Shown: positions 1-64,000 of the stretch, in pieces | Layout: each line of letters starts with the position of its first letter | Numbering within the stretch: position 1 is the first letter of the stretch | From: Pseudomonadota bacterium | GTDB lineage: Bacteria > Myxococcota > JACRCW01 > JAFGSX01 | Length of the DNA stretch: 64,000 nt | Direction: 5' to 3' | NCBI GenBank assembly: GCA_043821645.1 | Contig: JBDRCO010000031.1 | Span: 25,322-89,321 of the forward strand | The notes under the pieces: generated by a model | What the model was told of the DNA's origin: nothing | Database searches by the model: none | What the model saw: only the letters and a program-made list of their open reading frames with translations | Position numbers and translations under genes: made by a program

Positions 1-1
1 C

Positions 2-3000
2 ACGCTGCTATCGGACGGGTCAGCCCTTGTTGATGCGGCCGCCGTCGTGGACGCCACGGCTGCTTCCGACTCCGGTACAACTGCCGATGTGTCCACGAGT
101 GTCGACACCGGCCAGAGGCCGGACGCCGCCGGCACAACCGACCTTGGACAGGCCGACAGGGTGTCGCCGGCGGATTCCGCCGCCGCGCTGGATCGCTGGA
201 CGACAGCCGATGTGTCGTCTCCCGTCGATGCCATCGTGGTGGCGACGGACTCGGCAGGGCCCGCAACCGGTGACGACGACGATGACGATGCCAAGGTGGC
301 GGCGGATGGCTGTGGCTGCACCGCTCAGCGATCCGGGGGAATGCACACTGGCATCTTCGGTCTCGCGCTGTGTGCCTTGCTGGTGCGGAGACGCCGCACG
401 CGGCTCTTTCGCCTCGCCCAGCGTCCTGGAGCGATCCTCGTCGCCATCCTCGCGCTGGCCCCCGCGGCACGCGCCCAGCTCGTGGTGCCCGATCAGTACC
501 CAACGATCCAGGCCGCCATCGACGCGGGCACCGGAGTTGCTCACGTCCTGGTCAAGGCCGGCACCTACGACCCGTTCTCGGTGAGCGGCCCGGGCCACCC
601 CAATCTGACGGGACTCATCATCGAGGGCGAGGACGGCGTGATCGTGCAGGGCTCGACCACCTACACCGTCAATGCGAGCCAGTTTCCCCTGGTTCAGCTG
701 CTCAAGCTGGACCTCTCCGGTGGTACCTTTCGCGTCGTCAACTTCGACCGTGTGGGCGTCGTCACCATGGAGGACTGCACCGTCCACGACAGCCCCGGTG
801 AGGGTATCGGGGTGTACGACTCCGATACCGTGCTGCTGGACCACGTCAGCGTGCGCAACACCCATCGGTACAACAACGGCTACGCCGTCAGCATGAACCC
901 CGTGGGCAATGTCATCGTCGTCGGCGGTGAGTACTCGGACAACACTCCGTCCTCGGCCACGGCGTACTACGGTGGCCTGGGAATCACCCACGGAACTGGC
1001 GGCAGCACCGCGGTGTCGGGGGCTCATTTTCACAACAACAAGGACACCGGGCTCTACGTCACTTCGGCCATCTCGGTGGCCGTCCATGCCGTCGAGGCCA
1101 GCGGGAATGGGGGCTCGGGCGTCCTGCTCGTTGCCAGGGATCGCGTCGACGTCACCAGCACGGTGGCGAGCGGGAACGGAGATAACGGAGTGTCGGCCCA
1201 GGCCGACGTGGTGGTCGTCGACGATGTCGAGGTCATGCAGAACTCGGGTGCCGCGCTCGAGGTCAGCCTGCCCACGGGCACGCCAGGCGTCATCAGCGTG
1301 CACATGCTCGACGCCCACGACAACTTCAGCTCCGGCGCCTGGTTGAGCGCGGCCTACGGCACGATCATCGTCGAGAATTCCGTGGTGCAGGACAACGTCG
1401 GGACCCACCCCGGTGTCTACCTGACCCGTTTTGTCGAGGCCACGGTCAGCGGACTTCAGGTTCTTGGCAACGAGAACACGAGCGGCGGCGGCGGTGGCAT
1501 GTTTGCAGATCCCTCCACCAACGATGCGGTCCTGCATGTCGAGACCAGCTTGTTCGAGGACAACGTGACGGCCTCCGGCGGTGGCGGCTTGATGTGGGAG
1601 GCCAGGCCGCGCAGCAGGCTGGCCGTGTGCGACACGGTGTTCCGTCACAACTCGACCGGGACCAACGGCGGTGGCATCTACTCGAGCACCACCAACCTGG
1701 CCCTGAACAGCTCGAGCATCGCCCTCGCCGACGTGGACTTCGAGAACAACCAGGGCAACAGCGGCGCGGCCTTGTTCGCCACCCGCTCCTGCTTCACCGA
1801 GCTGCAGGGTGGATCGGTGACAGGCCACACCGAGAACCCGTCCACTGCCAACTCCTCGGCGCTGTGGTTTGACACACCCGCGCGGGTGTCAGGGGTGTCC
1901 ATACAGGGCAACAGCACGGACTTCGATCTCGAGGTCGGCGCCAAGCCCTCGTCGGCAGTGGATGACTATGACCTCGACGCCGAGGGCAACTGGTGGGGTA
2001 CGACGGATCTGGCTCAGATCGCGGCGCGCATTCGCGATCGCGCTGACCTGTCGAACCGCATGCGCGCGCGCTACGTGCAGCCATTGGGCGCGGCGCCGGC
2101 AGCGATGGGCGAGGGTTGTCACCTGGTGAGCTGCCTGGGCGCACGCATGCCCCTGCCCGTGGCCCGCGATCGCGGTCTGCAGCCGTCGGTGGGCGATCCC
2201 GTCGACGCGGCCACCGGGGAGCTCCTGCTCGAGGAGACAGATCTCGCCTTTGACGGACCCTTGCCCCTGGTCTGGGTGCGCCACCACCGCACCTGGCTCG
2301 ACCTCGACGCTCTCGCCGATGGGCCCCTGGGCAATGGCTGGCGCCACGGCTTCGAATACCAGCTCAATGTGCAGGGTGCGGTGGCCGTTCTCACCACACC
2401 GCGTGGTCAGATCTACCGTTTCATCGAGCGTGACGATGGCAGCTGGACCCTTCCCGACACCGAGCCCGAACCCCTGGACCTCTATCTGCTGTCGGATGGC
2501 ACCCTGGTGGTCGACCCCCTGTCTGGACAGGTGCAGCGCTTCGATGCCGCGGGAGCCTTGGTCTCGGTCGAGGACCGCAGTGGCAATGCTCTCACCCTGG
2601 AGTACACCAGCGGCACCCTGACCCACGTCGAGGATGGCCGCGGTCATCGCATAGACCTGGAGTACAGCGCAGGTGCCCTGACCCGGCTCGTTGCCAGCGA
2701 CGGTCGCGAGGTTCTGTACGACGTGGTCGGCAACAACCTGGTCGGCGTCACCGATGCCGAGGGTGGGCTCACCCAGTATGCCTACGACAACTCCGGTCTG
2801 CTCACGCGGATCACCTCGACCACCCGTCCCGACGGCGTGGTGGCCTGGACCCAGACCTTCAACAGCCTGGGCCGGGTCACCCAGCAGCGCGATGGCGAGA
2901 ACAGGCTGACCACCATCGGCTACAACACGCCGTCAAGCGGGATCACACGCGTCACCGATGCGGCCTCGGCGCGCACTCACCTGACGCACCTCGAGGAGCG

Positions 3001-6000
3001 CGCGCTGACCCTGCACGCCAATCCAGCGGGTGACGCGGTGACCCTGAGTCACGACCTGAGCTGGCGCCTGGTCCAGATCACGGATCGGATGGGTACCACG
3101 TCCACCGTGAGCTACGACGCGACACGCCGTGTGCCTGCGACCTTGAGCGGACCCAATGGCGGCACCGTGCAGCTCCAGTACCAGGATCAGGTGCAGAACA
3201 TTGCAGGTGTCGACCTGCGCTTCACGTCTCCCTCGCGCATCGACTACCCCGACGGTACCCACGTCTCGCTCACCCGCGACGCCGTGGGCCGGGTCACTGG
3301 CCTGGTGGACCGCACTGGAGAGACCTGGACCCTGAGCTACAACAGCCGTGGTCAGATCGCGCAGGTCGACGATCCCGCAGGCCTCAGCGAGAGTTACACC
3401 TATGACACCGATGGCAACCTGACCGAGGTCAACGGAGCCTCGACCTGGACCCACGACGCGGCCGGACGCGTGACCCGCATCGCCCATGACGACGGAGCAC
3501 AGGTCGACCTCGAGTACGACGCCCTCGACCGGTTGACGCGAGTCGTCGACATAGACGGACGCTGGGTCGAACTGGCCTACGATGCCGCAGGCGAACTCGT
3601 CGGTGTCAGCGATACCACGGGTCACGGTCTGGGCGTGACGCGCGATGCTTCGGGCAAGGTGATGGCCATCGTCGATCGCGCAGGTCGCAGCGTTGACGTG
3701 ACGCGCGACGCCGTCGGCCGCGTGGCGACGCTCACCGATGCAGCCGGCACCACCTGGCAGCTCACCCGCAATAGCAATGGCGCGATCACGGAGGTCACCG
3801 ACAGCAGTGGCCAGGTCTGGGCCCTGGGTCGCGATGCCGAAGGACGCGTGGTAGGGGTCGACACTCCCCTGGGTCGCCACTACGAACTCGGTCTCGACCT
3901 GGCAGGTTCTCTGCGCAGCGTGAGCGGACCGCGCGGGCATCTGCTCAGCATCGCACGCGACGCCCTGGGCCAGGTCGAGAGCCTGCTCGCGCCCGACGGC
4001 ATGCGTGTGGCGTACACGCGCCAGGGAGGCCTGATCACGCAGGCGCTGGCCGACAGCGGTGAGAGCCTGCTGCTGGTTCACGACGCTGCGCAGCGCCTGG
4101 CTCAGCTCATCGATCCCCTGGGCTCGAGCTGGGGCTTCGAGCTGCGCGATCTGGGGGGCAGCCTGCGCTCGACCGACCCCCTCGGGCGGAGCCGCGACCT
4201 GGTGTTCAACGCGCGCGGACAGGTCGAGAGCATCCTGTTCGCCGACGCGGCCCAGGCCAACCTCAGCTATGACCATGCCGGGCGGCTCGCGCACTGGCAG
4301 AGCAGCGACGGCAGCGACCTGACCCTGGCTTACGACGACCTGGGCCGCCTGACCCAGGCTGGTGACCTGAGCCTGAGCTACAACGCCGTGGGCCAGCCCC
4401 TGGCGCGCACGCACCAGGGTGTGACCGTGCTGGCGGGCTACGACGACGGTCGACGTCTCGAGAGTCTCGACGTCGGTGGTGTGCTGACCGTGACCTACAC
4501 CTACGACACCCAGGACAGGCTCGTCAGCGTGAGCGACGACCTTGGCGGTGCCAGCATGGGCTTCGAGTACGACGACGACGGCCGCCTGGTGCGGGAGACG
4601 CGCAGCAACGGTGTGGCCACGGACTGGAGCTGGGACACCGGCTCGCGCCTGCTGTCCCTGGTGCACGGCAGTCTCGCGACCCTGGCTTACGCCTACGACG
4701 AAGTGGGGCGCGTGACCGGGGTCGACGTCAGCGCACCGCTTGACGCGGAGCCGTCTTTGGTTGCCGACGATGCGACCTGGTCCCACGACGCCGCTTCCCA
4801 GATCGTGCACAGCAGCTACGGCAGTGACGCCCGCGGTCGCGCCGTGCTCGTCGACGATGTCGCCATCGCCTACGACGATGCGGACCTGGCCACGCACCTC
4901 GGCAGCGTCGAGTTGGTGCACGATGCCCTGGGCAATCTGGTCGAGCGCGTCGACGGTGCCGTGCGCGTGCACCTGCTCACCCACCCGGCGCTCGGGCTGC
5001 ACAGCGTGGTTGCCGAGCGCGATGCGGACACCGGACTATGGCTACGGTTCTACGTGCTGACGCCGGGGGGCAGGCTGCTGTACTCGGTGTCGCCCCTGGG
5101 GGAGGTGCGCTTCTACCACGGCGATCGTTCGGGTCACGTGCTGCTGCTCAGCGACGGCGCGGGCGCGGTCAGCGACGCCTATGCTTACAGCCCCTACGGT
5201 CGCCTGCTCGGCCACGTGGGCAGCAGCGACCAGCCCTATACCTACGCGGGCCTCTACGGCGGCCGCCGTGCCGGGGTGGGCGAGCTGTATCACATGGGGG
5301 ATCGCCTGTACGACGCAGCCAGCGGTCGTTTCCTCACCCGCGACGCCATCTGGCCAGGACCTGCGCTGCCGTGGGCGGTCAACCCCTATTCCTACGCCTA
5401 TTGCGACCCGATCCGTCTCGTCGACACTCGAGGAACCTCGGCGGTGGATCCGGCCTCGCCAGACCGCGCGACGCCCCTGGAGCTGATGGCCTCGCAGGCG
5501 CCTGGGCTGGAACCTGCCGCCAGCGACATGCTCGACGAGCTGGCCGGTGACAACGCGTCGCTGCGCAAGTGGCTGCGAGCGAACCCCGGACTCGCCGACC
5601 TGCTGGCGCCTGCGGACTGTCCGAGTTGCCGCAAGGCGCTGTCCGTCGCGCCCGGGCTCAAGCCCGTGCCCACGAGCCTGGGCTTCGATCAGGCCTTCAG
5701 CACCGCCCTGGCAGGCACGCTGTCCCTGGGCGAGAGGCAGGCAATGGCCGCGGCTTGGAAGACCTCACGGGACCTTGTCACGCGCGGAAAAGGGCTCGGA
5801 CCCCTGGCCCACGCCAACGAGGTGGCGCGGCTGCGCGGGCACCTGGCCAGGGCGCGCACTTTCAAGGCCCTGGACACGGGTAATTCCGTGGCGGGTGCCA
5901 TCATGGCCACCCTCGGCGAGTACGAGCAGGCTCGACGTGAGGGGCAGGGGACGGCCGTCACCCTGTTGCGCAGCGCTACTGCCGCGGCCGCGAGCTGGGC

Positions 6001-6214
6001 TTTCAAGGGCGATCCCACGGGCATAGGGGCCGAGCTGGCGCAGCAGCCGATGCGCGTGCTGACCATCATCGGCGGTCGCTGTACCAGCCGCTCGCAGCTG
6101 GCCTACGAGCAGAAGATGCGCGAGAACTGGGCGCTCGGAAACCTGCATAACCTTGGCATCATCATCGACGACGCCACGGGGCTGAGCGAGCTGCTGGCAG
6201 GCGCCTTCGAGTAG
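2..6214 (+). CDS. RHS/YD-repeat protein 1, 5'-truncated: Asp/Ala/Thr linker, internal MYXO-CTERM-like motif, second signal peptide, right-handed beta-helix, DUF6531-like domain, RHS core, ~260-aa C-terminal domain
   Basis: Frame 2 is open from base 2, so the true start is upstream. GCGC at 308-319, then a hydrophobic stretch and RRRR at 386-397. AILVAILALAPAARA|Q ends at 475. Also YPTIQAAID and NxxxxGGG beta-helix repeats, DPVDAATGE...GPLGNGWRH at ~2195, many YD repeats, and core end GRFLTRD...NPYSYAYCDPIRLVDTRG (to 5434). Confidence 0.9.
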   Translation, partial: TLLSDGSALVDAAAVVDATAASDSGTTADVSTSVDTGQRPDAAGTTDLGQADRVSPADSAAALDRWTTADVSSPVDAIVVATDSAGPATGDDDDDDAKVAADGCGCTAQRSGGMHTGIFGLALCALLVRRRRTRLFRLAQRPGAILVAILALAPAARAQLVVPDQYPTIQAAIDAGTGVAHVLVKAGTYDPFSVSGPGHPNLTGLIIEGEDGVIVQGSTTYTVNASQFPLVQLLKLDLSGGTFRVVNFDRVGVVTMEDCTVHDSPGEGIGVYDSDTVLLDHVSVRNTHRYNNGYAVSMNPVGNVIVVGGEYSDNTPSSATAYYGGLGITHGTGGSTAVSGAHFHNNKDTGLYVTSAISVAVHAVEASGNGGSGVLLVARDRVDVTSTVASGNGDNGVSAQADVVVVDDVEVMQNSGAALEVSLPTGTPGVISVHMLDAHDNFSSGAWLSAAYGTIIVENSVVQDNVGTHPGVYLTRFVEATVSGLQVLGNENTSGGGGGMFADPSTNDAVLHVETSLFEDNVTASGGGGLMWEARPRSRLAVCDTVFRHNSTGTNGGGIYSSTTNLALNSSSIALADVDFENNQGNSGAALFATRSCFTELQGGSVTGHTENPSTANSSALWFDTPARVSGVSIQGNSTDFDLEVGAKPSSAVDDYDLDAEGNWWGTTDLAQIAARIRDRADLSNRMRARYVQPLGAAPAAMGEGCHLVSCLGARMPLPVARDRGLQPSVGDPVDAATGELLLEETDLAFDGPLPLVWVRHHRTWLDLDALADGPLGNGWRHGFEYQLNVQGAVAVLTTPRGQIYRFIERDDGSWTLPDTEPEPLDLYLLSDGTLVVDPLSGQVQRFDAAGALVSVEDRSGNALTLEYTSGTLTHVEDGRGHRIDLEYSAGALTRLVASDGREVLYDVVGNNLVGVTDAEGGLTQYAYDNSGLLTRITSTTRPDGVVAWTQTFNSLGRVTQQRDGENRLTTIGYNTPSSGITRVTDAASARTHLTHLEERALTLHANPAGDAVTLSHDLSWRLVQITDRMGTTSTVSYDATRRVPATLSGPNGGTVQLQYQDQVQNIAGVDLRFTSPSRIDYPDGTHVSLTRDAVGRVTGLVDRTGETWTLSYNSRGQIAQVDDPAGLSESYTYDTDGNLTEVNGASTWTHDAAGRVTRIAHDDGAQVDLEYDALDRLTRVVDIDGRWVELAYDAAGELVGVSDTTGHGLGVTRDASGKVMAIVDRAGRSVDVTRDAVGRVATLTDAAGTTWQLTRNSNGAITEVTDSSGQVWALGRDAEGRVVGVDTPLGRHYELGLDLAGSLRSVSGPRGHLLSIARDALGQVESLLAPDGMRVAYTRQGGLITQALADSGESLLLVHDAAQRLAQLIDPLGSSWGFELRDLGGSLRSTDPLGRSRDLVFNARGQVESILFADAAQANLSYDHAGRLAHWQSSDGSDLTLAYDDLGRLTQAGDLSLSYNAVGQPLARTHQGVTVLAGYDDGRRLESLDVGGVLTVTYTYDTQDRLVSVSDDLGGASMGFEYDDDGRLVRETRSNGVATDWSWDTGSRLLSLVHGSLATLAYAYDEVGRVTGVDVSAPLDAEPSLVADDATWSHDAASQIVHSSYGSDARGRAVLVDDVAIAYDDADLATHLGSVELVHDALGNLVERVDGAVRVHLLTHPALGLHSVVAERDADTGLWLRFYVLTPGGRLLYSVSPLGEVRFYHGDRSGHVLLLSDGAGAVSDAYAYSPYGRLLGHVGSSDQPYTYAGLYGGRRAGVGELYHMGDRLYDAASGRFLTRDAIWPGPALPWAVNPYSYAYCDPIRLVDTRGTSAVDPASPDRATPLELMASQAPGLEPAASDMLDELAGDNASLRKWLRANPGLADLLAPADCPSCRKALSVAPGLKPVPTSLGFDQAFSTALAGTLSLGERQAMAAAWKTSRDLVTRGKGLGPLAHANEVARLRGHLARARTFKALDTGNSVAGAIMATLGEYEQARREGQGTAVTLLRSATAAAASWAFKGDPTGIGAELAQQPMRVLTIIGGRCTSRSQLAYEQKMRENWALGNLHNLGIIIDDATGLSELLAGAFE

Positions 6215-6323
6215 TGCACCGAGTGGCGATTGCCCGCTGCGTTGGGCGAACTGTTCAGTGAGGAGTCAAGGGTCGAGGGCGTAAGCCGGGGAGGGGGCGA
6301 GCGGTGTTTCGTTGGCTGGGAGG

Positions 6324-6929
6324 CTAGCGGTGACCCTGGCCGTTGCCGCGCCCGTTGCTCTTGCCCTTGTTGCGCTCGTCGTGACGCCCGTCATTTCGAC
6401 CGTTTTGACGCGACCCTTGGTACGCCGGCTGCTGGGCAGGGCGAGCGTTGACACGGGCATACTGGCTGGGATGCCGGGCATGGCTCCGCTCTCGCTCCTG
6501 CCAGTATCGGTACTGGGCCTGGCGATACACGGGCCGGTTGCGTACGTCGTAGCGGACCTGGTTGTGCCACTGCCGGCACGCGGAGCGGTAGCCCTGGTAG
6601 CAGGCATAGGCGTAGCTGTAGGCGAACTGTGTGCGCACCACGGGCACGGTGGCCGGGTAGTATAAAAGCCACTGGTCGCCGTCCTGGTAGGTCACGTACA
6701 GCTGGTCGTCGACGATGGTCCACCAGTTGCCGGCGTCGTAGAACATCGCCAGGTCACCGCCGTAGTAGCTGGCGCGGAACAAGGGCAGCACGAGCTGCGG
6801 TGCGTGGGCGTGGATGGAAACCTGGCCAGCAGGGCGAACGTAAACTTGGGCCTGCGCGGGACGCGCGCTCAGCATCAGTGCTCCCAGGGCCAGCGCAGCG
6901 ATGGTGGCGAGGGTCAGTGGGCGTGTCAT
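6324..6929 (-). CDS. Secreted hypothetical protein with Tyr/Trp-rich middle and Gly/Asn/Arg low-complexity tail
   Basis: AGGAGGA RBS before ATG at 6929; signal peptide MTRPLTLATIAALALGALMLSARPAQA|Q. Confidence 0.75.
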   Translation of the reverse strand: MTRPLTLATIAALALGALMLSARPAQAQVYVRPAGQVSIHAHAPQLVLPLFRASYYGGDLAMFYDAGNWWTIVDDQLYVTYQDGDQWLLYYPATVPVVRTQFAYSYAYACYQGYRSACRQWHNQVRYDVRNRPVYRQAQYRYWQERERSHARHPSQYARVNARPAQQPAYQGSRQNGRNDGRHDERNKGKSNGRGNGQGHR

Positions 6930-7147
6930 GAGATCCTCCTTGTCCATGGCGCGGTCCGGTTTGGGTCTGAGTGTTCCGCGCTCTGCCGGTGAGACGCGGC
7001 CTGCGATGGGAGATTCATCGGAGCACTGTGAGGCGGCGCACAGGGGTCGCCAAAGAGCTGTCCCGCCGCTGGCTTGCACTCCCGATGGGGTTGGCACAAG
7101 CTCGCCGGGCTGTGCAGCATCAGACGCCGCATCAGAGGTGCAGGACC

Positions 7148-7969
7148 ATGCGTGGGCCATCAGGTGTTGGACTTCTGTTTGCCTTGCTGTGGCTGACGAG
7201 TTCTCCACTGCGAGCTCAGGGTGACGAGTTTGTGCCCTTCGAAAACTCGTCGCCCGCAGCCACTCCCGGACAGCCTGATCCCGGGGTTTCGGCTCAGCCA
7301 CCGCAGACACCAAACTCACCTGTCGCGCAGCCGCCTCCTGCAGCATCGCCCGTACCGAGCACGCCACCGGAGGTGGGCACTCCGCCGCAGCTCGACCCTG
7401 CTCCGGGGGCTCCGGTCAAGCAGGGCATGCCCGATCCCGTCGTGTGGCTCGCCCAGTGCGGCACGGCCTGCGTGGTACCCATGATCGCGGGCAACCTGGC
7501 CATCATTCCTGGCCTCGGGCAGGTGCTGGTGTTTCTGATCCCTGCTCTCAACGGTTTTTTGGTGCAGGTCGTGGGGGACGCCCTGAGTGGTCGCAAGACC
7601 TCCCCCTGGGCCGCGATCATCGGCGCCTACATCGGCCAGTTCTGTGTCATGCCGGTGTGCACCACTGCCGGTGTGGCGACCTTCCTGGCCCTGTACCTGG
7701 GTGGTGCGCTGGCGGTTCTCGGCGTGGCCACCCAGACAGGTGGGTTGAATCCTCTCACCATTGGATTCTGGATAGGCCTCGGAGCTATCGGCGGTGTGGC
7801 GCTGGGCCTCGCCATCGTCGCTGGCCAGGCCACCTCGGCGGTCATTCCCGTCGTGGCCCACGCACTGTTCGCCCGCGATGAGAACGCACCCGCCGCTTCA
7901 GAAAGCGGCCAGGCCGAACGCAAGGCCGTCACCACGACCCCGGCGGTCGCTGGTGGAATGGCCTATTGA
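7148..7969 (+). CDS. Membrane protein with signal peptide, Pro-rich linker and several hydrophobic helices
   Basis: MRGPSGVGLLFALLWLTSSPLRA signal-like start, Pro-rich segment, 4-5 hydrophobic segments. Confidence 0.7.
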   Translation: MRGPSGVGLLFALLWLTSSPLRAQGDEFVPFENSSPAATPGQPDPGVSAQPPQTPNSPVAQPPPAASPVPSTPPEVGTPPQLDPAPGAPVKQGMPDPVVWLAQCGTACVVPMIAGNLAIIPGLGQVLVFLIPALNGFLVQVVGDALSGRKTSPWAAIIGAYIGQFCVMPVCTTAGVATFLALYLGGALAVLGVATQTGGLNPLTIGFWIGLGAIGGVALGLAIVAGQATSAVIPVVAHALFARDENAPAASESGQAERKAVTTTPAVAGGMAY

Positions 7970-8412
7970 GGACGAGCTTGTTTGAGCCGCCGGGCCGGCC
8001 ATCGAATCAACTCGCGCGACGCCGTTGCTCCAGGATCGCTTGCTGGATTCGGCTCAGCATCGCGTGCGGTGCAGCGCGACCGCAGGTACCCATGCTTCCC
8101 TGAGGCATGCACAGGCGCCGGCACCACTGGTGCGTGTTGCGATGCAGGGTGCAACCCGGAATCCTCGACCGGAATGTGCGGCCTCGGACGTCATCGCTGA
8201 CAGGCTTGAGCAACTTCTTCATATGAGCACACCTCCTGCACCGATAGTGATGCCCATGTAACGGCCGAGGGTATGCGCGCAAGCCACTTTTTTTCGGCGG
8301 ATATCGGCCACCTGTGAACCGGATGAGCCAGTGCTACCCGCGTCCGGGTCCTCGGCCTCGGTCAACCACATGAAATAAGGATGCCTTCAACACAAGGCGC
8401 GGCTCCCCGCAG

Positions 8413-8428
8413 TGGCACAGCGATTGCT
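8413..8428 (+). promoter_or_regulatory. Sigma54 (-24/-12) promoter for the metalloprotease operon
   Basis: TGGCACAGCGATTGCT matches TGGCAC-N5-TTGCW; intergenic, ~130 nt before the start at 8560. Confidence 0.8.
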
Positions 8429-8559
8429 CAAGGTCTGCTCCGACTCCGTCCGGATTCCTTCGCGGGAAGGGACACCCGGGATGTGCAGTCAAGGAACGAC
8501 AGCAGGCCGGTACTGAGACTCTTCAGGATTTCTCATCCTTATGGTGCGTGGAGGACGAC

Positions 8560-11500
8560 GTGAACAAGGTGCGCTGGCTTCAAGGGGGACTCGCCTGTGT
8601 CGTGTTGCTGACCACGGTGCGCTGCGCCCAGGAGCGCGAGCCCATCAACCGTGTGCAGGCCAACGTGATGCCCAAGAGCTTCTTCGTGGGCGAGGATCTG
8701 GCCGACATCGCGGATGACCCCGAGTTCTACCTGCGTGGCACCGTCATCGACGTTGGCTACGGCGCCGCCCAGGATGGGCTGTTCACCTCGACCTACGCCC
8801 AGCCCGTGTCGAGGGTGCGCTGGGAGATCACCGAGAACTTCCTCAACGCCCGGCTGGCCTACGAGCGCATCGAGGGCACCGACGGCAAGGGTGAGAAGAT
8901 CGACGGTCTGCGCAAGAAGACCTCGAACGACGGCCAGATCGTGGCCAGCTACCGCGTCGAGTCGCACTTCGACATCGCGCCGGCCTACAACCCCATCACC
9001 GGCGAGGAAATGAACGTCATCGAGGAGAACACCAGCGACCGGCCGTGGTACGAGCGCCAGTACCTGCGCGTGGACTGGTCCATGAACCACGCAACGCATG
9101 CGTATGACTTCGACACCCTGGCCATGATCGGCATCTACGGCGGGGTGCAGTATGAACCCCTGGCCTTCACGGTGCAGGACCCCAACGACGAGAACGCTCC
9201 CTTTGTGGACCTCGACAACGGCTACATGGACGTCACCAACAAGGCCTTTGCCACGCCGCAGCTCATCGACCTGTCGAGCCTGGGCTGGGGCATGGACAAG
9301 TTCCCGGCCTGCATGCTGCCCGGAGAATTTGCCGGCGGCTCCCAGCCCTCGGGCAACTGCAACCCGGTCGAGATCACCATACGGCAGTCGTTCAAGCGCG
9401 TGCACGACACCGACTACGAGCCCGTGAACTACGACGGCATTCGTTTTCAGGCCTACGGCATCTTCAATTTCAGCTACCGCTACGGCTACGAGCGCAACTA
9501 CGGCATGGTCGACGACAAGTGGTTCCGCTTCGCCGCGCGCTACAACATCTGGGAGCGCTCGCACTACTATGACGACGCCGCCAGCATGACCGGGCCGGTG
9601 GTCTGCGCCAGTCGTGAGACCACCGAGATCGCCACCGGCAATCCCGGCGCCGATCCCAACCGCGATGACAACCGCGAGGGCACGGCCGACGAGTGCGAGG
9701 CGGTGACCGAGCGCAGCAGCTATCCGGGGTCACAATGCGATGTGTTCAAGGGCCGCTGCACCCTGCCAGTGCGTGCCCGCCAGCCCAAAACCATCCCCTG
9801 GTACATCGGGGGCAAGACCGATCCCGATCTGTTCGAGGCCACCAACTGGGCGACCCTGGAGTGGGACCTGAGCATGAAGACGGCGATCCAGGTGTCGCGC
9901 CTGGTCGAGTGCCGGCGCACCAACGACGGCGACTGCTCAGCCCAGTACCCGATGTGGACGGGCCAGCAGGAGGACTTCGATGAGGCCGTGAAGATCTCGC
10001 GCGAGCTCGATAGCTGTCGCCGCGCCAATGGCTACAGTGCTCGCTCCTGCCTCGACGAGGTGGACCGCATGGTGGCCGAGCTCGCCGACGAGCGGGGTGA
10101 CGCCAACGACGCCAACGCCCGTGCCATCGGTGAGGTGGTCAAGCTGCAGCCCATGTTCGTGCTCTGCCACAACCCGGTGGCGGCCACGGATCACCCGGCC
10201 TGCGGCGTCCCTGGTCTGAAGCCACGCCTGGGCGACCTGCGCTACAACACCGTGCTCATCATCGACAAGCCGCAGAGTCCCTCGTCGTGGGGCATCATGG
10301 TGGACGCCGACGATCCGGTCACGGGAGAGAAGATCGCGGCCAGCATCAATATCTGGGACCACGTCACGGACCTGGCGGTGCAAGGCCTGGTGGATCTGGT
10401 GCGCTATGCCAATGGCGAGCTGAGCACCGAGGAGATCACCAATGGCAACTACGTGCGCGACTGGGCGGCGGCGGTGCGTCTGGCCAGCGGTGGCCAGGGT
10501 GGCGCCACCCTGAGCAAGAACGACGTGAACGAGCGCCTGGCAGCATCCACCAAGCTCGATGGGCGAGCCTTCGCAGAGTTGACCCGCGGCGGGCTCAGCG
10601 CCGAGCTCAAGATGCAGCTGCGACCGACCTACAACCAGGCACAGGACGTCGCCATCCGCGCCGGTACGCCCTCGGTGCAGCAGAACGTGGCCCAGACCCG
10701 CATGCGCCAGGCGCGCGGCACCCACGTCGAGACGGAGCTGCTCAACCCGGCCATGCTGCAGGCTGCGGGTGTGCCCGGCGACCTGGCGGTGGACGGTCCT
10801 GTGGCCGACCTGACCTCGCCCCTTCGTCTGAATAACCCCCAGCTCGTGTCGCGGCTCCGGCAGGCCCGGGAAAATGCCCTGGCCGCGCGTGGTGCCTGCA
10901 TCCTGCACGAGGCCCCCGAGCCGTCGGGGATCAGCGGCCTGGCCGACATCCTCGCCAAGAAGTTCCCGGCGGTGGCCGGGGAGTCTGACAGCCAGCAGCG
11001 CGAGCGCTACGAGAAGATGCACCGCTACCTCAAGCGGCGCTTCCAATACAGTGTCATCATCCACGAGATGGGGCACTCGGTGGGGCACCGGCACAACTTC
11101 GTCAGCTCGTCAGCTCCGCTGTTCTACCGGCCCCAGTACTGGCAGCTTCGCACCAAGAACGGCCGGGTCACGCGCGAGTGCACCGACGCCGTCAGCGACG
11201 GCAGCGGCTGCGTGGGTCCGCGCTACTACGACCCGATCACCACCGAGGAGCAGTCGCAGATGATCTGGATGTTCATGCACTCCAGCGTCATGGACTACCC
11301 CGGCGATGTGTCCCAGGACACCATGGGGCTCGGGGTGTGGGACGTGGCCGCCACCCGCATGTTCTACGGTGACAACGCCGCCGTGTACGCCGACACCGCG
11401 CGCTACGGTGCCGCCACCAACGTCGGCATCGGCATCACCAACGCCACCGACACCTTCGGCGGACTGGTCGGAATCAAGTACATGACCGGTGGCTCGGCGC

Positions 11501-13446
11501 TCACCGGCCCCGAGGACATTCACTACTCGCAGCTGCAAAAGGAGTACGGCGTGATCGAGGGTTGTCGCGATGTGACACCCGCAGCCCCGCCGTCCTGGGA
11601 CGAGGACATCGACGGCGTCTGGGATCCGCTGCTCGACGGTCGGGTGGTCGCCATCGATGGGACCTTCAGCAAGTGCCGGCAGCCCCGCGTGGACTACGTG
11701 GCCTGGAACGATCTACGCATGCCCTCCACCCGCGAGATCGGAGGCGGCTACTACCGCGGCGGTCCGTCGGTGGACCGTCAGAACCGGCTGCGCGTCCCCT
11801 ACGCCTTCGCGTCGGACAACTGGGCCGACCTCGGCAATGCCAGCGTGTATCGCCATGACAACGGTGGTGACCCCTACGAGATCGCGCAGTTCCTGATCAC
11901 GACCCAGGAGAACCGCCACATCCTCGACAACTTCAGGCGCAACCGCACCACCTTTGACGTGCGCGCGGCCAAGAACAGGGGCTACAGCCGCTACAACGAG
12001 AAGCTGCTCGGCCTGGCGAGCGCCCTTGGTTTCTACAGCAACATCTACAAGAACTTCGCGGCCAGCCAGGGCTACACCTTTGACACCCTGTGGCCCTTCA
12101 TCGTGGACTGGCAGGTGCGAGACAACATGATCGCCGCCTCGGTGGTGTTCGATCACTTCGTGCGTCAGCTGGTGCGGCCCGAGGACGGCGAGCACTTTGC
12201 CCTGAGCGCGGGGTACGACGACAAGGTGCTGCGCTCGAGCAAGGACCCCGAGGGCAACGCCGGCGTGACCAAGGTCGTGGTGCCCAACGGCACCACCGGC
12301 TACTTCCGGGACCTCGGCTTCGGCGGTCATCCCCTGGAGAACGCCCTGAGCGAGGACAACGGCGATTTTGACACCGACTACACGATGAATGCGGGCAGCT
12401 ATTACGAGAAGATCAACGTCGCCATCCTGCTCAGCGAGAGCGAGGATCGCTTCATCAGTCAGAGTCGTGGCGACTTCTACGACGCCCGTGGTCGCGCCGC
12501 CGGCATGGCTGACGTGTTCCCCGAGGGCTGGCGCCGCGTGCTGGCCAATGCCCTGACCGGCGACCGCAGCATCATGGCGCCGCAGATCGCCGCCGATGCC
12601 CAGGGCAACCCCTTGCTCGACGTCACCGCGGACACCCGCGTGGACTCCATGGCGCGCTCCTACCCGGCTCGTCCCATCGGCTGGACCAGCTGGTGGCCGC
12701 GCACGGGTCCCATGACCTGCTTCCCCTCCCAGGGGCGCAACGTGTGCGCGCCCTATCGAGGCTTCGCGGGCGCGTTCGACCCCGAGCTGCCGGCCCGTAC
12801 CATAGGCGTGGACCCGCAGATAGGCTGGGAAGTGCAGAAGTTCCTCATCGCCTGGACCCTGGCCTACATCCCGGCCAACCAGCGCACCAGCTGGATAGAC
12901 CTCATGCGCATCTACCGCGTGGGCGAGAACACCTCGCAGGACTTCGAGCAGCGCATCGAGTGGCAGGACCCGGTGAGTGGTCAGCTGTATTACGCGCTGA
13001 GCGTCGGCAGCGAATGTCTGTTCGGCAGTGGCGCGAGCTGCCAGGGTGGCAAGATCGTCGAGAAGGGCATCGCTGCCCGCATCCTCGAATTCGCCAACGC
13101 GTTGACAGCGCGCGGCTTCGAGCTGGACACGGTCAACTACCCGGCCACCAACAAGCGCCCCGCCGGCTTCAATGCTTATGGGCGCGCCATGGTGCAGCAC
13201 CACCCCGATGGCAACCCCGTCGTGATCCCGGACCCAGGTCTGGTGGAGATCACGCCCACCGGAGATAACGGCACGCCACCCGAGGCCTGCAACCAGAACG
13301 AGGACCCGGGCTGCAGGCAGCTCACGATCTTTGACAACCACTGGGCCTACGAGCTGTCCGGCTACAAGTCCGTGCCCGACTACCTGTGGGAGGTCCTGCG
13401 CGTGTACCAGCTCGCCTCTCCAGACCAGCTGGGGCTCTATCCCTGA
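8560..13446 (+). CDS. Large zinc-dependent metalloprotease (metzincin-type), probable lipoprotein
   Basis: GGAGG RBS at 8550-8554 and GTG start; hydrophobic N-terminus ending VRC; HEMGHSVGHRH (HExxHxxGxxH) and Met-turn-like SSVMDY. Confidence 0.85.
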   Translation: MNKVRWLQGGLACVVLLTTVRCAQEREPINRVQANVMPKSFFVGEDLADIADDPEFYLRGTVIDVGYGAAQDGLFTSTYAQPVSRVRWEITENFLNARLAYERIEGTDGKGEKIDGLRKKTSNDGQIVASYRVESHFDIAPAYNPITGEEMNVIEENTSDRPWYERQYLRVDWSMNHATHAYDFDTLAMIGIYGGVQYEPLAFTVQDPNDENAPFVDLDNGYMDVTNKAFATPQLIDLSSLGWGMDKFPACMLPGEFAGGSQPSGNCNPVEITIRQSFKRVHDTDYEPVNYDGIRFQAYGIFNFSYRYGYERNYGMVDDKWFRFAARYNIWERSHYYDDAASMTGPVVCASRETTEIATGNPGADPNRDDNREGTADECEAVTERSSYPGSQCDVFKGRCTLPVRARQPKTIPWYIGGKTDPDLFEATNWATLEWDLSMKTAIQVSRLVECRRTNDGDCSAQYPMWTGQQEDFDEAVKISRELDSCRRANGYSARSCLDEVDRMVAELADERGDANDANARAIGEVVKLQPMFVLCHNPVAATDHPACGVPGLKPRLGDLRYNTVLIIDKPQSPSSWGIMVDADDPVTGEKIAASINIWDHVTDLAVQGLVDLVRYANGELSTEEITNGNYVRDWAAAVRLASGGQGGATLSKNDVNERLAASTKLDGRAFAELTRGGLSAELKMQLRPTYNQAQDVAIRAGTPSVQQNVAQTRMRQARGTHVETELLNPAMLQAAGVPGDLAVDGPVADLTSPLRLNNPQLVSRLRQARENALAARGACILHEAPEPSGISGLADILAKKFPAVAGESDSQQRERYEKMHRYLKRRFQYSVIIHEMGHSVGHRHNFVSSSAPLFYRPQYWQLRTKNGRVTRECTDAVSDGSGCVGPRYYDPITTEEQSQMIWMFMHSSVMDYPGDVSQDTMGLGVWDVAATRMFYGDNAAVYADTARYGAATNVGIGITNATDTFGGLVGIKYMTGGSALTGPEDIHYSQLQKEYGVIEGCRDVTPAAPPSWDEDIDGVWDPLLDGRVVAIDGTFSKCRQPRVDYVAWNDLRMPSTREIGGGYYRGGPSVDRQNRLRVPYAFASDNWADLGNASVYRHDNGGDPYEIAQFLITTQENRHILDNFRRNRTTFDVRAAKNRGYSRYNEKLLGLASALGFYSNIYKNFAASQGYTFDTLWPFIVDWQVRDNMIAASVVFDHFVRQLVRPEDGEHFALSAGYDDKVLRSSKDPEGNAGVTKVVVPNGTTGYFRDLGFGGHPLENALSEDNGDFDTDYTMNAGSYYEKINVAILLSESEDRFISQSRGDFYDARGRAAGMADVFPEGWRRVLANALTGDRSIMAPQIAADAQGNPLLDVTADTRVDSMARSYPARPIGWTSWWPRTGPMTCFPSQGRNVCAPYRGFAGAFDPELPARTIGVDPQIGWEVQKFLIAWTLAYIPANQRTSWIDLMRIYRVGENTSQDFEQRIEWQDPVSGQLYYALSVGSECLFGSGASCQGGKIVEKGIAARILEFANALTARGFELDTVNYPATNKRPAGFNAYGRAMVQHHPDGNPVVIPDPGLVEITPTGDNGTPPEACNQNEDPGCRQLTIFDNHWAYELSGYKSVPDYLWEVLRVYQLASPDQLGLYP

Positions 13447-13510
13447 TTTTGTCGATGTGCGGGAACGACCGGGAGGGGCTGTCCGCTCTCTCCCCGATCG
13501 GAGGCAGAAG

Positions 13511-14512
13511 ATGACACATCGACATGCAAGGCTGGCGCTGGTGCCTCTCGCGGTGCTGCTCCTGGCGGCCACTGCCACAGCCGCGTCCATCGCGGACCAG
13601 GCGACCACCTCGACCTCGCCCTATCGCGACTCGCGGGTGAAGCTGCGCAGCGACGTGCGGGCCACCAGCCTGGTCCAGGGCGCCGAGCTCACCTACAACC
13701 CCTACGTCGCGCTCAATACCGAGATGCGCCTGTCCTGGTGGTTCACGGAGCACCTGTATGCCGTGGGTACCATCGACATCACACGCGAGCTCACCGAGGC
13801 GGACGCCAACACCGCACGCGGAGAGTGGGAGGCCGGTGACGGCGTGATCAACGCCGGGCACGACCTGCTGTGGACGGACCCCTGGCTCGGGCTCGAGTTC
13901 GCGGCCGAGGCCGAGCTCGTGCTGCCCACCAGCAAGGTCGCCTGGGCCCAGACCCTGGTCGCCGAGACCGCAGCCAACCTGAGCGTGAGCCGCAGCTTTG
14001 ACGTGTGGGAGGGCATCATCGTCGGCTACACCCTGCGCCCGGGCAAGGCCTGGCACCGCTACACCACGGCGGAGAACGCGGGCTCGAGCGTCGGCGACTG
14101 TGCCAACTCGGCCGGAGGCTGCGGGCGCTTCGTCAACTCGGGCGAGCGCAACGCCAGCTGGTCCCTGACCAATGATCTGGTGGTGCAGGTCGCCCCCACC
14201 GAGTGGCTCAAGCTCATCGGACGGGTCGGCACGGTCACGGGCTTTCTCTACCCGCGCGCCGAGGTCCCCGGCATCTCGTACCGGGTTGCGGATCCGGTGG
14301 ATGCGCGCTTTCTCAACTACTACCAGCTGGGTGCACGCTTCAATCCGATCAAGGCGCTGGGCATCACGGTGGGCACCAGTACCACCAACCCGCAGCTGGC
14401 ACCGGATGGCGGCTACTACATGCCCTTCTTCAACCGCTACACGCGACTCTTCGTGGACCTGCGCCTGGACCTGGCCGAGTCGGTCAAGCTGGCGCGGCAG
14501 ATAGAGCTGTAG
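13511..14512 (+). CDS. Exported protein, possible outer-membrane beta-barrel
   Basis: Signal peptide MTHRHARLALVPLAVLLLAATATA; many aromatic-rich segments with alternating hydrophobic residues; C-terminal YTRLFVDLRLDL strand. Confidence 0.6.
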   Translation: MTHRHARLALVPLAVLLLAATATAASIADQATTSTSPYRDSRVKLRSDVRATSLVQGAELTYNPYVALNTEMRLSWWFTEHLYAVGTIDITRELTEADANTARGEWEAGDGVINAGHDLLWTDPWLGLEFAAEAELVLPTSKVAWAQTLVAETAANLSVSRSFDVWEGIIVGYTLRPGKAWHRYTTAENAGSSVGDCANSAGGCGRFVNSGERNASWSLTNDLVVQVAPTEWLKLIGRVGTVTGFLYPRAEVPGISYRVADPVDARFLNYYQLGARFNPIKALGITVGTSTTNPQLAPDGGYYMPFFNRYTRLFVDLRLDLAESVKLARQIEL

Positions 14513-14544
14513 ACCGCCCTGCGCTGCCACCCACCAGTGTTCGA

Positions 14545-15558
14545 TCAGCAGATTCGCGGTAGCGGATCTTCCATGGGCAGGACGAACAGCCGCTGCGTGC
14601 CCGCCTCGGTGGCCAGCACCACCTGACCTGCCGGACCGCCTGCGACGGATCCGACCACGGCAGCCTGTCGGCCGTCGTCGAGTCCATGCCAGCGGGTCAG
14701 CGCCTCGTTGGCCTGGTCGGCGGCCACGACTGCCAGCACGCGCCCTTCGCAGGGCAGCAGCAAGGGATCCAGGCCCGCGAGTTCACACACGGCCCGCGTC
14801 GAGGGACGTACCGGAATCTGACGCAGATCGAGGTGCACGGCACATCGAGCACCGTCAGCGATTTCCGTCGTCACTCCGCCCAGTCCGCCGCGAGTGGGGT
14901 CGCGCAGGAAGTGCAGCGCTGGACCGAGGTCGACGAGCGCCGCGCACAGTTCGTGCACGGGGGCGCAGTCGCTTTCGACGCCTCGCGCCTGCCCGAGCTG
15001 GCCCCGAGCGACCAGGATGGCGGCACCGTGATCGCCGATGGGCCCTGACACCAGCAGGCGGTCGCCTTCCACCACGCGATGCAGACCCAGGTCGAGGCCC
15101 GGTGCCACCTCGCCGATCCCCGCGGTGTTGATGAACAGGCCGTCGACCTGTCCGCGAGGGACGACCTTGGTGTCGCCACACACCACCTCGACCCCGGCGG
15201 CCCTGGCGGCCAGGCTCACGGCGTCGAGGATGCGCCGCAGCTCGTCGAGGGACAGGCCTTCTTCGGCGATGAGGGCCAGGGACAGGTGGCGTGGCCGCGC
15301 CCCGCAACACGCGAGATCGTTGACCGTGCCATTGACCGCCAGGCTCCCGATGCATCCGCCCTCGAAGAAGCGCGGCTGCACCACGAAGCTGTCCGTGGTG
15401 AAAGCGAGCCTGCGCCCAGCGAACTCGAGAACTGCGCCGTCACCCAGGGCGCGCAGTACCGGATTGTCCAGACGTGGCAAGAGCTCGTGCTGGATGAAGT
15501 CACGAGCGAGCTGGCCACCGCCGCCGTGGCCGAGACGCAGCTCCTGTGGCGTCGTCAT
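14545..15558 (-). CDS. hypE: Hydrogenase maturation carbamoyl dehydratase HypE
   Basis: GHGGGG, FTTDSFVV, GTVNDL, GDTKVV, RDPTRGG, C-terminal PRIC. Confidence 0.97.
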   Translation of the reverse strand: MTTPQELRLGHGGGGQLARDFIQHELLPRLDNPVLRALGDGAVLEFAGRRLAFTTDSFVVQPRFFEGGCIGSLAVNGTVNDLACCGARPRHLSLALIAEEGLSLDELRRILDAVSLAARAAGVEVVCGDTKVVPRGQVDGLFINTAGIGEVAPGLDLGLHRVVEGDRLLVSGPIGDHGAAILVARGQLGQARGVESDCAPVHELCAALVDLGPALHFLRDPTRGGLGGVTTEIADGARCAVHLDLRQIPVRPSTRAVCELAGLDPLLLPCEGRVLAVVAADQANEALTRWHGLDDGRQAAVVGSVAGGPAGQVVLATEAGTQRLFVLPMEDPLPRIC

Positions 15559-16664
15559 GCAGGGACCTCGCTGGCAGGCCGTATCCCGCCCGCTCCGTGC
15601 TCGTGACAGATCCGGCAGCTGCCTTCGTGCGAGACCATGCAGGGGCCAACCGGGTGCTCTGGTGCGCAACGCTGTCCGTACAGCGGGCAGTCCCGTGGTT
15701 GTGCCCTGCCAAGAAGCACGCTTCCGCAGATGCACCCCGTGGGCAGGGCTTCCTCGTCGCTGGCCGGGAGCAGGGCGAAGCGCCTCCGGGCGTCGACAGA
15801 TGCCAGGGCCGGCCGCAGCGCAAGCCCCGAATTCTGGATGACGCCAATGCCGCGCCAGACCGCCGTGCTCGGCTCGAAGGCCTGCTCGAGCACGCGCAAG
15901 GCTGCGGCGTTACCCTCGGCGCGCACGAGTCCCGGGTAGGTGTTGGTGCAGCCCGGGCGCCCGCCCACCACTTGCTCGACGAGGTCCAGCAACCCGTGGA
16001 GAAGCTGAACCGGCTCGAAACCAGCCACGGCCATGGGGGACGAACTCAGGTCCCCGCGGGAGGAGAAGGGCTGCAGCCCGATGATGGTGCACACGTGCCC
16101 GGGGAGCACGAAGCCATCGACAGCGGCGCCCCTGGCGACGAGATAGGACAGGGCTGCCGGCACGGTGCGGATGGCGGTGAGCAAGCTGAAGTTGGGCGGG
16201 GGATCGTCGAGCGCCGCGTGAGCGAAGGTGCAGGCTGTGGTCTCGAAGCCCACCGCGAAGAATACGACCTCGCGCCGCGGGTTCTTGCGTGCCAGCAGCA
16301 CGGCGTCGCGCACGCTGCTGACCACCCGCACGTCGTGGCCTTTGGCCCGGGCGTCGGCCAGGGTGTGGTGGGCGGCGGGGACGCGCAGCATGTCGCCGAA
16401 GCTGGCGACGATGGCGCCTTGTTCCGCCAGGGAGATGGCCTGGGCAATGTCCTGGGCTGGACACACGCACACGGGACAACCCGGCCCGGCCACGATCTCC
16501 ATCCCCGGTGGCAGCAGTTCCCGCAGCGCGTAGCGGCACACCGTGGCCTCGTGGGTGCCGCAGATGTGCATGAAGCGCAGACGGCGACCCTGCCCCACTG
16601 TGGCGAGAAGCTGCGCCATCTCGCGGAGCATCGAGGCATCGCGAAGCGTCGGCCCTGTGCTCAT
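15555..16664 (-). CDS. hypD: Hydrogenase formation protein HypD
   Basis: CGTH, GPGCPVC, GFETT, PGHV, C-terminal Cys cluster ending CMVSHEGSC. Confidence 0.97.
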   Translation of the reverse strand: MSTGPTLRDASMLREMAQLLATVGQGRRLRFMHICGTHEATVCRYALRELLPPGMEIVAGPGCPVCVCPAQDIAQAISLAEQGAIVASFGDMLRVPAAHHTLADARAKGHDVRVVSSVRDAVLLARKNPRREVVFFAVGFETTACTFAHAALDDPPPNFSLLTAIRTVPAALSYLVARGAAVDGFVLPGHVCTIIGLQPFSSRGDLSSSPMAVAGFEPVQLLHGLLDLVEQVVGGRPGCTNTYPGLVRAEGNAAALRVLEQAFEPSTAVWRGIGVIQNSGLALRPALASVDARRRFALLPASDEEALPTGCICGSVLLGRAQPRDCPLYGQRCAPEHPVGPCMVSHEGSCRICHEHGAGGIRPASEVPA

Positions 16665-16891
16665 CCCGACACCTGGCGCAGGTGCAGCAGCTCGCGCAGC
16701 AACTGCAAGGTGTCGCGGGCCTCATCCTCGTCGATCTTCTGGATCGCGTAGCCCGCGTGCACGAGCACGAACTCGCCGACCCGCGGATCCTCGACCAGAG
16801 CGAGGGATACCTCGAGCTCGAGGCCTCCGCTCTCGACCACACCCGTCGAGTCCTGCAGGCGCAGGATGCGCATGGGCACTCCCAGGCACAT
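16661..16891 (-). CDS. hypC: HypC/HybG/HupF chaperone
   Basis: MCLGVP N-terminus; VLVHAGYAI. Confidence 0.97.
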   Translation of the reverse strand: MCLGVPMRILRLQDSTGVVESGGLELEVSLALVEDPRVGEFVLVHAGYAIQKIDEDEARDTLQLLRELLHLRQVSG

Positions 16892-16893
16892 GT

Positions 16894-19191
16894 TCAGCCT
16901 CCGGGCTCAGCCGCAGCGTCGATCTGGGCCGCTGCCAGCGCAAGCTGTCCAATGCACAGGCCGCCATCGCCAGGCGGCAGACGTCGAGGACGAAGCACCC
17001 TGAAGCCCACTCCCTGCAACCTCGTGAGGGCCTGGTCGAGCAGGATACGGTTGGCGAAGCTGCCACCGCCCAGCGCCACGGTCCGCAACCGGTGACGCTC
17101 GCCGAGAGCCTGGCACATGTCGACCAGGCCAGCGACCAGGGCGCCATGAAAGCGCGCGCTCACCTGGTCCGCGGGCACCCCGCGCGCCGTGTCGTCGAGA
17201 ATGGCCTCGAACAGCGGGGCCGTGTCCAGCTCCAGCAGCGCCCCTCTGCGGAGGGGCAGTGGATAGCCGCCTTGCACCTGGCCACCGGCCGCGGCCTCCA
17301 GCAATGCGGCGCTCTGGGCCTCGTAGCTGTTGTGTCGGCACCCGCAGACCAGCGCCGCCACGGCGTCGAACAGCCGGCCCATGCTGGACGTTGGTGTCAC
17401 GGCCGGGGCTGTGGTGAGCAGTGCCAGCAGACCGTCGCGCTGGGAATCCTCCACGGCATCGAGGTCGGCGGCGACCGCGGCGGCGCGTGCAGGTCCCAGC
17501 AGATGGGCCACGTGTGCCAGGGCAGCGCGCCAGGGCTGCCGCGCCACGAGATCCCCGCCAGGCAGGGGCACCGTCGCGACGCGCCCCACGCGCTCCAGGG
17601 CCTGTGGCGGGCCCGCAAAGAACTCGGCACCCCAGGCTGTTCCGTCGTCACCGAGACCGAATCCGTCCCAGGCCACGCCGATGCAGGGCTCCCAGACCTC
17701 GTTGTCGACGAGCACGGCCGCCACGTGTGCGCGGTGGTGCTGGACGGACAGCACCTCGAGTCCGCTCTCCCGCTCGGCCCAGCGAGAACTCAGCAGGTCC
17801 GGGTGCAGGTCGCGCACGACGATGCTGGGATCCAATCCGCTGAGCCGCAGCAAGGCCTCGAGGGTTTGCTCGAAGCAGGTCAGGCTCGCCGGGCTGCCAA
17901 GGGTCCCCACGTGCGGGCTGAGCACGACACGTCGCCCACTCGCCACGGCCAGGGCGAGCTTGAGCTCGGCCCCGACCGCGAGCAGGGGCGGCGAGGACAA
18001 GGGCAGCGTGAACTCCCAGGGCGTCAGGCCCCGGGCTCGGCGCAGCACCAGGGGTCCCGATGCGGTGGGGCGCAGCAGGGAATCATCCAGCCGCTGCACG
18101 ATGGTCCGGTCGTGCGAGAGTACCTTGTCCGCCAGCGGACCCAGCCTTGCCGCCAGGTCGTCACCGTCGCTCACCAGGGGATCCCCGTCGAGGTTGGCGC
18201 TGGTCAGCACCAGGGCGCACAGAGGCAGGTCGCGCAGGGCGTGCAGCAACAGGTGATGCAGGGGAGTGTAGGCCAGCAGGATGCCGTGCTCACCGAGCTG
18301 TGGAGCCACGGCAGGAGCCAGCGGATCCGGGCGACGCTTGGGCAGCACCAGGATGGGAGCACTCGGATCCCTGAGCAGCTCGGCGTCGCTGCCATCCAGG
18401 GTCACGATCTGCCGGGCGACCTCGAGATCCGGGACCAGCACGGCCAGAGGTCTTGCCTCGCGTCCCTTGCGCATGCGCAGGCGCTGCACGGCCTCGTTGT
18501 CGTCGGCACGGCAGGCCAGGTGGAATCCCCCGAGGCCCTTGAGGGCGACGATCTCGCCCTCGCGCAGTGCCCTCGCCGCTGCCTCCAGGGGATCCTCGAC
18601 GTCCAGGGGATCCAGCGTCGCACTCAACCATTGCAGCCGTGGTCCACAGGCCGGACAGGCCACGGGCTGGGCGTGAAATCGGCGGTCGTCCGGATCGCTG
18701 TACTCGCGGGCGCAGTCCGCGCACAGCGCGAAGCCCCCCATGCTGGTGCTGGCCCTGTCATAGGGCAGGGCGCGCAGGATCGTGTACCTCGGTCCGCAGT
18801 CCGTGCAGTTGCCAAAGGCATGGCGGTGTCGACGGTCGCTGGGGTCGAGCACCTCGGCCAGGCAGGCCCGGCAGGTGGCTGCCTCGACCGGAATGCGGGC
18901 GCTGGGCGAGGCCGCCACCTCGCTGCGGCGGATCTCGAAGCCGGCATCGCGGCTGTCCTCGATCGGCCGTCGCTCGACGCTGTTGACGCGTGCCAGGGGG
19001 GGCAGCCTCGCCAGTAGGTCGTGCTCGAAGGCTGCGATCTGCACGCCCTCGCCCTGGACCTCGACCTCGACGCCGGTGGCGATGTTGCGTACAAAGCCCT
19101 GCAGTCCATGCGCCCGCGCCTGGCGCCATACGTGCGGTCTGAAGCCGACCCCCTGCACGGCACCCTGGATGTGCAGCGCTACGCGCATCAT
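16894..19191 (-). CDS. hypF: Carbamoyltransferase HypF
   Basis: Acylphosphatase GAVQGVGFRP, CxxC zinc fingers (NCTDCGPRY, RFHAQPVACPACGP), KGLGGFHLAC, QHHRAH, TSSMGRLFDA; ATGA overlap with hypB. Confidence 0.97.
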   Translation of the reverse strand: MMRVALHIQGAVQGVGFRPHVWRQARAHGLQGFVRNIATGVEVEVQGEGVQIAAFEHDLLARLPPLARVNSVERRPIEDSRDAGFEIRRSEVAASPSARIPVEAATCRACLAEVLDPSDRRHRHAFGNCTDCGPRYTILRALPYDRASTSMGGFALCADCAREYSDPDDRRFHAQPVACPACGPRLQWLSATLDPLDVEDPLEAAARALREGEIVALKGLGGFHLACRADDNEAVQRLRMRKGREARPLAVLVPDLEVARQIVTLDGSDAELLRDPSAPILVLPKRRPDPLAPAVAPQLGEHGILLAYTPLHHLLLHALRDLPLCALVLTSANLDGDPLVSDGDDLAARLGPLADKVLSHDRTIVQRLDDSLLRPTASGPLVLRRARGLTPWEFTLPLSSPPLLAVGAELKLALAVASGRRVVLSPHVGTLGSPASLTCFEQTLEALLRLSGLDPSIVVRDLHPDLLSSRWAERESGLEVLSVQHHRAHVAAVLVDNEVWEPCIGVAWDGFGLGDDGTAWGAEFFAGPPQALERVGRVATVPLPGGDLVARQPWRAALAHVAHLLGPARAAAVAADLDAVEDSQRDGLLALLTTAPAVTPTSSMGRLFDAVAALVCGCRHNSYEAQSAALLEAAAGGQVQGGYPLPLRRGALLELDTAPLFEAILDDTARGVPADQVSARFHGALVAGLVDMCQALGERHRLRTVALGGGSFANRILLDQALTRLQGVGFRVLRPRRLPPGDGGLCIGQLALAAAQIDAAAEPGG

Positions 19192-19847
19192 CCCTCTCGC
19201 GAGGTCACGAAGGCATCCAGCCAGGCGATCCAGGCCTCGAAGCCCAGCGCCGTGCGGCATGACAGGGGCAGCATCCGCATCCCCGGGTGAATGTCCTGCA
19301 CCCGCGCCAGGTATGCGTCCTGGTCGAAGTCGACATGGGGCGAAAGGTCGGTCTTGTTGAGCACCAGCACACTCGCCTCGCGGAACATCAGCGGATACTT
19401 GAGCGGCTTGTCATCGCCCTCGGTGACCGACGCCACCATGACCTTGTGTGCCTCGCCGACCCGAAACTCGGCCGGGCACACCAGGTTGCCGACATTCTCG
19501 ACGATCAGCAGATCCAGGGCGTCCAGGTCCAGGTGGGGCAGGGCAGCGCGCACCATGTTTCCGTCGAGGTGACAGGCGCCGCCAGTGTTGATCTGCACGG
19601 CCTGCACGCCCGCGGCTTGCAGCCTTTCGGCATCGACACTGCTCTGCACATCGCCTTCGATCACGGCCCAGCGGGGCGCACGCTGCCAGCGTCGGGCGGT
19701 CTCGACCAGCAGGCTGGTCTTGCCCGCACCAGGAGCCCCCATGAGGTTCAGCACGCGCACACCGTGGTGCGCGAACAGAGCCGCGTTCTCGTCGGCGATG
19801 CGGTCGCTGGCCTCGAGGATATTGCGGACCACCGGGACCTTGACCAT
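19188..19847 (-). CDS. hypB: Hydrogenase nickel incorporation GTPase HypB
   Basis: GAPGAGKT, TGGACHLD, ENVGNLVCPA, DKPLKYP, NKTD. Confidence 0.97.
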   Translation of the reverse strand: MVKVPVVRNILEASDRIADENAALFAHHGVRVLNLMGAPGAGKTSLLVETARRWQRAPRWAVIEGDVQSSVDAERLQAAGVQAVQINTGGACHLDGNMVRAALPHLDLDALDLLIVENVGNLVCPAEFRVGEAHKVMVASVTEGDDKPLKYPLMFREASVLVLNKTDLSPHVDFDQDAYLARVQDIHPGMRMLPLSCRTALGFEAWIAWLDAFVTSREG

Positions 19848-19848
19848 C

Positions 19849-20202
19849 TCATGCCTCCGCGAGGTCGAGGTCCAGCTCGACCAGCTGCAGCTCGTGCCCC
19901 CCCACCACATCGACGTCGGCACCGCCGCAGCCCGCGCAGCGATAGCTCCACGCCGGCGGCTCGCTACGCAGACCGCAGCTCCGGCAGTCCACGGTCAGCG
20001 CAACATCCTCGATGTCGACCTGCACGCCCTCGGCTGGGCCACCGCAGGCCAGGTGCTCGATGGCGAAGCGCAGGGATTCCACCTCGACGTTGGCCGCGAC
20101 GCCGACGCGCAGACGGAGCTGGCAGATGCGCCGGGCGGCTCGGGACGCGGCTTCCTGCAAGGCGCACTCCAGGATGACCTGAGCCAGGGAAGCCTCGTGC
20201 AT
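19849..20202 (-). CDS. hypA: Nickel metallochaperone HypA
   Basis: MHEASLA start; two CxxC motifs (CRSC, CAGC); GHEL. Confidence 0.95.
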   Translation of the reverse strand: MHEASLAQVILECALQEAASRAARRICQLRLRVGVAANVEVESLRFAIEHLACGGPAEGVQVDIEDVALTVDCRSCGLRSEPPAWSYRCAGCGGADVDVVGGHELQLVELDLDLAEA

Positions 20203-20384
20203 GGCGAACCCTCGAAGTTGCTGCACGCTAGCACACAGATCACCGAGGTCACGCGCTGTCCACGTGCGGCGTGACCTGGTCGGACATCCGGGCTAAGGTC
20301 GGGCGGTCCTGGCGGGCCGCTGTGGCACGTCCGAGGATCGCGGGCGAGGGTGGTCGTCGACGTCACCCGGCCCCTGGAGCTGGC

Positions 20385-21173
20385 ATGCGCACCATCACCT
20401 TCGCATCGATCAAGGGTGGGGTCGGAAAAACCACGATGTCCGTGCATACGGCCGCAGGCCTGGCGGACCTCGGGCATCGCACCCTGCTCATCGACCTCGA
20501 TCCCCAGGGCCACGCCAGCACCATGGCGGGCTTCGAGATCGGTCCCGACGACGCGTGTGCCGCGGATGGCTTCGGTCAGACCCCGCGCGTGCCCTTTTCC
20601 CGGGTGGTGCAGGAGACCTCGCGCAAGAACCTGTGGGTGGCGCCGGCGGGCCCGCGCATGGCCGGTCTCGAGCGCGAGCTGTTCCGCTGGGGGCACAGGT
20701 TGCAGGCCGTGACCCGCGCCGTGCAGGAGCTGCGTCTGGATCTCGACGCCGTGGTGGTGGACACGCCGCCCCAGCTCAATGCCTTCACCGAGGCCGCTCT
20801 TGCCGCCGGTGACCTGGTGGTGGTGCCGGTGCCGGCCATGGCCCACGCACTGCAAGGCTTCGACGAGATTCACGCGGCCTGGGCCGACGCCAGCGACGGC
20901 CGCGGGGCAAGCATGATAGGCGCCATCAACATGTGGGATCGCCGTACCACGGCCACCAACTCGGCCATGGAAGACGCCTTCAAGGAGCTCCCGGTCAAGC
21001 TGACCCGGACTCGCATTCCGCGGAACGAGGCGCTCAACCAGGCCGGTCTGGGCTACGAGCTGGTGTACGAATTCTCTCGGCAGAGCGCCGCGGTAGGGAG
21101 CTTCAGGGACCTGGTCAAGGAGCTGTGGCGGCTCGCGGGCAAGCCGAGCGCACGTCCCGGGAGGAAATCATGA
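20385..21173 (+). CDS. ParA/Soj-family ATPase (no adjacent parB)
   Basis: KGGVGKTT deviant Walker A, IDLDPQG, VVDTPP. Confidence 0.9.
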   Translation: MRTITFASIKGGVGKTTMSVHTAAGLADLGHRTLLIDLDPQGHASTMAGFEIGPDDACAADGFGQTPRVPFSRVVQETSRKNLWVAPAGPRMAGLERELFRWGHRLQAVTRAVQELRLDLDAVVVDTPPQLNAFTEAALAAGDLVVVPVPAMAHALQGFDEIHAAWADASDGRGASMIGAINMWDRRTTATNSAMEDAFKELPVKLTRTRIPRNEALNQAGLGYELVYEFSRQSAAVGSFRDLVKELWRLAGKPSARPGRKS

Positions 21174-21538
21174 CCCTGCTGACCTGTCCTCGTTGCAGTA
21201 CCGTGCTGGACCGCGTGGCGGTGCAGGCCACCGAGGTGGACCGCTGTGGTGGCTGCGGCTGTGTGTGGCTGGATCGCGGCGAGCTGGGCGCCTTGCTCGC
21301 CGTGGAACCGACCGCCGTGGCAGAGCTGGTGAACGCCGGTGGACACGCCGCCGCGCCCCCCTTGCACGGCGCGATTGTCCTGGATTGCCCTGCGTGTGAG
21401 GGGAAGCTGCAGACTCTCGATCTGGGCCAGGTGAGGGTCGATCGCTGCACCGCGTGCCAGGGCTTGCTGTTCGACAACAAAGGTCTCGAACCCGGGCTCG
21501 CGCTGCTGCGCGCGGAAGCGAAGAAGCGCGGAGCCTGA
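21170..21538 (+). CDS. Tandem zf-TFIIB-like zinc-ribbon protein
   Basis: CPRC...DRCGGCGCVWLDRGEL and CPAC...DRCTACQGLLFD; ATGA overlap with the ParA gene. Confidence 0.85.
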   Translation: MTLLTCPRCSTVLDRVAVQATEVDRCGGCGCVWLDRGELGALLAVEPTAVAELVNAGGHAAAPPLHGAIVLDCPACEGKLQTLDLGQVRVDRCTACQGLLFDNKGLEPGLALLRAEAKKRGA

Positions 21539-21600
21539 GTCCCGGCATCCTCGGGCGCGGGGCCTCACGCAACAAGATACAGTCAGATTCCAGTTTAAAA

Positions 21601-22023
21601 TCAGGCCTTGGGCTTGGATTCGGATCCGGGCAGGGCGGCCTCGGCGCGTTCCGGCGCGATGCGCTTGAGCAGGCGCTCGGCCAGCTCCGGCGCCACCGTC
21701 AGCAGCTTGTCGATCACCGTGGCCTCGGGTTCGTCCAGGCACAGCAACTGCGCGCGGCCGCTGGGATCCACCGCCACGAAGGCCACCGGCTCGACCCGGA
21801 TGCCGCCGCCGGCTCCACCGACGCTGCCCTGTCCCTGGCCACTCTGCGGGCTGCTCTCCTCGGCGTGGCTGGTGAGCCCGCCCACGCCGAAGGCCAGGCT
21901 GAGCTTGCTGATCGGGATGAGCTTGGTGTTGCCAACCACCAGCGGCTCGCCGACCACGGTCTCGGTCTTGCTGATGTGATGCATCTCGTCGAGCAAGCGC
22001 GTGATCATGTTCTTGACGTCCAT
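21601..22023 (-). CDS. GerW/YtfJ-family protein
   Basis: TETVVGEP...IPISKLSLAFGVGG...GGAGGGIRVEPVAFV. Confidence 0.85.
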   Translation of the reverse strand: MDVKNMITRLLDEMHHISKTETVVGEPLVVGNTKLIPISKLSLAFGVGGLTSHAEESSPQSGQGQGSVGGAGGGIRVEPVAFVAVDPSGRAQLLCLDEPEATVIDKLLTVAPELAERLLKRIAPERAEAALPGSESKPKA

Positions 22024-22042
22024 GGATCTCCTCGTCACGCGC

Positions 22043-22735
22043 TCAGGGCGTGGCGCTCGTTGGCGACAGGGGCGCGGGCGCGGTGCGCAGCGGTGACGCC
22101 GGCGCAGGCACCCGCCGCAGGTTGGTCAACGCCAGCCAGGCTGCGCTCAGGGCCACCGCGACCAGCTGCAGGTCTGCGACAACGTGTGCGTTGGCGTCGA
22201 CCAGGGCGCGATCGAAGCGCGGCTCGATGTGGATGGTCGCACCGGTCACGGCGAGGGCGTGCAGCGTGCACAGCAGGCCGTACAGTTCGCCGGTGGCGGC
22301 GGGATCGTCGAGTCCCACGGCCAGCCGGCCATCGAGCCGGGTGATGCGGAAACGCGGCCTTTGTTGCAGCACCCACGCCAGGCCCTGGGCGAGGCTGAGC
22401 TGCAGCGTCCACCACCGCCTCGACGGTGGGGTCGCGGGCCTGGTCCCGGCATCGCGGGTCGCAGTGGTGGTCCCCAGCAGCCGTGCGCCTTCTAGGAACC
22501 GGCGTCCGAACAAGCTCAGACACCAGCCCACCACGCGACCTGCGCCAGGTTCGCGCTCGATCTCGAGGGCCACGGTGCCCAGCCTGGCCACCAGGCGCAC
22601 GCTCAGACCGCGCTCCGCGTCCGCGCTGCACCCCCGGACCTGTGCCTCCACCACCAGCCGCAGTCGCCACAGCGCGACCAGGCCGGCGAGGGCCAGCACG
22701 GCGAGAGCACCAAGCACAGCCAGGTCTGGACTCAC
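22043..22735 (-). CDS. DUF2953/YtfI-like membrane-anchored protein
   Basis: N-terminal TM helix; GLDDPAATGELYG and IEPRF; lies between two GerW-like genes. Confidence 0.7.
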   Translation of the reverse strand: MSPDLAVLGALAVLALAGLVALWRLRLVVEAQVRGCSADAERGLSVRLVARLGTVALEIEREPGAGRVVGWCLSLFGRRFLEGARLLGTTTATRDAGTRPATPPSRRWWTLQLSLAQGLAWVLQQRPRFRITRLDGRLAVGLDDPAATGELYGLLCTLHALAVTGATIHIEPRFDRALVDANAHVVADLQLVAVALSAAWLALTNLRRVPAPASPLRTAPAPLSPTSATP

Positions 22736-22738
22736 GGG

Positions 22739-23152
22739 TCAGCCCCCGTCCGCGGTGCTAGCGGGCGGTTTCGGCACTTTTTTCTCGTCGTCACCGAGCC
22801 AGCGGTCGGCCATGCGCGGGATCAGATCCACGGCCTTGGTCAAGGCGGAGGCGCGGCGGTGGCGCAGCGACTGCAGGTGTGCTCGCCCCTCGGGATCGAT
22901 GACCACGAAAGCCACCGGGGTGATGGCGATGCCGCCGCCGGCGCCGCCACTCTCCACAGAACCCTGCATCTTCTTCGTCGTCACCAGCCCGCCCTGGCCC
23001 TCGGCGCCACCCGTGCCAAAACCAATGGCAAGGTTGCACACCGGGACCACGCTGGTGCCCTCGACGTCGATGGGCTTGCCCACCACGGATTCGGTGCGGC
23101 CGATCTTGTGCAGCTCGGTGAGCAGGGTGCCGATCAGGTCCTCGATGATCAC
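22739..23152 (-). CDS. GerW/YtfJ-family protein (second paralog)
   Basis: TESVVGKP...VPVCNLAIGFGTGG...GGAGGGIAITPVAFV. Confidence 0.85.
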   Translation of the reverse strand: MIIEDLIGTLLTELHKIGRTESVVGKPIDVEGTSVVPVCNLAIGFGTGGAEGQGGLVTTKKMQGSVESGGAGGGIAITPVAFVVIDPEGRAHLQSLRHRRASALTKAVDLIPRMADRWLGDDEKKVPKPPASTADGG

Positions 23153-23272
23153 GGGAGCCTCCTCGCAGGGGCCCGCAGGCTAGCCCGGAACGCCCTGCGG
23201 GTCACGCCATGCGCGCGCGGTGCACTGGTGCGGCCTGCGGGCGATGCTATGCTGCGCGCAGGAGGTCTCGAC

Positions 23273-24208
23273 GTGGACTGCTTTCTGCTCGGCTCCGGCG
23301 GCATGATGCCCATGCCGGAGCGCCGCCTGAGCGCGCTGCTGGTGCGCTACCAGGGCTGCATGATCCTGTTCGACGCCGGCGAGGGCGTGCAGATCGGGCT
23401 CAAGGCTCTGAACCTGGGCCTGCGCGGTCTTGACGTGGTGGCCATCACCCACCTGCACGCGGACCATGTGCTGGGTCTGCCCGGCGTGATGATGCTGCGC
23501 ACGCAGATGCCGGATCCGGCTCCACTCACCCTGATCGGCCCTCCCGGGTTGCAGGATTTCGTGCAGGACCTGCATCGCAGCGTGCGGTTCTTCCTCAATT
23601 ATCCGCTCCACTTCGTCGAGCTGGACGAGGGCGCGGACCCGGTGGCATGGCGGGACGAGGACCTGGTGCTGCGCTGGACCCCGCTCGAGCACAGCACATT
23701 CTGCCTCGGCTACAGGCTCGACGAGCAACCGCGGCCAGGCCGCTTTGATCTCGCCCGAGCCCAGGCCCTGGGTGTGCCCCGGGGCCCCCTGTTCAGCCAG
23801 CTGCAGCGCGGGTTGCCCGTGACCCTGGACGACGGTACCTGGGTACAGCCCGAGCAGGTGCTGGGCCCGGCGCGCCGCGGCCGCTCCGTGGTCTACGCCG
23901 TGGACACGAGACCCTGCCAGACGCTGCGGACGCTGTGCCAGCAGGCCGACCTCGCCGTGCTCGACGGCATGTTCACCCCGGACGAGGTCGAGCACGCGCG
24001 GGACAAGCGCCACATGACCATGAGCGAGGCCGCGGAGCTGGCGCAGCAGGCGGGGGTCCGCCACACACTGCTCACCCACCTGAGCCCGCGTCATCGCGCC
24101 GACGAGGTGGCCACCCTCGAGCGCAGCCTGCGCGAGCGCTTCGCCAACGTTCGCATCGGTCGGGACGGCGACAGCGTGGAGCTGGCCCCGCTGGACGATC
24201 CAGCCTGA
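23273..24208 (+). CDS. rnz: Ribonuclease Z
   Basis: GGAGG RBS and GTG start; LGSGG, FDAGEG, THLHADH, exosite arm GVPRGP, DTRPC, THLSPR. Confidence 0.92.
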   Translation: MDCFLLGSGGMMPMPERRLSALLVRYQGCMILFDAGEGVQIGLKALNLGLRGLDVVAITHLHADHVLGLPGVMMLRTQMPDPAPLTLIGPPGLQDFVQDLHRSVRFFLNYPLHFVELDEGADPVAWRDEDLVLRWTPLEHSTFCLGYRLDEQPRPGRFDLARAQALGVPRGPLFSQLQRGLPVTLDDGTWVQPEQVLGPARRGRSVVYAVDTRPCQTLRTLCQQADLAVLDGMFTPDEVEHARDKRHMTMSEAAELAQQAGVRHTLLTHLSPRHRADEVATLERSLRERFANVRIGRDGDSVELAPLDDPA

Positions 24209-24218
24209 GAGCCTGCCG

Positions 24219-24782
24219 TCAGGAGGGTTTGGCCGGGCTCCCGGCCCCGAGCTGGATCAGCGTGTGCCGGATCTGTTGCACAGCCTGGGCCTGGGACGCT
24301 GCCACGGGTTCCTGGAAGCTGGCCTCGAGCAGGCGCAGCATGCGCACTGGCAATGCAGGATTCGAGGCTGCCACACGCTCCAGGGCCCACAGCACGCCCT
24401 CGAGCACCGGGCCGGTCTGAAAGCGTTCCGTCTCGCCGAGCAGGCCGATGAGCAAGGGCAACTCCTGGGCCTGGAATTCGGGCCGGTGCACCAGGATCTC
24501 CCCCACGGCCTCGGGGACTCCAAACGGCACGGCGCCGCTCTCGTCGCTGAGGAGCCACTGAAAGCCGCGTAGCAGCTCCCTCAGGACGCGCTCCGGGACC
24601 ACCGCCGCATCCGCGCACAGCTCACCGATGCAGCGCACGGCGCGCCACTTCTCGGCCTCGTCGGCGCTGCACAGCCGGCCACCAAGGTAGCGCAGGATGA
24701 GCAGGGGCCTGTCGCGCAGGGCCTGCTGCAGAGACGCTCGGTCGTCCTGCTGCCATGCTCTTGCCATTTCGTTTCGTCGCAT
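24219..24782 (-). CDS. HEAT/ARM-like hypothetical protein (DVU0298-like)
   Basis: Helical repeats; WLLSDESGAVPFGVPEAVGEI motif. Confidence 0.6.
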   Translation of the reverse strand: MRRNEMARAWQQDDRASLQQALRDRPLLILRYLGGRLCSADEAEKWRAVRCIGELCADAAVVPERVLRELLRGFQWLLSDESGAVPFGVPEAVGEILVHRPEFQAQELPLLIGLLGETERFQTGPVLEGVLWALERVAASNPALPVRMLRLLEASFQEPVAASQAQAVQQIRHTLIQLGAGSPAKPS

Positions 24783-24897
24783 GAGCAGACTCCCGTCTCC
24801 CTCAGATCTGCGTGGGCAATCGCCGCGCGTTGTGCGCTAATAGCAAATTCGCGCTGCGGACGCACGGCGTGGGGCGGCGCTCCAGGGTGATCCATTG

Positions 24898-25539
24898 ATG
24901 AAGACCCTACCCCTGCATCTCCTCCTCGATGATCCCACAAAAATCCGCGATGTGACCCGGGTGCTCGACGAGGGGGGCCTGGTGTGCCTGCCCTGCGGAG
25001 GCACCTACCGCATCGTCGCGGACCTCACCAGCGAGACCGCAGTCAATCATCTGTTCGCGTCCAAGGGGCGCACCCAGAAGGCTCCCTCGCTGGTCTTCGT
25101 CGACAGCGAGAAGATGCTGGCGCAGGTGGTTGCCGAGGTCAGCCCGCTCAGCCAGCGCCTGGCCCGTCACCTGTGGCCAGGTCCCCTGACCATCCTGTTT
25201 CCGGCGCACCCGGATCTGCCTGCCAAGGTGGTCAAGCAGCTGGTGCGTGCCAACGGCAAGATCGGGGTCCGCATTCCCGACGATCCCGTGGTGCGGCAGG
25301 TGCTCACCGCGTTCGGTCACCCCTTGCTGGTCTCCAGCGCCAACAAGCAGCGCAAGCAGGGCGCGGCCTCGCCAGCTCAGATCCGCAAGAACTTCGTCGG
25401 GCGGGTCGACCTCTTCGTCGAGGACGGCGACCTGGCGAGCCGGCCTGCCTCCACCGTGGTCAGCCTGGATGGTGAGCGCGTCTCGGTCACCCGCGCTGGT
25501 GCCCTGAGCGAGGAGCAGATCTCGGCAGCGGCTGGCTGA
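24898..25539 (+). CDS. Sua5/YrdC/YciO-family protein with a divergent first motif
   Basis: KGR, LWPGPLT, IGVRIPD, SSAN, STVV; PCGGTYR replaces the usual PT(E/D)TVYG. Confidence 0.85.
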   Translation: MKTLPLHLLLDDPTKIRDVTRVLDEGGLVCLPCGGTYRIVADLTSETAVNHLFASKGRTQKAPSLVFVDSEKMLAQVVAEVSPLSQRLARHLWPGPLTILFPAHPDLPAKVVKQLVRANGKIGVRIPDDPVVRQVLTAFGHPLLVSSANKQRKQGAASPAQIRKNFVGRVDLFVEDGDLASRPASTVVSLDGERVSVTRAGALSEEQISAAAG

Positions 25540-26460
25540 TCAGGGCGGCGGATCGTCCGTCAGCAGACCCTCGAACACGCCGAAGCAAGTGTGCGCCTTG
25601 CCGCCATGCTTGGCCTGGTACATGAGCCCGTCCGCACGCTGCAGGTAGTCGTTCACACTGGCGTGGTGTGCCGTCACGGTGAGCGCGCCCATGCTCAGGC
25701 CTAGAGGCCAGCCCTGGGCCTTGAACAGGCCCTCGAGGGCGTCGCGCAAGCGCTGCGCCGAACTGTGTGCCGCTGCCTCGGCCGTCTCAGGCAGGAGCAC
25801 CACCAGCTCGTCACCGCCGATGCGCGCCACCTGGTCCAGCTGGCGAAGGGTACGACGCATCTCGTCGACCACCGCGCGCAGAGCCAGGTCGCCCTGGGCG
25901 TGGCCGTGCCGGTCGTTGAGCTGCTTGAAGTTGTCCAGATCGATGTACAGCAGGCTCCACGGCCGGTTGCTCCGGCGGCCGCGCTCGAGCTCGAGCTCCA
26001 CCGCATCGAGCAGGGCGCGGCGGTTGAGTGCTCCGGTGAGCCCATCATGGGTCGCCGCCATCCGCTCCCGCTGCAGGGTCTCGCGGAGCTGTCCATAGAG
26101 CCAGGCAGCGACGCCAAAGAAAGCCAGCCGGGTCACACTGTTCCAAACCGCAATGACGGGATGGGTATACAGATGCCCGGCAGCGACGTCGAGCAGACCC
26201 CAGGTGATGGCGGCCAGGACCGCGGCCAGCAGCCCCCAGCGTCGGCCCGCGTAGTGTGCGACCGACACCACGGGGAACAGGTAGAACGGCGAGACTGCGA
26301 TCTCGAAGCCCGTCACCAGGTCCAGCACGCCAACGACGGACAGCCCGATGGCGCCGAGGACCAGTGCTGCCAGCGGTGACCGCGACGGCTGCCAGGAGGT
26401 GGCGAGCGCGGCACGCAAAGCGGCCTGGCCGTGCTCGTGAGGTGTGGGCTCCAGGCTCAT
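25540..26460 (-). CDS. Membrane-bound diguanylate cyclase (GGDEF family)
   Basis: Several N-terminal TM helices; DGLTGALNRR, DLDNFKQLND, HAQGD, I-site RQLD, RIGGDEL. Confidence 0.9.
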   Translation of the reverse strand: MSLEPTPHEHGQAALRAALATSWQPSRSPLAALVLGAIGLSVVGVLDLVTGFEIAVSPFYLFPVVSVAHYAGRRWGLLAAVLAAITWGLLDVAAGHLYTHPVIAVWNSVTRLAFFGVAAWLYGQLRETLQRERMAATHDGLTGALNRRALLDAVELELERGRRSNRPWSLLYIDLDNFKQLNDRHGHAQGDLALRAVVDEMRRTLRQLDQVARIGGDELVVLLPETAEAAAHSSAQRLRDALEGLFKAQGWPLGLSMGALTVTAHHASVNDYLQRADGLMYQAKHGGKAHTCFGVFEGLLTDDPPP

Positions 26461-28004
26461 TGCCGCGCCAGGGACAGCCCGGAGGCCGCGTAGCTGATAG
26501 CGGGCGCCCCTGCGGCATCCATGGCCAGGTCCGGCAGTCCGCCAGCGAGGCCCACCAGGTCCACGGTCGATACACTCCATCCCGAGACGCCCTGCCTGGC
26601 ATGCTGCACGCTGTCCTCGATGCCGTTGACATAGGCAATGTGTGCCAGACCGCTGTGGTCGAGGGCCAGCGCGGGATCGTGGCCCGCCTCGCCGCTGGCG
26701 TCGACGGTCTCCACTTGCCAGCCCTGGGCCAGGTGCACCGCGTAGCGCAGGGTGACCCGTGGCGAGTCCAGGACCCGGTAGGCCAGGTGGGCACGGTCCG
26801 CCTGATCCAGGGCGAGGGAGCAGGACCATCCGGCATCGCCCTGGCCATCGACGTCCTCGAACTGCCACGCGCCACCGCTGCGTATCCCGGCGCGCAGCAC
26901 CTTGCGGGTGACATCGTGGTAGCAGATGTGGATCCGCTGCTGCCCGTCCACCGCGATATCTGGCTGACCTGCCACGGTGGTCGCGCTGTCCACGGCCTCG
27001 TAGCTCCAGCCCGCAGGCTCTTGCCAGGCGTGCTTGAGCCGCTGTGCCACCGCATCCTGATACAGCACATGCAGGCGCCCGTCCGAGGCTGCGGCCAGGG
27101 CGAGGTAAGAACCCACGTCGCCAGTGGCGTCGACGGTCTCGACGCTCCACACGCCACCTGCCCGGTGCGCCACGCGCAGGTCGTAGTTCGAGGCATCGTA
27201 GTAGGCGATGTGCGGGTCGCCGGCCGGATCCAGGACCAGGCTGGCGTAGCGGCCCACGCTGGCGCTGCTGTCGACGGTGCTCAGTTGCCAGACCAGCCCG
27301 ATCCGGGTGGCGTGGCGCAGGGCATGCCCCGCCTCGTCGTGGTAGGCGATGTGGGGTACACCCTGGTCGTCGAACGCCAGGCTGCTGTACAGGCCGACCT
27401 GGCCAGCCTCGACACGCTCGATGGACCAGGCGCAGCAGGCCTCGGCACAGGGGTAGTAGCCGGCGTTGCACACGAAACCGCAGCTGCCATCCACGCAGGT
27501 GGCCGTGCCAGAGCTCACCTCGGCGCAGGGCGCACAGCGGTCGCCGCAGGAACTCGGCAGGTCGTCGCGCACGCAGGCGTCGGTGCACAGGTGGTAGTCA
27601 GGATTGCACTGCACGCCGCAGCGCACGCCATCGCAGGTGCTCTGGCCATTGGGATCGACCGCGCAGGGTGTGCAGCGATCACCGCAGTTCTGCACCGCGC
27701 TGCGGTCCACGCACTGGCCGTCGCAGTCGTGAAAAGCGACGTCACAGCCGCACACATGCAGCGCGGGATCGCAGCTCGCATGTTCCCCGCAGTCGCCGCT
27801 GTGCGCGCAGTAGCCCTCGGGTGGGCAGTCGCAGACCTCCCAGCGTCGCCCGTCGTCGGCGCAGCGCTGCACCCCGGCCACGCGCCCCGTGCACACGCAG
27901 CTCTGGGTCGTGCCCGGGTCGCAGATGGGCTCATCCGAGGGATCGGGCAAGCACGCCGCCGCGAGCGCGAGGCTTGCCCAGGTCAGGACCATCCGGATTC
28001 GCAT
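26457..28004 (-). CDS. Lipoprotein with Cys-rich repeats and C-terminal beta-propeller-like repeats
   Basis: Lipobox LAAAC; Cys-rich N-terminal half; repeated WxxETVD...G...SLALD..P.IAY.D units. Confidence 0.85.
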   Translation of the reverse strand: MRIRMVLTWASLALAAACLPDPSDEPICDPGTTQSCVCTGRVAGVQRCADDGRRWEVCDCPPEGYCAHSGDCGEHASCDPALHVCGCDVAFHDCDGQCVDRSAVQNCGDRCTPCAVDPNGQSTCDGVRCGVQCNPDYHLCTDACVRDDLPSSCGDRCAPCAEVSSGTATCVDGSCGFVCNAGYYPCAEACCAWSIERVEAGQVGLYSSLAFDDQGVPHIAYHDEAGHALRHATRIGLVWQLSTVDSSASVGRYASLVLDPAGDPHIAYYDASNYDLRVAHRAGGVWSVETVDATGDVGSYLALAAASDGRLHVLYQDAVAQRLKHAWQEPAGWSYEAVDSATTVAGQPDIAVDGQQRIHICYHDVTRKVLRAGIRSGGAWQFEDVDGQGDAGWSCSLALDQADRAHLAYRVLDSPRVTLRYAVHLAQGWQVETVDASGEAGHDPALALDHSGLAHIAYVNGIEDSVQHARQGVSGWSVSTVDLVGLAGGLPDLAMDAAGAPAISYAASGLSLARQ

Positions 28005-28139
28005 GTGGGCTCCTGCACGGACGCGACCTCGACGCTAGCACGTTCTGCGCGGCGCGATCCCGCTCCAGGAGGCAGGGCAGGTCCTGTGCGCTATGCTGCC
28101 CGGACGGTCCGGATCCCGGTGGATACGGCGGAGCCCGCC

Positions 28140-29066
28140 ATGATCCTGTGCGTGACCCTGCATACCAGCGTCGACCAGGCGCGCTGGGCGGCTTCCGCCG
28201 GGTTCCATCAGCCCACCTCTGACCTCATCGGCGAACGTGTCGCCGGCAAGGGTGTCAACCTGGCGCGGGTGCTGGCGACCCTGGGCTGTCCGGTGCGGGC
28301 CCTGGGCATGGTCGGGCAGCAGGATCGCGCGCGCTTCGAGACCGAGCTGGCGGCTCAGGGCATTGCGTCGGCCTGGGTCGAGGTCGCCGGACCCACGCGG
28401 CGAAACCTGACCACGCTGGACCCCTCGCTCGGCCTCGAGAGCCACGAGCGTCGGCCTGGCTTCACGGTGGGGCACGAGCAGGTCGAGGCCATGGCCCGGC
28501 TGCTCGAGGCGGAGGTTAGCGCCGGTGACCTGGTGGTGTTCGCAGGCAGCCTGCCTGACGGGGTGTCTGGTGCGCAGGCCATGGTGCTGGCTCGGATCTG
28601 CCAGCGCCGTGGCGCCGAGATCGCCCTGGACTCGGGTGGCGAGGTGCTGCGCCTCGGCCTTGACCTCGCACCCCTGCTCATCGCACCCAATCAGACCGAG
28701 CTGTTCGAACTCACCGGTGAGGCACGCGATGCCCCGCTGGAGGTGGCCCGTCAGGGCGCCACGCTGCTGCCCTCGGTGCGCCAGGTCATCGTCACCCTGG
28801 GGCCAGACGGGGCCCTGCTCATGGACGCGACCGCAGCCTGGCATGCGCGCGTGCACGTCGACCGCCCGGTGAGTTCGGTGGGTTGCGGCGATGCTCTGCT
28901 GGCGGGTTTCCTCGACGCCAGGCGGCAGCACAGGAGTCCTGCCGAGTGCCTGTGCCGCGGTGTGGCCTGTGGCGCGGCCGCAGCGATGCAAGCGCTCGCC
29001 GGGGACCTTGAGCTCGATGACGTCGAGACCCTGCAGCAGCGGATGGAGCTCGCGGCCCTGTGGTGA
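28140..29066 (+). CDS. 1-phosphofructokinase-family hexose kinase (PfkB)
   Basis: AGKGVNLA, AGSLP, LDSGG, PNQTE, VGCGDALLAG. Confidence 0.9.
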   Translation: MILCVTLHTSVDQARWAASAGFHQPTSDLIGERVAGKGVNLARVLATLGCPVRALGMVGQQDRARFETELAAQGIASAWVEVAGPTRRNLTTLDPSLGLESHERRPGFTVGHEQVEAMARLLEAEVSAGDLVVFAGSLPDGVSGAQAMVLARICQRRGAEIALDSGGEVLRLGLDLAPLLIAPNQTELFELTGEARDAPLEVARQGATLLPSVRQVIVTLGPDGALLMDATAAWHARVHVDRPVSSVGCGDALLAGFLDARRQHRSPAECLCRGVACGAAAAMQALAGDLELDDVETLQQRMELAALW

Positions 29067-29166
29067 AGAGCTGGCTACCTTCACAGCGGGTAGCGTGGCG
29101 CGACGGGTTCATCGGGTGCCTGCGCCGTGTTAGGGTGCCGGGTCACGCTGCTTTGCGAGGTGCTGC

Positions 29167-30219
29167 ATGGTTTACTCGGACAAGGAACAGGTGCAGGAGG
29201 GAAGCCTGCTTCCCACCGCCCCCCTGCTCGAGGAAGCCGAGCGCCTCAAGAGTCTGGCGCACCGTCATGAGCTGGAGCTCAGCCGTGAGGGGCTGACCCA
29301 GCGCGACCTGGCCACCTACGACAAGGCGCGCGACCAGGCCCAGCGTGAGGCGCAGCGCCTCGAGGATCCGCCGACCAAGCCCAAACCCCTGGACAAGGAC
29401 ATGGCGGCCGTGGTCGACCGCGCCTTGCGCTGGCGGGCCAGGCTGATCCACCGCGCCGAGCGCCTGCACACCGACGACCGCCCGGGTCGGCTCAAGTACC
29501 GCCGCGGTCTGTTGCTGCACAACCTTCCGGATCGCGTGTACGAGGAAGTCAGCCTGCTGCTCGAGATCGCCAAGGTGGATCTGCCGCGCTTCGAGCGGGC
29601 GCAGCTGCTGGATCAGGCCTTCATCGATGCGGGAGAGGATCTGCGCTACGAGCTCATGGGCTACCCCAAGCCCGACCGCGAGGCCTGGGTCAAGTACGAG
29701 CAGGCCAAGCGCACGCGCCGCTGGGGACCGCCACCGGAGCCACCTCCCGCGCTGCCCAAGCTGCCCGAGGTGATGGACAACGCCGCCACCGTGGCCGCCA
29801 TGCGCGGGCTTCTGTACAGCTACATGCGGCGCATCGCCGCCGCCGGCCAGGCCGCCTTCACGGTACTTGAAGGTCGCGAGCCCCGCGGTCATGCGGCCAT
29901 CCGGCAGGAGTTCGTGTTGCGTGTGCGACCCGCCGAGTACGACGCCACCATGCTCCACATCCTCGTCGAGGCCGAGGGACCCGCTCGCCGAGGCGTCAAG
30001 CAGGGCAGCACCGCGGCCGCCGCGCCCGATCCGTCGCCACACCAGCTCGCCCCGGAGCCACAGGCTGCGCCAGAGCCAGCACCAGCACGCAAGGAGCCTG
30101 CGCCGAGGCGCCTGGTCAACCCCGGTGGTGCGCCACCCGAGATCGGCGACACGCTCAAGCCACCGCCGCCCGGCGCCTACGGGTTGATCCGCCCCAGCAC
30201 CACGCGCGGGCGCAAGTGA
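29167..30219 (+). CDS. Hypothetical alpha-helical protein with Pro-rich tail
   Basis: GAGG RBS and ATG; GC3-rich codon usage; no family recognised. Confidence 0.75.
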   Translation: MVYSDKEQVQEGSLLPTAPLLEEAERLKSLAHRHELELSREGLTQRDLATYDKARDQAQREAQRLEDPPTKPKPLDKDMAAVVDRALRWRARLIHRAERLHTDDRPGRLKYRRGLLLHNLPDRVYEEVSLLLEIAKVDLPRFERAQLLDQAFIDAGEDLRYELMGYPKPDREAWVKYEQAKRTRRWGPPPEPPPALPKLPEVMDNAATVAAMRGLLYSYMRRIAAAGQAAFTVLEGREPRGHAAIRQEFVLRVRPAEYDATMLHILVEAEGPARRGVKQGSTAAAAPDPSPHQLAPEPQAAPEPAPARKEPAPRRLVNPGGAPPEIGDTLKPPPPGAYGLIRPSTTRGRK

Positions 30220-30238
30220 GCTCGGGCTCGCGTCAGGT

Positions 30239-31306
30239 CTAGCGGATCTCCAGGTGCAGATGATCGGCGTGAGCCTCGTTGCTGGCGGGGGTCAGCACCA
30301 CGTCGAACAATCTGGCTTCCCGGATCCGCTGCACCAGCTGTCGCAAGAAGGCCTGGCGTTCTGCGGTGCCTGTCCAGTCGCGCTGCACCTCGATCGCCGC
30401 ACCCTCGCTGCGCTCGAAGCCCACCACATCGATGGCCAGACCACGGCCGTGGCCGCTGAGGGAACGCGTGCCCGCGATGCTGCGGCAGTTGAAGGTGCCC
30501 ACGTGTTGCACCTCGACCACGCCGGCCTCGGCCAGCAGCGCCGCCAGCCTGTCGAGCACAGGAGCAAAGCGGCAGGCGACCAGCAAATGTTCGGCAAAAC
30601 GTTGCCCGGCCTCGCGAAAGTCCACACCGTGCAGGGGGCTCGCCAGCAGCACAGGGGTATCGACCTGGCAATGCGTGCTGATGGGCAGCGGATCCCCCTC
30701 CCGGGCCGCCCTCGCCAGCGAGTCCTCCAGGTCGGGCCGGCTGTACTGCAGGCCCATCCTGTCCAGCTCCTGCGTGCACTCGGTGGCGGGAGGCTGCGTG
30801 CCGAGGTCTGGCAAGCACACCAGGCGGGTCAGGTTGTCGCGCAGCCTGAGCACCGTGGCGCAGGCATAGCCGGGCCGGCAGCCACTGGTGGTGAGGTGCA
30901 GGTTGCAGCGCGCCACGCACACGCCGTGCTGTGAGAAGCTGGGGTCTTCCATGCAGAAGGTCTGTGAGTACAGATCCCCCACACGGTCCGGACAGGTGTG
31001 CTGGCAGGGCAGGGTGCAATGTCCTCCCGGAAACCCCTCTTCGGGCAGCAGGCAAAAGCCGCCTTCGAAGATGCAGTCAGCATCATGCTGGCAGGGGGAG
31101 CCCACCCAGCCCGGATTGAAGCTCAGATCCGCAGCCGCGGGACCCAGGTCTGCCACCGTGGCATCTTCAGGCGTGGCCACGGCAGCATCGGGCTGGCTGG
31201 CGAGATGGGCTTGCTGTCCGGCCGACGAGGCCCAGAGCGCAAAGGCCCCAAGCGCGATCAGCACGGGGACAAGGGTCACTGCCGTGAGTCGCGGCCTCGC
31301 TTCCAT
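30239..31306 (-). CDS. Exported protein with Cys-rich module and Extensin-like C-terminal (M15/LAS-type) domain
   Basis: N-terminal hydrophobic segment; GTFNCR...SGHGRGLAIDV...HADHLHLE. Confidence 0.85.
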   Translation of the reverse strand: MEARPRLTAVTLVPVLIALGAFALWASSAGQQAHLASQPDAAVATPEDATVADLGPAAADLSFNPGWVGSPCQHDADCIFEGGFCLLPEEGFPGGHCTLPCQHTCPDRVGDLYSQTFCMEDPSFSQHGVCVARCNLHLTTSGCRPGYACATVLRLRDNLTRLVCLPDLGTQPPATECTQELDRMGLQYSRPDLEDSLARAAREGDPLPISTHCQVDTPVLLASPLHGVDFREAGQRFAEHLLVACRFAPVLDRLAALLAEAGVVEVQHVGTFNCRSIAGTRSLSGHGRGLAIDVVGFERSEGAAIEVQRDWTGTAERQAFLRQLVQRIREARLFDVVLTPASNEAHADHLHLEIR

Positions 31307-31364
31307 GCGCACCTCACATCCTGACTCGCCGAGTCTATGCCACAGGGTGAGGTCTGCGAGGGGC

Positions 31365-31390
31365 AAAAAAAAACCGCGGCGAACCGCGGT
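31365..31390 (-). terminator. Rho-independent terminator
   Basis: Minus strand reads ACCGCGG-TTCG-CCGCGG followed by T9. Confidence 0.9.
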
Positions 31391-31460
31391 GATAAAAAGA
31401 ATAAAGGGGCAAGGAACGGCTGGACCGGGGGGGGGAGTCCGCACCGAACCGCTGCCCCAC
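31365..31460 (-). ncRNA. Putative sigma54-dependent small RNA (~95 nt) with C9 loop, Pxr-like in design
   Basis: Bracketed by a sigma54 promoter and an intrinsic terminator. Long hairpin (GGGGCA/UGCCCC, CGGU/GCCG, GGACU/GGUCC) closes a loop of nine C; no credible ORF. Confidence 0.7.
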
Positions 31461-31470
31461 CCCACCTAAG

Positions 31471-31486
31471 AGCAGTATCCATGCCA
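31471..31486 (-). promoter_or_regulatory. Sigma54 (-24/-12) promoter
   Basis: Minus strand TGGCATGGATACTGCT has GG and GC at consensus spacing; an AT-rich tract lies upstream (31490-31680). Confidence 0.75.
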
Positions 31487-31679
31487 GGACGATGGAATAA
31501 AAAAAATGCTTATTATTCAATAGCCATTCAGAATCGACGGCAGCTGGGCTGCGGTATAGTTGTGGCGGATACACCACTGTTTCTGATGTGATCAGTAACT
31601 ATTTGTAATCGCTAATAAATAAGTATGTCGTAAATACCACGCAAAGAGGCAAGTTTACCTCATTTGATAACACTATGTA

Positions 31680-32165
31680 TTATTTGGATAAATCGATGAG
31701 ATTGCGAATGCTTGCGCTCAGATCGTCCGGTGTTGCCGAGTCCGCCACCCAGGCCACGCGTTCGTCACCCCGTGCCACAGTCGTCCATCGGTCAAGTTCC
31801 CTTGAAAAATCATAGGAGATCAGGATGGGCACCGCCACCAGGCCCGCCTGCCGGATGGCGCGGTAAATATACAGGCCCTGATTTTTTTCTAAAAAAGACC
31901 ATGCTTCATCAAGTGTTGCAGCATATCCATCAAGAACCTCTTGCGGGTCTCCCAGCAGCAGTTGACGAGCTGTTCGGTCAAAGCGCATGTCCAGAAAGAC
32001 CAGCTGGGTAGGAGGTTTTAACTGCAGTATCCTCAAGGCCGTTGCTCCATCGTGGGCCTGTTGGATCTGCAACCCAGGTAAAAAAGCCACGAAGTTCTCG
32101 AAGTACTCATTTCCATCTTCGACGATCAGTAAACTGGCGTTGAGTTCGTTTTTTTGGGGTATCAT
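31680..32165 (-). CDS. Stand-alone atypical receiver-domain protein
   Basis: LLIVEDG, AHDGATAL, VFLDMRFD, PILIS; no conserved KP. Confidence 0.75.
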   Translation of the reverse strand: MIPQKNELNASLLIVEDGNEYFENFVAFLPGLQIQQAHDGATALRILQLKPPTQLVFLDMRFDRTARQLLLGDPQEVLDGYAATLDEAWSFLEKNQGLYIYRAIRQAGLVAVPILISYDFSRELDRWTTVARGDERVAWVADSATPDDLSASIRNLIDLSK

Positions 32166-32177
32166 CTTGGGGTGTAT

Positions 32178-35015
32178 TTAACTCGCTACGTAGGGTAAAA
32201 AAACCACCACTTCCTTTTCCCAGGCTGCTGTGGACCGACGTACTTTCATGCTGCCCCCACACCTCTGCAGCGTTTCCAGGACCAGACCCAGGCCCCGATC
32301 AGGGGGCCTCTGTCTGACATCATCCATGGACAAGGTGGAGCTGGCCAGGTCCCCGACGGCCAGGGCCAGGCGCACGTGACCGGTGACGGGGTGGGTCTCG
32401 AGTGTCAGGTGGAGCCCAATTTTGAGTGGAAGTTTGGCTTCAGCTATTTCTGCCAACGCTGCATTTCTAAATAGATTATTCAAAATCAGTTGTAGTGATT
32501 CTGGGGCCAGGCTCAGGTGCAGGGGCCACTCCAGGGTGGAACTCAACTGCAAGGCCTCGGCAGGTGTTTGCGCCAGCCCCGGTTCGCGCAGGGTGGCCTC
32601 GAAAGTCCTGACAAACCAGCTGGCATCCAGGGGCGCGCTGCGAATCTGCTCGATCAGCTCCTGCATGCGCAGGTAGGCGTCCGTGTTCAACGCAGCCGAG
32701 GCGCGCTCGAGTGCCTGGCACACCCGAGTACGGGTCCTGGGGTGCTCGAGCCTGGCCTCGACGATCTGGTCTTGAATGCCGGCGAGGATTGAAAAGCCTT
32801 TGAATATTGGCGCAATGGAATCATCTTTGAAGCGCACGTTGAGGCGTGACCCGGCACCTCGTGCGAGTTCTTCGAGCTGCAGCACATGGTGCCGGAAACG
32901 GCCAGAGGGGCTGTCCTCGCCACCCTGGGCGAGCTGGCGGACCCGCTGCAACTGGGCCTCGGTGGCCTGCCCGGCGCGCAAGGATTCGGCCACACCCTGC
33001 AGGATCATGGTGTTGTGCTTGAGCACCTCGTGGTGGATGGAGGACAGCAGGCGCTTCACCTCCGCGCTGCTGTCGGGGTAGCGCAGCACGAAGCGCTGCA
33101 GATCCAGGCCGCCGAAGCGATACCGCAGCAGCCAGGCCAGGGCACTTGCCACGCCCAGAACCAGCAGCAGCGGGAGCAGCGCGCTGGCCCAGGCGGCCCG
33201 GGTCAAGGCCCCCTGCAGCTCTGCACGACGCTCGAGCAAGGCGCTGCCCGCAGGCAAGGGGTCCAGCACGTCCAGCTCGACAAGGCTGCGCAGCAGGTCG
33301 GGCAGCAGGCTCCAGGACAACCAGGCCGGGCCGTGGCGGGCTCGTGCCAGGTGCAGCTCCCCCAGGTAGAGCGCGGCCTCGGCGTCGCCCAGAGCCAGGC
33401 CTTGGTCCAGAGCGGCCTGGGCAGCGGGCAGTTGGCCCTGCTCGAACAGGATGCTGCCGAGCTGGGTATGGACATCGGCCTGCCCGGGATCCAGGCGCAG
33501 GGAATCCGCCAGGGCCAGGGCTGCCTCATCCAGCTGTCCGGCAGCGTGCAGGATTCGGCCCTCGAGGGCGCGCAGGCGGGCATCCGGGAGGTCCGCACCC
33601 AGGTGGCGGAGGGTCGCCAGGGCAGCGGCCGTTTCGCCCCTGGCAAGCAGCGCGCGGGCTCGGTTGAGGCCCTGCAAACCGCCCTGCCGAAAGCTGCCTT
33701 CAGATCCCAGTGCTGAGGTGATTTCTAATGTTGATGAAAGGAGTTCCCCTTCTTTGCTCAAGCTCTTGACGAGGTTTGATTGCAGGGCCTGGGCCTGGGT
33801 TCGGCCAGGCTCGGGGGGTTGGGCTGCGAGGTACTCCTGTACCAGCTGCAGGGCGCGCGGCAACTGCCCGCTGCGCCTGAGAGATTGAGCCAGCTTGAGC
33901 TTGAGCTCTATCCAGTCGGGGCGCAGTTGCAGGGCGCGGCCAATGAGGGCGATGGCCTCCTGCACCCTGTTGTCGTCCACGTGTTCGAGGTAGAGCTCGC
34001 CCAGCCGGGCGTGCAGGTCGGCGCTCGACTGGTCGAACACCAGGCCCCGCAAGTACTCGAGCTCGGCACGCTGCCTGTCCCCCTGAACCCGCCAGGCGTC
34101 ACCCAGCAGCAAGCGGGCCTCGCTGTAGCCCGGCGCCTGGGCCAGGGCCTGCTCCAGCAGCGCGACGGCCTCGCGGGGGCGTCGGCGCTCGACCAGGGTA
34201 CGGGCGCGCTCGAGCAGCAAGGCCGCCTCGTCGCCCGGGGCACTGCTGCCCGCGCTCCAGCCGAAGCGACGGGCCTGCAGCTCCACCTCGACGCGCCACA
34301 TGCGATCGCGCGCGGCGTCGCCAAAGGGGCCGTCGGCGTCGACCCGGCTGTACCAGGACAGGGCCTCATCCAGGCTGTCGTGGTCGCGGAACAGGTCGCC
34401 CAGCTCGAGCACCAGGGTCTCGTCGTCCACGGTCAGGGCCAGTGCCTCGCGGTAGAACTGCACCGCCTGCTCGAAGCGCTCGAGGCGCGAGGCCAGCCGC
34501 GCCTGGTGCCGGATCAGATCCGGGTCGTTGGCCTGGGCTGTCCGCAGGGCCGCGAGACGGCCCGCCAGGTCCTCGAGCTGCACCACATCCACATCCTCGC
34601 GCAGCACCTGGTCGACCACGGCCAGCACCACGTCGACGCGGTCGGGGGCCAGCAGCATGGCCTGCTGGAGCTGGGCCCAGGCCTCGGCGCCGTGGCCCAG
34701 GCGGACCTGCAGGCGACCCAGCTCGAGCACCACGTCCACCGCCTGTGGGGCCATCTCCTGGGCCTCGGTCAGCAGCTCCAGCGCGGACAGCAACTGGCCC
34801 TGCACGATCTCCTCGCGGGCCAGCCGCAGGCTCTCCTCGGCCTGCTTGAGCAGGATGTCGTCGAGCAGCTGCCGCACCTTGCTGAGGTCCTTGAGGCTGG
34901 ACCCTGCCTCGCTGGATCCGCCATCCACGGGCTCGTCTGGCGACCGCGCCCGGGCCGGGGCGGCGAGCAGGCAGACCAGCACGAGCAGCGCGCTCGCTGT
35001 GGGCAGGCGTGTCAC
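32178..35015 (-). CDS. Membrane sensor with extracytoplasmic TPR array and histidine-kinase-like C-terminus
   Basis: GTG start overlapping the upstream TGA; signal peptide ...LAAPARA; many TPR-like repeats; TM ALLPLLLVLGVASALAWLL; IHHEVLKHN H-box-like; ILNNLFRNA N-box; RGLGLV G-box. Confidence 0.8.
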   Translation of the reverse strand: MTRLPTASALLVLVCLLAAPARARSPDEPVDGGSSEAGSSLKDLSKVRQLLDDILLKQAEESLRLAREEIVQGQLLSALELLTEAQEMAPQAVDVVLELGRLQVRLGHGAEAWAQLQQAMLLAPDRVDVVLAVVDQVLREDVDVVQLEDLAGRLAALRTAQANDPDLIRHQARLASRLERFEQAVQFYREALALTVDDETLVLELGDLFRDHDSLDEALSWYSRVDADGPFGDAARDRMWRVEVELQARRFGWSAGSSAPGDEAALLLERARTLVERRRPREAVALLEQALAQAPGYSEARLLLGDAWRVQGDRQRAELEYLRGLVFDQSSADLHARLGELYLEHVDDNRVQEAIALIGRALQLRPDWIELKLKLAQSLRRSGQLPRALQLVQEYLAAQPPEPGRTQAQALQSNLVKSLSKEGELLSSTLEITSALGSEGSFRQGGLQGLNRARALLARGETAAALATLRHLGADLPDARLRALEGRILHAAGQLDEAALALADSLRLDPGQADVHTQLGSILFEQGQLPAAQAALDQGLALGDAEAALYLGELHLARARHGPAWLSWSLLPDLLRSLVELDVLDPLPAGSALLERRAELQGALTRAAWASALLPLLLVLGVASALAWLLRYRFGGLDLQRFVLRYPDSSAEVKRLLSSIHHEVLKHNTMILQGVAESLRAGQATEAQLQRVRQLAQGGEDSPSGRFRHHVLQLEELARGAGSRLNVRFKDDSIAPIFKGFSILAGIQDQIVEARLEHPRTRTRVCQALERASAALNTDAYLRMQELIEQIRSAPLDASWFVRTFEATLREPGLAQTPAEALQLSSTLEWPLHLSLAPESLQLILNNLFRNAALAEIAEAKLPLKIGLHLTLETHPVTGHVRLALAVGDLASSTLSMDDVRQRPPDRGLGLVLETLQRCGGSMKVRRSTAAWEKEVVVFLPYVAS

Positions 35016-36664
35016 TCGCCGCGCAGCTCCCTGACCTTGAGGCCGACCTGGTTGAGGCGCAGGCGCACCGCCCGCGCTCTGTCGGCGCTGCCCAGCAGCA
35101 CCTCGGCCATGGCCGCGAAGTCGCCCCGGCAAGTCCGGAACAGCTGGCTCAGGTACTGCCGCTCGACGTCGTTGGCCACGGCGTTGAGGGTGCGCCCGGG
35201 TTGCAGCAGGACGGTGTAGCCCTCGCTCCGAGGGGCCCCCGGCGGTGCTGCGGGTGGGGTGCGCACGGCGCTGCGCAACAGCTCGCCGACCAGGCCGGTG
35301 TCGACCTGCAAGCGGCGCGAGCGCAGGGGCTGGCCGCTGCGCAGCAGGTCCACGGCTCCAACCAGGGTGAAGCTCACCATGCTGTGCAGGACCATCGCCA
35401 GCTCGCGCATGTTCCCGGGCCAGGCATGGCGCCGCAGCTGCGACCACACCGGATCCGGCAGTGACAGCACCAGATCCTCGTCGGAACTGGCCCGGCCGCC
35501 CCCACTGCGGCCGAGCTGTGCGCGCAGCGGCGTCGTGGCAGCCAGGCCTGCGGCGCGGGCGATCTCGGCCTTGAGCGGCGCGTGGTCCGGGTGCTCACCG
35601 GCGCGGGCGACCAGGGTGCTGGCAAGGGCTGGAAGGTCGGCAGGGCGCTCTCGCAGCGGCGGCACCAGCACGCGCGCCGCGGGCCCCAGGCGCATGTACA
35701 GGTCCTGGCGAAAGGTTCCGGCCTGCACCGCCAGCTCGAGGGGCTGGTTGCTGGCGGCCACCACCTTGACGTCGACCGCTTGCTCGGCAGTGGCGCCGAG
35801 GGGCCGCACGCGCCGCTCCTGCAGCACCACCAGCAGCTGCTTTTGCACCTCCAGCGGCACGTTCTGCACCTCGTCCAGGAACAGGGTGCCGCCGTGGGCG
35901 AGCTGGAAGGCGCCCTTGCGATCGCTCACCGCGCCGGTGTACGCGCCGCGCAGCGCTCCAAACAGGTGCGCCGGCACCAGGTCGCGGGGCACCGTGCTGA
36001 GGTCCAGGGTGACGAAGGGGCCGCGGCGAGTGCTCTGGCGATGCAGCACGCGCTCGGCCAGAAAGGATTTGCCGGTGCCTGTCTCACCCTCGAGCAGCAC
36101 TGGCATGGAGCTGCGCGCCAGCACCGCCAGACGGCGCCGCACCGCATGCATGGCGCGGTCGCGGCCCCACAGCACCTCGCCGTCGTCGGCCTGCAGGGCG
36201 CGCTGTTCCAGCGCCTGGTGAATGCGGATGCGCAGGGTGTCCACGTCATCCGCGTCGAGCAGGTAGGTCATGGACTGCGAGGCCAGCTCGCCGCCTTCGT
36301 CGACCAGCGACAGATCCGCCTGGCTGGTGGCCAGCACCACGGGCAGGTCCGGGTGCAGGCGCCGGATCTCGCGCAGGATGGCCACGCCCTGAAAGCGCCG
36401 GGTGCGACGGTCGCTGGCGCCCGGGGCCAGCGGTAGCAGCTGCGCGGCGTCGACATCGAAGCGCATGTCGAGCAGCACCACGTCGACCTGGGCGGCGTGC
36501 TTGTTGAGGTAGCTCAGGGCCGCGGGCCCGCTGGCCAGGCGCGGTGGCTGGTCTGCTCCGGCGGGCTGCAACAGCTCGAGTTCGTCAAGCTGGTCCGCGA
36601 CCACCTGGGCGTAGTCCAGCCCGTCGTCGATGACCAGGATCCTAGGACGGCTCGACTTGGCCAT
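35012..36664 (-). CDS. Sigma54-dependent enhancer-binding protein (NtrC-like: receiver, AAA+, HTH)
   Basis: ILVIDD...LLDMRFD receiver; GETGTGKS, GAYTGA, LFLDEV, FRQDLYMRL, WPGNMREL. Confidence 0.92.
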   Translation of the reverse strand: MAKSSRPRILVIDDGLDYAQVVADQLDELELLQPAGADQPPRLASGPAALSYLNKHAAQVDVVLLDMRFDVDAAQLLPLAPGASDRRTRRFQGVAILREIRRLHPDLPVVLATSQADLSLVDEGGELASQSMTYLLDADDVDTLRIRIHQALEQRALQADDGEVLWGRDRAMHAVRRRLAVLARSSMPVLLEGETGTGKSFLAERVLHRQSTRRGPFVTLDLSTVPRDLVPAHLFGALRGAYTGAVSDRKGAFQLAHGGTLFLDEVQNVPLEVQKQLLVVLQERRVRPLGATAEQAVDVKVVAASNQPLELAVQAGTFRQDLYMRLGPAARVLVPPLRERPADLPALASTLVARAGEHPDHAPLKAEIARAAGLAATTPLRAQLGRSGGGRASSDEDLVLSLPDPVWSQLRRHAWPGNMRELAMVLHSMVSFTLVGAVDLLRSGQPLRSRRLQVDTGLVGELLRSAVRTPPAAPPGAPRSEGYTVLLQPGRTLNAVANDVERQYLSQLFRTCRGDFAAMAEVLLGSADRARAVRLRLNQVGLKVRELRGE

Positions 36665-37043
36665 GTAACTCCTCGAGCACCGCCTGGATGGCGGTGGACA
36701 CGGCGCGCAGATCCCCCAGGGCGCGCGCGCGATCGAAGTCCGCGGCCTCGGCCCGGGCCACGTGCTCCCAGGCCAGGGCTCGCGCCACGGTGCGACACAG
36801 GTCCGGGTGGGCGGGAAGGTGCTCGAGCTGCCCAGCGGCCTCGTCGACAAAGGCCTGCCACAGCGCGCGCGCGGACTGCACGCCTGAAGGTCCGCTGCGG
36901 GTTTGCAGCAGGGCGCGGCGCAGGGCCTGGTGCGCGAGCTCGGCGCTGGCATCCGCGGGCAAGAAGGTGACCGGCATGGCGAGGTGCTTGCCCAGGTCGT
37001 GCTTGAGGTCGAGCAACAGGTCCTCGAGTTCGGTCCTGGTCAT
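36642..37043 (-). CDS. Small helical protein with H-box-like motif (possible phosphotransfer protein)
   Basis: LLDLKHDLGKHLAMP resembles a HisKA H-box; its 3' end overlaps the bEBP start. Confidence 0.6.
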   Translation of the reverse strand: MTRTELEDLLLDLKHDLGKHLAMPVTFLPADASAELAHQALRRALLQTRSGPSGVQSARALWQAFVDEAAGQLEHLPAHPDLCRTVARALAWEHVARAEAADFDRARALGDLRAVSTAIQAVLEELHGQVEPS

Positions 37044-37315
37044 GAACCCACGCCCCTGGTTTTTCAGATGCGAAAACAAGATCGAGTCTATCATTTGTCG
37101 ATCTCCACGCCAGGGCTGTCGTCCCTGGCCTTGTCCGGACGGCCTGTGAGCCCAGGTCACCTCTCGTCAGCCCTTCGCGGTGCGAGCGTCATGCCACGGC
37201 GGCGCTGCGGCCCGCGGGGAAGCCCGGTCTTGAAGAAGCGTCGAGCGGTGCACCTCCGGGCAGCAGGCGCTACGGCGTGGCGGTGTGCTAGCATGCAGGA
37301 GGACCGAGGGCCGGG

Positions 37316-38605
37316 ATGACGGCGAAGCAGCACTCCACAGGACTGGTGTTGGCGCTCTGGGCGCTGGTGAGCACTGTTGGCGCCTGCCCGGTGGGTGTGT
37401 CCCAGGAGACCTGTCGCAGGGACCTGGACTGCCCCGCGAACTTTCACTGCCTGGCCGGGACTTGCTCTCGCCTCGTGGTCGACGCCGCGTCGGTGGACGG
37501 GGCCACGCTCGACAGCTCGCGCACGGATAGGTTGCCTGTGGATACGGGTTTCGCGGACCACGCGGCATCCGACCTCACCACACTGGACGGCACCCAGAAC
37601 GACGGCCAGGGGATGGACGCCACGCTGCGGGACAGCAGCCCACCGGATCTCGGTGGCCTCGACAGCCCGGCGCCAGACACGGCGTGCAGCGACGGGGGCG
37701 CGGCCGACGGCGCGGTGGCGGACACGGCCGTTTCAGACGCGTCGGCAGCGGATCTGCACCCACCGCAGGACGGGCCACTCCCCCTGGACGCCAGTCCTCC
37801 CGTCGACGTGGGGAGACCGGACCTGGCCACCGCTGCAGACTCAAGCGGTGGGGGGGACAGCAGCTGCTCGGGCCATGCCGGGGAGCTCTGCGCGCGCCCT
37901 GGCTTCTGCGGCGCGCGCTTTGATTGCTCCGGCACCTGCGTGGGTGGGTTCACGGCGGATCCCTGCCCGCAATGTGGTACCCGGACCTGCGAGAGCCTTC
38001 TGAACTGGAGCGAGTGCCTGGGCGGCACCTGTGGCGCGCACTCTGCCTGCAATCCCTCGACAGGCTCTTGCCTGTGCACGGTCGCCGAGTGCGCGGGGAG
38101 CTACTGCTGCAGCGGAGACCTCTGCGGCTGCGACGTCGACGCCTACGGATGTGGTGCCAGGACGGGCGTGGTCGAGAATTGCCCCAGCAAGCTCTGCTCC
38201 GGCAACCCACCCGCCTGCGAGACTCCGCCCTGCGACGTCAACTGCGGCGGCTGCTGCGACAACACGGGCAGCTGCCAGCCCGGCTACGCTGACAGCGCCT
38301 GCGGCACCGGTGGCAGCCCTTGCCAGAACTGCCAGCTGCAGGACAACCCGTGCGTCGACTGGGACTGCTCCAATGATGACTGCAACATCTACTCCTTCTC
38401 GGTCAACGGCTCGAGCTGCGGAGACAACAATGAGTGCTGGAGCACCGAGTGCGTGACCTGCGATGCACGGCACGACGAGATCTGCTGGCTGCCCTGCACC
38501 TGCCAGATTGGCACCACGGCGACGACCGGGACCTACGATTGCTTCGGCGTCTGTCAGGAGGATCCGGGCTGCACCTGCGCCCAGCAATGCGCAGGCACGT
38601 GCTAG
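37316..38605 (+). CDS. Cys-rich lipoprotein with Asp/Ala-rich linker
   Basis: Lipobox VGAC; CRRDLDCPANFHC module; DA-rich spacer; very Cys-rich C-terminal half. Confidence 0.85.
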   Translation: MTAKQHSTGLVLALWALVSTVGACPVGVSQETCRRDLDCPANFHCLAGTCSRLVVDAASVDGATLDSSRTDRLPVDTGFADHAASDLTTLDGTQNDGQGMDATLRDSSPPDLGGLDSPAPDTACSDGGAADGAVADTAVSDASAADLHPPQDGPLPLDASPPVDVGRPDLATAADSSGGGDSSCSGHAGELCARPGFCGARFDCSGTCVGGFTADPCPQCGTRTCESLLNWSECLGGTCGAHSACNPSTGSCLCTVAECAGSYCCSGDLCGCDVDAYGCGARTGVVENCPSKLCSGNPPACETPPCDVNCGGCCDNTGSCQPGYADSACGTGGSPCQNCQLQDNPCVDWDCSNDDCNIYSFSVNGSSCGDNNECWSTECVTCDARHDEICWLPCTCQIGTTATTGTYDCFGVCQEDPGCTCAQQCAGTC

Positions 38606-38697
38606 GTCGTGACGCCGACTCTGTACCGGGGACAGTTCCCTCACCGCACCGTCGTGTCCGTTCGATGACGTCGGCGTAGCAGAAATCGAGAGCCGGT

Positions 38698-39966
38698 ATG
38701 CAGGTGGTGATCCTGGGCAATGGCGTGGCCGGCGCGACCGCGGCGCTACACTTACGCCAGCTGCAGCCGGACTGGCGCATTGTCATGGTGTCGGGGGAGT
38801 CCACCCACCACTACTCCCGACCGGCGCTGATGTACCTGTTCATGGGTCACCTGCGCTACAGCGACTGCAAGCCCTTCGAGGACAGAGTCTGGCAGCGCGA
38901 ACGCATCGCGCTGGTGCGCGACTGGGTGACCCGCATCGACGTCGAGAACGGGCGACTGGAGCTGCTGCGCGGCCAGCCCCTGGCCTTTGACCGCCTGCTC
39001 ATCGCCACCGGATCTGAGCCCAATCGCTTTGGCTGGCCGGGTCAGGATCTCGAGGGTGTGCAGGGCCTGTGGGGGCTGGGTGACCTGCATCGCCTCGTGC
39101 AGACCATGCCGCGGGTCGAGCGCGCGGTGGTGGTGGGTGGCGGCCTCATCGGCATCGAGCTGGGCGAGATGCTGCACAGTCGCGGCGTGCAGGTGACCTT
39201 TCTGGTGCGCGAGCCCTCGTACTGGAACAACGTGCTGCCCGATGAAGAGTCGGTCCTGGTGAATCGGCTGATCCGGCGTTCCGGTATGGAGCTGCGGCTG
39301 AACACGGAGCTGTCGGAGATCCTCGACGACGGGCAGGGTCGGGTGGCGGGGGTGATGACAGGGCAGGGTGACCGCTTGCGCTGCCAGCTGGTGGGCCTGA
39401 CCGCAGGAGTGCGGCCGAACATCACCCTGCTGCACCCGAGCGGCCTGAGCTGCGCGCGTGGTGTGCTGGTGGATGCGAGCCTGCGCAGCTCCGTGCCCGA
39501 GATCCTGGCGGCGGGCGACTGTGCAGAGATTCGCCCGGCCGACCACGAACAGACCCTGCTGCAGCAGGTCTGGTACACGGGCAAGGCCCAGGGCCGGGTG
39601 GCCGCCGAGGTGCTGGCCGGGCGCGAGGCGACGTACCAGCCCGATATCTGGTTCAACTCGGCCAAGTTCCTGAACCTGGAGTACCAGACCTACGGCCAGG
39701 CGGACCCGCGGCGAGCGGGTGCGGGCACGCTGTACTGGCAGCACCCGGACCAGCGGCATGCCCTGCGCATCGTGCATGCCGATGCCCAGATCGCCGGATT
39801 CAACGCCCTTGGTTTGCGCCTGCGCCATCGCGTGTGCGAGCGCTGGATCCGCGAGCAGCGCTCGGTGTCCGAGGTGCTCGACCACCTGGCCGACGCGGCC
39901 TTTGATCCCGAACTGTTTCACGACCACCTGCCCGCGGTCACGGCGGCGCTGAGGAGCCAGCTGTGA
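38698..39966 (+). CDS. FAD/NAD(P)-dependent oxidoreductase (pyridine nucleotide-disulfide family)
   Basis: GNGVAG, LLIATGS, VVGGGLIGIE, AAGDC. Confidence 0.92.
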   Translation: MQVVILGNGVAGATAALHLRQLQPDWRIVMVSGESTHHYSRPALMYLFMGHLRYSDCKPFEDRVWQRERIALVRDWVTRIDVENGRLELLRGQPLAFDRLLIATGSEPNRFGWPGQDLEGVQGLWGLGDLHRLVQTMPRVERAVVVGGGLIGIELGEMLHSRGVQVTFLVREPSYWNNVLPDEESVLVNRLIRRSGMELRLNTELSEILDDGQGRVAGVMTGQGDRLRCQLVGLTAGVRPNITLLHPSGLSCARGVLVDASLRSSVPEILAAGDCAEIRPADHEQTLLQQVWYTGKAQGRVAAEVLAGREATYQPDIWFNSAKFLNLEYQTYGQADPRRAGAGTLYWQHPDQRHALRIVHADAQIAGFNALGLRLRHRVCERWIREQRSVSEVLDHLADAAFDPELFHDHLPAVTAALRSQL

Positions 39967-41375
39967 CGATGGACGCGGGCCCTATCGATCTGGATCTCGA
40001 CGAGCGCACGCTGGGGACCGTGGCACCGGCAGGTCGGGGCCATGCTCGCGCGCGACCGCTACACGTGCTGGCCGGGGGACTGATCGGGCTGGGTGCGCTG
40101 ACCTGGCTGCTGGTCCTCTCGGGCGTGTTGCCTGCGGGATCGTGGTGGGTGCTGGGGCTGGCACTGGGGGTCCCTTCGGCAGGCGGCAGCTGGCTGTTCT
40201 GGCTGCGCTACCGCGGCCGCACTGCAGGCATACATCACGACGACACGACCTTTCGATCCAGCCAGGCCCGCGGCGTGCTGGGCTGGCTCCTGGCCGTGGC
40301 CTTTGTTGGCTTCTACACGCTGCTGTACTGGTGGCCCGAGCGCCTGGGCCGCGCCGTGGATGTGGTGGAGCCGCTGTCGCGCTGGATGCGGCACTCGCCC
40401 GCGGACCCTTGGTTCTTGTACGGTGCGCTGTACACCCTGGCCGTGGGGGTGTTCGGCCTGCGCATGCTGCTGCGCTACCGCCACGATCGCTACCAGCGTC
40501 TCCGCACCAGTTCGGTGATGTTGTTTCAGGGTGTGCTCGCCTTCGTGCTGCCTGGCGTGCTCAAAGCTCTGCACCAGCCCGAGTTCTACTTCACCTACTT
40601 CTGGCCCCTGAAGTACGGCTATGGCTGGCCTGGCGCCCGGGGCATGGGCTCCCTGTGGAGCGATCCGGGTGGTCTGGGAGCCTGGTTCGTGCTGTGGGGA
40701 GCCGCGGCGATCCTCGTCGTCACGCCACTGCTCACCTACCTGGTGGGCAAGCGCTGGTACTGCTCGTGGGTGTGTGGTTGTGGCGGTCTGGCCGAGACCC
40801 TCGGCGATCCCTGGCGCCAGCTGTCGAGCAAGGCCACCTGGGCCTGGATGCTGGAGCGTGTGCTGATTCACATCGTGCTGCTGTGGGTCGTGGTGGTCAC
40901 TGTCCTGTTGTGGATCGCCCACCTGGGTGGCGGCGTGGCCCCGGCCAGCGTGACCGCCAGTCTGGCCCGCTGGTACGGCTTTTTCATCGGGGCCTTGTTC
41001 TCAGGGGTCATCGGCGTCGGCTTTTACCCCCTGCTGGGCAGTCGCGTGTGGTGCCGCTTCGGCTGCCCCATGGCCGCGCTCCTGGGCATACAGCAGCGGC
41101 TGCTATCGCGCTTTCGAATCACCACCAACGGTGGCCAGTGCATGAGCTGCGGCAACTGCTCGGCCTACTGCGAGATGGGCATCGACGTCCGCGGCTATGC
41201 CCAGGCCGGGGCCAACATCGTGCGCGCCTCCTGCGTGGGCTGCGGTGTGTGCGCTGCGGTGTGTCCGCGCGGTGTGCTCAAGCTGGAGAACGGCCCACTG
41301 AAGGGGCGTTTTGTTGGCAGTGACCGACCCCTGCGCGCGGTGATGGATTCACTGCTCGACCCGCGTATCCCATGA
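39963..41375 (+). CDS. Membrane-bound 4Fe-4S binding protein (NapH/RdxA-like)
   Basis: Multiple TM helices; YCSWVCGCG, WCRFGCP, CMSCGNCSAYC, CVGCGVCAAVCP; GTGA overlap with the upstream gene. Confidence 0.9.
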   Translation: MTMDAGPIDLDLDERTLGTVAPAGRGHARARPLHVLAGGLIGLGALTWLLVLSGVLPAGSWWVLGLALGVPSAGGSWLFWLRYRGRTAGIHHDDTTFRSSQARGVLGWLLAVAFVGFYTLLYWWPERLGRAVDVVEPLSRWMRHSPADPWFLYGALYTLAVGVFGLRMLLRYRHDRYQRLRTSSVMLFQGVLAFVLPGVLKALHQPEFYFTYFWPLKYGYGWPGARGMGSLWSDPGGLGAWFVLWGAAAILVVTPLLTYLVGKRWYCSWVCGCGGLAETLGDPWRQLSSKATWAWMLERVLIHIVLLWVVVVTVLLWIAHLGGGVAPASVTASLARWYGFFIGALFSGVIGVGFYPLLGSRVWCRFGCPMAALLGIQQRLLSRFRITTNGGQCMSCGNCSAYCEMGIDVRGYAQAGANIVRASCVGCGVCAAVCPRGVLKLENGPLKGRFVGSDRPLRAVMDSLLDPRIP

Positions 41376-41445
41376 ACTGGCCACAGCTCTGAGCTGTCAC
41401 GGTGCCGGGCATCCGGGGACTGCCTGGAGCATCCTGGAAGCCATC

Positions 41446-41790
41446 ATGATTCTCGCGCTCCTGCTTTGTGCCTGGTTTGTGTGGACCCTGCCCGCCGCGA
41501 CCGCACAGGTCGAATCCGTCAAGCCCGTCGAATCAAGGCGCCGCGCATCCACTTCGTTCTGGTGTGCGGGGCGGCGGGATGCCCGCGCCTGCGCAACCAG
41601 GCGCTGACCGCGGCCAGCCTCGAGCACACCCTCGACGCCGCGGCGCGCGAGTTCGTGTCGCGCACCACCCGGGTCGACGGACAGCGTGTGACCACAAGCA
41701 AACTGTTCGACTGGTTTGCAGCGGACTTCTCGGCCAGTGCCGGCTCTGTGCCCCGTTTCCTGGCGCGGTATCTGCCCCAGCAGCGGGTCC
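41446..41790 (+). pseudogene. DUF547-family pseudogene (internal deletion plus frameshift)
   Basis: Signal peptide MILALLLCAWFVWTLPAATA in frame 1 abuts PRIHFVLVCGAAGCPRL...SKLFDWFAADF in frame 3 (from 41541). The N-terminal half of the domain is missing. Confidence 0.7.
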
Positions 41791-41827
41791 CGCCGCATCC
41801 GTTGGGTGGAAGGGCGAGGGCCGGTGC

Positions 41828-43138
41828 TCAGGCCGTGAGCTTACGCGGCTGTCCCGTGGCCTCGATGGTGTTGCGCCAGAACGAGCTGTCGAGGTCGATG
41901 CGCTTGGTGCCGGCGCACACGGCGCGCAGAGGGACGTGGGTGAAGCGGTTGAGCCACAGACCCATCACCATGCCGGTCTTGCCGGCCATGGCGGCGTGCA
42001 CCGCCTCCTCGGCGAGCTGGCCGCAGAAGATCGCGTCTCCGGCGTTGGCCGGGGCCGCGCGCACGATGTAGCTGGGGTCGATGTACTTGAGGCTGATGTG
42101 ATCCTCGCGCAGGCCCTGCTTGATGGCCCGGGACAGGAACACCCCGATGTCGCTCAGCTTGACGTTGCCCGAGGCATCGCGCTCGCCGCTCTGTTCCAGG
42201 TGACGCTGGCCCGCGCCCTCGGCCACCACCACCACGCAGTGTCCTCGACGCTGGATGCGCTGGCGGATCACCGACAGGACGCCCCGCTCGCCCTCGAGGT
42301 CGAAGGGTAGCTCGGGCACCAGCAGCAGGTTGACCTCGCCGCTCGCCAGGGTGGCCGAGGCCGCGATGAAGCCCGAGTGACGGCCCATCAGGCGAACCAC
42401 GCCAATACCGTTGGGTGCACCGACGGCCTCGACATGCGCCGCCTTGATGGCATCGGCCGCGCGCGACACCGCGGTGTCAAAACCGAAGGTGCGCTCGATG
42501 TAGGGCAGGTCGTTGTCGATGGTCTTGGGCACCCCAACAATGGCGATGGTCGCACCACGGCGGGTGATCTCCTCGTACAGTGCCAGCGCGCCGCGCATGC
42601 TGCCGTCGCCCCCGATGCAGAACAGCACGTTGATACCCAGCTTCTGCAAGGTGTCGACCAGGACCTCGGGACGTTGCGGGCCGCGGGACGAGCCCAGCAC
42701 GGTGCCGCCTTGCACGTGGATGTCCTTGACATCGTCGGGGGTCAGGAATCGCGGTTTGTCCGGGGTGTCTGGCGTGAGACCGCGAAAGCCATAGCGAAAG
42801 CCGACGATGCGGCGGACCCCGAAGGCATGCCACAGCTGCATGACCAGGCCGCGGATCACGTTGTTCATGCCGGGACACAGGCCGCCGCAGGTGACGATGC
42901 CCGCCGCCACCTCGTCGCCCTTGAAGAAATTGAATGCGCGGGCGCCCGCCAGCTGGAAGGCATAATCCGGGTCGCTGCCGTTGGAGGATACCGACACCCG
43001 TGCATCGTCCGCGGTGTAGTCCGAGATGCCGTCATCGCTGACCAGCGACAGGCCGAGGGGGGAGGGCACCGTGGCGGGCCCCAGGGTCGGGATGCTGAGG
43101 TCGATGTGCTGGGCGATCAGCTGCTTTGTCGTCGCCAT
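41828..43138 (-). CDS. pfkA: ATP-dependent 6-phosphofructokinase (PfkA superfamily)
   Basis: TCGGLCPG, GGTVLGSSRG, IGGDGS, PKTIDND, MGRHSG, YIDPSYIVR. Confidence 0.92.
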   Translation of the reverse strand: MATTKQLIAQHIDLSIPTLGPATVPSPLGLSLVSDDGISDYTADDARVSVSSNGSDPDYAFQLAGARAFNFFKGDEVAAGIVTCGGLCPGMNNVIRGLVMQLWHAFGVRRIVGFRYGFRGLTPDTPDKPRFLTPDDVKDIHVQGGTVLGSSRGPQRPEVLVDTLQKLGINVLFCIGGDGSMRGALALYEEITRRGATIAIVGVPKTIDNDLPYIERTFGFDTAVSRAADAIKAAHVEAVGAPNGIGVVRLMGRHSGFIAASATLASGEVNLLLVPELPFDLEGERGVLSVIRQRIQRRGHCVVVVAEGAGQRHLEQSGERDASGNVKLSDIGVFLSRAIKQGLREDHISLKYIDPSYIVRAAPANAGDAIFCGQLAEEAVHAAMAGKTGMVMGLWLNRFTHVPLRAVCAGTKRIDLDSSFWRNTIEATGQPRKLTA

Positions 43139-43156
43139 GCAAGGCTCCTCGGCCGC

Positions 43157-45136
43157 TCAATGCGGCGGCGCGGTGGCAGGGACCAGGGCCTCGAACTCGG
43201 CATCGCCATGCAGGCTGGCCAGGTCCGGATCCGCGCGCACCGGCGTGTAGGTCAGGCCCGCGTCCAGCGCGCGCTTGAGCAGGGGCAGGGCGCGGCTCCT
43301 GTCGCCGGCCAGCGCCCAGTAGCAGGCCAGGTTGTAAAGCCCGAGGGGGGTCGCGGTGAGCTTCTCGGCCGCTTCAGCTGCAGTCCTGGCCTCGTCGCCA
43401 CGGTCCGCCTTCTGCAAGGTGACCACGAGCAGCGAGCAAGGCAGCTGCACCTGACCCAGCTCGCAGGCGCGGGCGTAGGACGCCGCAGACTCGTCGCGGC
43501 GGCCAAGGGCAGCCAGGGCGTAGGCCAGGGCCTGATGGCTGCGCCAGTACGAGGGTGCCAGCGCCAGCCCCTGCTGAGCGCGGGTCAGCGCCTCGGCCAG
43601 GCGCTGGGCGTCGACCAGGGCGCTGCTGAGGATGCCCAGGGTCCAGGCATTGGTGGGATCCAGGCGCAGGCTCTCGTCGAGATCCTCGAGGGCGCCCTTC
43701 ACGTCGCCACTGACTTGTTTGGCCACCGCCCGGTAGCGTAGCAGCCAGGCGCGGGCGGCCGGGGCCAGGTTGCCGGCGTCGAGCACGCGGCTCCACTGGT
43801 CGCGGGCGGCCTGGGCCTGTCCCTGCTTGAACACGATGAAGGCGCGGTAGAAATCGATGTAGGGATGACCCTGGCCACTGCGCTCGAGCGCCTCGACACT
43901 CTTTTTCAGCGCATCCAGATTCGCACTCGAGGGCTCGGCGTCCCAGGTCATGGTCAGGGCGTGGGTGCGCAAGGCCAGAGCGGTGGAGTCCGTGGGCTCG
44001 ACCTCGACCAGGCGTGCGGTGGCGACCAGCGCCCGCCCGAACTCACCCCTTCTCAGGGCACCCACGGCCTCGGTGAAGTCGGGTCGTGCCTGCAGCGCAG
44101 GGCTGCCTGTGAGGTCGGTGATGTAGGCATGTCGCTGCGGCACCTGGGCGCCGAGCTGCACCGCCAGCTCCTGGGCCAGCTGGGCGGCCAGGGACAGCAC
44201 CTCGCTATCGCGGCCCTGCTTCTGGATGCCCCACAGCAGCCTGTTCTCGACGGGGTCGACCAGGGTCAGCGCCACATGGATGGTGTCGGCGTCGCGGCGG
44301 ATGTCGCCCCCGAGCAGTCGTCCCGCCCCGAGACGGGTCGCCGCCCGGGCACGTCCGGCAGCATCGCGACGCAGCAGTTCGTCGTCGGGCGAGGGCACCG
44401 GTAAGACATGCAGATCGCTGGCCGGCGCCAGGTTGACGGCCACCGCCTGCGAGAAGCTGAGACCGAGGTAGCCGACGGCATCGCGTTGCCCTACCACGTC
44501 GAGGGGCAACACCAGCACGGTGTGCGGATCCACCTCGACCTGGCGGACGCGCTGTATCCACACCACCAGCAGTGCCACCACCAGCAGCGTCGCGGCCACT
44601 GCGATCAAGGGCAGTGTCAGGCTTCGTCGGGGTTCCAGCACCACGGTCGGGGGTACCGAGAAGACCTGGGCGGCGGTTTCCACGGCGGGGCTGGCCGGGG
44701 TGGCATCGGATTCAGCAGGTTCTGGTGTGTGCCCGGTGGTGTCTGCCACCGCCTTCGCATCCTGCGCTCCCTTCACCGGCGCAGCGGTTTCGCCGGGCAG
44801 GGGGGCGTGTGGTTCCTGCTCCGGGCCGCGCCTGACCACCTCGACCACCGGGCCCGGTTTGTCGGACGCAGCACCCTTGGGCTCGGCCACCATGACGCGG
44901 ATGTGGCGCCCCTTGAGCTCGTGGCCGGCCAGGGCGTCGATGGCCTGCTGGGCCTGCACCTCGTCCTGCATCTGCACGAAGCCGAAGCCGCGTGAGCGAC
45001 CGCTGTTCCAGTCGCGGATGACGCTGACCTCAAGCACGCTGCCCACGCCGGAAAACAGCACGCGCAGATCGTCCTCGCTGACGTCATCTGCCAGGCTGCC
45101 AATGAACAGGCGGTTGCGCACGACGGGCTCGGTCAT
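43157..45136 (-). CDS. RRM domain, linker, TM helix, TolB-N/FlgO-like and TPR domain fusion
   Basis: RNP2 LFIGSL and RNP1 RGFGFVQM; TM LPLIAVAATLLVVALLVVWI; TVLVLPL...LLGGDIRR...LVD...LLW; TPRs ending YNLACYWA. Confidence 0.85.
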   Translation of the reverse strand: MTEPVVRNRLFIGSLADDVSEDDLRVLFSGVGSVLEVSVIRDWNSGRSRGFGFVQMQDEVQAQQAIDALAGHELKGRHIRVMVAEPKGAASDKPGPVVEVVRRGPEQEPHAPLPGETAAPVKGAQDAKAVADTTGHTPEPAESDATPASPAVETAAQVFSVPPTVVLEPRRSLTLPLIAVAATLLVVALLVVWIQRVRQVEVDPHTVLVLPLDVVGQRDAVGYLGLSFSQAVAVNLAPASDLHVLPVPSPDDELLRRDAAGRARAATRLGAGRLLGGDIRRDADTIHVALTLVDPVENRLLWGIQKQGRDSEVLSLAAQLAQELAVQLGAQVPQRHAYITDLTGSPALQARPDFTEAVGALRRGEFGRALVATARLVEVEPTDSTALALRTHALTMTWDAEPSSANLDALKKSVEALERSGQGHPYIDFYRAFIVFKQGQAQAARDQWSRVLDAGNLAPAARAWLLRYRAVAKQVSGDVKGALEDLDESLRLDPTNAWTLGILSSALVDAQRLAEALTRAQQGLALAPSYWRSHQALAYALAALGRRDESAASYARACELGQVQLPCSLLVVTLQKADRGDEARTAAEAAEKLTATPLGLYNLACYWALAGDRSRALPLLKRALDAGLTYTPVRADPDLASLHGDAEFEALVPATAPPH

Positions 45137-45250
45137 CGATGCCGACCTCGCAGCGGAGCCCGTCGACGCGGACGCCAGCGGCGCACATCTTGCGACGGCG
45201 GCCAGCGGCGGTCAACACACGCTCAGGATGGAGGGACTCGGCCGAAACGA

Positions 45251-46126
45251 TCAGTGCCCCGCGGCAGGGCGTGGAGGCGCTCGCTCGTCCCATTGCTCCA
45301 GGAACTGCCCGAGGCGCCGCAACAGATCGGACAGCGAGTCGGCCACGTACAGGACGGGCTGGAACCGGGTGACGTCGTAGTCACGGCGGCCCATCTCCGC
45401 GAAGTCGATGGGGCGCAGTTCGGCCTGGTGCATGGCCGCCAGCTCGCCCGCCGACGACAGCAGACCCGCGCCGTAGGCCCGGACCTCGCCATCCTCGACC
45501 AGGGCGCCGAACTCGACGGTGTACCAGAACACCTTGGACAGGAAATCGATGCCGGCCTCGGTGCGGGTGCGGCGCACGGCCGTGCCCACCAGGCGATTGA
45601 TGCCCGCGAACAGCGGGCTGGCCAGCATGACCGCGTGCCCCATCAGCTCGTGCACCACGTCGGGCTCGGGAGTGTACAGCGGCGCCGAGTGGTGGCGGAT
45701 GTACTGGGTGGCCAGGAAGGTGTCGTGGGCTAGCACCGACAGAAAGACGCGCGGCGTGACCAGACCCGCCACGGGCTCGAGGCGAAACTTGCTCAGGGGC
45801 TCGATGCGGTGCGAGACCTCCCGCAGCTGTGGGATGCGGTCCCCGGGCAGGTCCAGGCGCTCCAGGGAGGCCAGGTACTCACTGCACGCGTGGCGCGCAT
45901 GAACGGGGGCCAGAGCCTGGCGGACGGTGGACCAGACCTGCTGCTCCTGTGCGCTGTAGGCGGTGTCAGGGATGGGGTCGCCGGGTCTGTAGTCCACCGC
46001 GATCTGGGCGATGGCGTTGCGCCGCGCACGGTACTGCTCGTCGCGGAAGCCCGGATGATCCGGATCCAGCTCCACCACGGCGCGCTGCCCACCCGCCAGC
46101 CTGACCACGGCCTCGCTGGTATCCAT
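45251..46126 (-). CDS. phhA: Phenylalanine 4-monooxygenase (pterin-dependent aromatic amino acid hydroxylase)
   Basis: DHPGF.D..YR.RR, TQYIRH, YTPEPDVVHELMGH, WYTVEFG, YGAGLLSS.GE. Confidence 0.93.
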   Translation of the reverse strand: MDTSEAVVRLAGGQRAVVELDPDHPGFRDEQYRARRNAIAQIAVDYRPGDPIPDTAYSAQEQQVWSTVRQALAPVHARHACSEYLASLERLDLPGDRIPQLREVSHRIEPLSKFRLEPVAGLVTPRVFLSVLAHDTFLATQYIRHHSAPLYTPEPDVVHELMGHAVMLASPLFAGINRLVGTAVRRTRTEAGIDFLSKVFWYTVEFGALVEDGEVRAYGAGLLSSAGELAAMHQAELRPIDFAEMGRRDYDVTRFQPVLYVADSLSDLLRRLGQFLEQWDERAPPRPAAGH

Positions 46127-46332
46127 GGCGTTGTCCTGTCTCGCCTCACGGTCGAACATGCCTACCTCGCCGCACAGCCCCGGCGTGCTGGCAGCATCTA
46201 CCTAGCGCGTTCTGTAGCGGCCGCAGCCAGCAGGCCCAGTATGCTTGCGACCGAGCCGAACCAGCGCTGGTTGCACCTGCCTGTTTGGTGTAAACAAGCC
46301 TCGTATTTCGACGAGCAGAGGGACGCACGGGC

Positions 46333-48432
46333 GTGGCGGCCAACGAGCAATTCACACCTCACTGGTTCGGGGACTACGAGCTGTTACAGCCGCTCGGGCA
46401 TGGCGGCATGGCCGAGGTGTTTTTGGCGCGCTTCAAGGGCGCCATGGGCTTCGAGAAGGTGGCGGTGGTCAAGCGCATGCTGGCACCCCTGGTCAAGCGC
46501 CCGGACCTGGTGAAGATGTTCGTGGGGGAGGCCAAGCTGGCGGTGCAGCTGCAGCACGCCAACATCGTGCAGATCCTGAGCCTCGAGGAAGTCGAGGGGC
46601 GGCCCTTCATCGTCATGGAGTACGTGCACGGCCGCGACCTGCACCATGTGCTGCGGCGCTCGCAGGACCTCGGCGCGCCGCTCCCGGTCGATTTCGGGCT
46701 GCACTGCATTGTCGAGATGCTGCGTGGCTTGCACTACGCACACCAGGCCAACGGTCCCGATGGCAAGCCACTCAACCTGGTGCATCGCGATGTCACGCCC
46801 AGCAACATCTTCATCTCCTTCGACGGCGAGGTGAAGCTGGGGGACTTCGGTGTGGCCCACGCCACCGGCGAGGAAGCCGGACACGGCATGCGCGGCAAGC
46901 TCAGCTACATGGCACCCGAGGTGGTGCAGGGGCAAGCCGTGGACGCCCGCGCCGACCTGTTCAGTGCCGGTGTGGTGCTGTGGGAAACCCTGGCCCAGCG
47001 CAGGCTGTTCGTGGGCAAGAGCAGCGTCGAGATCCTGGGCCGCATCGGCAGCCTGGATCCGCCGCCACCCTCGAAGTTCAACTCCAGGGTGGCGCCGGAT
47101 CTCGATCTCATCGCGGCCCGCGCCCTGCACAAGGACCGCGAGCAGCGTTTCCAAAGCGCGGTGGAGTTCGAGGAGGCCCTGAGCGACTTCCTGTTCGCGC
47201 GACGGTTGCGCTGGACGCGGCAGCGCATCGCCGACGTCATGCGCGCGCATTTTGGCGAGGAGAGCAAGCCCCTGGTGCTGACCGCCTCGCCGCCGCAGGA
47301 GCGCCTGCATACCCCGCTGTCGACGAACGTGGCGGACATCACCACACAGCGCCTGGCGCGGGAGCTCCGCGGAGCGTCGGTGATTCCGGTGACACCCATC
47401 GGGATGGACGACGAGAACCCCTGGAGTGACTCCATCGAGTCCCACATCGTGCACATGCACGACAGCGAGGAGACCATCAGCTCGCTGGAGGGGCTGCGGC
47501 TGCACGAACACCAGCTCCGGATCCAGCTCCTGACCCAGCCCGACGTCGTCGAGATGAGCTTCATCGACACCCTGGCCCTGCTGCGCGACAACCCGCAGCA
47601 GGTGCGCACCCTCGGTGTGGTCGGGGACCGCCACATCTCGCGCCAGCGCTTCGGCGCCCTGACCTACTGGGACAGCCTGCTCGGCTACCACGAGCCGCAG
47701 ATGCCACCCGTGGTCGAGACCAGCCTGCGGGTGGTGAGCCCGTGCCGGCTGCTCTACGAGGCCACGGTGCGCCGCATGAGTGGGCTCATCGTGCTCGAGG
47801 ATGGGGACGGCCGTCAGCAGCGCATGCTGTTCCTGGACCAGGGCTACCCCGTGTACGTGCACAGCAACGCGCCCGACGACGGCGTGCTGGCCATCGCCCA
47901 TGCGCACACCCTCATCGAACCGAACCTGCTGTACCAGGCGGTGTGCCGGGTAGCCGACGAGGGCGTGGCCCTGGATCAGGCCATGGCTGTGCTGGTCCCC
48001 GAGGCTGGCGATCGTTACGAGCGGCTGTTCTCGGCCATGGTGCGCAGTCGCCTGATTGCCTCTTTCGGCTGGGAGCGCGGCCGCTTCCGGGTGTTCTCAC
48101 AGGCCCAGGCTCCCACCCGGCTGCAGACGCGCATGCCGCCTCTGCTGGGTCTGCTGATCCGGGCGACCCTGCGCGAGATGCCGCTGGCCCTGCTCGAGAC
48201 CTACCTGTCCCCGCATGCGGGGCGGGCGCTGCAGCTCTCCGGCTCGCGGCGCGACCATGTGTCCGCATTGCGCCTGCGGCCGGTGGAGGCCAGAGTCGCC
48301 GACGCCGTCGACGGCAGCCGTTCTTTCGAGGCGATCCTGGAGACTGTGGCGCCGACCTCGGCCGAAGAACACCATGCCTGCCTGGGCGCGCTGTATGTGC
48401 TGCTCGAAACGGGTGTGGTGAGGCAGGTCTGA
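46333..48432 (+). CDS. Ser/Thr protein kinase with DUF4388-like C-terminal domain
   Basis: GHGGMAEV, VVKR, HRDVTPSN, DFG, YMAPE, DLFS; C-terminal SGLIVL...LFLDQG...FGWERGRFR. Confidence 0.92.
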   Translation: MAANEQFTPHWFGDYELLQPLGHGGMAEVFLARFKGAMGFEKVAVVKRMLAPLVKRPDLVKMFVGEAKLAVQLQHANIVQILSLEEVEGRPFIVMEYVHGRDLHHVLRRSQDLGAPLPVDFGLHCIVEMLRGLHYAHQANGPDGKPLNLVHRDVTPSNIFISFDGEVKLGDFGVAHATGEEAGHGMRGKLSYMAPEVVQGQAVDARADLFSAGVVLWETLAQRRLFVGKSSVEILGRIGSLDPPPPSKFNSRVAPDLDLIAARALHKDREQRFQSAVEFEEALSDFLFARRLRWTRQRIADVMRAHFGEESKPLVLTASPPQERLHTPLSTNVADITTQRLARELRGASVIPVTPIGMDDENPWSDSIESHIVHMHDSEETISSLEGLRLHEHQLRIQLLTQPDVVEMSFIDTLALLRDNPQQVRTLGVVGDRHISRQRFGALTYWDSLLGYHEPQMPPVVETSLRVVSPCRLLYEATVRRMSGLIVLEDGDGRQQRMLFLDQGYPVYVHSNAPDDGVLAIAHAHTLIEPNLLYQAVCRVADEGVALDQAMAVLVPEAGDRYERLFSAMVRSRLIASFGWERGRFRVFSQAQAPTRLQTRMPPLLGLLIRATLREMPLALLETYLSPHAGRALQLSGSRRDHVSALRLRPVEARVADAVDGSRSFEAILETVAPTSAEEHHACLGALYVLLETGVVRQV

Positions 48433-48461
48433 TCCTGCCCTTGCTCCACGCTGTCCACCAC

Positions 48462-48857
48462 TCAGGCGTCACCGAGGACGGTGAACTCCACCAGGGCGAG
48501 CACGCGCCCCGAACGAGCTCCCGCCTCCCGGATCTCGAGTTCATAGCCGCCAGGCAGCGCATCTCCCGGCACCTCCACCTGCCACGCAGCGCGACCCGCC
48601 ACCTCCGCCGTCGTGCTGGTCACTGCCTCCCAGCCCAGGGCCGGGCAGCGCAGCTCGAGCGGGCCAGCGACGGCGTCGGTCGCCACCAGCTCGACCCACA
48701 GAGGCTCCCCTGCGAACACCGCGTCACGCTCCACCCGCGCTTGCACGCGGGTCTGGGCCGGCGCTTCTAACAGGTCGGCGAAGCCCAGCAAGGGGGCGAG
48801 GCCGTCGGCGAAGGGGCTTCCCATCAGCAGGGTCAGGACCAGGGTGTGCAGGAACAT
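48462..48857 (-). CDS. Small exported beta-sandwich-like hypothetical protein
   Basis: GGAGG RBS; hydrophobic N-terminus; VPGDALPGGYELEI. Confidence 0.65.
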   Translation of the reverse strand: MFLHTLVLTLLMGSPFADGLAPLLGFADLLEAPAQTRVQARVERDAVFAGEPLWVELVATDAVAGPLELRCPALGWEAVTSTTAEVAGRAAWQVEVPGDALPGGYELEIREAGARSGRVLALVEFTVLGDA

Positions 48858-48891
48858 GGCCAACCTCCGGTGCGTGTCTGCTGCCTGCATT

Positions 48892-48907
48892 CGCACACGC
48901 CATGCCA
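48892..48907 (-). promoter_or_regulatory. Possible sigma54 promoter
   Basis: Minus strand TGGCATGGCGTGTGCG has GG/GC at consensus spacing, with an AT-rich tract upstream (48917-48947). Confidence 0.5.
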
Positions 48908-49018
48908 GCGCTGCCTTGAACTTTAACGATCTGAATTAACTAAGAAAGTGTGTCTGCGACGGAGGCGCGCAGAATCACAAGAGATATCAGATGCAGGACG
49001 GATACACGATTTGAAGAC

Positions 49019-49984
49019 TCAGTGCCGCTGCCCCTCGATGTCGAAAAGAGCCGAGCACTGGCAGGGCACGCCGAGGTCGTAGTAGGCGCTGGCGGTGCCC
49101 GCGAAGTGGTCGGCACTGTCAAAGGTGCCGTTGATGGTGGCGTTGACCGTCGCCTGGGTGCAGCTGCCGCCGGTCGCGGAGCTGTAGCTTGCGCTGAGCG
49201 AGAAGCTGAGCCCGTTCTGGGTGCCGGTGAAGCTGTGGCCAGATGGAGCGGTGGTCGCAGTGAGATCGGTACCGCTGCTCACCAGGGTGATCGCGCTGTC
49301 GCCGAAGCTCACGCTGTATCGGGCACAGCTGACCGTACTGGGGGTGGCCGTGAGATCGTAGGTGCCGTCGAGCACCTGGGCAGTGACGTCGACGAAGATC
49401 TCGGCCTGGTCGCTGTGACCGACCCCGTCCGCGACCTCCAGCACCGCCCGGAAGCGGCCGGCGCTGGTGTAGGCATGGGTCGCGGTCATGCCCTCGGCGC
49501 TGCTGCCGTCGCCAAAGCGCCAGCTGTAGCGCGCGATGTCCGCCGCCGGTGTGGACAGGCTGCCGTCGAAGCTGACGCTGTCAAACATCTGGGCCGGGTT
49601 GGGGCTGGCCTGGGCCACCGCGCTCAGGGTCACACCTCCGCCCACGGTCACGATGAGCTCGTCGCGGCCCTCGCCACCCCTGTCGTCGACGACGGTGAGC
49701 GACACCACGTAGCGGCCGGCGCTCGTGTAGGCGTGCTGCACGACCTCGCCGTCGAGCACGGTGCCGTCGCCCAGGTTCCAGCTCCAGCCCTCGATGCTAC
49801 CGTCGCTGTCGCGGGAGGCGCGTCCGTCCAGGGTCACGTTCTCGCCGACCTGCACGCTGCGGTCCGCTCCGGCCGTGGCCACCGGCGTCACGTTCTCGAC
49901 ATAGGGCTCGGGAGTTAGACAGGCGCTGGCCCCGAGCATCGCCACGGGCAGGAGCAGGCCTAGCCCCGGGGAGCGTCGGGTCAT
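49019..49984 (-). CDS. Lipoprotein with two PKD domains
   Basis: Lipobox ASAC; WNLGDG...HAY..AG.Y.V.LTV and WRFGDG; ATGA overlap with the upstream paralog. Confidence 0.88.
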   Translation of the reverse strand: MTRRSPGLGLLLPVAMLGASACLTPEPYVENVTPVATAGADRSVQVGENVTLDGRASRDSDGSIEGWSWNLGDGTVLDGEVVQHAYTSAGRYVVSLTVVDDRGGEGRDELIVTVGGGVTLSAVAQASPNPAQMFDSVSFDGSLSTPAADIARYSWRFGDGSSAEGMTATHAYTSAGRFRAVLEVADGVGHSDQAEIFVDVTAQVLDGTYDLTATPSTVSCARYSVSFGDSAITLVSSGTDLTATTAPSGHSFTGTQNGLSFSLSASYSSATGGSCTQATVNATINGTFDSADHFAGTASAYYDLGVPCQCSALFDIEGQRH

Positions 49985-50919
49985 GACTTGATCCCGCGCA
50001 CCTCGCGATCCACGCAGGTGGTGATGCCGGGATCGATGGAGTACCAGCCCGAGAACCCGGTGGCCGAGGTGAAGGTCCCCCAGATGCGCTGGGTGATGGT
50101 CAGCTGGCTGTTGCTGACGTCGAAGTCCGCGCCGCTGATGGTGCCGGTGTAGACCACGCTGTTGCTGCCCGCCTGCTCGGTGATGCTGATGCTTGGCGGC
50201 GTGCTGTTGATGATCAGGGTCGAGTCCTGAAAGGTGCCACACAGAAGTCCCTGATTGCGGGTGCTCTCGTTGACCAGGGTCCAGGTCCAGGTGCCGCTGT
50301 ACGAGGGCGGCAGATCGCTGACCTCGACCTGCAGGCTGTCCTCGTCGCTGCCACCCTGGTCATCGGTGACCGTGAGGGTGACGGTGAAGCTGCCGGCGCT
50401 GGCGAAGGCGTGGTCAAAGCTCGCGCCGCTGCTGGAGCTGCCGTCGCTGGCGTACCAGTCGTGGCTCTGGATGACACCGTCGCTATCGGTGGAGCTGGCG
50501 CCCGTGAAGGACAGCACCTCGTTGACGACTCCCACCGCAGGACCCTCGAGGACCGCCACCGGATCCGCGTTCTGGGTCACGTGCACGAAGGCGCGCGCCG
50601 TGGCCTCGGCGCCGGCGTTGTCGACCACGGTGAGAGACACGGTAAAATCGCCCGCCGCGTTGTAGATGTGGCTGACCACGGCGCCTTGAGCGCTGGCTCC
50701 GTCGCCAAAGTCCCAGCGATAGCTCGCGATGCTGCCGTCGGGGTCCGAGCTGCCGCTGCCATCACAGGCCATGGGCTCGCCGGCCGGAGCCTGGGTCGGG
50801 ATGGCCAGCACGGCGCGCGGTGGCTGGTTCTCCACCTCGACAAAGCCCTCGTCGACGCAGGACAGCATCAGGACGCTGAGCACGGGCACAAGGAGACGCA
50901 GGCGATCACGACCCATCAC
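49981..50919 (-). CDS. Lipoprotein with two PKD domains
   Basis: Lipobox MLSC; SSDPDGSI..Y.WDFGDG; second PKD-like repeat. Confidence 0.88.
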   Translation of the reverse strand: MMGRDRLRLLVPVLSVLMLSCVDEGFVEVENQPPRAVLAIPTQAPAGEPMACDGSGSSDPDGSIASYRWDFGDGASAQGAVVSHIYNAAGDFTVSLTVVDNAGAEATARAFVHVTQNADPVAVLEGPAVGVVNEVLSFTGASSTDSDGVIQSHDWYASDGSSSSGASFDHAFASAGSFTVTLTVTDDQGGSDEDSLQVEVSDLPPSYSGTWTWTLVNESTRNQGLLCGTFQDSTLIINSTPPSISITEQAGSNSVVYTGTISGADFDVSNSQLTITQRIWGTFTSATGFSGWYSIDPGITTCVDREVRGIKS

Positions 50920-51106
50920 ACCACCTCTGGCGCGGGCGCCACGAGGAGCGCGGCGTCACGGATCCGGCAGCATAGGATCCGCAGCCCGTCGCGGCAACGG
51001 ACCTGCGGGGCCTGTGGGCCGAGGCAGTTTTGCCTTTGCAGCGCGCGCCAAAGCTGCTGAAACCGGGCCGGGGAACACTGCCACGCTCGCTCACCTCGAG
51101 GTTCAG

Positions 51107-53632
51107 ATGCGCTGTCCACGCTGTGTCACGACCTTCTTGCTCTGCGGGCTTGCCCTGTTTGCCGGTGCCTGCATCGACGGGGGCGAGTGCCAGGACCAGG
51201 TGGACCTGTGCGACGAGCACCACGCCCAGCGCTGCGCGCCGGACCAGGACGCCCTGCAAACCTGCCTGGTGAACGAGCACGGCTGCATGGTGTGGAGCAT
51301 CACGGCTTTTTGCAGCGATCATGAGCAGTGCAGCGACAGTGCCGGATCGCCCCTGTGCGAGTGTCAGCATGGCTGCGCGGCCCCGGCAGACACCCGCTGC
51401 GAGGGTCCGCGCATCCACATGTGTCTGGTTGACGAGTTCGGCTGCCTGTTCGAAAGCCCGCTCACCAACTGCGCGGCCTCCAACCAGGTGTGTACCGCGG
51501 ATGCAGACGGGGCCCGCTGTGAGGGCAGCTGCACCGACAACTGCAGCGTGCCCGGCGCGCGGCGCTGCGATGCCCGCGTGGTGCAGAGCTGCGTGCAGGA
51601 TGCCGAGGGTTGCCGGACCTGGCAGGCCGAAACCGACTGCAGCACCCTGGCCCAGTTCTGCCACGACGAGGCCGGGTCCGTGAGTTGCCAGGCGGGTTGC
51701 GAGAGCGAGTGCGGCGTGCTCAACAGCACGCGGTGCCAGGGCCTGCAGATCCAGCAGTGCACCCTCACCGGCGGTGGCTGCAAGCTATGGGTCAACGGCC
51801 CGGATTGTGCGCAGAGCCAGCAGGTGTGCGACGACGGCATGCAGCCTGCCAAGTGCGTGGCTGCGTGCAGCGATCAGTGCAGCAGCGAGGGTGCCAAGCG
51901 TTGCCAGGGAACGCTCATCGAGACCTGCGCGCGCACCGGCTACGGCTGCCTGGGCTGGGAGCCGGGCGTGGACTGCGCGAGCACCTCGCAGCAATGCAGC
52001 AGCGCCGGTGGCAGCGTGGCCTGCAGTGACCTCGGGGTCGGATCGCCGCTGTGCTTTGGCTGCACCGCTCATACCCAGTGCGAGGGCTACAGCGGCCAGT
52101 ACGGCGGTGTGTTCTGCCAGCCCCTGCACGAGGGCTCGACCGCCTACTATTGCCTGCAGGACTGCACCAACGACGCGGGTCTGTGCCAGCCTGGCGAGAG
52201 TTGTGATGCCGCGGGCAACTGCATCCCGGTCAATGGTTGTGGCGGCAACGAGTGCTCGCAGGCGAATCCGACGGGCACCTGCCCGGCTGGCCTCGAATGT
52301 CAGGGTGGGACCTGCGTGCGTGTCGGTGGTGGCACCGGGCCCATAGGGAGCGCCTGTGCCCAGGGCAGCGACTGCAGCGACGCCGGGGCGCAGTGCTATC
52401 CCTTTGTCAGCAACGGCCAGGAAACGGGCTTCGTCGACGGCTATTGCATCCAGTTCGGGTGCGACAGCGCGGCCTGTCCCGGTGGTTCAAGCTGTGTGCA
52501 GGTGGGTGACACCAGCTACGCCTGTCTTGACAGCTGTCTCTCCGGTGCCGACTGCCGGCCGGGATACGACTGCCTGCGCGCCGGTGACGGCGTGGCCGTG
52601 TGCTATCCCTACTGCGAGACCAGCAGTGATTGCGGCCAGGGCCTTGCCTGCGTCGACAACACCTGCGTCTCGGCGTGCACCGCCAGCTCCTGTCCATCGG
52701 GCAATCTGTGTGTCGACGGCCGCTGCGTGGTCGACGTGGGGCAGGGACCTGGCACCAACACGCGTTTCCCCCTCGGCACCCTGGGTAGCACCTGCCCGCA
52801 GCTGCCACCCTTGCAGTGCACGGCCGGCGCGGCCGCCTGCAACGCCATCGAGTTCTTCGCGCCTGTCCTCGGACCGGGCTACGACAACTACCCGCTCAAC
52901 GGCGAGACTGCGAGCAACCAGTATCGCAGCTACCTGCGCCACGACGCGCAGATGATGATCAAGTACGCCGCTGCCTACGTGGACTGCCTGGCGCGCGACT
53001 GGAGCGCAGGCAACGGCGGGGCCATCGGCCTGGGCGACATGAGCGAGCAGAACGGCGCCATCCCGGGCACCTCGGTGAACAGTCCCGGTCACCCGACGGG
53101 CACCCACACCAATGGCTTCGATATCGACATGGGCTACTTTCAGGTCAACACCGCGGACAACAAGCTGCGCGCTGTGTGCGACCACGTGCAGAACGGTCAG
53201 GACGCGTACCACTGTGTGAGCGCGCCCTACCTGCTCGACCCCTGGCGCACGGCCCTGTACATCGGCGCGCTGTTCGAGCACCCGTCGCTGCGCATCATCG
53301 GTGTCGACGGCAAGGTCGGGCCACTGGTGCGCTCGGCCATCACCCAGCTGTGCACCGGCGGCTGGCTGTCCAACTACGCCTGCTCGCGCACGGCGCGCAT
53401 GACCTACGAGGAGACCGACGAGGGGCGCGGCTGGTTTCAGTTCCACCACCACCACTTTCACGTCAGCTTCGCCCAGCCCAGCTACAACCTGGCTGGCAAG
53501 ATCGACGACTGCCTGGTGCCGGGCTGCGACGAGGCCGCCCTGCACGAGTGGCTGGGCCGGCAGGGTGTGGGCAAGGTGGCCCTGCGAGCCAGCGCGCTCG
53601 AGCGCGAGTTGCTGCAGTGCCTGCCACAGTGA
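51107..53632 (+). CDS. Cys-rich repeat lipoprotein with C-terminal MepA-like (LAS-type) zinc peptidase domain
   Basis: Lipobox AGAC; five ~50-aa Cys repeats (RCxG..I..C.....GC..W....C); GDMS...HTNGFDID...HHHHFHV. Confidence 0.8.
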   Translation: MRCPRCVTTFLLCGLALFAGACIDGGECQDQVDLCDEHHAQRCAPDQDALQTCLVNEHGCMVWSITAFCSDHEQCSDSAGSPLCECQHGCAAPADTRCEGPRIHMCLVDEFGCLFESPLTNCAASNQVCTADADGARCEGSCTDNCSVPGARRCDARVVQSCVQDAEGCRTWQAETDCSTLAQFCHDEAGSVSCQAGCESECGVLNSTRCQGLQIQQCTLTGGGCKLWVNGPDCAQSQQVCDDGMQPAKCVAACSDQCSSEGAKRCQGTLIETCARTGYGCLGWEPGVDCASTSQQCSSAGGSVACSDLGVGSPLCFGCTAHTQCEGYSGQYGGVFCQPLHEGSTAYYCLQDCTNDAGLCQPGESCDAAGNCIPVNGCGGNECSQANPTGTCPAGLECQGGTCVRVGGGTGPIGSACAQGSDCSDAGAQCYPFVSNGQETGFVDGYCIQFGCDSAACPGGSSCVQVGDTSYACLDSCLSGADCRPGYDCLRAGDGVAVCYPYCETSSDCGQGLACVDNTCVSACTASSCPSGNLCVDGRCVVDVGQGPGTNTRFPLGTLGSTCPQLPPLQCTAGAAACNAIEFFAPVLGPGYDNYPLNGETASNQYRSYLRHDAQMMIKYAAAYVDCLARDWSAGNGGAIGLGDMSEQNGAIPGTSVNSPGHPTGTHTNGFDIDMGYFQVNTADNKLRAVCDHVQNGQDAYHCVSAPYLLDPWRTALYIGALFEHPSLRIIGVDGKVGPLVRSAITQLCTGGWLSNYACSRTARMTYEETDEGRGWFQFHHHHFHVSFAQPSYNLAGKIDDCLVPGCDEAALHEWLGRQGVGKVALRASALERELLQCLPQ

Positions 53633-53639
53633 ATCCGGA

Positions 53640-53664
53640 GGCGGCCGGGTCACGCCGCCGTTTT
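53640..53664 (+). terminator. Possible intrinsic terminator
   Basis: GGCGGC-N8-GCCGCC-GTTTT just after the stop at 53632. Confidence 0.4.
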
Positions 53665-53687
53665 CGTATCGCGCCGAGGAGGATGAG

Positions 53688-53873
53688 ATGCCCAAGAGGT
53701 ACAGCCTGCTGACCCGCGCCATGGCCGCCCGCTGCGAGCACTGCCCGCTGTGTCGCTTCGCTCGCTCCCGCCCCGACAATCCGGTGAGCAAGGCCGTGGC
53801 CTTTCACGGCAAGTTCTGCCTGTTCTGGCGGGCCCGGGAGAAGGTCTACGGGCAGACCGCTGCCCAGGTGTGA
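53688..53873 (+). CDS. Small Cys-containing protein (61 aa)
   Basis: GAGGAGG RBS and ATG; CEHCPLC...FC motif. Confidence 0.65.
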   Translation: MPKRYSLLTRAMAARCEHCPLCRFARSRPDNPVSKAVAFHGKFCLFWRAREKVYGQTAAQV

Positions 53874-54050
53874 GGCTCTCTCCGCGCGTTCCTGACACCT
53901 TCTCCCCCGTCTCCGCGTTCCCGGGCAGTCCCTGCCGGGTCTGACCTTGGAGTCGGAAGATCCCGACATCCGACATCTTTCCGACGGTCGACCGACCGAG
54001 GTTCGCGGCCGTCGCGGTGGGCGATACTCCTGCTTGAACAGGAGGCTCCC

Positions 54051-55403
54051 ATGCAGGCTGTGGTTCATCGTGTGCTGCCGCGACAGGCCGACGCTGTCCA
54101 TCGGGATCTGCGCCGCGTTCAGCGCTCTGTCAGCGGCAGCGAGAAGCTGGCGCGTGGGGACAGGGGAGCTGCGGTCGAGGCCCTGCAGCGCTCGCTGCGC
54201 CGCGCAGGCGTGTACTCGGGTGACATCACGGGTTCCTTTGACGGCGCCACGCAGCAGGCTGTGCAGAGCTTTCAGCAGGCTCGTGGCCTGCATGCCACGG
54301 GGCGGGTCAATCCGGCCACGGCGAGCGCTCTCAAGGACAACACGCTGTTCCTCGAGGACAGGTTCGAGCAGCCTGCCCACCGCGGACAGGCCGGCGCCGA
54401 CGTGCTGGCCGCCGAGCGTCGACTCACGGCGCTGGGGTACAACACGGGCAAGGTCGACGGCGTGTTCGATGCCAGGACCGCCCGCGCCGTGCGCGAGTTC
54501 CGCGCCAGCGATGCCGGGCTGGCCAACGACAAGGGAGCGCTGGACCGCGAGGTGTGGCAGCACCTGCAGCAGGCCTACCAGGGCCAGGTGGTGCAGGGCG
54601 GCGCGCGCAAGGACCTGTCGCCGGGCGACACCGGCAAGGCCGTGCGCCAGGCCGAGCGCCGGCTGGATCGCCTGGGCTTTGACGTCGGCAAACCTGACAG
54701 CCGCTACGACGCCGCCACCGCCGCGGCCGTGGCCAGGTTCCAGCGCACGGCCAAGCTGGACGTCACCGGCCGCATCGAGCACAAGACCGCCCGGGCCATC
54801 GACAAGGCCGACCACAGCTTCGGGACCTTCGACACCGTGCCGCAGGCCAACAAGCACTTCCTGACCCAGTGGGGACCGACCAGGTACAACAAGACCGGTC
54901 CCAGGTACGGCTACAAGGACTGCGCGCCCACCTCGGCGGTGATGGCCGCCTCGGCCCTGGGCCTGATCAAGCACCCGGGCCCCGGCGAGGCCTCCAGGGC
55001 CATCGACCACATGCGCGATCTCACCCGCGGCCACAACACCAACACCTCGGATTCGACCTCGCGCGAGGAGCTGATGCGCGGGCTGCGCGCCACCGGTGCC
55101 GCGGTGCGCGACATCCACGGCTTCGACGCCCTCAACAGGGCCCTCGCCAAGGGCCACCCCGTGCTCGCCAGTGGCGATCCCTGGGATGCCTGGGGCAGAC
55201 GCCTGCGCAATGAAGGGAAGTACCTGAACAGCCGCGACCCCGGCAACCACTCCATCGCCATCCTCGGGCGCACCGACGATGGCCGCTACCTCGTGGCCGA
55301 CCCGCTGAGCCGCAGCGGCTCGATCGCGGTCAAGCGCGAGGCCCTGGCCGAGTTTCTCAAGGATGGCTCCGGGAACCTGTACGAGGTGTCGCGGGCCAAG
55401 TAG
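54051..55403 (+). CDS. Peptidoglycan-binding (3 repeats) plus C39-like cysteine peptidase
   Basis: AGGAGG RBS; three L..G..G..V...L...G...G.FD..T..AV..F repeats; Q...DCAPTS...HSIAILG...ADP. Confidence 0.85.
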   Translation: MQAVVHRVLPRQADAVHRDLRRVQRSVSGSEKLARGDRGAAVEALQRSLRRAGVYSGDITGSFDGATQQAVQSFQQARGLHATGRVNPATASALKDNTLFLEDRFEQPAHRGQAGADVLAAERRLTALGYNTGKVDGVFDARTARAVREFRASDAGLANDKGALDREVWQHLQQAYQGQVVQGGARKDLSPGDTGKAVRQAERRLDRLGFDVGKPDSRYDAATAAAVARFQRTAKLDVTGRIEHKTARAIDKADHSFGTFDTVPQANKHFLTQWGPTRYNKTGPRYGYKDCAPTSAVMAASALGLIKHPGPGEASRAIDHMRDLTRGHNTNTSDSTSREELMRGLRATGAAVRDIHGFDALNRALAKGHPVLASGDPWDAWGRRLRNEGKYLNSRDPGNHSIAILGRTDDGRYLVADPLSRSGSIAVKREALAEFLKDGSGNLYEVSRAK

Positions 55404-55433
55404 TCCCTGTTCCTCAGCCTACGTGCCCGGCTC
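55275..55433 (+). repeat. Imperfect direct repeat, copy 1 (3' end of the C39-like gene)
   Basis: Aligns with 56221-56378, e.g. CCCTGGCCGAGTTTCTCAAGGA and AACCTGTACGAGGTGTCGCG-GCCAAGTAGTCCCTG. Confidence 0.9.
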
Positions 55434-55480
55434 CTCTCCGAGCTCGCCATCCCCGACGATGAGACCTCGTCCGGTATCCG

Positions 55481-56122
55481 CTACAGCTTCACGAGATCCA
55501 GGTAGATACCGACGTAGAAGCAGGCGCTGCCGGCGAGCACGAACAGGTGCCACAGGGTGTGGTTGAAGGGGATGGACCGCACCAGAAAGAAGATCGTGCC
55601 CAAGCTGTAGGCCACCCCACCGGCCACGGCCCAGGCGATGAGCCGGTCTGGCAGCAGCGGCAAGAAGGGCTTGTAGGCGAGCAGGATCATCCAGCCCATC
55701 ATCAGATAGAACCCGACGTGCAGGATCTCGAAGCGGCCCCAGAACAGGAACTTGAGCCCCACGCCCAGCACCGCGATGGTCCAGATCGCTGCGAACAGCC
55801 CCCAGCCCCAGGGCCCGCCCACGCCCAGGCAGATGGGCGTGTAGGTGCCCGCGATGAGCAGGTAGATGGAGACGTGGTCGAACACCAGGAGGCGGTGCTT
55901 GCGCCGGGGCTCGGTGGCGGCGTGGTACAGCGTCGAGGCACTGAACAGGACGATCAGCGACAGGCCGTACAGTGCCGCGCTGACGACGTCGATGGATGTC
56001 CCCTGACGGGCAGCCTTGACCACCAGGGCCAGGGCACCTGCGATGCTCAGCACGGCCCCCAGACCATGCGTGAGCGTGGCGATCTTCTCGTCGGTGCTGA
56101 GGCTTGGGTCGAGACCACGCAT
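55481..56122 (-). CDS. PAQR/hemolysin III (TrhA-like) membrane protein
   Basis: E.IA.LTH, STLYH, DHVSIYLLIAGTYTP, HTLWHLFVL; about 7 TM helices. Confidence 0.92.
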   Translation of the reverse strand: MRGLDPSLSTDEKIATLTHGLGAVLSIAGALALVVKAARQGTSIDVVSAALYGLSLIVLFSASTLYHAATEPRRKHRLLVFDHVSIYLLIAGTYTPICLGVGGPWGWGLFAAIWTIAVLGVGLKFLFWGRFEILHVGFYLMMGWMILLAYKPFLPLLPDRLIAWAVAGGVAYSLGTIFFLVRSIPFNHTLWHLFVLAGSACFYVGIYLDLVKL

Positions 56123-56220
56123 GTTGACCTCGGCGTCCATGGCTCGGGCCTGACGAGCCAGTGAAGCAGGGTCCCTCGCGTCCGCGAGGAAGTCCAAACC
56201 CGTTTTTTTCTGGGCTGGCC

Positions 56221-56378
56221 GGCGAAGGTCGCCACCTGTTGGTCGACCCGCTGGCCCGCAGTGGCTCCATCGCGTCAGACGAGAGACCCTGGCCGAGTTT
56301 CTCAAGGACGGCTCCGGAAACCTGTACGAGGTGTCGCGAGCCAAGTAGTCCCTGCGGATGCCCGTGCGTGCCCGGCTC
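56221..56378 (+). repeat. Imperfect direct repeat, copy 2 (orphan 3' fragment of the C39-like gene)
   Basis: Same peptide (DPL.RSGSIA...LAEFLKDGSGNLYEVSRAK*) with many synonymous changes and a 1-nt deletion near 56274. Confidence 0.9.
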
Positions 56379-56559
56379 TTCACCTGACTTCGGTAACACC
56401 GATTAGTCGCCTCGGAGATATCGGTGTTCTGACACCTTTCTCTCCAGCCACGCTTGCCCTCCCGCCGGGACATAGGCGCTGATCGGTTGTAGGCTCGAGC
56501 CGTGCACAAAATATCACTCAACTGGTGGGGGGAAGGTCAAGACACGAGTCCCATTCGTC

Positions 56560-58263
56560 TTGCTCATCGCAGTTCTGCCCCTTCGCGGCATGGAGATCCT
56601 TGGCTGCATGGGCGAAAACGGTGATGACGCCGGCGTGGAGCAGAAGAGAGATGCAGGTGGCGGTACGGACGCGGCCACCGGCAGCGACGCTGCGACCGGC
56701 ACGGACTCGGCAACCAGCGCCGACGCTGCGACTGGCACGGACACAGCGACCGGAGTGGACTCGTCACCTGGCACCGACGCCGCGGCCGGACGGGACTCAG
56801 CGTCTGGCAGCGATTCCGCAACGGCAACCGACGCCGCGGTTGCGGACTCCTCGCTCCCGGATACCACAGTAGCGGACGCGGCCCCCGCGACCGATCCGCC
56901 GCCGGGCACCTGGACCACGCAGGCCATCAGCCCCTACACCGCGATCTTCGCGGAGAGCGTCGGCCAGATGCCGCGGGTGGCGATCAACGCCAGCGGCGAT
57001 GCCCTGGTCACCTGGTCGCAGAACGAGCACCCCTTCTTCGCCGAGCGCATCGGTGGCGTTTGGTCCTTCCTCTCGGACGTGCACCACCACATCCCCGTCG
57101 CTGGCGAGAGCGGCACCGTGTTGCCTGGTCTCGCCGACAACGGCGACGCCGCCATTTCCTGGGCGATCAACTCCCCAGCAGCCATGATCATGCACAGCAC
57201 AAAGGCGAGCGGAACCTGGAGCCACCCGACCCAGAACTCGGATCGCTACGACTACGCCGGCGGGATCGCGAACTGGCCGAGTATGCAATTGGCGGGAGAC
57301 GGCACCGGTCTGCTGATCTGGAAATACTTTTACAACGGAATGGTGGCCGCGACCGCGAGCGCAGGTGCCTGGGCGCAACCCGGCGTTCCGGAGGCGAACT
57401 ATCTGATCAACGTTGGCGGCAGCTTCACCGGGGGCTCCTCGGCCGGTAAATCGGGTGTCGGGGTCGGCAACGGTGGCAACATGGTGGCCGCCTGGATCCA
57501 TACCGACGGCGCAGGCTACGTGGTCCACATGGCCCATCGCATCGGCAGCTGGTCCCTGGGCACCCGGATCAGCCCGCCGCCTGGCGTGACCGTTGGGGGT
57601 ATGGAGTCACCGAAGGTGGCCGTGGGCAACAACGGAGATGCGCTGGTCACCTGGTTCCAGCAGACGGACTACCCCGGCTGCGGGGGCTGCGGCGCGCTCT
57701 ATCTGTCCGAGTACACCGGCAGCGTCTGGACCCACCCCGCCGACAGCGGCGACATCTTCAGCCTGACCGACACCACCGTCAAGGCATTCGCGGACGGCGG
57801 CTTCGTCGGCATTGCCGACAACGGCGGTGCGGTCGTGATCTGGCGGCAGTTCGCCTTGAACTATACAGACGCGCAGATCTACGTCGCCGAGAGGACCGCC
57901 GGGGTCTGGCACAAGCCTGGCCCGGACGAGTACATTCACTTGCCCGGCGGCGCCAATGGGACCGAGAGCTTTCACGCGACCATGGGTCGCAATGGCGATG
58001 TGCTCATCGTCCGCACAGGTAGAAATGCGACCCAGACCAGGACGCAGACCTACGCGATCCAGCGCATCAACGGCGAGTGGTACATCCCGCTGAGCCCACT
58101 GGAGCTTCTCGACCTGGGCAGTGGCGGCAACACCCCCTTCACCGCGATCGCTGCCAACGGTCAGGCCATCATCGCCACCAGCGCCTACGATCCCGTCGCC
58201 GCCCAGACCCGCATCTGGATCGCCGAGTATCAGCCTGACGAGGGCCTGTCTTCAGAGTCCTGA
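56560..58263 (+). CDS. Probable lipoprotein with hexapeptide-repeat linker and beta-propeller-like repeats; start uncertain
   Basis: ILGC lipobox-like; repeated P.VA...GDA.V.W.Q units; lies immediately upstream of RHS protein 2. Confidence 0.8.
   Translation: MLIAVLPLRGMEILGCMGENGDDAGVEQKRDAGGGTDAATGSDAATGTDSATSADAATGTDTATGVDSSPGTDAAAGRDSASGSDSATATDAAVADSSLPDTTVADAAPATDPPPGTWTTQAISPYTAIFAESVGQMPRVAINASGDALVTWSQNEHPFFAERIGGVWSFLSDVHHHIPVAGESGTVLPGLADNGDAAISWAINSPAAMIMHSTKASGTWSHPTQNSDRYDYAGGIANWPSMQLAGDGTGLLIWKYFYNGMVAATASAGAWAQPGVPEANYLINVGGSFTGGSSAGKSGVGVGNGGNMVAAWIHTDGAGYVVHMAHRIGSWSLGTRISPPPGVTVGGMESPKVAVGNNGDALVTWFQQTDYPGCGGCGALYLSEYTGSVWTHPADSGDIFSLTDTTVKAFADGGFVGIADNGGAVVIWRQFALNYTDAQIYVAERTAGVWHKPGPDEYIHLPGGANGTESFHATMGRNGDVLIVRTGRNATQTRTQTYAIQRINGEWYIPLSPLELLDLGSGGNTPFTAIAANGQAIIATSAYDPVAAQTRIWIAEYQPDEGLSSES
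56662..56841 (+). repeat. Ten degenerate 18-bp coding tandem repeats (GTDAAT-like)
   Basis: GTDAAT GSDAAT GTDSAT SADAAT GTDTAT GVDSSP GTDAAA GRDSAS GSDSAT ATDAAV. Confidence 0.85.
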
Positions 58264-58542
58264 AGGGAAGGGACTGGGCCGGCACATCCACGCTGGGTTC
58301 TCGTGGCACAAGGCCGGCGAGCCTGCGCCCGGTAGTCAGCGCGGTGTCCGGCAGCAGCACATCAGCTCGCTGAGCTCGTCGCGCACGGTCCACCCCGGTC
58401 CAGATGCCAGCACAGCGAGCGACGCCGGAGCCCCGGGGTGCGTCCAGGCCATCAATATGCGATTCTCGCCCCGCCTCTGGGCACAAGAGACGGATCAGCC
58501 CAGACGAGTGGAGATCAATACTCGAACACTTGGGGGGGGCGC

Positions 58543-61500
58543 ATGTCGCCGACCAAACGTCTATCCTGGCTCTCTTCACTGCTGGTGCTGTCGGCTCTGC
58601 TGTTTTGCAGCGCGTCCGCGCTCTGTGCGGTGACCAGCTACGAGTACGACCGCACCGGGCGCCTGACCAGGGCTGTCTACGAGAGCGGGACCCAGATCCG
58701 CTACGTTTATGACCCCAACGGCAACCTGCTGCAGCGGATCATCGAGCCGGCGCCAGTGCCGGATGCGGGTCCAATGGATGGCGCGGTTGCACCCGACGGC
58801 ACCATTGCGGACGGCCATGTAGGTGTCGATTCCGCGACCGGTCAGGACGGCGGAGCAGCGATCGATTCGAGCACAGCGACCGACGGTGCGACTCCGTCTG
58901 ACAGCGCGACAGCGAGCGACTCCTCTGTGGCCAGCGACGCCTTCGCACACGTCGACGCGGGCCAATCCGACACCACAGCACCGACGACCGACTCCGGCAA
59001 GAAGAAGGACCCACCCGAGGAGAATGACGGCTGCGGTTGCTTCAGCTCCGCTCGCCCCGGCAGCGGTCTCGGCCGAGGTATTGGTCTGCTGGCGCTGTTC
59101 GGTCTGCTCAGGTTCCGGCGCAGAAAACTCGCGACCGCTCGTCGTCCCGGCGGCAGGGTCACTGCCCGCCTCTTCACCTTCCTCGTCGTAATTGGCGCCG
59201 TCAGCCTATCTCCACAGCTCCTCAAAGCCAGCACGGTCTGTCTCGAAGGGACCTGCGACTACACCTCGATCCACCAGGCCATTCGCAACGCCAACGACGG
59301 CGAGACCGTCACGGTTAGTCCGGGTGTCTACCTCGAGAGCAATGTGGGTGGGAGTATCTCCTGTCCGTCGCGTATCACGCTGAGGTCCAAGCAAAGCGAC
59401 CCGACCGGTACCGTCATCGACGCCGAAGGCAATGGCACCGTGCTCCACATGAACTGCATTGGTGTGCTCGACGGCTTCACCATCCGCAACGGCCGCTCCG
59501 CGGCTGGCTGGAATGGCGGCGGAATTCTCTACACCTCCGGCGTACAGACCATCAAGAACTGCATCATCGAGAACAACGTCGCGGAACGCGGCGGCGGCGG
59601 TCTCTTCACTCAGACCGGTAGCTCGACGCTGATCCTCATCAACACCATCGTCCGCAACAACCAGGCGCTCGATGGCAGCGGTGGTGGCATCTGGTCCTCC
59701 TCCGGCGCTGTTCACCTTCTGGCCGGCACCAGGATTGAGAACAACAGCGCAACCAAGTCGATCGGCACCTGCACCGGTGGAGGGGTCTCCGCCAATACGG
59801 GGCTGCTGGTCGAGGACAGCTACGTTACGGGCAACACCGTCCGCTCTCCTGGGGCATCGGGTGCAGGCATCGCGACCGGGAGTTCACTGTCGAGTGGCAT
59901 CATCCGCAACAGCACCATCAGCAACAACGTCGCCACCCCAACCAGCGCCACGGGAGGCTCACATGGAGCAGGCCTCCACATCGGCGCAGGAAGCTGGCTC
60001 ATTGAAGCCAGCTTTTTCTTTGGCAACCGAGCCGTCGGCGGCGTCTCCCATCGGGGCGGTGCCATCGAAATTTCAACGAGGCGAGCAGACATCAACCCAG
60101 TGCGCTTGCGCGGGGTCAGCATCACCGCCAACGAGGCCATTCAGGGTGGCGGCGTCTACTGCGGTGCCGCCGAACGACTGGTCGAGGCATCCGACCAGGT
60201 CACCAACAACAGCCTGGACGACTACAACAACTGCGGCGTGTGCAACTCGGGTGCAGTGCCAGCAGAAGAGCAAAGCTGCAGCACCGGCCTGCAGGGTGTC
60301 TGCGCCAGCGGCCGCCAGACCTGCATCAATCCCGGGGTCTGGAGCGAGTGCGTGCCGGATGTCACGCCCGGTGAGCGCGACGAGATCTGCGACAACTTCG
60401 ACGACGACGACTGTGACGGCAAGACCGACGCCGAAGACGAGCACTGCCAGCCTGCCACGCGCACCACCAACGCCGACCACCCCTCCTGCGGCAACAGCAA
60501 CGAGCCGGTCAACACCTTTACCGGCGAGCTTTACGACAGCTACGCGCCCGACATCCACCTCGGCGGCCCACTGCCGGTTTACTTCGCCCGCTACTACTCG
60601 TCAGGCATGGCCGCGGCAGGCATCACCGGCAGGCTGGGCGACAACTGGCGCCACAACTACGAGTGGTCGCTGGATATCAGCGGCACCACCGGTCACGTCA
60701 CCGACAACCAGGGGCACACCATCAGCTTCGAGCAGGTGGCCACCGACTGGGTCCTGCAGGGCGTCGGCCACACACCGTTTCAGCTGCTCGCGGCGGGCGG
60801 CGACCATCTGTTTGGCGACCCGCGCTCGGGCCTGGTCTACACCTTTGACAGCCTGGGTCAGTTGACCTCGGTCGAGGACGGCAAGGGCAACGTGCTGACC
60901 CTGACCCACAGCGCCGGCGATCTGATCGAGGTCGCGGACGGACTGGGTCGTGCGCTCACACTTGTCTACGGCGCCAACACCAGGCTGAGCGAGGTGAGCG
61001 ACGGCACTCGCACGGTCAGCTTTGGCTACACCGGCGACGATCTGACCAGCGTCATCGGCCTGATGACCCAGACCACGAACTACGACTACGCCGCGGGCGG
61101 CCTGCTCACCTCGTGGACCCTGCCCGAGGGCAACGCACCCTACAGCCAGACCTTTGATGGCAGTGGTCGGGTCGATTCCCAGAGCGACGCCTATAACAAC
61201 ACCCACACCTTCGCCTTTGACGAGGTCAACAATCTGACCACCATGACCGATCCCATGGGCGACACCCGCGAGCACGTGCACACCAACCTGGGTGAGCTGG
61301 CGAGCCTGACCGGCAAGGACGCGATCAGCTACGACATGGGCTATGACAGCGGTAGCCGCCGCAATGCGATCACCGACAGGCTCGGCGACACCACCCACTA
61401 TGACTATCACCCGGAGAGCGGCAAGCTGGCCTCGGTCACCAACGCCGATGGCACGGAGACGCGCTACAGCTTTCTCCAACGTTCGGTGCGCGGGATTGTC

Positions 61501-64000
61501 TTCTACGACCTCAGTCGGACCATCTACCCGGACGGCACCAGCGACCGCTACGGCTACGACCCGTTTGGCAACCTGGTCTCGCATGTCGATCGTGCAGGCA
61601 ACGAGCGTCGCAAGACCTACAACCCCAACGGTCAGCTGCTCAGCAGCACCAACGCGGCGGGTGGAACCACCACCCTGACCTACAACGCGGATGGCACTGT
61701 GGCCACGTCGACCGACCCGGCCGGCAACACGACCAGCTTTACCTACGACGCGCTGATGCGGCTGAGTCAGATCGAGTATGCCGACACCACCACGCGACAG
61801 CTCACCTACGACGACGCCGATCGAATCGAGAGCGTGGCCGATGGCCGCGGCAATGTCGCGGCGTACATCTACGACAACAACGGCAACCTGGTGGGCATGA
61901 CAGACAGGTCGAGCCAGACCACGGTATTCGTCTACGACCAGCAGGACAGACTCATCAATGTCATGGATCCCATCGGCAACGCCGTGAGCCGCACCTATGA
62001 CCACCTCGAGCGGCTGGCCACCACAACGGATCAAAGAGACAACACCACGATCTACAGCTACGACAAGCGCGATCGACTCGTCTCTGTCACCGACGCCAGC
62101 GGCCAGGTCTGGAGCAGGACCTACGATCTGGAGAGCATCCTCACCTCGACCAGCGATCCGCTCGCCAACACCACGACCTTTGTCTCCGACAACATGGGGC
62201 GCATCACCCGGTCGACCAGTCCGCTGGGTCACAGCAACGAGGTTGCTTACGACGGCATGGGGCGCGTGGCCAGCGCGACCAATGCCCTGGGCGAGGTGAC
62301 CGCGTTCAGCTACGACGATCTGGGGCTCCTGACGAGCATCGATATCGAGGGCGTCTCGGCCTCCTACTCCCACAACGCCCTGGGGAAGCTGACAGCTGTC
62401 GTGGACCCCATCGGCAGCAGCTGGACTCGCAGCCACGACAATATGGGACGACTCAGCTCGCGGACCGACCCGCTGGGCAACAGCAGCGGCTACGCCTACG
62501 ACGTCATGGGCCGCATGGCACAGGTCACGCTGCCAGGTGGCCTGGGCACCATTGACTTCGCCTACGATGACAACGGCAACAACATCGAGCGCGCTTACAC
62601 CGGCGGCCTGACCCTCAGCGCCAGCTACGACGAGAAAGACCGGCTCACCTCGGCCGACGGGATGACGCTGTCGTACGACGATAACGACGCCATCGTCGAG
62701 AGCAACGGCCTCATCATGACGCGCGATGCCAGCAGCCGCATCGAGACGGTCACCTTTGGTGTCGGCAAGGTGCTCACCTATCGCTACAACTCGCGCGGGC
62801 AGCTCAGCGAGGTCGAGGACTGGCTCGGGGGCATCTCGACCTTTGCCTACGACGCGGCCGGCCGGCTCACCACCATGACCCGGCCCAATGGCATCACCGC
62901 GACCTACACCTGGGACAGCGACAGCAGACTGGTCGGCATAGACGAGGGCAGCGTGTCGTCGATCGCCCTGGTCCGCGACGCCGCAGGCCAGATCACCAGC
63001 GCCGACAGGAACATGCCACAGGTTGGAGACGCCGAGTTAGCCACCGCAGTCACCCAGAGCTTTGACGTGGCGTCCCAGGTGGCCACCTCGACCTACGACG
63101 CCCTGGGACGGCTGCTCGACGACGGTGTGCGGACCTACGTGTGGGATCTGGCGTCACGGCTGCTCTCCTACACCGAGGGCGGCAACACGGTCAGCTTCAC
63201 CTACGACGGAGCGGGCATGCGCACCTCTCGCACCGAGGGCGGTGTGACCCGGGACTACGCCTGGAACCACGCGCTGGGCCTGTCGTCGGTGGCCATCGAG
63301 CGGGAGAGCGCCGCGGACCTGCGCTACTACGTGCACACGCCCAGCGGATCCCTGCTCTACAGTGTCGAGGCCGATGGTAGCAGGCGCTTTTTCCACTTCG
63401 ATGAGATGGGTAACACGAGCTATTTGACCGACGACGTCGGTGCCACGATCGCGAGCTACGACTACAGCCCCTATGGAGAGGTGATCGGGAGAAGCGGTGT
63501 GCTCGACAACGACTTCACCTGGCAGGGCCAGCACGGTGTGGCACAGGAGGGCAGCGGCGGGCTCTACTACCTTCGGGCGCGCTACTACCACGCGCCGAGC
63601 GCGCGCTTCATCTCGCGGGACGCTCTCTCCACGACGGGACCGAGAACGGTAAATCGCTATCAGTATGCGGTGGGCAATCCCCTTGGAGGATCAGATCCCA
63701 CAGGACTTTTTGGAGAGACCTTTTTTCGCCCTATGTTTGTCCCCCTTGACTTTGTCTATGATCTTACCCATGGCCGCTACCTTCGCGACGGAGAAGCGTA
63801 TCAGCACAGGAGAAAAAACGCGAATAAGTACTTTCTGATCAACAACAAGTACGCTGATTACAAACCTGGTCATTGGAGAGACAGACCGAGCTCGCCGACA
63901 CCGAAGCGCAGGGGAGAAGAGGTGTTAGGGACAGACCACCCTATCTACTCGGCACTGAAGCACGAGGGGGCGTTCCTCAGGACTGGTTACGACGACGGGA
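58543..64000 (+). CDS. RHS/YD-repeat protein 2, 3'-truncated and absent from the ORF track: signal peptide, two YD repeats, linker, internal MYXO-CTERM-like motif, second signal peptide, beta-helix, Cys/Asp motif, DUF6531-like domain, RHS core, C-terminal domain
   Basis: Both ends translated by hand in frame 1; the ORF track lists no closed frame-1 ORF in between, so it appears open throughout. MSPTKRLSWLSSLLVLSALLFCSASALCA; YEYDRTGRL...YVYDPNGNL; GCGC at 59029-59040; RRRK at 59116-59127; LFTFLVVIGAVSLSPQLLKA; EICDNFDDDDCDG; EPVNTFTGE; NPLGGSDPTGL ending at 63708. Confidence 0.9.
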   Translation, partial: MSPTKRLSWLSSLLVLSALLFCSASALCAVTSYEYDRTGRLTRAVYESGTQIRYVYDPNGNLLQRIIEPAPVPDAGPMDGAVAPDGTIADGHVGVDSATGQDGGAAIDSSTATDGATPSDSATASDSSVASDAFAHVDAGQSDTTAPTTDSGKKKDPPEENDGCGCFSSARPGSGLGRGIGLLALFGLLRFRRRKLATARRPGGRVTARLFTFLVVIGAVSLSPQLLKASTVCLEGTCDYTSIHQAIRNANDGETVTVSPGVYLESNVGGSISCPSRITLRSKQSDPTGTVIDAEGNGTVLHMNCIGVLDGFTIRNGRSAAGWNGGGILYTSGVQTIKNCIIENNVAERGGGGLFTQTGSSTLILINTIVRNNQALDGSGGGIWSSSGAVHLLAGTRIENNSATKSIGTCTGGGVSANTGLLVEDSYVTGNTVRSPGASGAGIATGSSLSSGIIRNSTISNNVATPTSATGGSHGAGLHIGAGSWLIEASFFFGNRAVGGVSHRGGAIEISTRRADINPVRLRGVSITANEAIQGGGVYCGAAERLVEASDQVTNNSLDDYNNCGVCNSGAVPAEEQSCSTGLQGVCASGRQTCINPGVWSECVPDVTPGERDEICDNFDDDDCDGKTDAEDEHCQPATRTTNADHPSCGNSNEPVNTFTGELYDSYAPDIHLGGPLPVYFARYYSSGMAAAGITGRLGDNWRHNYEWSLDISGTTGHVTDNQGHTISFEQVATDWVLQGVGHTPFQLLAAGGDHLFGDPRSGLVYTFDSLGQLTSVEDGKGNVLTLTHSAGDLIEVADGLGRALTLVYGANTRLSEVSDGTRTVSFGYTGDDLTSVIGLMTQTTNYDYAAGGLLTSWTLPEGNAPYSQTFDGSGRVDSQSDAYNNTHTFAFDEVNNLTTMTDPMGDTREHVHTNLGELASLTGKDAISYDMGYDSGSRRNAITDRLGDTTHYDYHPESGKLASVTNADGTETRYSFLQRSVRGIVFYDLSRTIYPDGTSDRYGYDPFGNLVSHVDRAGNERRKTYNPNGQLLSSTNAAGGTTTLTYNADGTVATSTDPAGNTTSFTYDALMRLSQIEYADTTTRQLTYDDADRIESVADGRGNVAAYIYDNNGNLVGMTDRSSQTTVFVYDQQDRLINVMDPIGNAVSRTYDHLERLATTTDQRDNTTIYSYDKRDRLVSVTDASGQVWSRTYDLESILTSTSDPLANTTTFVSDNMGRITRSTSPLGHSNEVAYDGMGRVASATNALGEVTAFSYDDLGLLTSIDIEGVSASYSHNALGKLTAVVDPIGSSWTRSHDNMGRLSSRTDPLGNSSGYAYDVMGRMAQVTLPGGLGTIDFAYDDNGNNIERAYTGGLTLSASYDEKDRLTSADGMTLSYDDNDAIVESNGLIMTRDASSRIETVTFGVGKVLTYRYNSRGQLSEVEDWLGGISTFAYDAAGRLTTMTRPNGITATYTWDSDSRLVGIDEGSVSSIALVRDAAGQITSADRNMPQVGDAELATAVTQSFDVASQVATSTYDALGRLLDDGVRTYVWDLASRLLSYTEGGNTVSFTYDGAGMRTSRTEGGVTRDYAWNHALGLSSVAIERESAADLRYYVHTPSGSLLYSVEADGSRRFFHFDEMGNTSYLTDDVGATIASYDYSPYGEVIGRSGVLDNDFTWQGQHGVAQEGSGGLYYLRARYYHAPSARFISRDALSTTGPRTVNRYQYAVGNPLGGSDPTGLFGETFFRPMFVPLDFVYDLTHGRYLRDGEAYQHRRKNANKYFLINNKYADYKPGHWRDRPSSPTPKRRGEEVLGTDHPIYSALKHEGAFLRTGYDDG

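Follow-up and report, generated by a model that had tools for sequence, protein, structure and literature searches.

The minus strand of the window (the whole stretch of 64,000 nt analysed here) carries, at positions 31486 to 31365, an element that, judging from its sequence and from that of its relatives, is very probably a genuine small regulatory RNA (sRNA) gene and one of three copies in its genome. With its counterparts in other genomes it very probably represents an unannotated, well-conserved sRNA family that resembles Pxr in its design and is found in a class distant from Pxr. The reading favoured here, held to be probable though by no means assured, is that of a free-standing sRNA gene of about 96 nt, belonging to a multicopy and class-specific family, that would be transcribed with sigma-54 and whose cytosine loop would pair with G-rich mRNA independently of Hfq.

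Promoter, hairpin and terminator of the element

The features of the element and of its surroundings are the following.

37181-37196: further sigma-54 motif, preceding the operon formed by the next three genes
35012-36952, minus strand: gene of a sigma-54 activator (enhancer-binding protein, bEBP; PF00158, E 1e-53)
32178-34982, minus strand: gene of a TPR protein, upstream of the RNA and after the bEBP gene
31680-32165, minus strand: gene of a 161-aa protein of no known family (orf161), upstream of the RNA and after the TPR gene
31487..31679, minus strand: AT-rich intergenic region 5' of the promoter (GC content per 40 nt of about 25-35% in parts, against 67% for the genome)
31486-31471, minus strand: sigma-54-type promoter motif TGGCATGGATACTGCT (pattern TGGCAT-N5-CTGCT, with GG at -24 and GC at -12)
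31365..31460, minus strand: predicted RNA of about 96 nt (5' end deduced from promoter geometry, 3' end from the T run of the terminator)
31406..31458, minus strand: hairpin 1 (hp1), with the long imperfect stem typical of the family (fold; 57.9 bits with model R3; covariation over 11 copies)
31427..31435, minus strand: C9 apical loop closed by GGACU/GGUCC, the proposed seed (sequence and fold)
31391..31405, minus strand: A/U-rich linker of 15 nt, single-stranded in the predicted fold
31365..31390, minus strand: intrinsic terminator with a 7-bp stem (6 GC pairs), a UUCG loop and a T run (terminator scan and fold)
31305, minus strand: ATG of a gene with an Extensin-like_C domain, about 60 nt downstream of the RNA

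The promoter motif shows the spacing GG-N10-GC, which is the consensus spacing for sigma-54, and promoter geometry places the predicted +1 at about 31460, 12 nt past the C of the -12 GC. The AT-rich region that precedes it is presumed to be the site for the activator and for bending elements. After the promoter the minus strand reads ten bases, a G-rich arm, GGACU, nine cytosines (31435-31427), GGUCC and a return arm that extends to 31406. The terminator stem, ACCGCGG-UUCG-CCGCGGU, occupies 31390-31373 and its T run then reaches 31365; this was the sole terminator-like site reported by the terminator scanner within 30800-32300.

The predicted 96-nt RNA folds into two hairpins at -41.9 kcal/mol (z = -4.74), a stability that none of 200 shuffles equalled, and a 101-nt version gives z = -3.45. 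The hp1 of the window by itself (63 nt) is unexceptional (z = -1.66, with 10 of 200 shuffles equally stable). The window also contains seven matches to the sigma-54 motif where 2.64 would be expected (a count of seven came up in 1 of 100 shuffles), so the motif alone is weak evidence; because of this excess and of the z-score of hp1, neither the motif nor the first hairpin proves anything singly. The original prediction had described a promoter, a +1 near 31460, a hairpin with a C9 loop, a U-rich linker and a UUCG terminator between 31486 and 31365 of the minus strand, and all of them had been placed correctly; the fold of the 96-nt RNA returned exactly the two hairpins foreseen there.

Copies in the genome, the class and a metagenome

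A search that is independent of similarity was carried out in the genome to which the window belongs (7.07 Mb in 140 contigs, 67% GC, 94.7% complete) with the motif pattern TGGCAY-N5-N[TC]GC[AT]. The pattern matched 179 times in 14.1 M positions, and a C run of at least seven within 90 nt was seen in three of these matches, namely the window locus (C31) and two further loci, C87 and C68. The C87 copy (about 224611-224795) carries TGGCACGTACCCTGCT; the loop of its hp1 is A plus C8, and its second long hairpin has C8 in the loop and U7 as its tail. In the C68 copy (33662-33505, minus strand), TGGCACGGTACTCGCT precedes a C8 loop, the loop of the second hairpin is C6 and the tail is U8. The sole other genome of the same taxonomic family (G001) contains the two-hairpin form behind TGGCATACTCAATGCA, one copy is found in genome G002 and five in genome G003, three of which form a tandem array with a spacing of about 400 nt and each have a motif and a U run of their own. 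The family thus amounts to ten genomic loci, spread over all four genomes by which a sparsely sampled class of Myxococcota is represented in the collection searched, plus one metagenome contig (L040) in which a member stands behind TGGCACACCGAATGCA.

Membership was defined by a sigma-54 motif followed within 20-45 nt by an hp1 apex of the form GRAYU-N-C7+-GGUYC, as is seen in the window. This combined pattern of promoter and apex returned nine loci in 3 of 401 Myxococcota genomes and no control matches. A 19-nt apex motif gave ten matches in the four genomes of the class, all ten at the RNA loci, and none with the reversed control; R3, a covariance model built from the 11 first hairpins, found 4 of 151 genomes of the phylum, which are the four of the class. 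As far as these patterns and models can tell, the family appears confined, among the genomes searched, to this one class of the Myxococcota, which is deep and sparsely sampled. BLASTN of the element against 40 relatives matched G001 alone, too insensitive a result, so that pattern and covariance-model searches were needed; wider contig scans with the core patterns likewise returned the G001 record alone.

Several candidates were set aside. The metagenome scan gave three loci, of which L040 was counted as a member, and L039 and L041, which carry no promoter motif and reach 14-16 bits with model R1, were not. Locus L002, on contig C127 of the genome, was not counted either: its 5' arm matches the hp1 of the window at 19 of 20 bases and a bEBP ORF follows at a distance of about 240 nt, its C run is broken, and both a sigma-54 motif and a terminator are missing. 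Close paralogy between this bEBP and that of the window was not found. A match on contig C366 of G001 to the looser design pattern described below corresponds to a protein gene's promoter and 5' UTR.

The copies differ in their 3' part. In the two-hairpin form, a second hairpin with the apex GGUG-YU-C6-8-ACC and a U run follows hp1; it is absent from the window copy, where the UUCG terminator is found instead, and likewise from four of the G003 copies, so that the second hairpin is not universal in the family. In each of the class's four genomes, a two-hairpin copy lies directly downstream of a gene for a 93-aa 4Fe-4S ferredoxin; this ferredoxin-side copy is the core orthologous locus, and the genome of the window and G001 have a Ser/Thr kinase gene upstream of it in common. 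The window copy is a paralogue of it, in which hp1 was kept and the second C-loop hairpin was exchanged for a plain terminator.

Conservation of promoter, loop and stem

At 10 of the 11 family loci the bases at -24 and -12 are conserved and the spacer between them varies, the exception being that of G002, where -12 reads TGT; across the copies the promoter positions of TGGCAY and YGCW are constant. The hp1 loop, the most strongly conserved part of the RNA, consists of one nucleotide plus C8 in ten copies and of C8 in the remaining one. The apex GGACU/GGUCC is near-invariant, with the variants GAACU/GGUUC in G002 and GGAUU/GGUCC at C68, and the lower stems are wholly different between genomes (GGGGCA.../...UGCCCC against GCACGG.../...CCGUGC, for example).

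An alignment of hp1 over the 11 copies has 76.6% of its cells paired, a value that 0 of 500 shuffles attained (67.0 +/- 1.7), shows changes on both sides in 13 of 23 pairs (2 of 500 shuffles are as high) and gives a covariation score of 0.312; for this score, shuffles yield 0.187 (0 of 500 as high) and slid registers 0.046-0.132. Since this alignment was fitted to the model, leans to the structure and is made up of related copies, the shuffle counts are not probabilities and the covariation figures support hp1 but fall short of proof. In a sequence-only alignment, 7 of 13 pairs were compensatory. The full-length folds of the family RNAs have z-scores between -4.45 and -5.85, and the hp1 of C87 by itself is not above shuffles (z = -0.81).

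A coding sequence does not fit the element, since from copy to copy the stems differ by indels (1-5 nt) and these do not come in multiples of three. ORFs of 68-84 aa do overlap it, and the sole match between loci at the protein level is the translated hairpin itself; the coding reading was therefore rejected. The predicted transcript has the attributes of a trans-encoded sRNA, that is, its own promoter and terminator, an intergenic position, independence from its flanks and no conserved reading frame. An Rfam scan of the window at gathering level gave no matches and no Rfam family fits; at a relaxed cut-off, the element itself gave weak matches driven by its terminator (15-20 bits, against gathering scores of 41-96). 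This was one of the checks suggested with the original prediction, and no family, that of Pxr (RF01812) included, claims the element. The sigma-54-dependent sRNA proposed there looks genuine, with promoter, hairpin and terminator kept at syntenic and non-syntenic loci alike.

Relation to Pxr

To our knowledge, no myxobacterial sRNA other than Pxr has been studied functionally. According to the excerpts available from PMC5684412, the pxr gene lies just downstream of that of an NtrC-like regulator, pxrR, and has a predicted sigma-54 promoter; the RNA comprises three stem-loops, the third of which (SL3) contains a conserved 8-bp segment, a C-to-A change in the loop of the first (SL1) abolishes function with accumulation still occurring, and M. 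xanthus is described as being without hfq. The excerpts from PMC5684412 and PMC10217877 add that pxrR is paired with a kinase gene, pxrK, and those from PMC10217877 that both are required for Pxr synthesis. In the accessible portions of further papers, pxr paralogues and tandem copies are reported (PMC5568312), the origin of pxr is placed within the Cystobacterineae as an innovation of that group (PMC11928866, PMC8538405) and the targets of Pxr are described as still unconfirmed (PMC11928866).

By means of the probe printed in PMC5568312, 27 pxr loci were fetched. At the M. xanthus locus, the motif TGGCACGGCGACTGCT is followed 43 nt further on by a C7 run in the apical loop of SL1, whose apex reads GGU-UC7-ACC. 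On these sequences, the window RNA looks like a close analogue of Pxr in design. Both come from the same phylum, are about 100 nt long and end in a stem and a U run; their predicted promoters are nearly the same (TGGCACGGCGACTGCT in M. xanthus and TGGCATGGATACTGCT in the window), and in both a C run occupies the apical loop of the first stem-loop, about equally far from the promoter. Paralogous or tandem copies (for pxr, in the accessible part of PMC5568312) and hosts without Hfq (for M. xanthus, in that of PMC5684412) are common to the two as well. The window RNA differs in having two stem-loops instead of three, in the family stems and the closing of the apex (GGACU/GGUCC), which are unlike SL1 of Pxr, in not being adjacent to a pxrR/pxrK pair, and in that its class is known here from assemblies alone.

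Sequence models did not connect the two RNAs. RF01812, which scores the M. xanthus pxr locus at 129.2 bits as a positive control (gathering threshold 80 bits), gave no match in positions 31100-31800 of the window (E<=10), in the whole window (gathering level) or in the genome (E<=10). In the other direction, R1 reached at best 11.4 bits on the 27 pxr loci, off target; R2, a model of the second hairpin, found the terminator stem of Pxr at 12-14 bits and nothing on SL1; and R3 found none of 21 genomes of the Pxr family (f11), with 8.8 bits at SL1 of Pxr. The window RNA was not assigned to the Pxr family, because no significant score was obtained in either direction. The original prediction had spoken of a Pxr analogue or distant relative: the analogy of design stands, with its sigma-54 motif and its C-run loop, and relatedness is not demonstrable with RF01812 or with R1 to R3, all of which were negative.

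The same design across the Myxococcota

A looser pattern for this design (a sigma-54 motif, 25-55 nt, C7) gave 444 matches, about 150 of them among the matches listed, and occurs in 227 of 401 Myxococcota genomes, against about 52 genomes (hand count) for the reversed control. By taxonomic family, it was found in 131/172 for f11, 40/67 for f15, 14/17 for f30 and 6/7 for f22. These tallies include one unpublished genome (G195), on which no claim rests. When folded, the f30 RNAs have the C run in an apical position at 14 of 14 loci and a T-run terminator, by the criterion applied here, at 11 of 14, and those of f15, f33, f34 and f36 carry it in the first apical loop at all eight loci. At five of five f15 loci and at the one f33 locus, a bEBP gene immediately precedes the RNA on the same strand, which is how pxrR is placed; in f4, f6 and f14, a bEBP gene stands divergently upstream of RNAs of the same design. 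The f6 matches seem mostly due to chance: the C run is apical in 4 of 7, and a terminator-like run of five or more T is present in 1 of 7 (L061).

None of the RNAs of this design from f15, f30, f33, f34, f36 and f4 was recognised by Rfam. They share design and size with the window RNA and differ from it in their sequences: SL1 has the base GAAGYG... and the apex GGU-Cn-RCC, whereas the apex of the window family is GGACU-N-C8-GGUCC, and the models of the window family reach only 13-26 bits on them (R2 is marginal on SL1 of f30, with a best score of 25.9 bits and E ~1e-3). Those of f15 and f33 also differ in having a bEBP gene directly upstream, unlike the window RNA.

These RNAs bear on the question of whether the window RNA could be a highly diverged true homologue of Pxr, both descending from one ancestral C-loop sRNA gene of the Myxococcota; such a relationship would compete with the classification given above and not with the mechanism, and it is a serious possibility, albeit one that we consider somewhat less probable than a separate classification. 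It would account for the common design, in which the sigma-54 motif is followed by a C run 35-45 nt past the motif end in the first apical loop, for the multiple or tandem copies and Hfq-less genomes on both sides, for the wide occurrence of the design over the phylum and for the resemblance of the second-hairpin apex (CGGUG-YU-C6-8-ACCG) to the SL1 apex of Pxr. The bEBP-adjacent RNAs of f15 and f33, with the SL1 base GAAGYGC as in Pxr, would be intermediates, and the silence of RF01812 is weak evidence on ancestry, because that model also misses these RNAs in their pxrR-pxr-like arrangement. Against common descent stand the lack of significant similarity with RF01812, R1, R2 and R3 alike, a stem and apex of hp1 unlike SL1, the lack of a pxrR-like neighbour and the simplicity of a C-run loop behind a consensus promoter, which could well have originated repeatedly.

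In a wider view, put forward tentatively and with a similar degree of doubt, poly-C-loop sigma-54 sRNAs would form an old phylum-wide module of which Pxr is one branch, and the window RNA would belong to a class-level lineage that was multiplied and left its activator gene behind. If true, this would contradict the published recent origin of pxr within the Cystobacterineae and would point to a conserved G-rich target or partner in fruiting and non-fruiting lineages. The phylum-wide pattern may matter more than the window locus: the same design is present in more than half of the 401 genomes sampled, including pxrR-pxr-like loci missed by the Rfam model. If confirmed, it would reopen the question of the origin of Pxr, provide many natural variants of a C-loop seed for finding binding partners, and make sigma-54-dependent riboregulation look general in the Myxococcota; the annotation of the genome studied here would gain three sRNA genes. 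No sigma-54 C-loop RNAs outside the Pxr family were found described in a literature search beyond whose reach lie many subscription papers, including that on the origin of pxr.

Proposed mode of action

The favoured reading of a free-standing sRNA gene acting in trans can be outlined as follows. The -24/-12 motif would be bound by RNA polymerase with sigma-54, whose gene rpoN is present in the genome (424 bits), and the promoter would be opened by an enhancer-binding protein, probably not the one encoded 3.5 kb upstream. Transcription would stop at the UUCG-loop terminator, leaving an RNA that displays a loop of nine cytosines on top of a long hairpin. By analogy with Pxr, this conserved, exposed loop of fixed size is the obvious candidate for the working part. 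It would most likely pair with G-rich segments of target mRNAs, altering their translation or stability, and, as proposed for Pxr, would do so independently of Hfq, for which no gene was found in the genome (94.7% complete).

Both halves of this scheme have counterparts among known systems. Qrr1-5 of Vibrio are multicopy sRNAs that depend on sigma-54 and LuxO. The window family shares with them several scattered paralogous genes with (here predicted) sigma-54 promoters, a conserved single-stranded segment and own terminators; it differs in that no Qrr family of Rfam matches in the window and in that the Qrr RNAs need Hfq and have a seed that is not a homopolymer. The C-rich loops of RsaE/RoxS, RNAIII and RepG of Helicobacter pair with G-rich mRNA sites, that of RepG binding a G repeat. 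Here the likeness lies in an exposed C-rich apical loop as the (proposed) seed, often two per RNA, and in Hfq-free action, and the difference in an unrelated sequence (no Rfam match), in the fact that those RNAs are not sigma-54-dependent and in the run of the window RNA, which is pure C8-C9.

A crude genome scan located 36 G runs of at least seven at ribosome-binding distance, which is no enrichment over the 42 sites of the C-run control; restricted to plausible true starts, it gave 5 and 0 sites, respectively. A fair rival to pairing, even if an unlikely one, is that the C loops titrate a protein, of the KH type or another poly(C)-binding one. Such a decoy would be in keeping with a homopolymeric loop that is invariant and constant in size, that is often found twice in one RNA and that occurs in several copies in a genome, and also with the lack of G-run enrichment at ribosome-binding distance; the precedents of RsaE/RoxS, RNAIII and RepG, whose C-rich loops act on G-rich mRNA sites, argue for pairing instead.

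Neighbouring genes and the candidate activator

The RNA had been described in the original prediction as lying directly downstream of an operon with a sigma-54 activator and a sensor kinase, and as the output of the adjacent phosphorelay. The activator is indeed encoded there, its gene ending 3.5 kb upstream of the RNA promoter with two genes in between; these encode the TPR protein and orf161, and no histidine or sensor kinase is present in the operon upstream of the RNA. That the RNA is the output of this operon, as pxr is of pxrR/pxrK, seems improbable on several grounds, even though the bEBP gene lies on the same strand, another sigma-54 motif (37181-37196) stands ahead of the operon and RNAs of the same design adjoin bEBP genes in f4, f6, f14, f15 and f33. 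In G002 the operon is kept (60%, 33% and 41% identity for bEBP, TPR protein and orf161, respectively) and is followed by a convergent gene, not by the RNA; in G001 the likely bEBP orthologue (44% identity) is found on a contig without an RNA copy; and G003, with paralogue-level matches only to the window bEBP (best 41% identity, 165 bits), yet has five RNA copies. None of the fetched flanks of the other nine genomic RNA loci contained a bEBP gene, those of the core orthologous locus and of the other paralogue covering at least 4 kb, and the flanking genes of the paralogue loci are unrelated. The genome has 45 matches to PF00158, about 39 of them strong, so that in 7.07 Mb a bEBP gene a few kb from the RNA is unremarkable. 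Furthermore, in a comparison of 39 genomic bEBPs with PxrR-like proteins, namely six bEBPs from other families whose genes immediately precede Pxr-type RNAs, that of the window ranks 37th; the two best are C60:24595 and C52:141652. The lack of a kinase, the G002 operon without the RNA and the nine loci without a flanking bEBP gene speak against an adjacent phosphorelay as its source. A search of first four and then ten upstream regions for a shared activator site (8- and 9-mers with at most one mismatch, inverted repeats of 5 nt) found none common to all.

The gene on the other side of the RNA invites the still less probable reading of a cis-acting leader or attenuator of the Extensin-like_C gene, whose ATG at 31305 is on the same strand about 60 nt away; the C68 copy, too, precedes a same-strand gene, and an Extensin-like_C homologue lies, on the opposite strand, 2.8 kb from one of the G003 copies. 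The strong terminator with its T9 tail, the unrelated genes downstream of the copies and the tandem G003 copies make this role unlikely. Each of these tandem copies precedes another copy and, having its own promoter and U run, cannot be the leader of a gene, and the C87 and G001 copies have no same-strand gene within about 760 nt. At the window locus and at C68, where a same-strand gene begins shortly past the terminator, read-through from the sRNA gene into that gene may take place.

The sigma-54/C-loop design across Myxococcota

In the phylum sample, 227 of the 401 Myxococcota genomes match a design in which a sigma-54 motif has, 35-45 nt on, a run of C in the apical loop of the first hairpin, and in many of the families of this sample having the design the Rfam model of the Myxococcus sRNA Pxr found no match. 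In families f15 and f33 the RNA lies directly 3' of a sigma-54 activator (bEBP) gene with shared orientation, a placement like that of pxr after pxrR.

Examples of the design
L052-L055: f4
L068-L081: f30
L125-L132: f15, f33, f34 and f36

Within the class, genome G003 carries three tandem single-hairpin copies, each with its own promoter motif (L082, 6764-7650; G003:C497), whose spacing of ~400 nt recalls the Pxr-type tandem loci, ~300 nt apart, of some genomes of the Pxr family f11.

The adjacent operon and other promoter motifs

The genes for the bEBP, a TPR protein and a 161-aa protein of no known family (window 31680-36952, minus strand) are kept as one unit in G002 (L100, 3406-8374), with identities of 60%, 33% and 41%, respectively; this conservation marks the 161-aa ORF as a real gene. 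A sigma-54-type motif, TGGCATGACGCTCGCA, is placed ~230 nt upstream of the bEBP ORF start (36952), and the operon itself may be sigma-54-dependent. Together with the RNA promoter, the window holds seven such motifs, against 2.64 expected.

Sigma-54-type motifs
37181-37196, minus strand: TGGCATGACGCTCGCA, upstream of the bEBP ORF
8413, 23925, 26597, 51881 and 62516: five further matches

Neighbours of other copies

A gene for a 93-aa 4Fe-4S ferredoxin (G000:C87:224035-224316 in the source genome; counterparts in L011, L083 and L093) precedes the two-hairpin RNA copy in all four genomes of the class. One G003 copy (L084, G003:C20, 6043, plus strand) is found 2.8 kb from a homologue, on the opposite strand (2375-3241, minus), of the window Extensin-like_C gene (38% identity), a proximity that may be coincidental.

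A decayed copy and two atypical loci

G000:C127:26010-26068 (L002), minus strand: decayed copy of the window hairpin, at a contig end
JAAUXT010147932.1, ~601-632 and ~820 (L041), reverse: hp1-like apex GGACU-C9-UUC-GGUCC and a G10 run, in a metagenome contig
G001:C366, 2903-2975 (L099): sigma-54 motif, then a C10 run that falls in a protein-coding gene's 5' UTR

The 5' arm of the decayed copy is identical to that of the window hairpin at 19 of 20 bases and its loop reads CCUACCCC; the locus has neither sigma-54 motif nor terminator, and lies ~240 nt upstream of a different bEBP ORF (C127:24231-25823). The G001 locus is alike in design to the sRNA family but is placed as an mRNA leader, and the start of the encoded product resembles a signal peptide. 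The metagenomic apex is without a sigma-54 motif, in AT-richer surrounding DNA. A G10 run was seen ~200 nt downstream of this apex, on the same strand.

Follow-up and report, generated by a model that had tools for sequence, protein, structure and literature searches.

An RHS-family gene with an internal MYXO-CTERM-type tag and a putative second signal peptide: a candidate two-passenger secretory precursor

What does a bacterial gene encode when a surface-sorting tag lies inside its reading frame, ahead of a whole RHS protein that has a putative signal peptide of its own? In the window, by which we mean the entire 64,000-nucleotide stretch of DNA analysed, a single frame stays open from 58438 to the window end at 63999, with an ATG at 58543 just behind a G-run. 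In order, its modules are a signal peptide, two YD repeats, a stalk, a MYXO-CTERM-type tag, a basic loop and a putative second signal peptide, followed by a beta-helix, DUF6531 and an RHS core. The original prediction had placed all of these modules in one frame, which is borne out by the translation and by the domain matches.

One open frame and its modules

The features of the fused gene, and of a paralog with the same layout at the other end of the window, are as follows.

58543..58629, + strand: putative first signal peptide (SP1), aa 1-29; basic n-region with K5 and R6, hydrophobic run at aa 7-33
58630..58740, + strand: the hairpin of two YD repeats, aa 30-66; 37.6 bits over 2 stretches with Pfam RHS_repeat
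58741..59025, + strand: acidic low-complexity stalk, aa 67-161; 77% D/A/S/T/G/P, net charge -15
59026..59127, + strand: internal MYXO-CTERM-type tag, aa 162-195; DGCGC, spacer, helix GIGLLALFGLL, RFRRRK
59110..59169, + strand: basic loop RFRRRKLATARRPGGRVTAR; 9 K/R, 0 D/E; overlaps the Arg cluster of the tag
59170..59229, + strand: putative second signal peptide (SP2), aa 210-229, comprising the h-region and a c-region that ends in LKA; hydrophobic over aa 206-227
59230..60342 (end approximate), + strand: right-handed beta-helix region, starting STVCLEGTCDY; NosD-like matches at aa 243-389, under their cut-offs
60343..60501, + strand: Cys- and Asp-rich linker, read from the translation
60502..60729, + strand: DUF6531 (N-terminal plug region of RHS proteins), aa 654-729; PF20148 54.1 bits against a cut-off of 24.1
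60820..63462 (start approximate), + strand: RHS/YD repeat shell; PF05593 290.8 bits in 17 stretches, TIGR01643 229.3 bits
63463..63708, + strand: RHS repeat-associated core domain, aa 1641-1722, ending ...GGSDPTGL; TIGR03696 57.1 bits against 32.5
63709..63999, + strand: first part of the C-terminal (toxin) region, truncated where the contig stops
1..6214 (start 296 bases upstream of the window), + strand: paralog P0098, 2169 aa, same layout; Beta_helix, DUF6531 and RHS_repeat found

Because the window end is also the contig end, the fused RHS gene is 3'-truncated; 1819 aa are readable, the 3' part is missing, and the contig stops 97 residues past the RHS repeat-associated core domain. GC falls to 0.572 over the final 500 bases of the window, and no family match was found for the C-terminal region at 63709..63999. 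By its sequence the fused protein is an RHS-family protein and not the enterobacterial Rhs core equivalog, the model for the latter (NF041261, RHS element core protein) reaching 192.9 bits against the 2000 required. The beta-helix assignment is accompanied by matches to PF13229 in homologs. Elsewhere in the window lie genes for HypF, an AIR-synthase-like protein, PFK, a Ser/Thr kinase, HlyIII and a PG-binding plus C39-like protein, and no functional link was found between these neighbours and the fused RHS gene.

At the N-terminus, the signal peptide of the original prediction is retained, with the amendment that cleavage may follow ASA26 rather than LCA29. A lipoprotein signal was considered for SP1 and rejected, as neither Cys is preceded by a lipobox. 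The YD hairpin scores 22.2 bits with TIGR01643 (cut-off 15.8) and is kept in every fused and split relative. The stalk gives 22.5-23.3 bits with NF045523, a model of MYXO-CTERM-anchored protein tails, far under the cut-off of that model. In the tag itself (DGCGC...GIGLLALFGLLRFRRRK), the translation reads in the tripartite order of Cys motif, transmembrane helix and Arg-rich cluster, a pattern that the genome's other MYXO-CTERM matches also have. The helix is short, at about 11-13 residues, and the tag is not at the C-terminus, with at least 1625 residues following it. Against a curated cut-off of 20 bits, TIGR03901 (MYXO-CTERM) gives the tag 22.4 bits in the whole-genome scan (G000:C31:84347-84445) and 16.3 and 18.5 bits as a cut-out module, so that the match straddles the cut-off and is borderline. 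The MYXO-CTERM assignment of the original prediction thus holds in the genome scan and falls short on the cut-out module.

Recurrence of the fused layout

A layout of this kind might be a product of the assembly, with an assembly or base-calling error merging two adjacent genes. The source assembly is a metagenome-type draft of 140 contigs, the gene runs off a contig end, and the public DNA runs (n=3, shares 0.08-0.16) yield scraps, contigs of 150-260 nt only, none of them over the junction and with bins 58936-59404 uncovered. Public RNA runs matching the locus were also sought, and none was listed. In addition, one of the related copies, in genome G002, is frameshifted. Set against these points, the frame holds no stop, a start codon from which a second gene could begin is absent, base composition is uniform over the junction, and five intact, far-diverged ORFs share the same junction logic. 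These are the two in the source genome, G283, G034:C16 and the database protein P0239. We give an artefact next to no credence; the fused arrangement is no assembly accident.

The relatives deserve a closer description, since the arrangement, met again in a paralog of 33% identity and in three further genomes, is more than chance. Relative to the fused gene, paralog P0098 is 33% identical in the RHS core and 37-40% identical in the N-module, with a MYXO-CTERM-type tag at window positions 305-400 and SP2 at about 401-478. The other three genomes, G283, G034 and G002, belong to the same phylum as the source. G283 and G034:C16 carry intact fused ORFs with the same module order in frames of 2090 and 1961 aa, and the frameshifted ORF of G002 has the same order and runs on into DUF6531 and RHS. 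P0239 also has this order, and its first anchor is a helix with Arg that lacks Cys and has no sorting-domain match. With TIGR03901, the tags score 26.8 and 23.8 bits in G034, 25.2 in G002 and 22.3 and 21.7 in G283, and 16.5 and 13.8, both under the cut-off of 20, in the paralog. All six fused proteins have an RHS passenger, although the first passenger domain varies between a beta-helix, HAF-like repeats and a Kazal-like domain.

These relatives came from several searches of differing reach. A whole-library profile search with the full N-module matched 9882 proteins at E<=0.001; among the best 150, which were inspected, nearly all were generic RHS proteins matched through the YD part, and only P0239 was both new and relevant. 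A word-index search with residues 1-420 returned 96 proteins, of which none besides the window's own covers more than 58% of that region. G034:C16, with h = 1.86, lay under the first threshold of 1.9 and was retrieved by the second phylum search. The signal peptide plus YD N-terminus was absent in 20 further phylum matches starting at model positions 11-27, even at a laxer threshold. One locus flagged at that threshold, L168, proved to be a false positive, an internal RHS repeat.

Putative second signal peptide and predicted processing

If the arrangement is real, how is the chain handled at the membrane? The N-terminal region of the fused protein contains three hydrophobic segments, and the loop ahead of the last carries 9 K/R and no acidic residue. 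By the positive-inside rule this loop would be cytoplasmic, and the out-in-out topology of the original prediction fits the sequence. Taken as aa ~196-229, SP2 comprises an n-region with 9 K/R, the h-region LFTFLVVIGAV within the hydrophobic stretch LFTFLVVIGAVSLSPQLLKA, which reaches aa 229, and a putative cleavage site with Ala at -1 and Leu at -3. Codons 150-267 hold no in-frame ATG, GTG or TTG, so the RHS part cannot start independently, and a separate internal start for it was ruled out. The unfused homologs P0028 and P0046 start at exactly the SP2 position of the fused protein, and their predicted mature ends align with its STVCLEG. In these homologs a signal peptide precedes VTVCPSGCDFTS..., the corresponding junctions being LKA followed by STVCLEGTCDYTS in the fused protein and VEA followed by ATVCGDGSCDFT in G283. 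The position also matches SP2 of G283 and G034. Across the six fused proteins, the last residue of SP2 (-1) is always small (A, A, A, A, A, S), and position -3 is small in five (L, A, V, A, A, A).

The source genome appears to be equipped for MYXO-CTERM sorting. It contains 77 MYXO-CTERM matches, 44 of them over the cut-off; for 66 of the 77, a stop lies no more than 12 residues past the end of the match. A myxosortase-core gene with EExxxR and HxxxN is split between the ends of contigs C26 and C102, whose overlap is 141 nt; because of this split, its two partial matches to NF040914 (72.1 and 66.7 bits) each lie under the cut-off of 100 bits. In addition, GspD is present at 504 bits against a cut-off of 351.

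Together, these observations favour, with modest assurance, a reading in which the fused gene is a real, conserved two-passenger secretory precursor that arose by fusion of a two-gene unit, composed of a small anchored YD-hairpin gene and a signal-peptide RHS toxin gene. We infer its topology, both cleavages and the export route from the ORF, the motifs, the recurrence and the machinery. In such a precursor, SP1 would carry the hairpin and stalk through Sec, and the MYXO-CTERM helix would halt transfer with the Arg cluster and basic loop remaining in the cytoplasm. SP2 would then resume translocation for the beta-helix-RHS part, and signal peptidase I would cleave after LKA229, leaving a free RHS protein that starts with STVCLEG. 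The Cys motif would be lipidated and cut by myxosortase, yielding a lipid-anchored hairpin on its stalk, which the type II system could move to the surface.

The same segments can also be read without any cut. The tag helix and the second hydrophobic segment would then form a helical hairpin, and a single polypeptide would keep both YD and RHS parts at the inner membrane, on its periplasmic side. Both cleavages are predicted ones, and this reading would suit the scores of the tag as cut out (16.3-18.5 bits) and of the paralog (13.8-16.5) against the cut-off of 20, the Leu at -3 of the proposed SP2 site, and the Cys-less first anchor of P0239 with no sorting-domain match. However, SP2 is the counterpart of a cleavable-looking N-terminal signal peptide in P0028 and P0046, and small residues recur at -1 in 6/6 and at -3 in 5/6. 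The tags of three fused relatives are over the cut-off, the source genome has 44 tagged proteins and a myxosortase-core gene, and a toxin held in the producer's inner membrane would have no obvious way to its target. We consider the uncut form unlikely.

The hairpin as a possible partner, and known systems

On the two-passenger reading, the hairpin and the RHS protein would become separate products, in the 1:1 ratio of the original prediction, which raises the question of whether they meet again. Genes resembling the two halves also exist apart. In G034:C8, a small gene encoding signal peptide, hairpin, (GD)n and MYXO-CTERM overlaps the stop of a signal-peptide RHS gene (ATGA). The original prediction had proposed a search for such split versions, in which a small YD gene adjoins one for an RHS protein, and they were encountered here and in several phyla. 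A related-loci search with a 4-row alignment gave 80 loci from many phyla, among which 19 ORFs with a signal peptide and hairpin were examined (L125 was left out). An RHS-like ORF directly adjoins nine of the 19, with gaps of 4-892 nt, and the RHS genes read beside hairpin genes carry signal peptides of their own. Three of the 19 contain further YD repeats within the same ORF, and seven have no RHS-like ORF in the locus. Some hairpin proteins bear adhesin-like tails (cadherin-like, TSP3-like or Ig-like), and hairpin modules also occur with PEP-CTERM or CFI-box-CTERM anchors. Among the matches listed for 172 genomes of the large-genome family f11, no full-length match to the hairpin model was found.

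Physical association was modelled by co-folding the hairpin with the RHS shell (residues 640-1585 of a complete shell of about 1083 residues or more), which scored 0.58 against 0.00 for the best control and was rated weak. The runs agree in at least 72% of contacts, with a partner pLDDT of at least 78. Among solved complexes, 116 of 157 attained the mark, as did 2 of 215 mismatches, and passes scoring 0.60 or under comprise just 18 of the 157 solved complexes plus both mismatches. Custom alignments were used and no interface was given; the shell ended at residue 1585, and its truncation exposes a free, artificial sheet edge with which any YD hairpin might pair. The docking proposed in the original prediction has the hairpin scoring over its controls and, on the other side, a weak rating and a truncated shell. 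Binding of the hairpin to the RHS protein, which would keep the latter on the surface, is a further, less certain step, which genomic association and modelling lead us to put forward tentatively. Precedent for two chains joining edge to edge comes from Tc toxins, in which TcB and TcC build one YD shell from two polypeptides. Unlike in that pair, where both partners supply large parts of the shell, the small partner here has two repeats only and the RHS core looks complete alone.

Both cleavages could also occur without any such partnership, with the hairpin serving as an independent small surface module, adhesin- or lectin-like, and the fusion reflecting mere gene neighbourhood. The adhesin-like tails and alternative anchors on hairpin modules, the seven of 19 loci lacking an RHS-like ORF, and the weak co-fold with its incomplete shell would all agree with this. 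Counting the other way are the nine of 19 hairpin genes that adjoin an RHS-like ORF, the three that share an ORF with more YD repeats, the RHS passenger in 6/6 fused proteins despite differing first domains, and the co-fold score of 0.58 against controls at 0.00. An independent hairpin seems to us improbable.

Returning to the hairpin as partner, a broader proposal can be framed, although we regard it as speculative and, taken whole, rather doubtful. Small secreted hairpins, each with a signal peptide, exactly two YD repeats and the surface anchor of its lineage (MYXO-CTERM, PEP-CTERM, CFI-box-CTERM or plain helix plus Arg), might accompany Sec-exported RHS toxins across phyla as an accessory that has not been described before. 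The hairpin would extend the RHS sheet edge and tether the loaded cocoon to the producer surface for contact-dependent delivery, and in one bacterial phylum the pair would have been welded into a secretory polyprotein resolved by signal peptidase and myxosortase. Our analysis flags this small family, which current domain libraries label just 'RHS repeat'.

The closest sorting pathway is that of Myxococcus xanthus, in which MrtX cleaves the MYXO-CTERM of TraA (PMC11980579; 10.1101/2023.06.07.544157). In the available parts of that work, C-terminal sorting tags are described as functioning when put mid-protein, and cleavage and lipidation are shown only for TraA and MXAN_4924 (PMC11980579). Like TraA, as portrayed there, the fused protein has a tripartite tag (a GCGC-like Cys motif, helix and Arg cluster), an N-terminal signal peptide and a disordered region ahead of the tag, and its genome likewise holds many tagged proteins, a CPBP-type protease (EExxxR, HxxxN) and a type II secretin. 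Unlike in TraA, the tag is internal, a putative second signal peptide and then an entire RHS protein come after it, its score is borderline, and its processing is predicted. An internal MYXO-CTERM has a precedent in MXAN_5598 of M. xanthus, where it separates an adhesin region from an OM beta-barrel/OmpA part; the authors read the protein as a two-gene fusion and suggest processing of its N-terminal part, which would end up anchored at the surface (PMC11980579). The fused RHS protein resembles it in having an internal MYXO-CTERM and in being read as a gene fusion, and differs in its passengers, a two-repeat YD hairpin and an RHS toxin; a second signal peptide is not mentioned for MXAN_5598 in the available parts of the source. 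The original prediction had supposed the arrangement to be without earlier description, which does not hold for the internal tag itself (MXAN_5598, PMC11980579); on its link with RHS, our literature search returned no paper tying RHS to an internal MYXO-CTERM or to an anchored YD hairpin. The fused protein is a ready substrate for asking whether myxosortase acts on internal tags.

In viral polyproteins, host signal peptidase cleaves at signal and stop-transfer segments that lie within the chain. The likeness is that an alternation of such segments along one polypeptide would give separate lumenal products, although the viral setting is eukaryotic. Our literature search for a bacterial counterpart of signal-peptidase-cut polyproteins returned a single paper, on a virus, and the present layout would be a natural bacterial chain with two Sec passengers, between which stand a stop-transfer sorting tag and then a second signal peptide.

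Lastly, signal-peptide RHS proteins that act independently of T6SS, such as Rhs4 and Rhs5 of M. xanthus, mediate kin discrimination in myxobacteria without type VI secretion and are thought to be surface-located, and the review describing them, in its available parts, names no anchor (PMC10433427). As with these and WapA-type toxins, the fused gene specifies a large RHS protein in which a Sec signal, DUF6531, a YD shell and an RHS-associated core are joined to a putatively variable C-terminal region. Unlike them, as they are described with a single N-terminal signal peptide, it encodes an anchored module in the same frame. The fused layout could explain how secreted RHS toxins stay at the cell surface, and a YD hairpin with a lipid anchor, whether it shares the frame or comes from an adjacent gene, would be a concrete, testable anchor candidate for signal-peptide RHS proteins.

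The fused gene and its recurrence

The fused gene lies in one frame, open from 58438 to the window end, with ATG 58543, just 3′ of a G-run, as its likely start. Since the contig stops at the window end (G000:C31:25322-89321, from the draft assembly of the source genome, G000), the gene is cut after 1819 codons and its toxin end is missing. Contigs often end at variable RHS toxin ends. The GC content of the last 500 bases, the region 3′ of the DPTGL motif, is 0.572 (window 63500-63999), down from about 0.65. The translation bears out the domain order of the original prediction. A signal peptide is followed by two YD repeats and then by an acidic stalk (77% D/A/S/T/G/P, net charge −15). Next comes the tag, in which a spacer separates DGCGC from GIGLLALFGLL, with RFRRRK after it. 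A basic loop (nine Arg/Lys, no acidic residues) leads to a second hydrophobic segment, which terminates in LKA before STVCLEG, and to the RHS part. The MYXO-CTERM assignment itself is borderline, as the model scores 22.4 bits in the genome scan, above the cut-off of 20, and excised pieces reach 16.3 and 18.5 bits, below it. Public reads spanning the hairpin/RHS junction were not found among the public runs searched.

Family-scan matches in the fused gene
N-module: RHS_repeat, two matches, 37.6 bits
RHS part: NosD-like beta-helix, below cut-off
RHS part: DUF6531, 54.1 bits
RHS part: RHS_repeat, 17 stretches, 290.8 bits
RHS part: RHS-associated core, 57.1 bits against a cut-off of 32.5

The same domain order, which the original prediction proposed to seek in Myxococcota, is present in a paralog and in three other genomes. 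The paralog, P0098, is complete (2169 aa) and starts 296 bases before the window. It passes from a signal peptide through two YD repeats, an acidic stalk, DGCGC...LLVRRRR, TRLFRLAQRPG and AILVAILALAPAARA/QLVV into an RHS part made up of a beta-helix, DUF6531, RHS and a C-terminal region. Between the two proteins, identity is 33% across 1103 residues of the RHS core and 37-40% in the N-modules. Two sampled searches of 401 phylum genomes, one with a signal peptide plus hairpin model and one with the tag-to-beta-helix stretch (14 and 6 candidates scored per genome in the two), place the fused layout in at least 4 of the 401; the signal peptide plus hairpin census rests on the best 150 of 464 matches. 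Intact frames are found in G283 (2090 aa; ...GCGC...LLLCRRRR, a loop, ...APVEA/ATVCGDGSCDF) and on contig C16 of G034 (1961 aa; ...GDGCGC...GGRRRR, GAAWWPVGLALWGLAAPGAQA/AEIIVC). The copy in G002 (...RCGCSQ...LLRRRRR, AWWCAASLAAAALTPAGARA/AP) has one frameshift about 100 residues past that point, followed by HAF-like repeats, DUF6531 and the RHS core. Together with G000, these genomes represent four different families of the phylum. Twenty further borderline phylum matches were all internal RHS repeats and yielded no new fused copy. The database protein P0239 is built on the same plan, but its first anchor (VPEAG..., a helix and WWWRRR) lacks Cys; after it come a loop, a second signal peptide (...VPARS/EP), Kazal-like modules and RHS.

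The window holds further ORFs, of which the first begins with a signal-like segment, contains a Pro-rich stretch and is hydrophobic, with multiple helices, in its C-terminal half; the last three have no Pfam match at E ≤ 0.001.

Other ORFs of the window
6971-7969 (+): 332 codons, just downstream of the P0098 stop (6214); candidate immunity protein
8548-13446 (+): large ORF, 1632 aa, with a HEMGH-type zinc-protease motif seen by eye
50729-53632 (+): large ORF, 967 aa
56560-58263 (+): large ORF, 567 aa

Split genes and the hairpin family

Small YD genes adjoining RHS genes, the split versions anticipated in the original prediction, were also found. In G034, the signal peptide-RHS gene P0246 (1766 aa) ends in a TGA that overlaps the start codon of a second gene, 156 codons long, as ATGA. 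In the product of this second gene, a (GD)n stalk and DDCGC...RRRRR come after a signal peptide and two YD repeats. This small gene occupies the position in which one would usually expect an immunity gene, and G034 holds both the split form (C8) and a fused copy (C16).

Split pair and small relatives
G034:C8, loci L007 1465-1935 and L017 5379-10679: signal peptide-RHS gene plus hairpin gene
P0256: signal peptide, two YD repeats, PEP-CTERM (PF07589, 23.7 against 20.7)
P0254: signal peptide, two YD repeats, CFI-box-CTERM (NF041770, 84.2 against 40)
P0270: signal peptide, two YD repeats, helix plus Arg (Candidatus Schekmanbacteria MAG)

Small relatives number 31 proteins, and several of the 14 read combine a signal peptide and two YD repeats with another tail or anchor; further ones have cadherin-like or TSP3-like tails. 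As P0254, P0256 and P0270 carry anchors of other systems, the anchored hairpin occurs in more than one phylum. A species-genome scan kept 80 loci, 20 of them flagged by script because a signal peptide immediately precedes the first YD motif; 19 of the 20 were examined (L125 was left out). ORFs were counted as RHS-like from 300 aa and four YD motifs upward. Such an ORF directly adjoins 9 of the 19 hairpin genes, upstream, downstream or divergently, at gaps of 4-892 nt, and those read (L051, L076, L098, L119) each begin with a signal peptide. Three hairpin genes have further YD repeats in the same ORF, and seven have no RHS-like ORF in the locus, three of these on contigs shorter than 6 kb. Named organisms include Alphaproteobacteria, Acidobacteriota, a 'delta proteobacterium' MAG, Gammaproteobacteria and others.

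The association of hairpin and RHS genes indirectly supports the idea that the hairpin docks on the RHS shell. The co-fold suggested in the original prediction, run with residues 29-76 against 640-1585 (a truncated shell) on alignments built here, lent it slight support, scoring 0.58 against 0.00 for the best control. The runs gave 0.34, 0.65 and 0.58, with at least 72% contact agreement and partner pLDDT of at least 78; the output is a score and does not define an interface. Of 157 solved complexes, 116 reach the co-fold mark, as do 2 of the 215 mismatches, and at or below 0.60 the passes comprise only 18 of the 157 solved complexes and both mismatches. Because the edge of a truncated shell may attract any YD hairpin, docking, which draws on this co-fold and the gene association, is a tentative proposal that we consider somewhat improbable.

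Proposed origin and export, and the sorting system

The closest unfused RHS homologs, P0028 and P0046 (48% and 40% core identity), begin with an ordinary signal peptide followed by VTVCPSGCDFTSISAAL and TVTVRPDCSGSGCYATI, respectively, which align with STVCLEGTCDYTSIHQAI of the fused protein. On this alignment, its second hydrophobic segment probably derives from such a signal peptide. Codons 150-267 contain no in-frame ATG, GTG or TTG, and therefore the RHS part can be produced only within the long chain. The simplest account of the layout, judged from sequence, would be fusion of a two-gene unit (anchored hairpin and signal peptide-RHS) that lost a stop and spacer, after which both targeting signals would still have worked. 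From the positive-inside rule, the homology of the second signal peptide and published work on MrtX and sorting tags, we infer export of two passengers with subsequent cleavage. The accessible part of PMC11980579 reports that MrtX cuts the TraA tag following presumed lipidation, that the type II system takes tagged proteins to the surface and that sorting tags function in mid-protein position.

In G000, the MYXO-CTERM model (TIGR03901) has 77 matches at E ≤ 1, 44 of them above cut-off; multiple matches per genome are restricted to Myxococcota according to the model authors' report (10.1101/2023.06.07.544157), which makes Myxococcota the probable phylum of G000. Sixty-six of the 77 finish within 12 residues of the stop, and three have at least 561 residues after them (in the fused gene, in P0098 at window 305-397 and in a gene of contig C72). 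GspD is present (504 bits, cut-off 351). The genome's only myxosortase-core gene carries both EExxxR and HxxxN. An assembly break divides it between two contig ends, and each piece therefore scores below the 100-bit cut-off (72.1 and 66.7 bits).

Sorting-system loci in G000
C26:59301-59546 and C102:12-212: pieces of the myxosortase-core gene, on contig ends sharing an exact 141-nt overlap
C72:31009-37824 (minus; locus L002 3009-9824): third internal MYXO-CTERM
C31:20254-20331 (minus), about 5 kb upstream of the window: good MYXO-CTERM, 26.3 bits, closing a 1018-codon frame

The C31 tag lies 36 residues from its stop, more than usual. In the C72 protein, a signal peptide and MopE-type metal-binding repeats (PF11617, 363.7 bits) run into ...GCTCSAG...VAWRRR (23.1 bits in the genome scan, 19.3 on the cut piece) and then KRGVLVLCAVVGLAASLSLVPAC, lipoprotein-signal-like in appearance, followed by 561 residues that have no Pfam match. 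Internal tags with a new signal are therefore not confined to RHS proteins in G000.

Relation to known systems

The original prediction knew of no description of such an arrangement. PMC11980579 already describes an internal MYXO-CTERM, in MXAN_5598, and reads it as a gene fusion with a processed N-terminal part; therefore the principle is not new. The RHS/hairpin arrangement was not found described in the accessible portions of the literature on Rhs with MYXO-CTERM and on anchored signal-peptide Rhs proteins, and the available text of PMC10433427 handles Rhs and MYXO-CTERM as separate topics. A literature search for bacterial internal-signal-peptide polyproteins returned only a viral case. 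The gene joins a known sorting tag, in a rare internal position, to a known toxin family and adds a small hairpin module, which domain libraries count among the RHS repeats.
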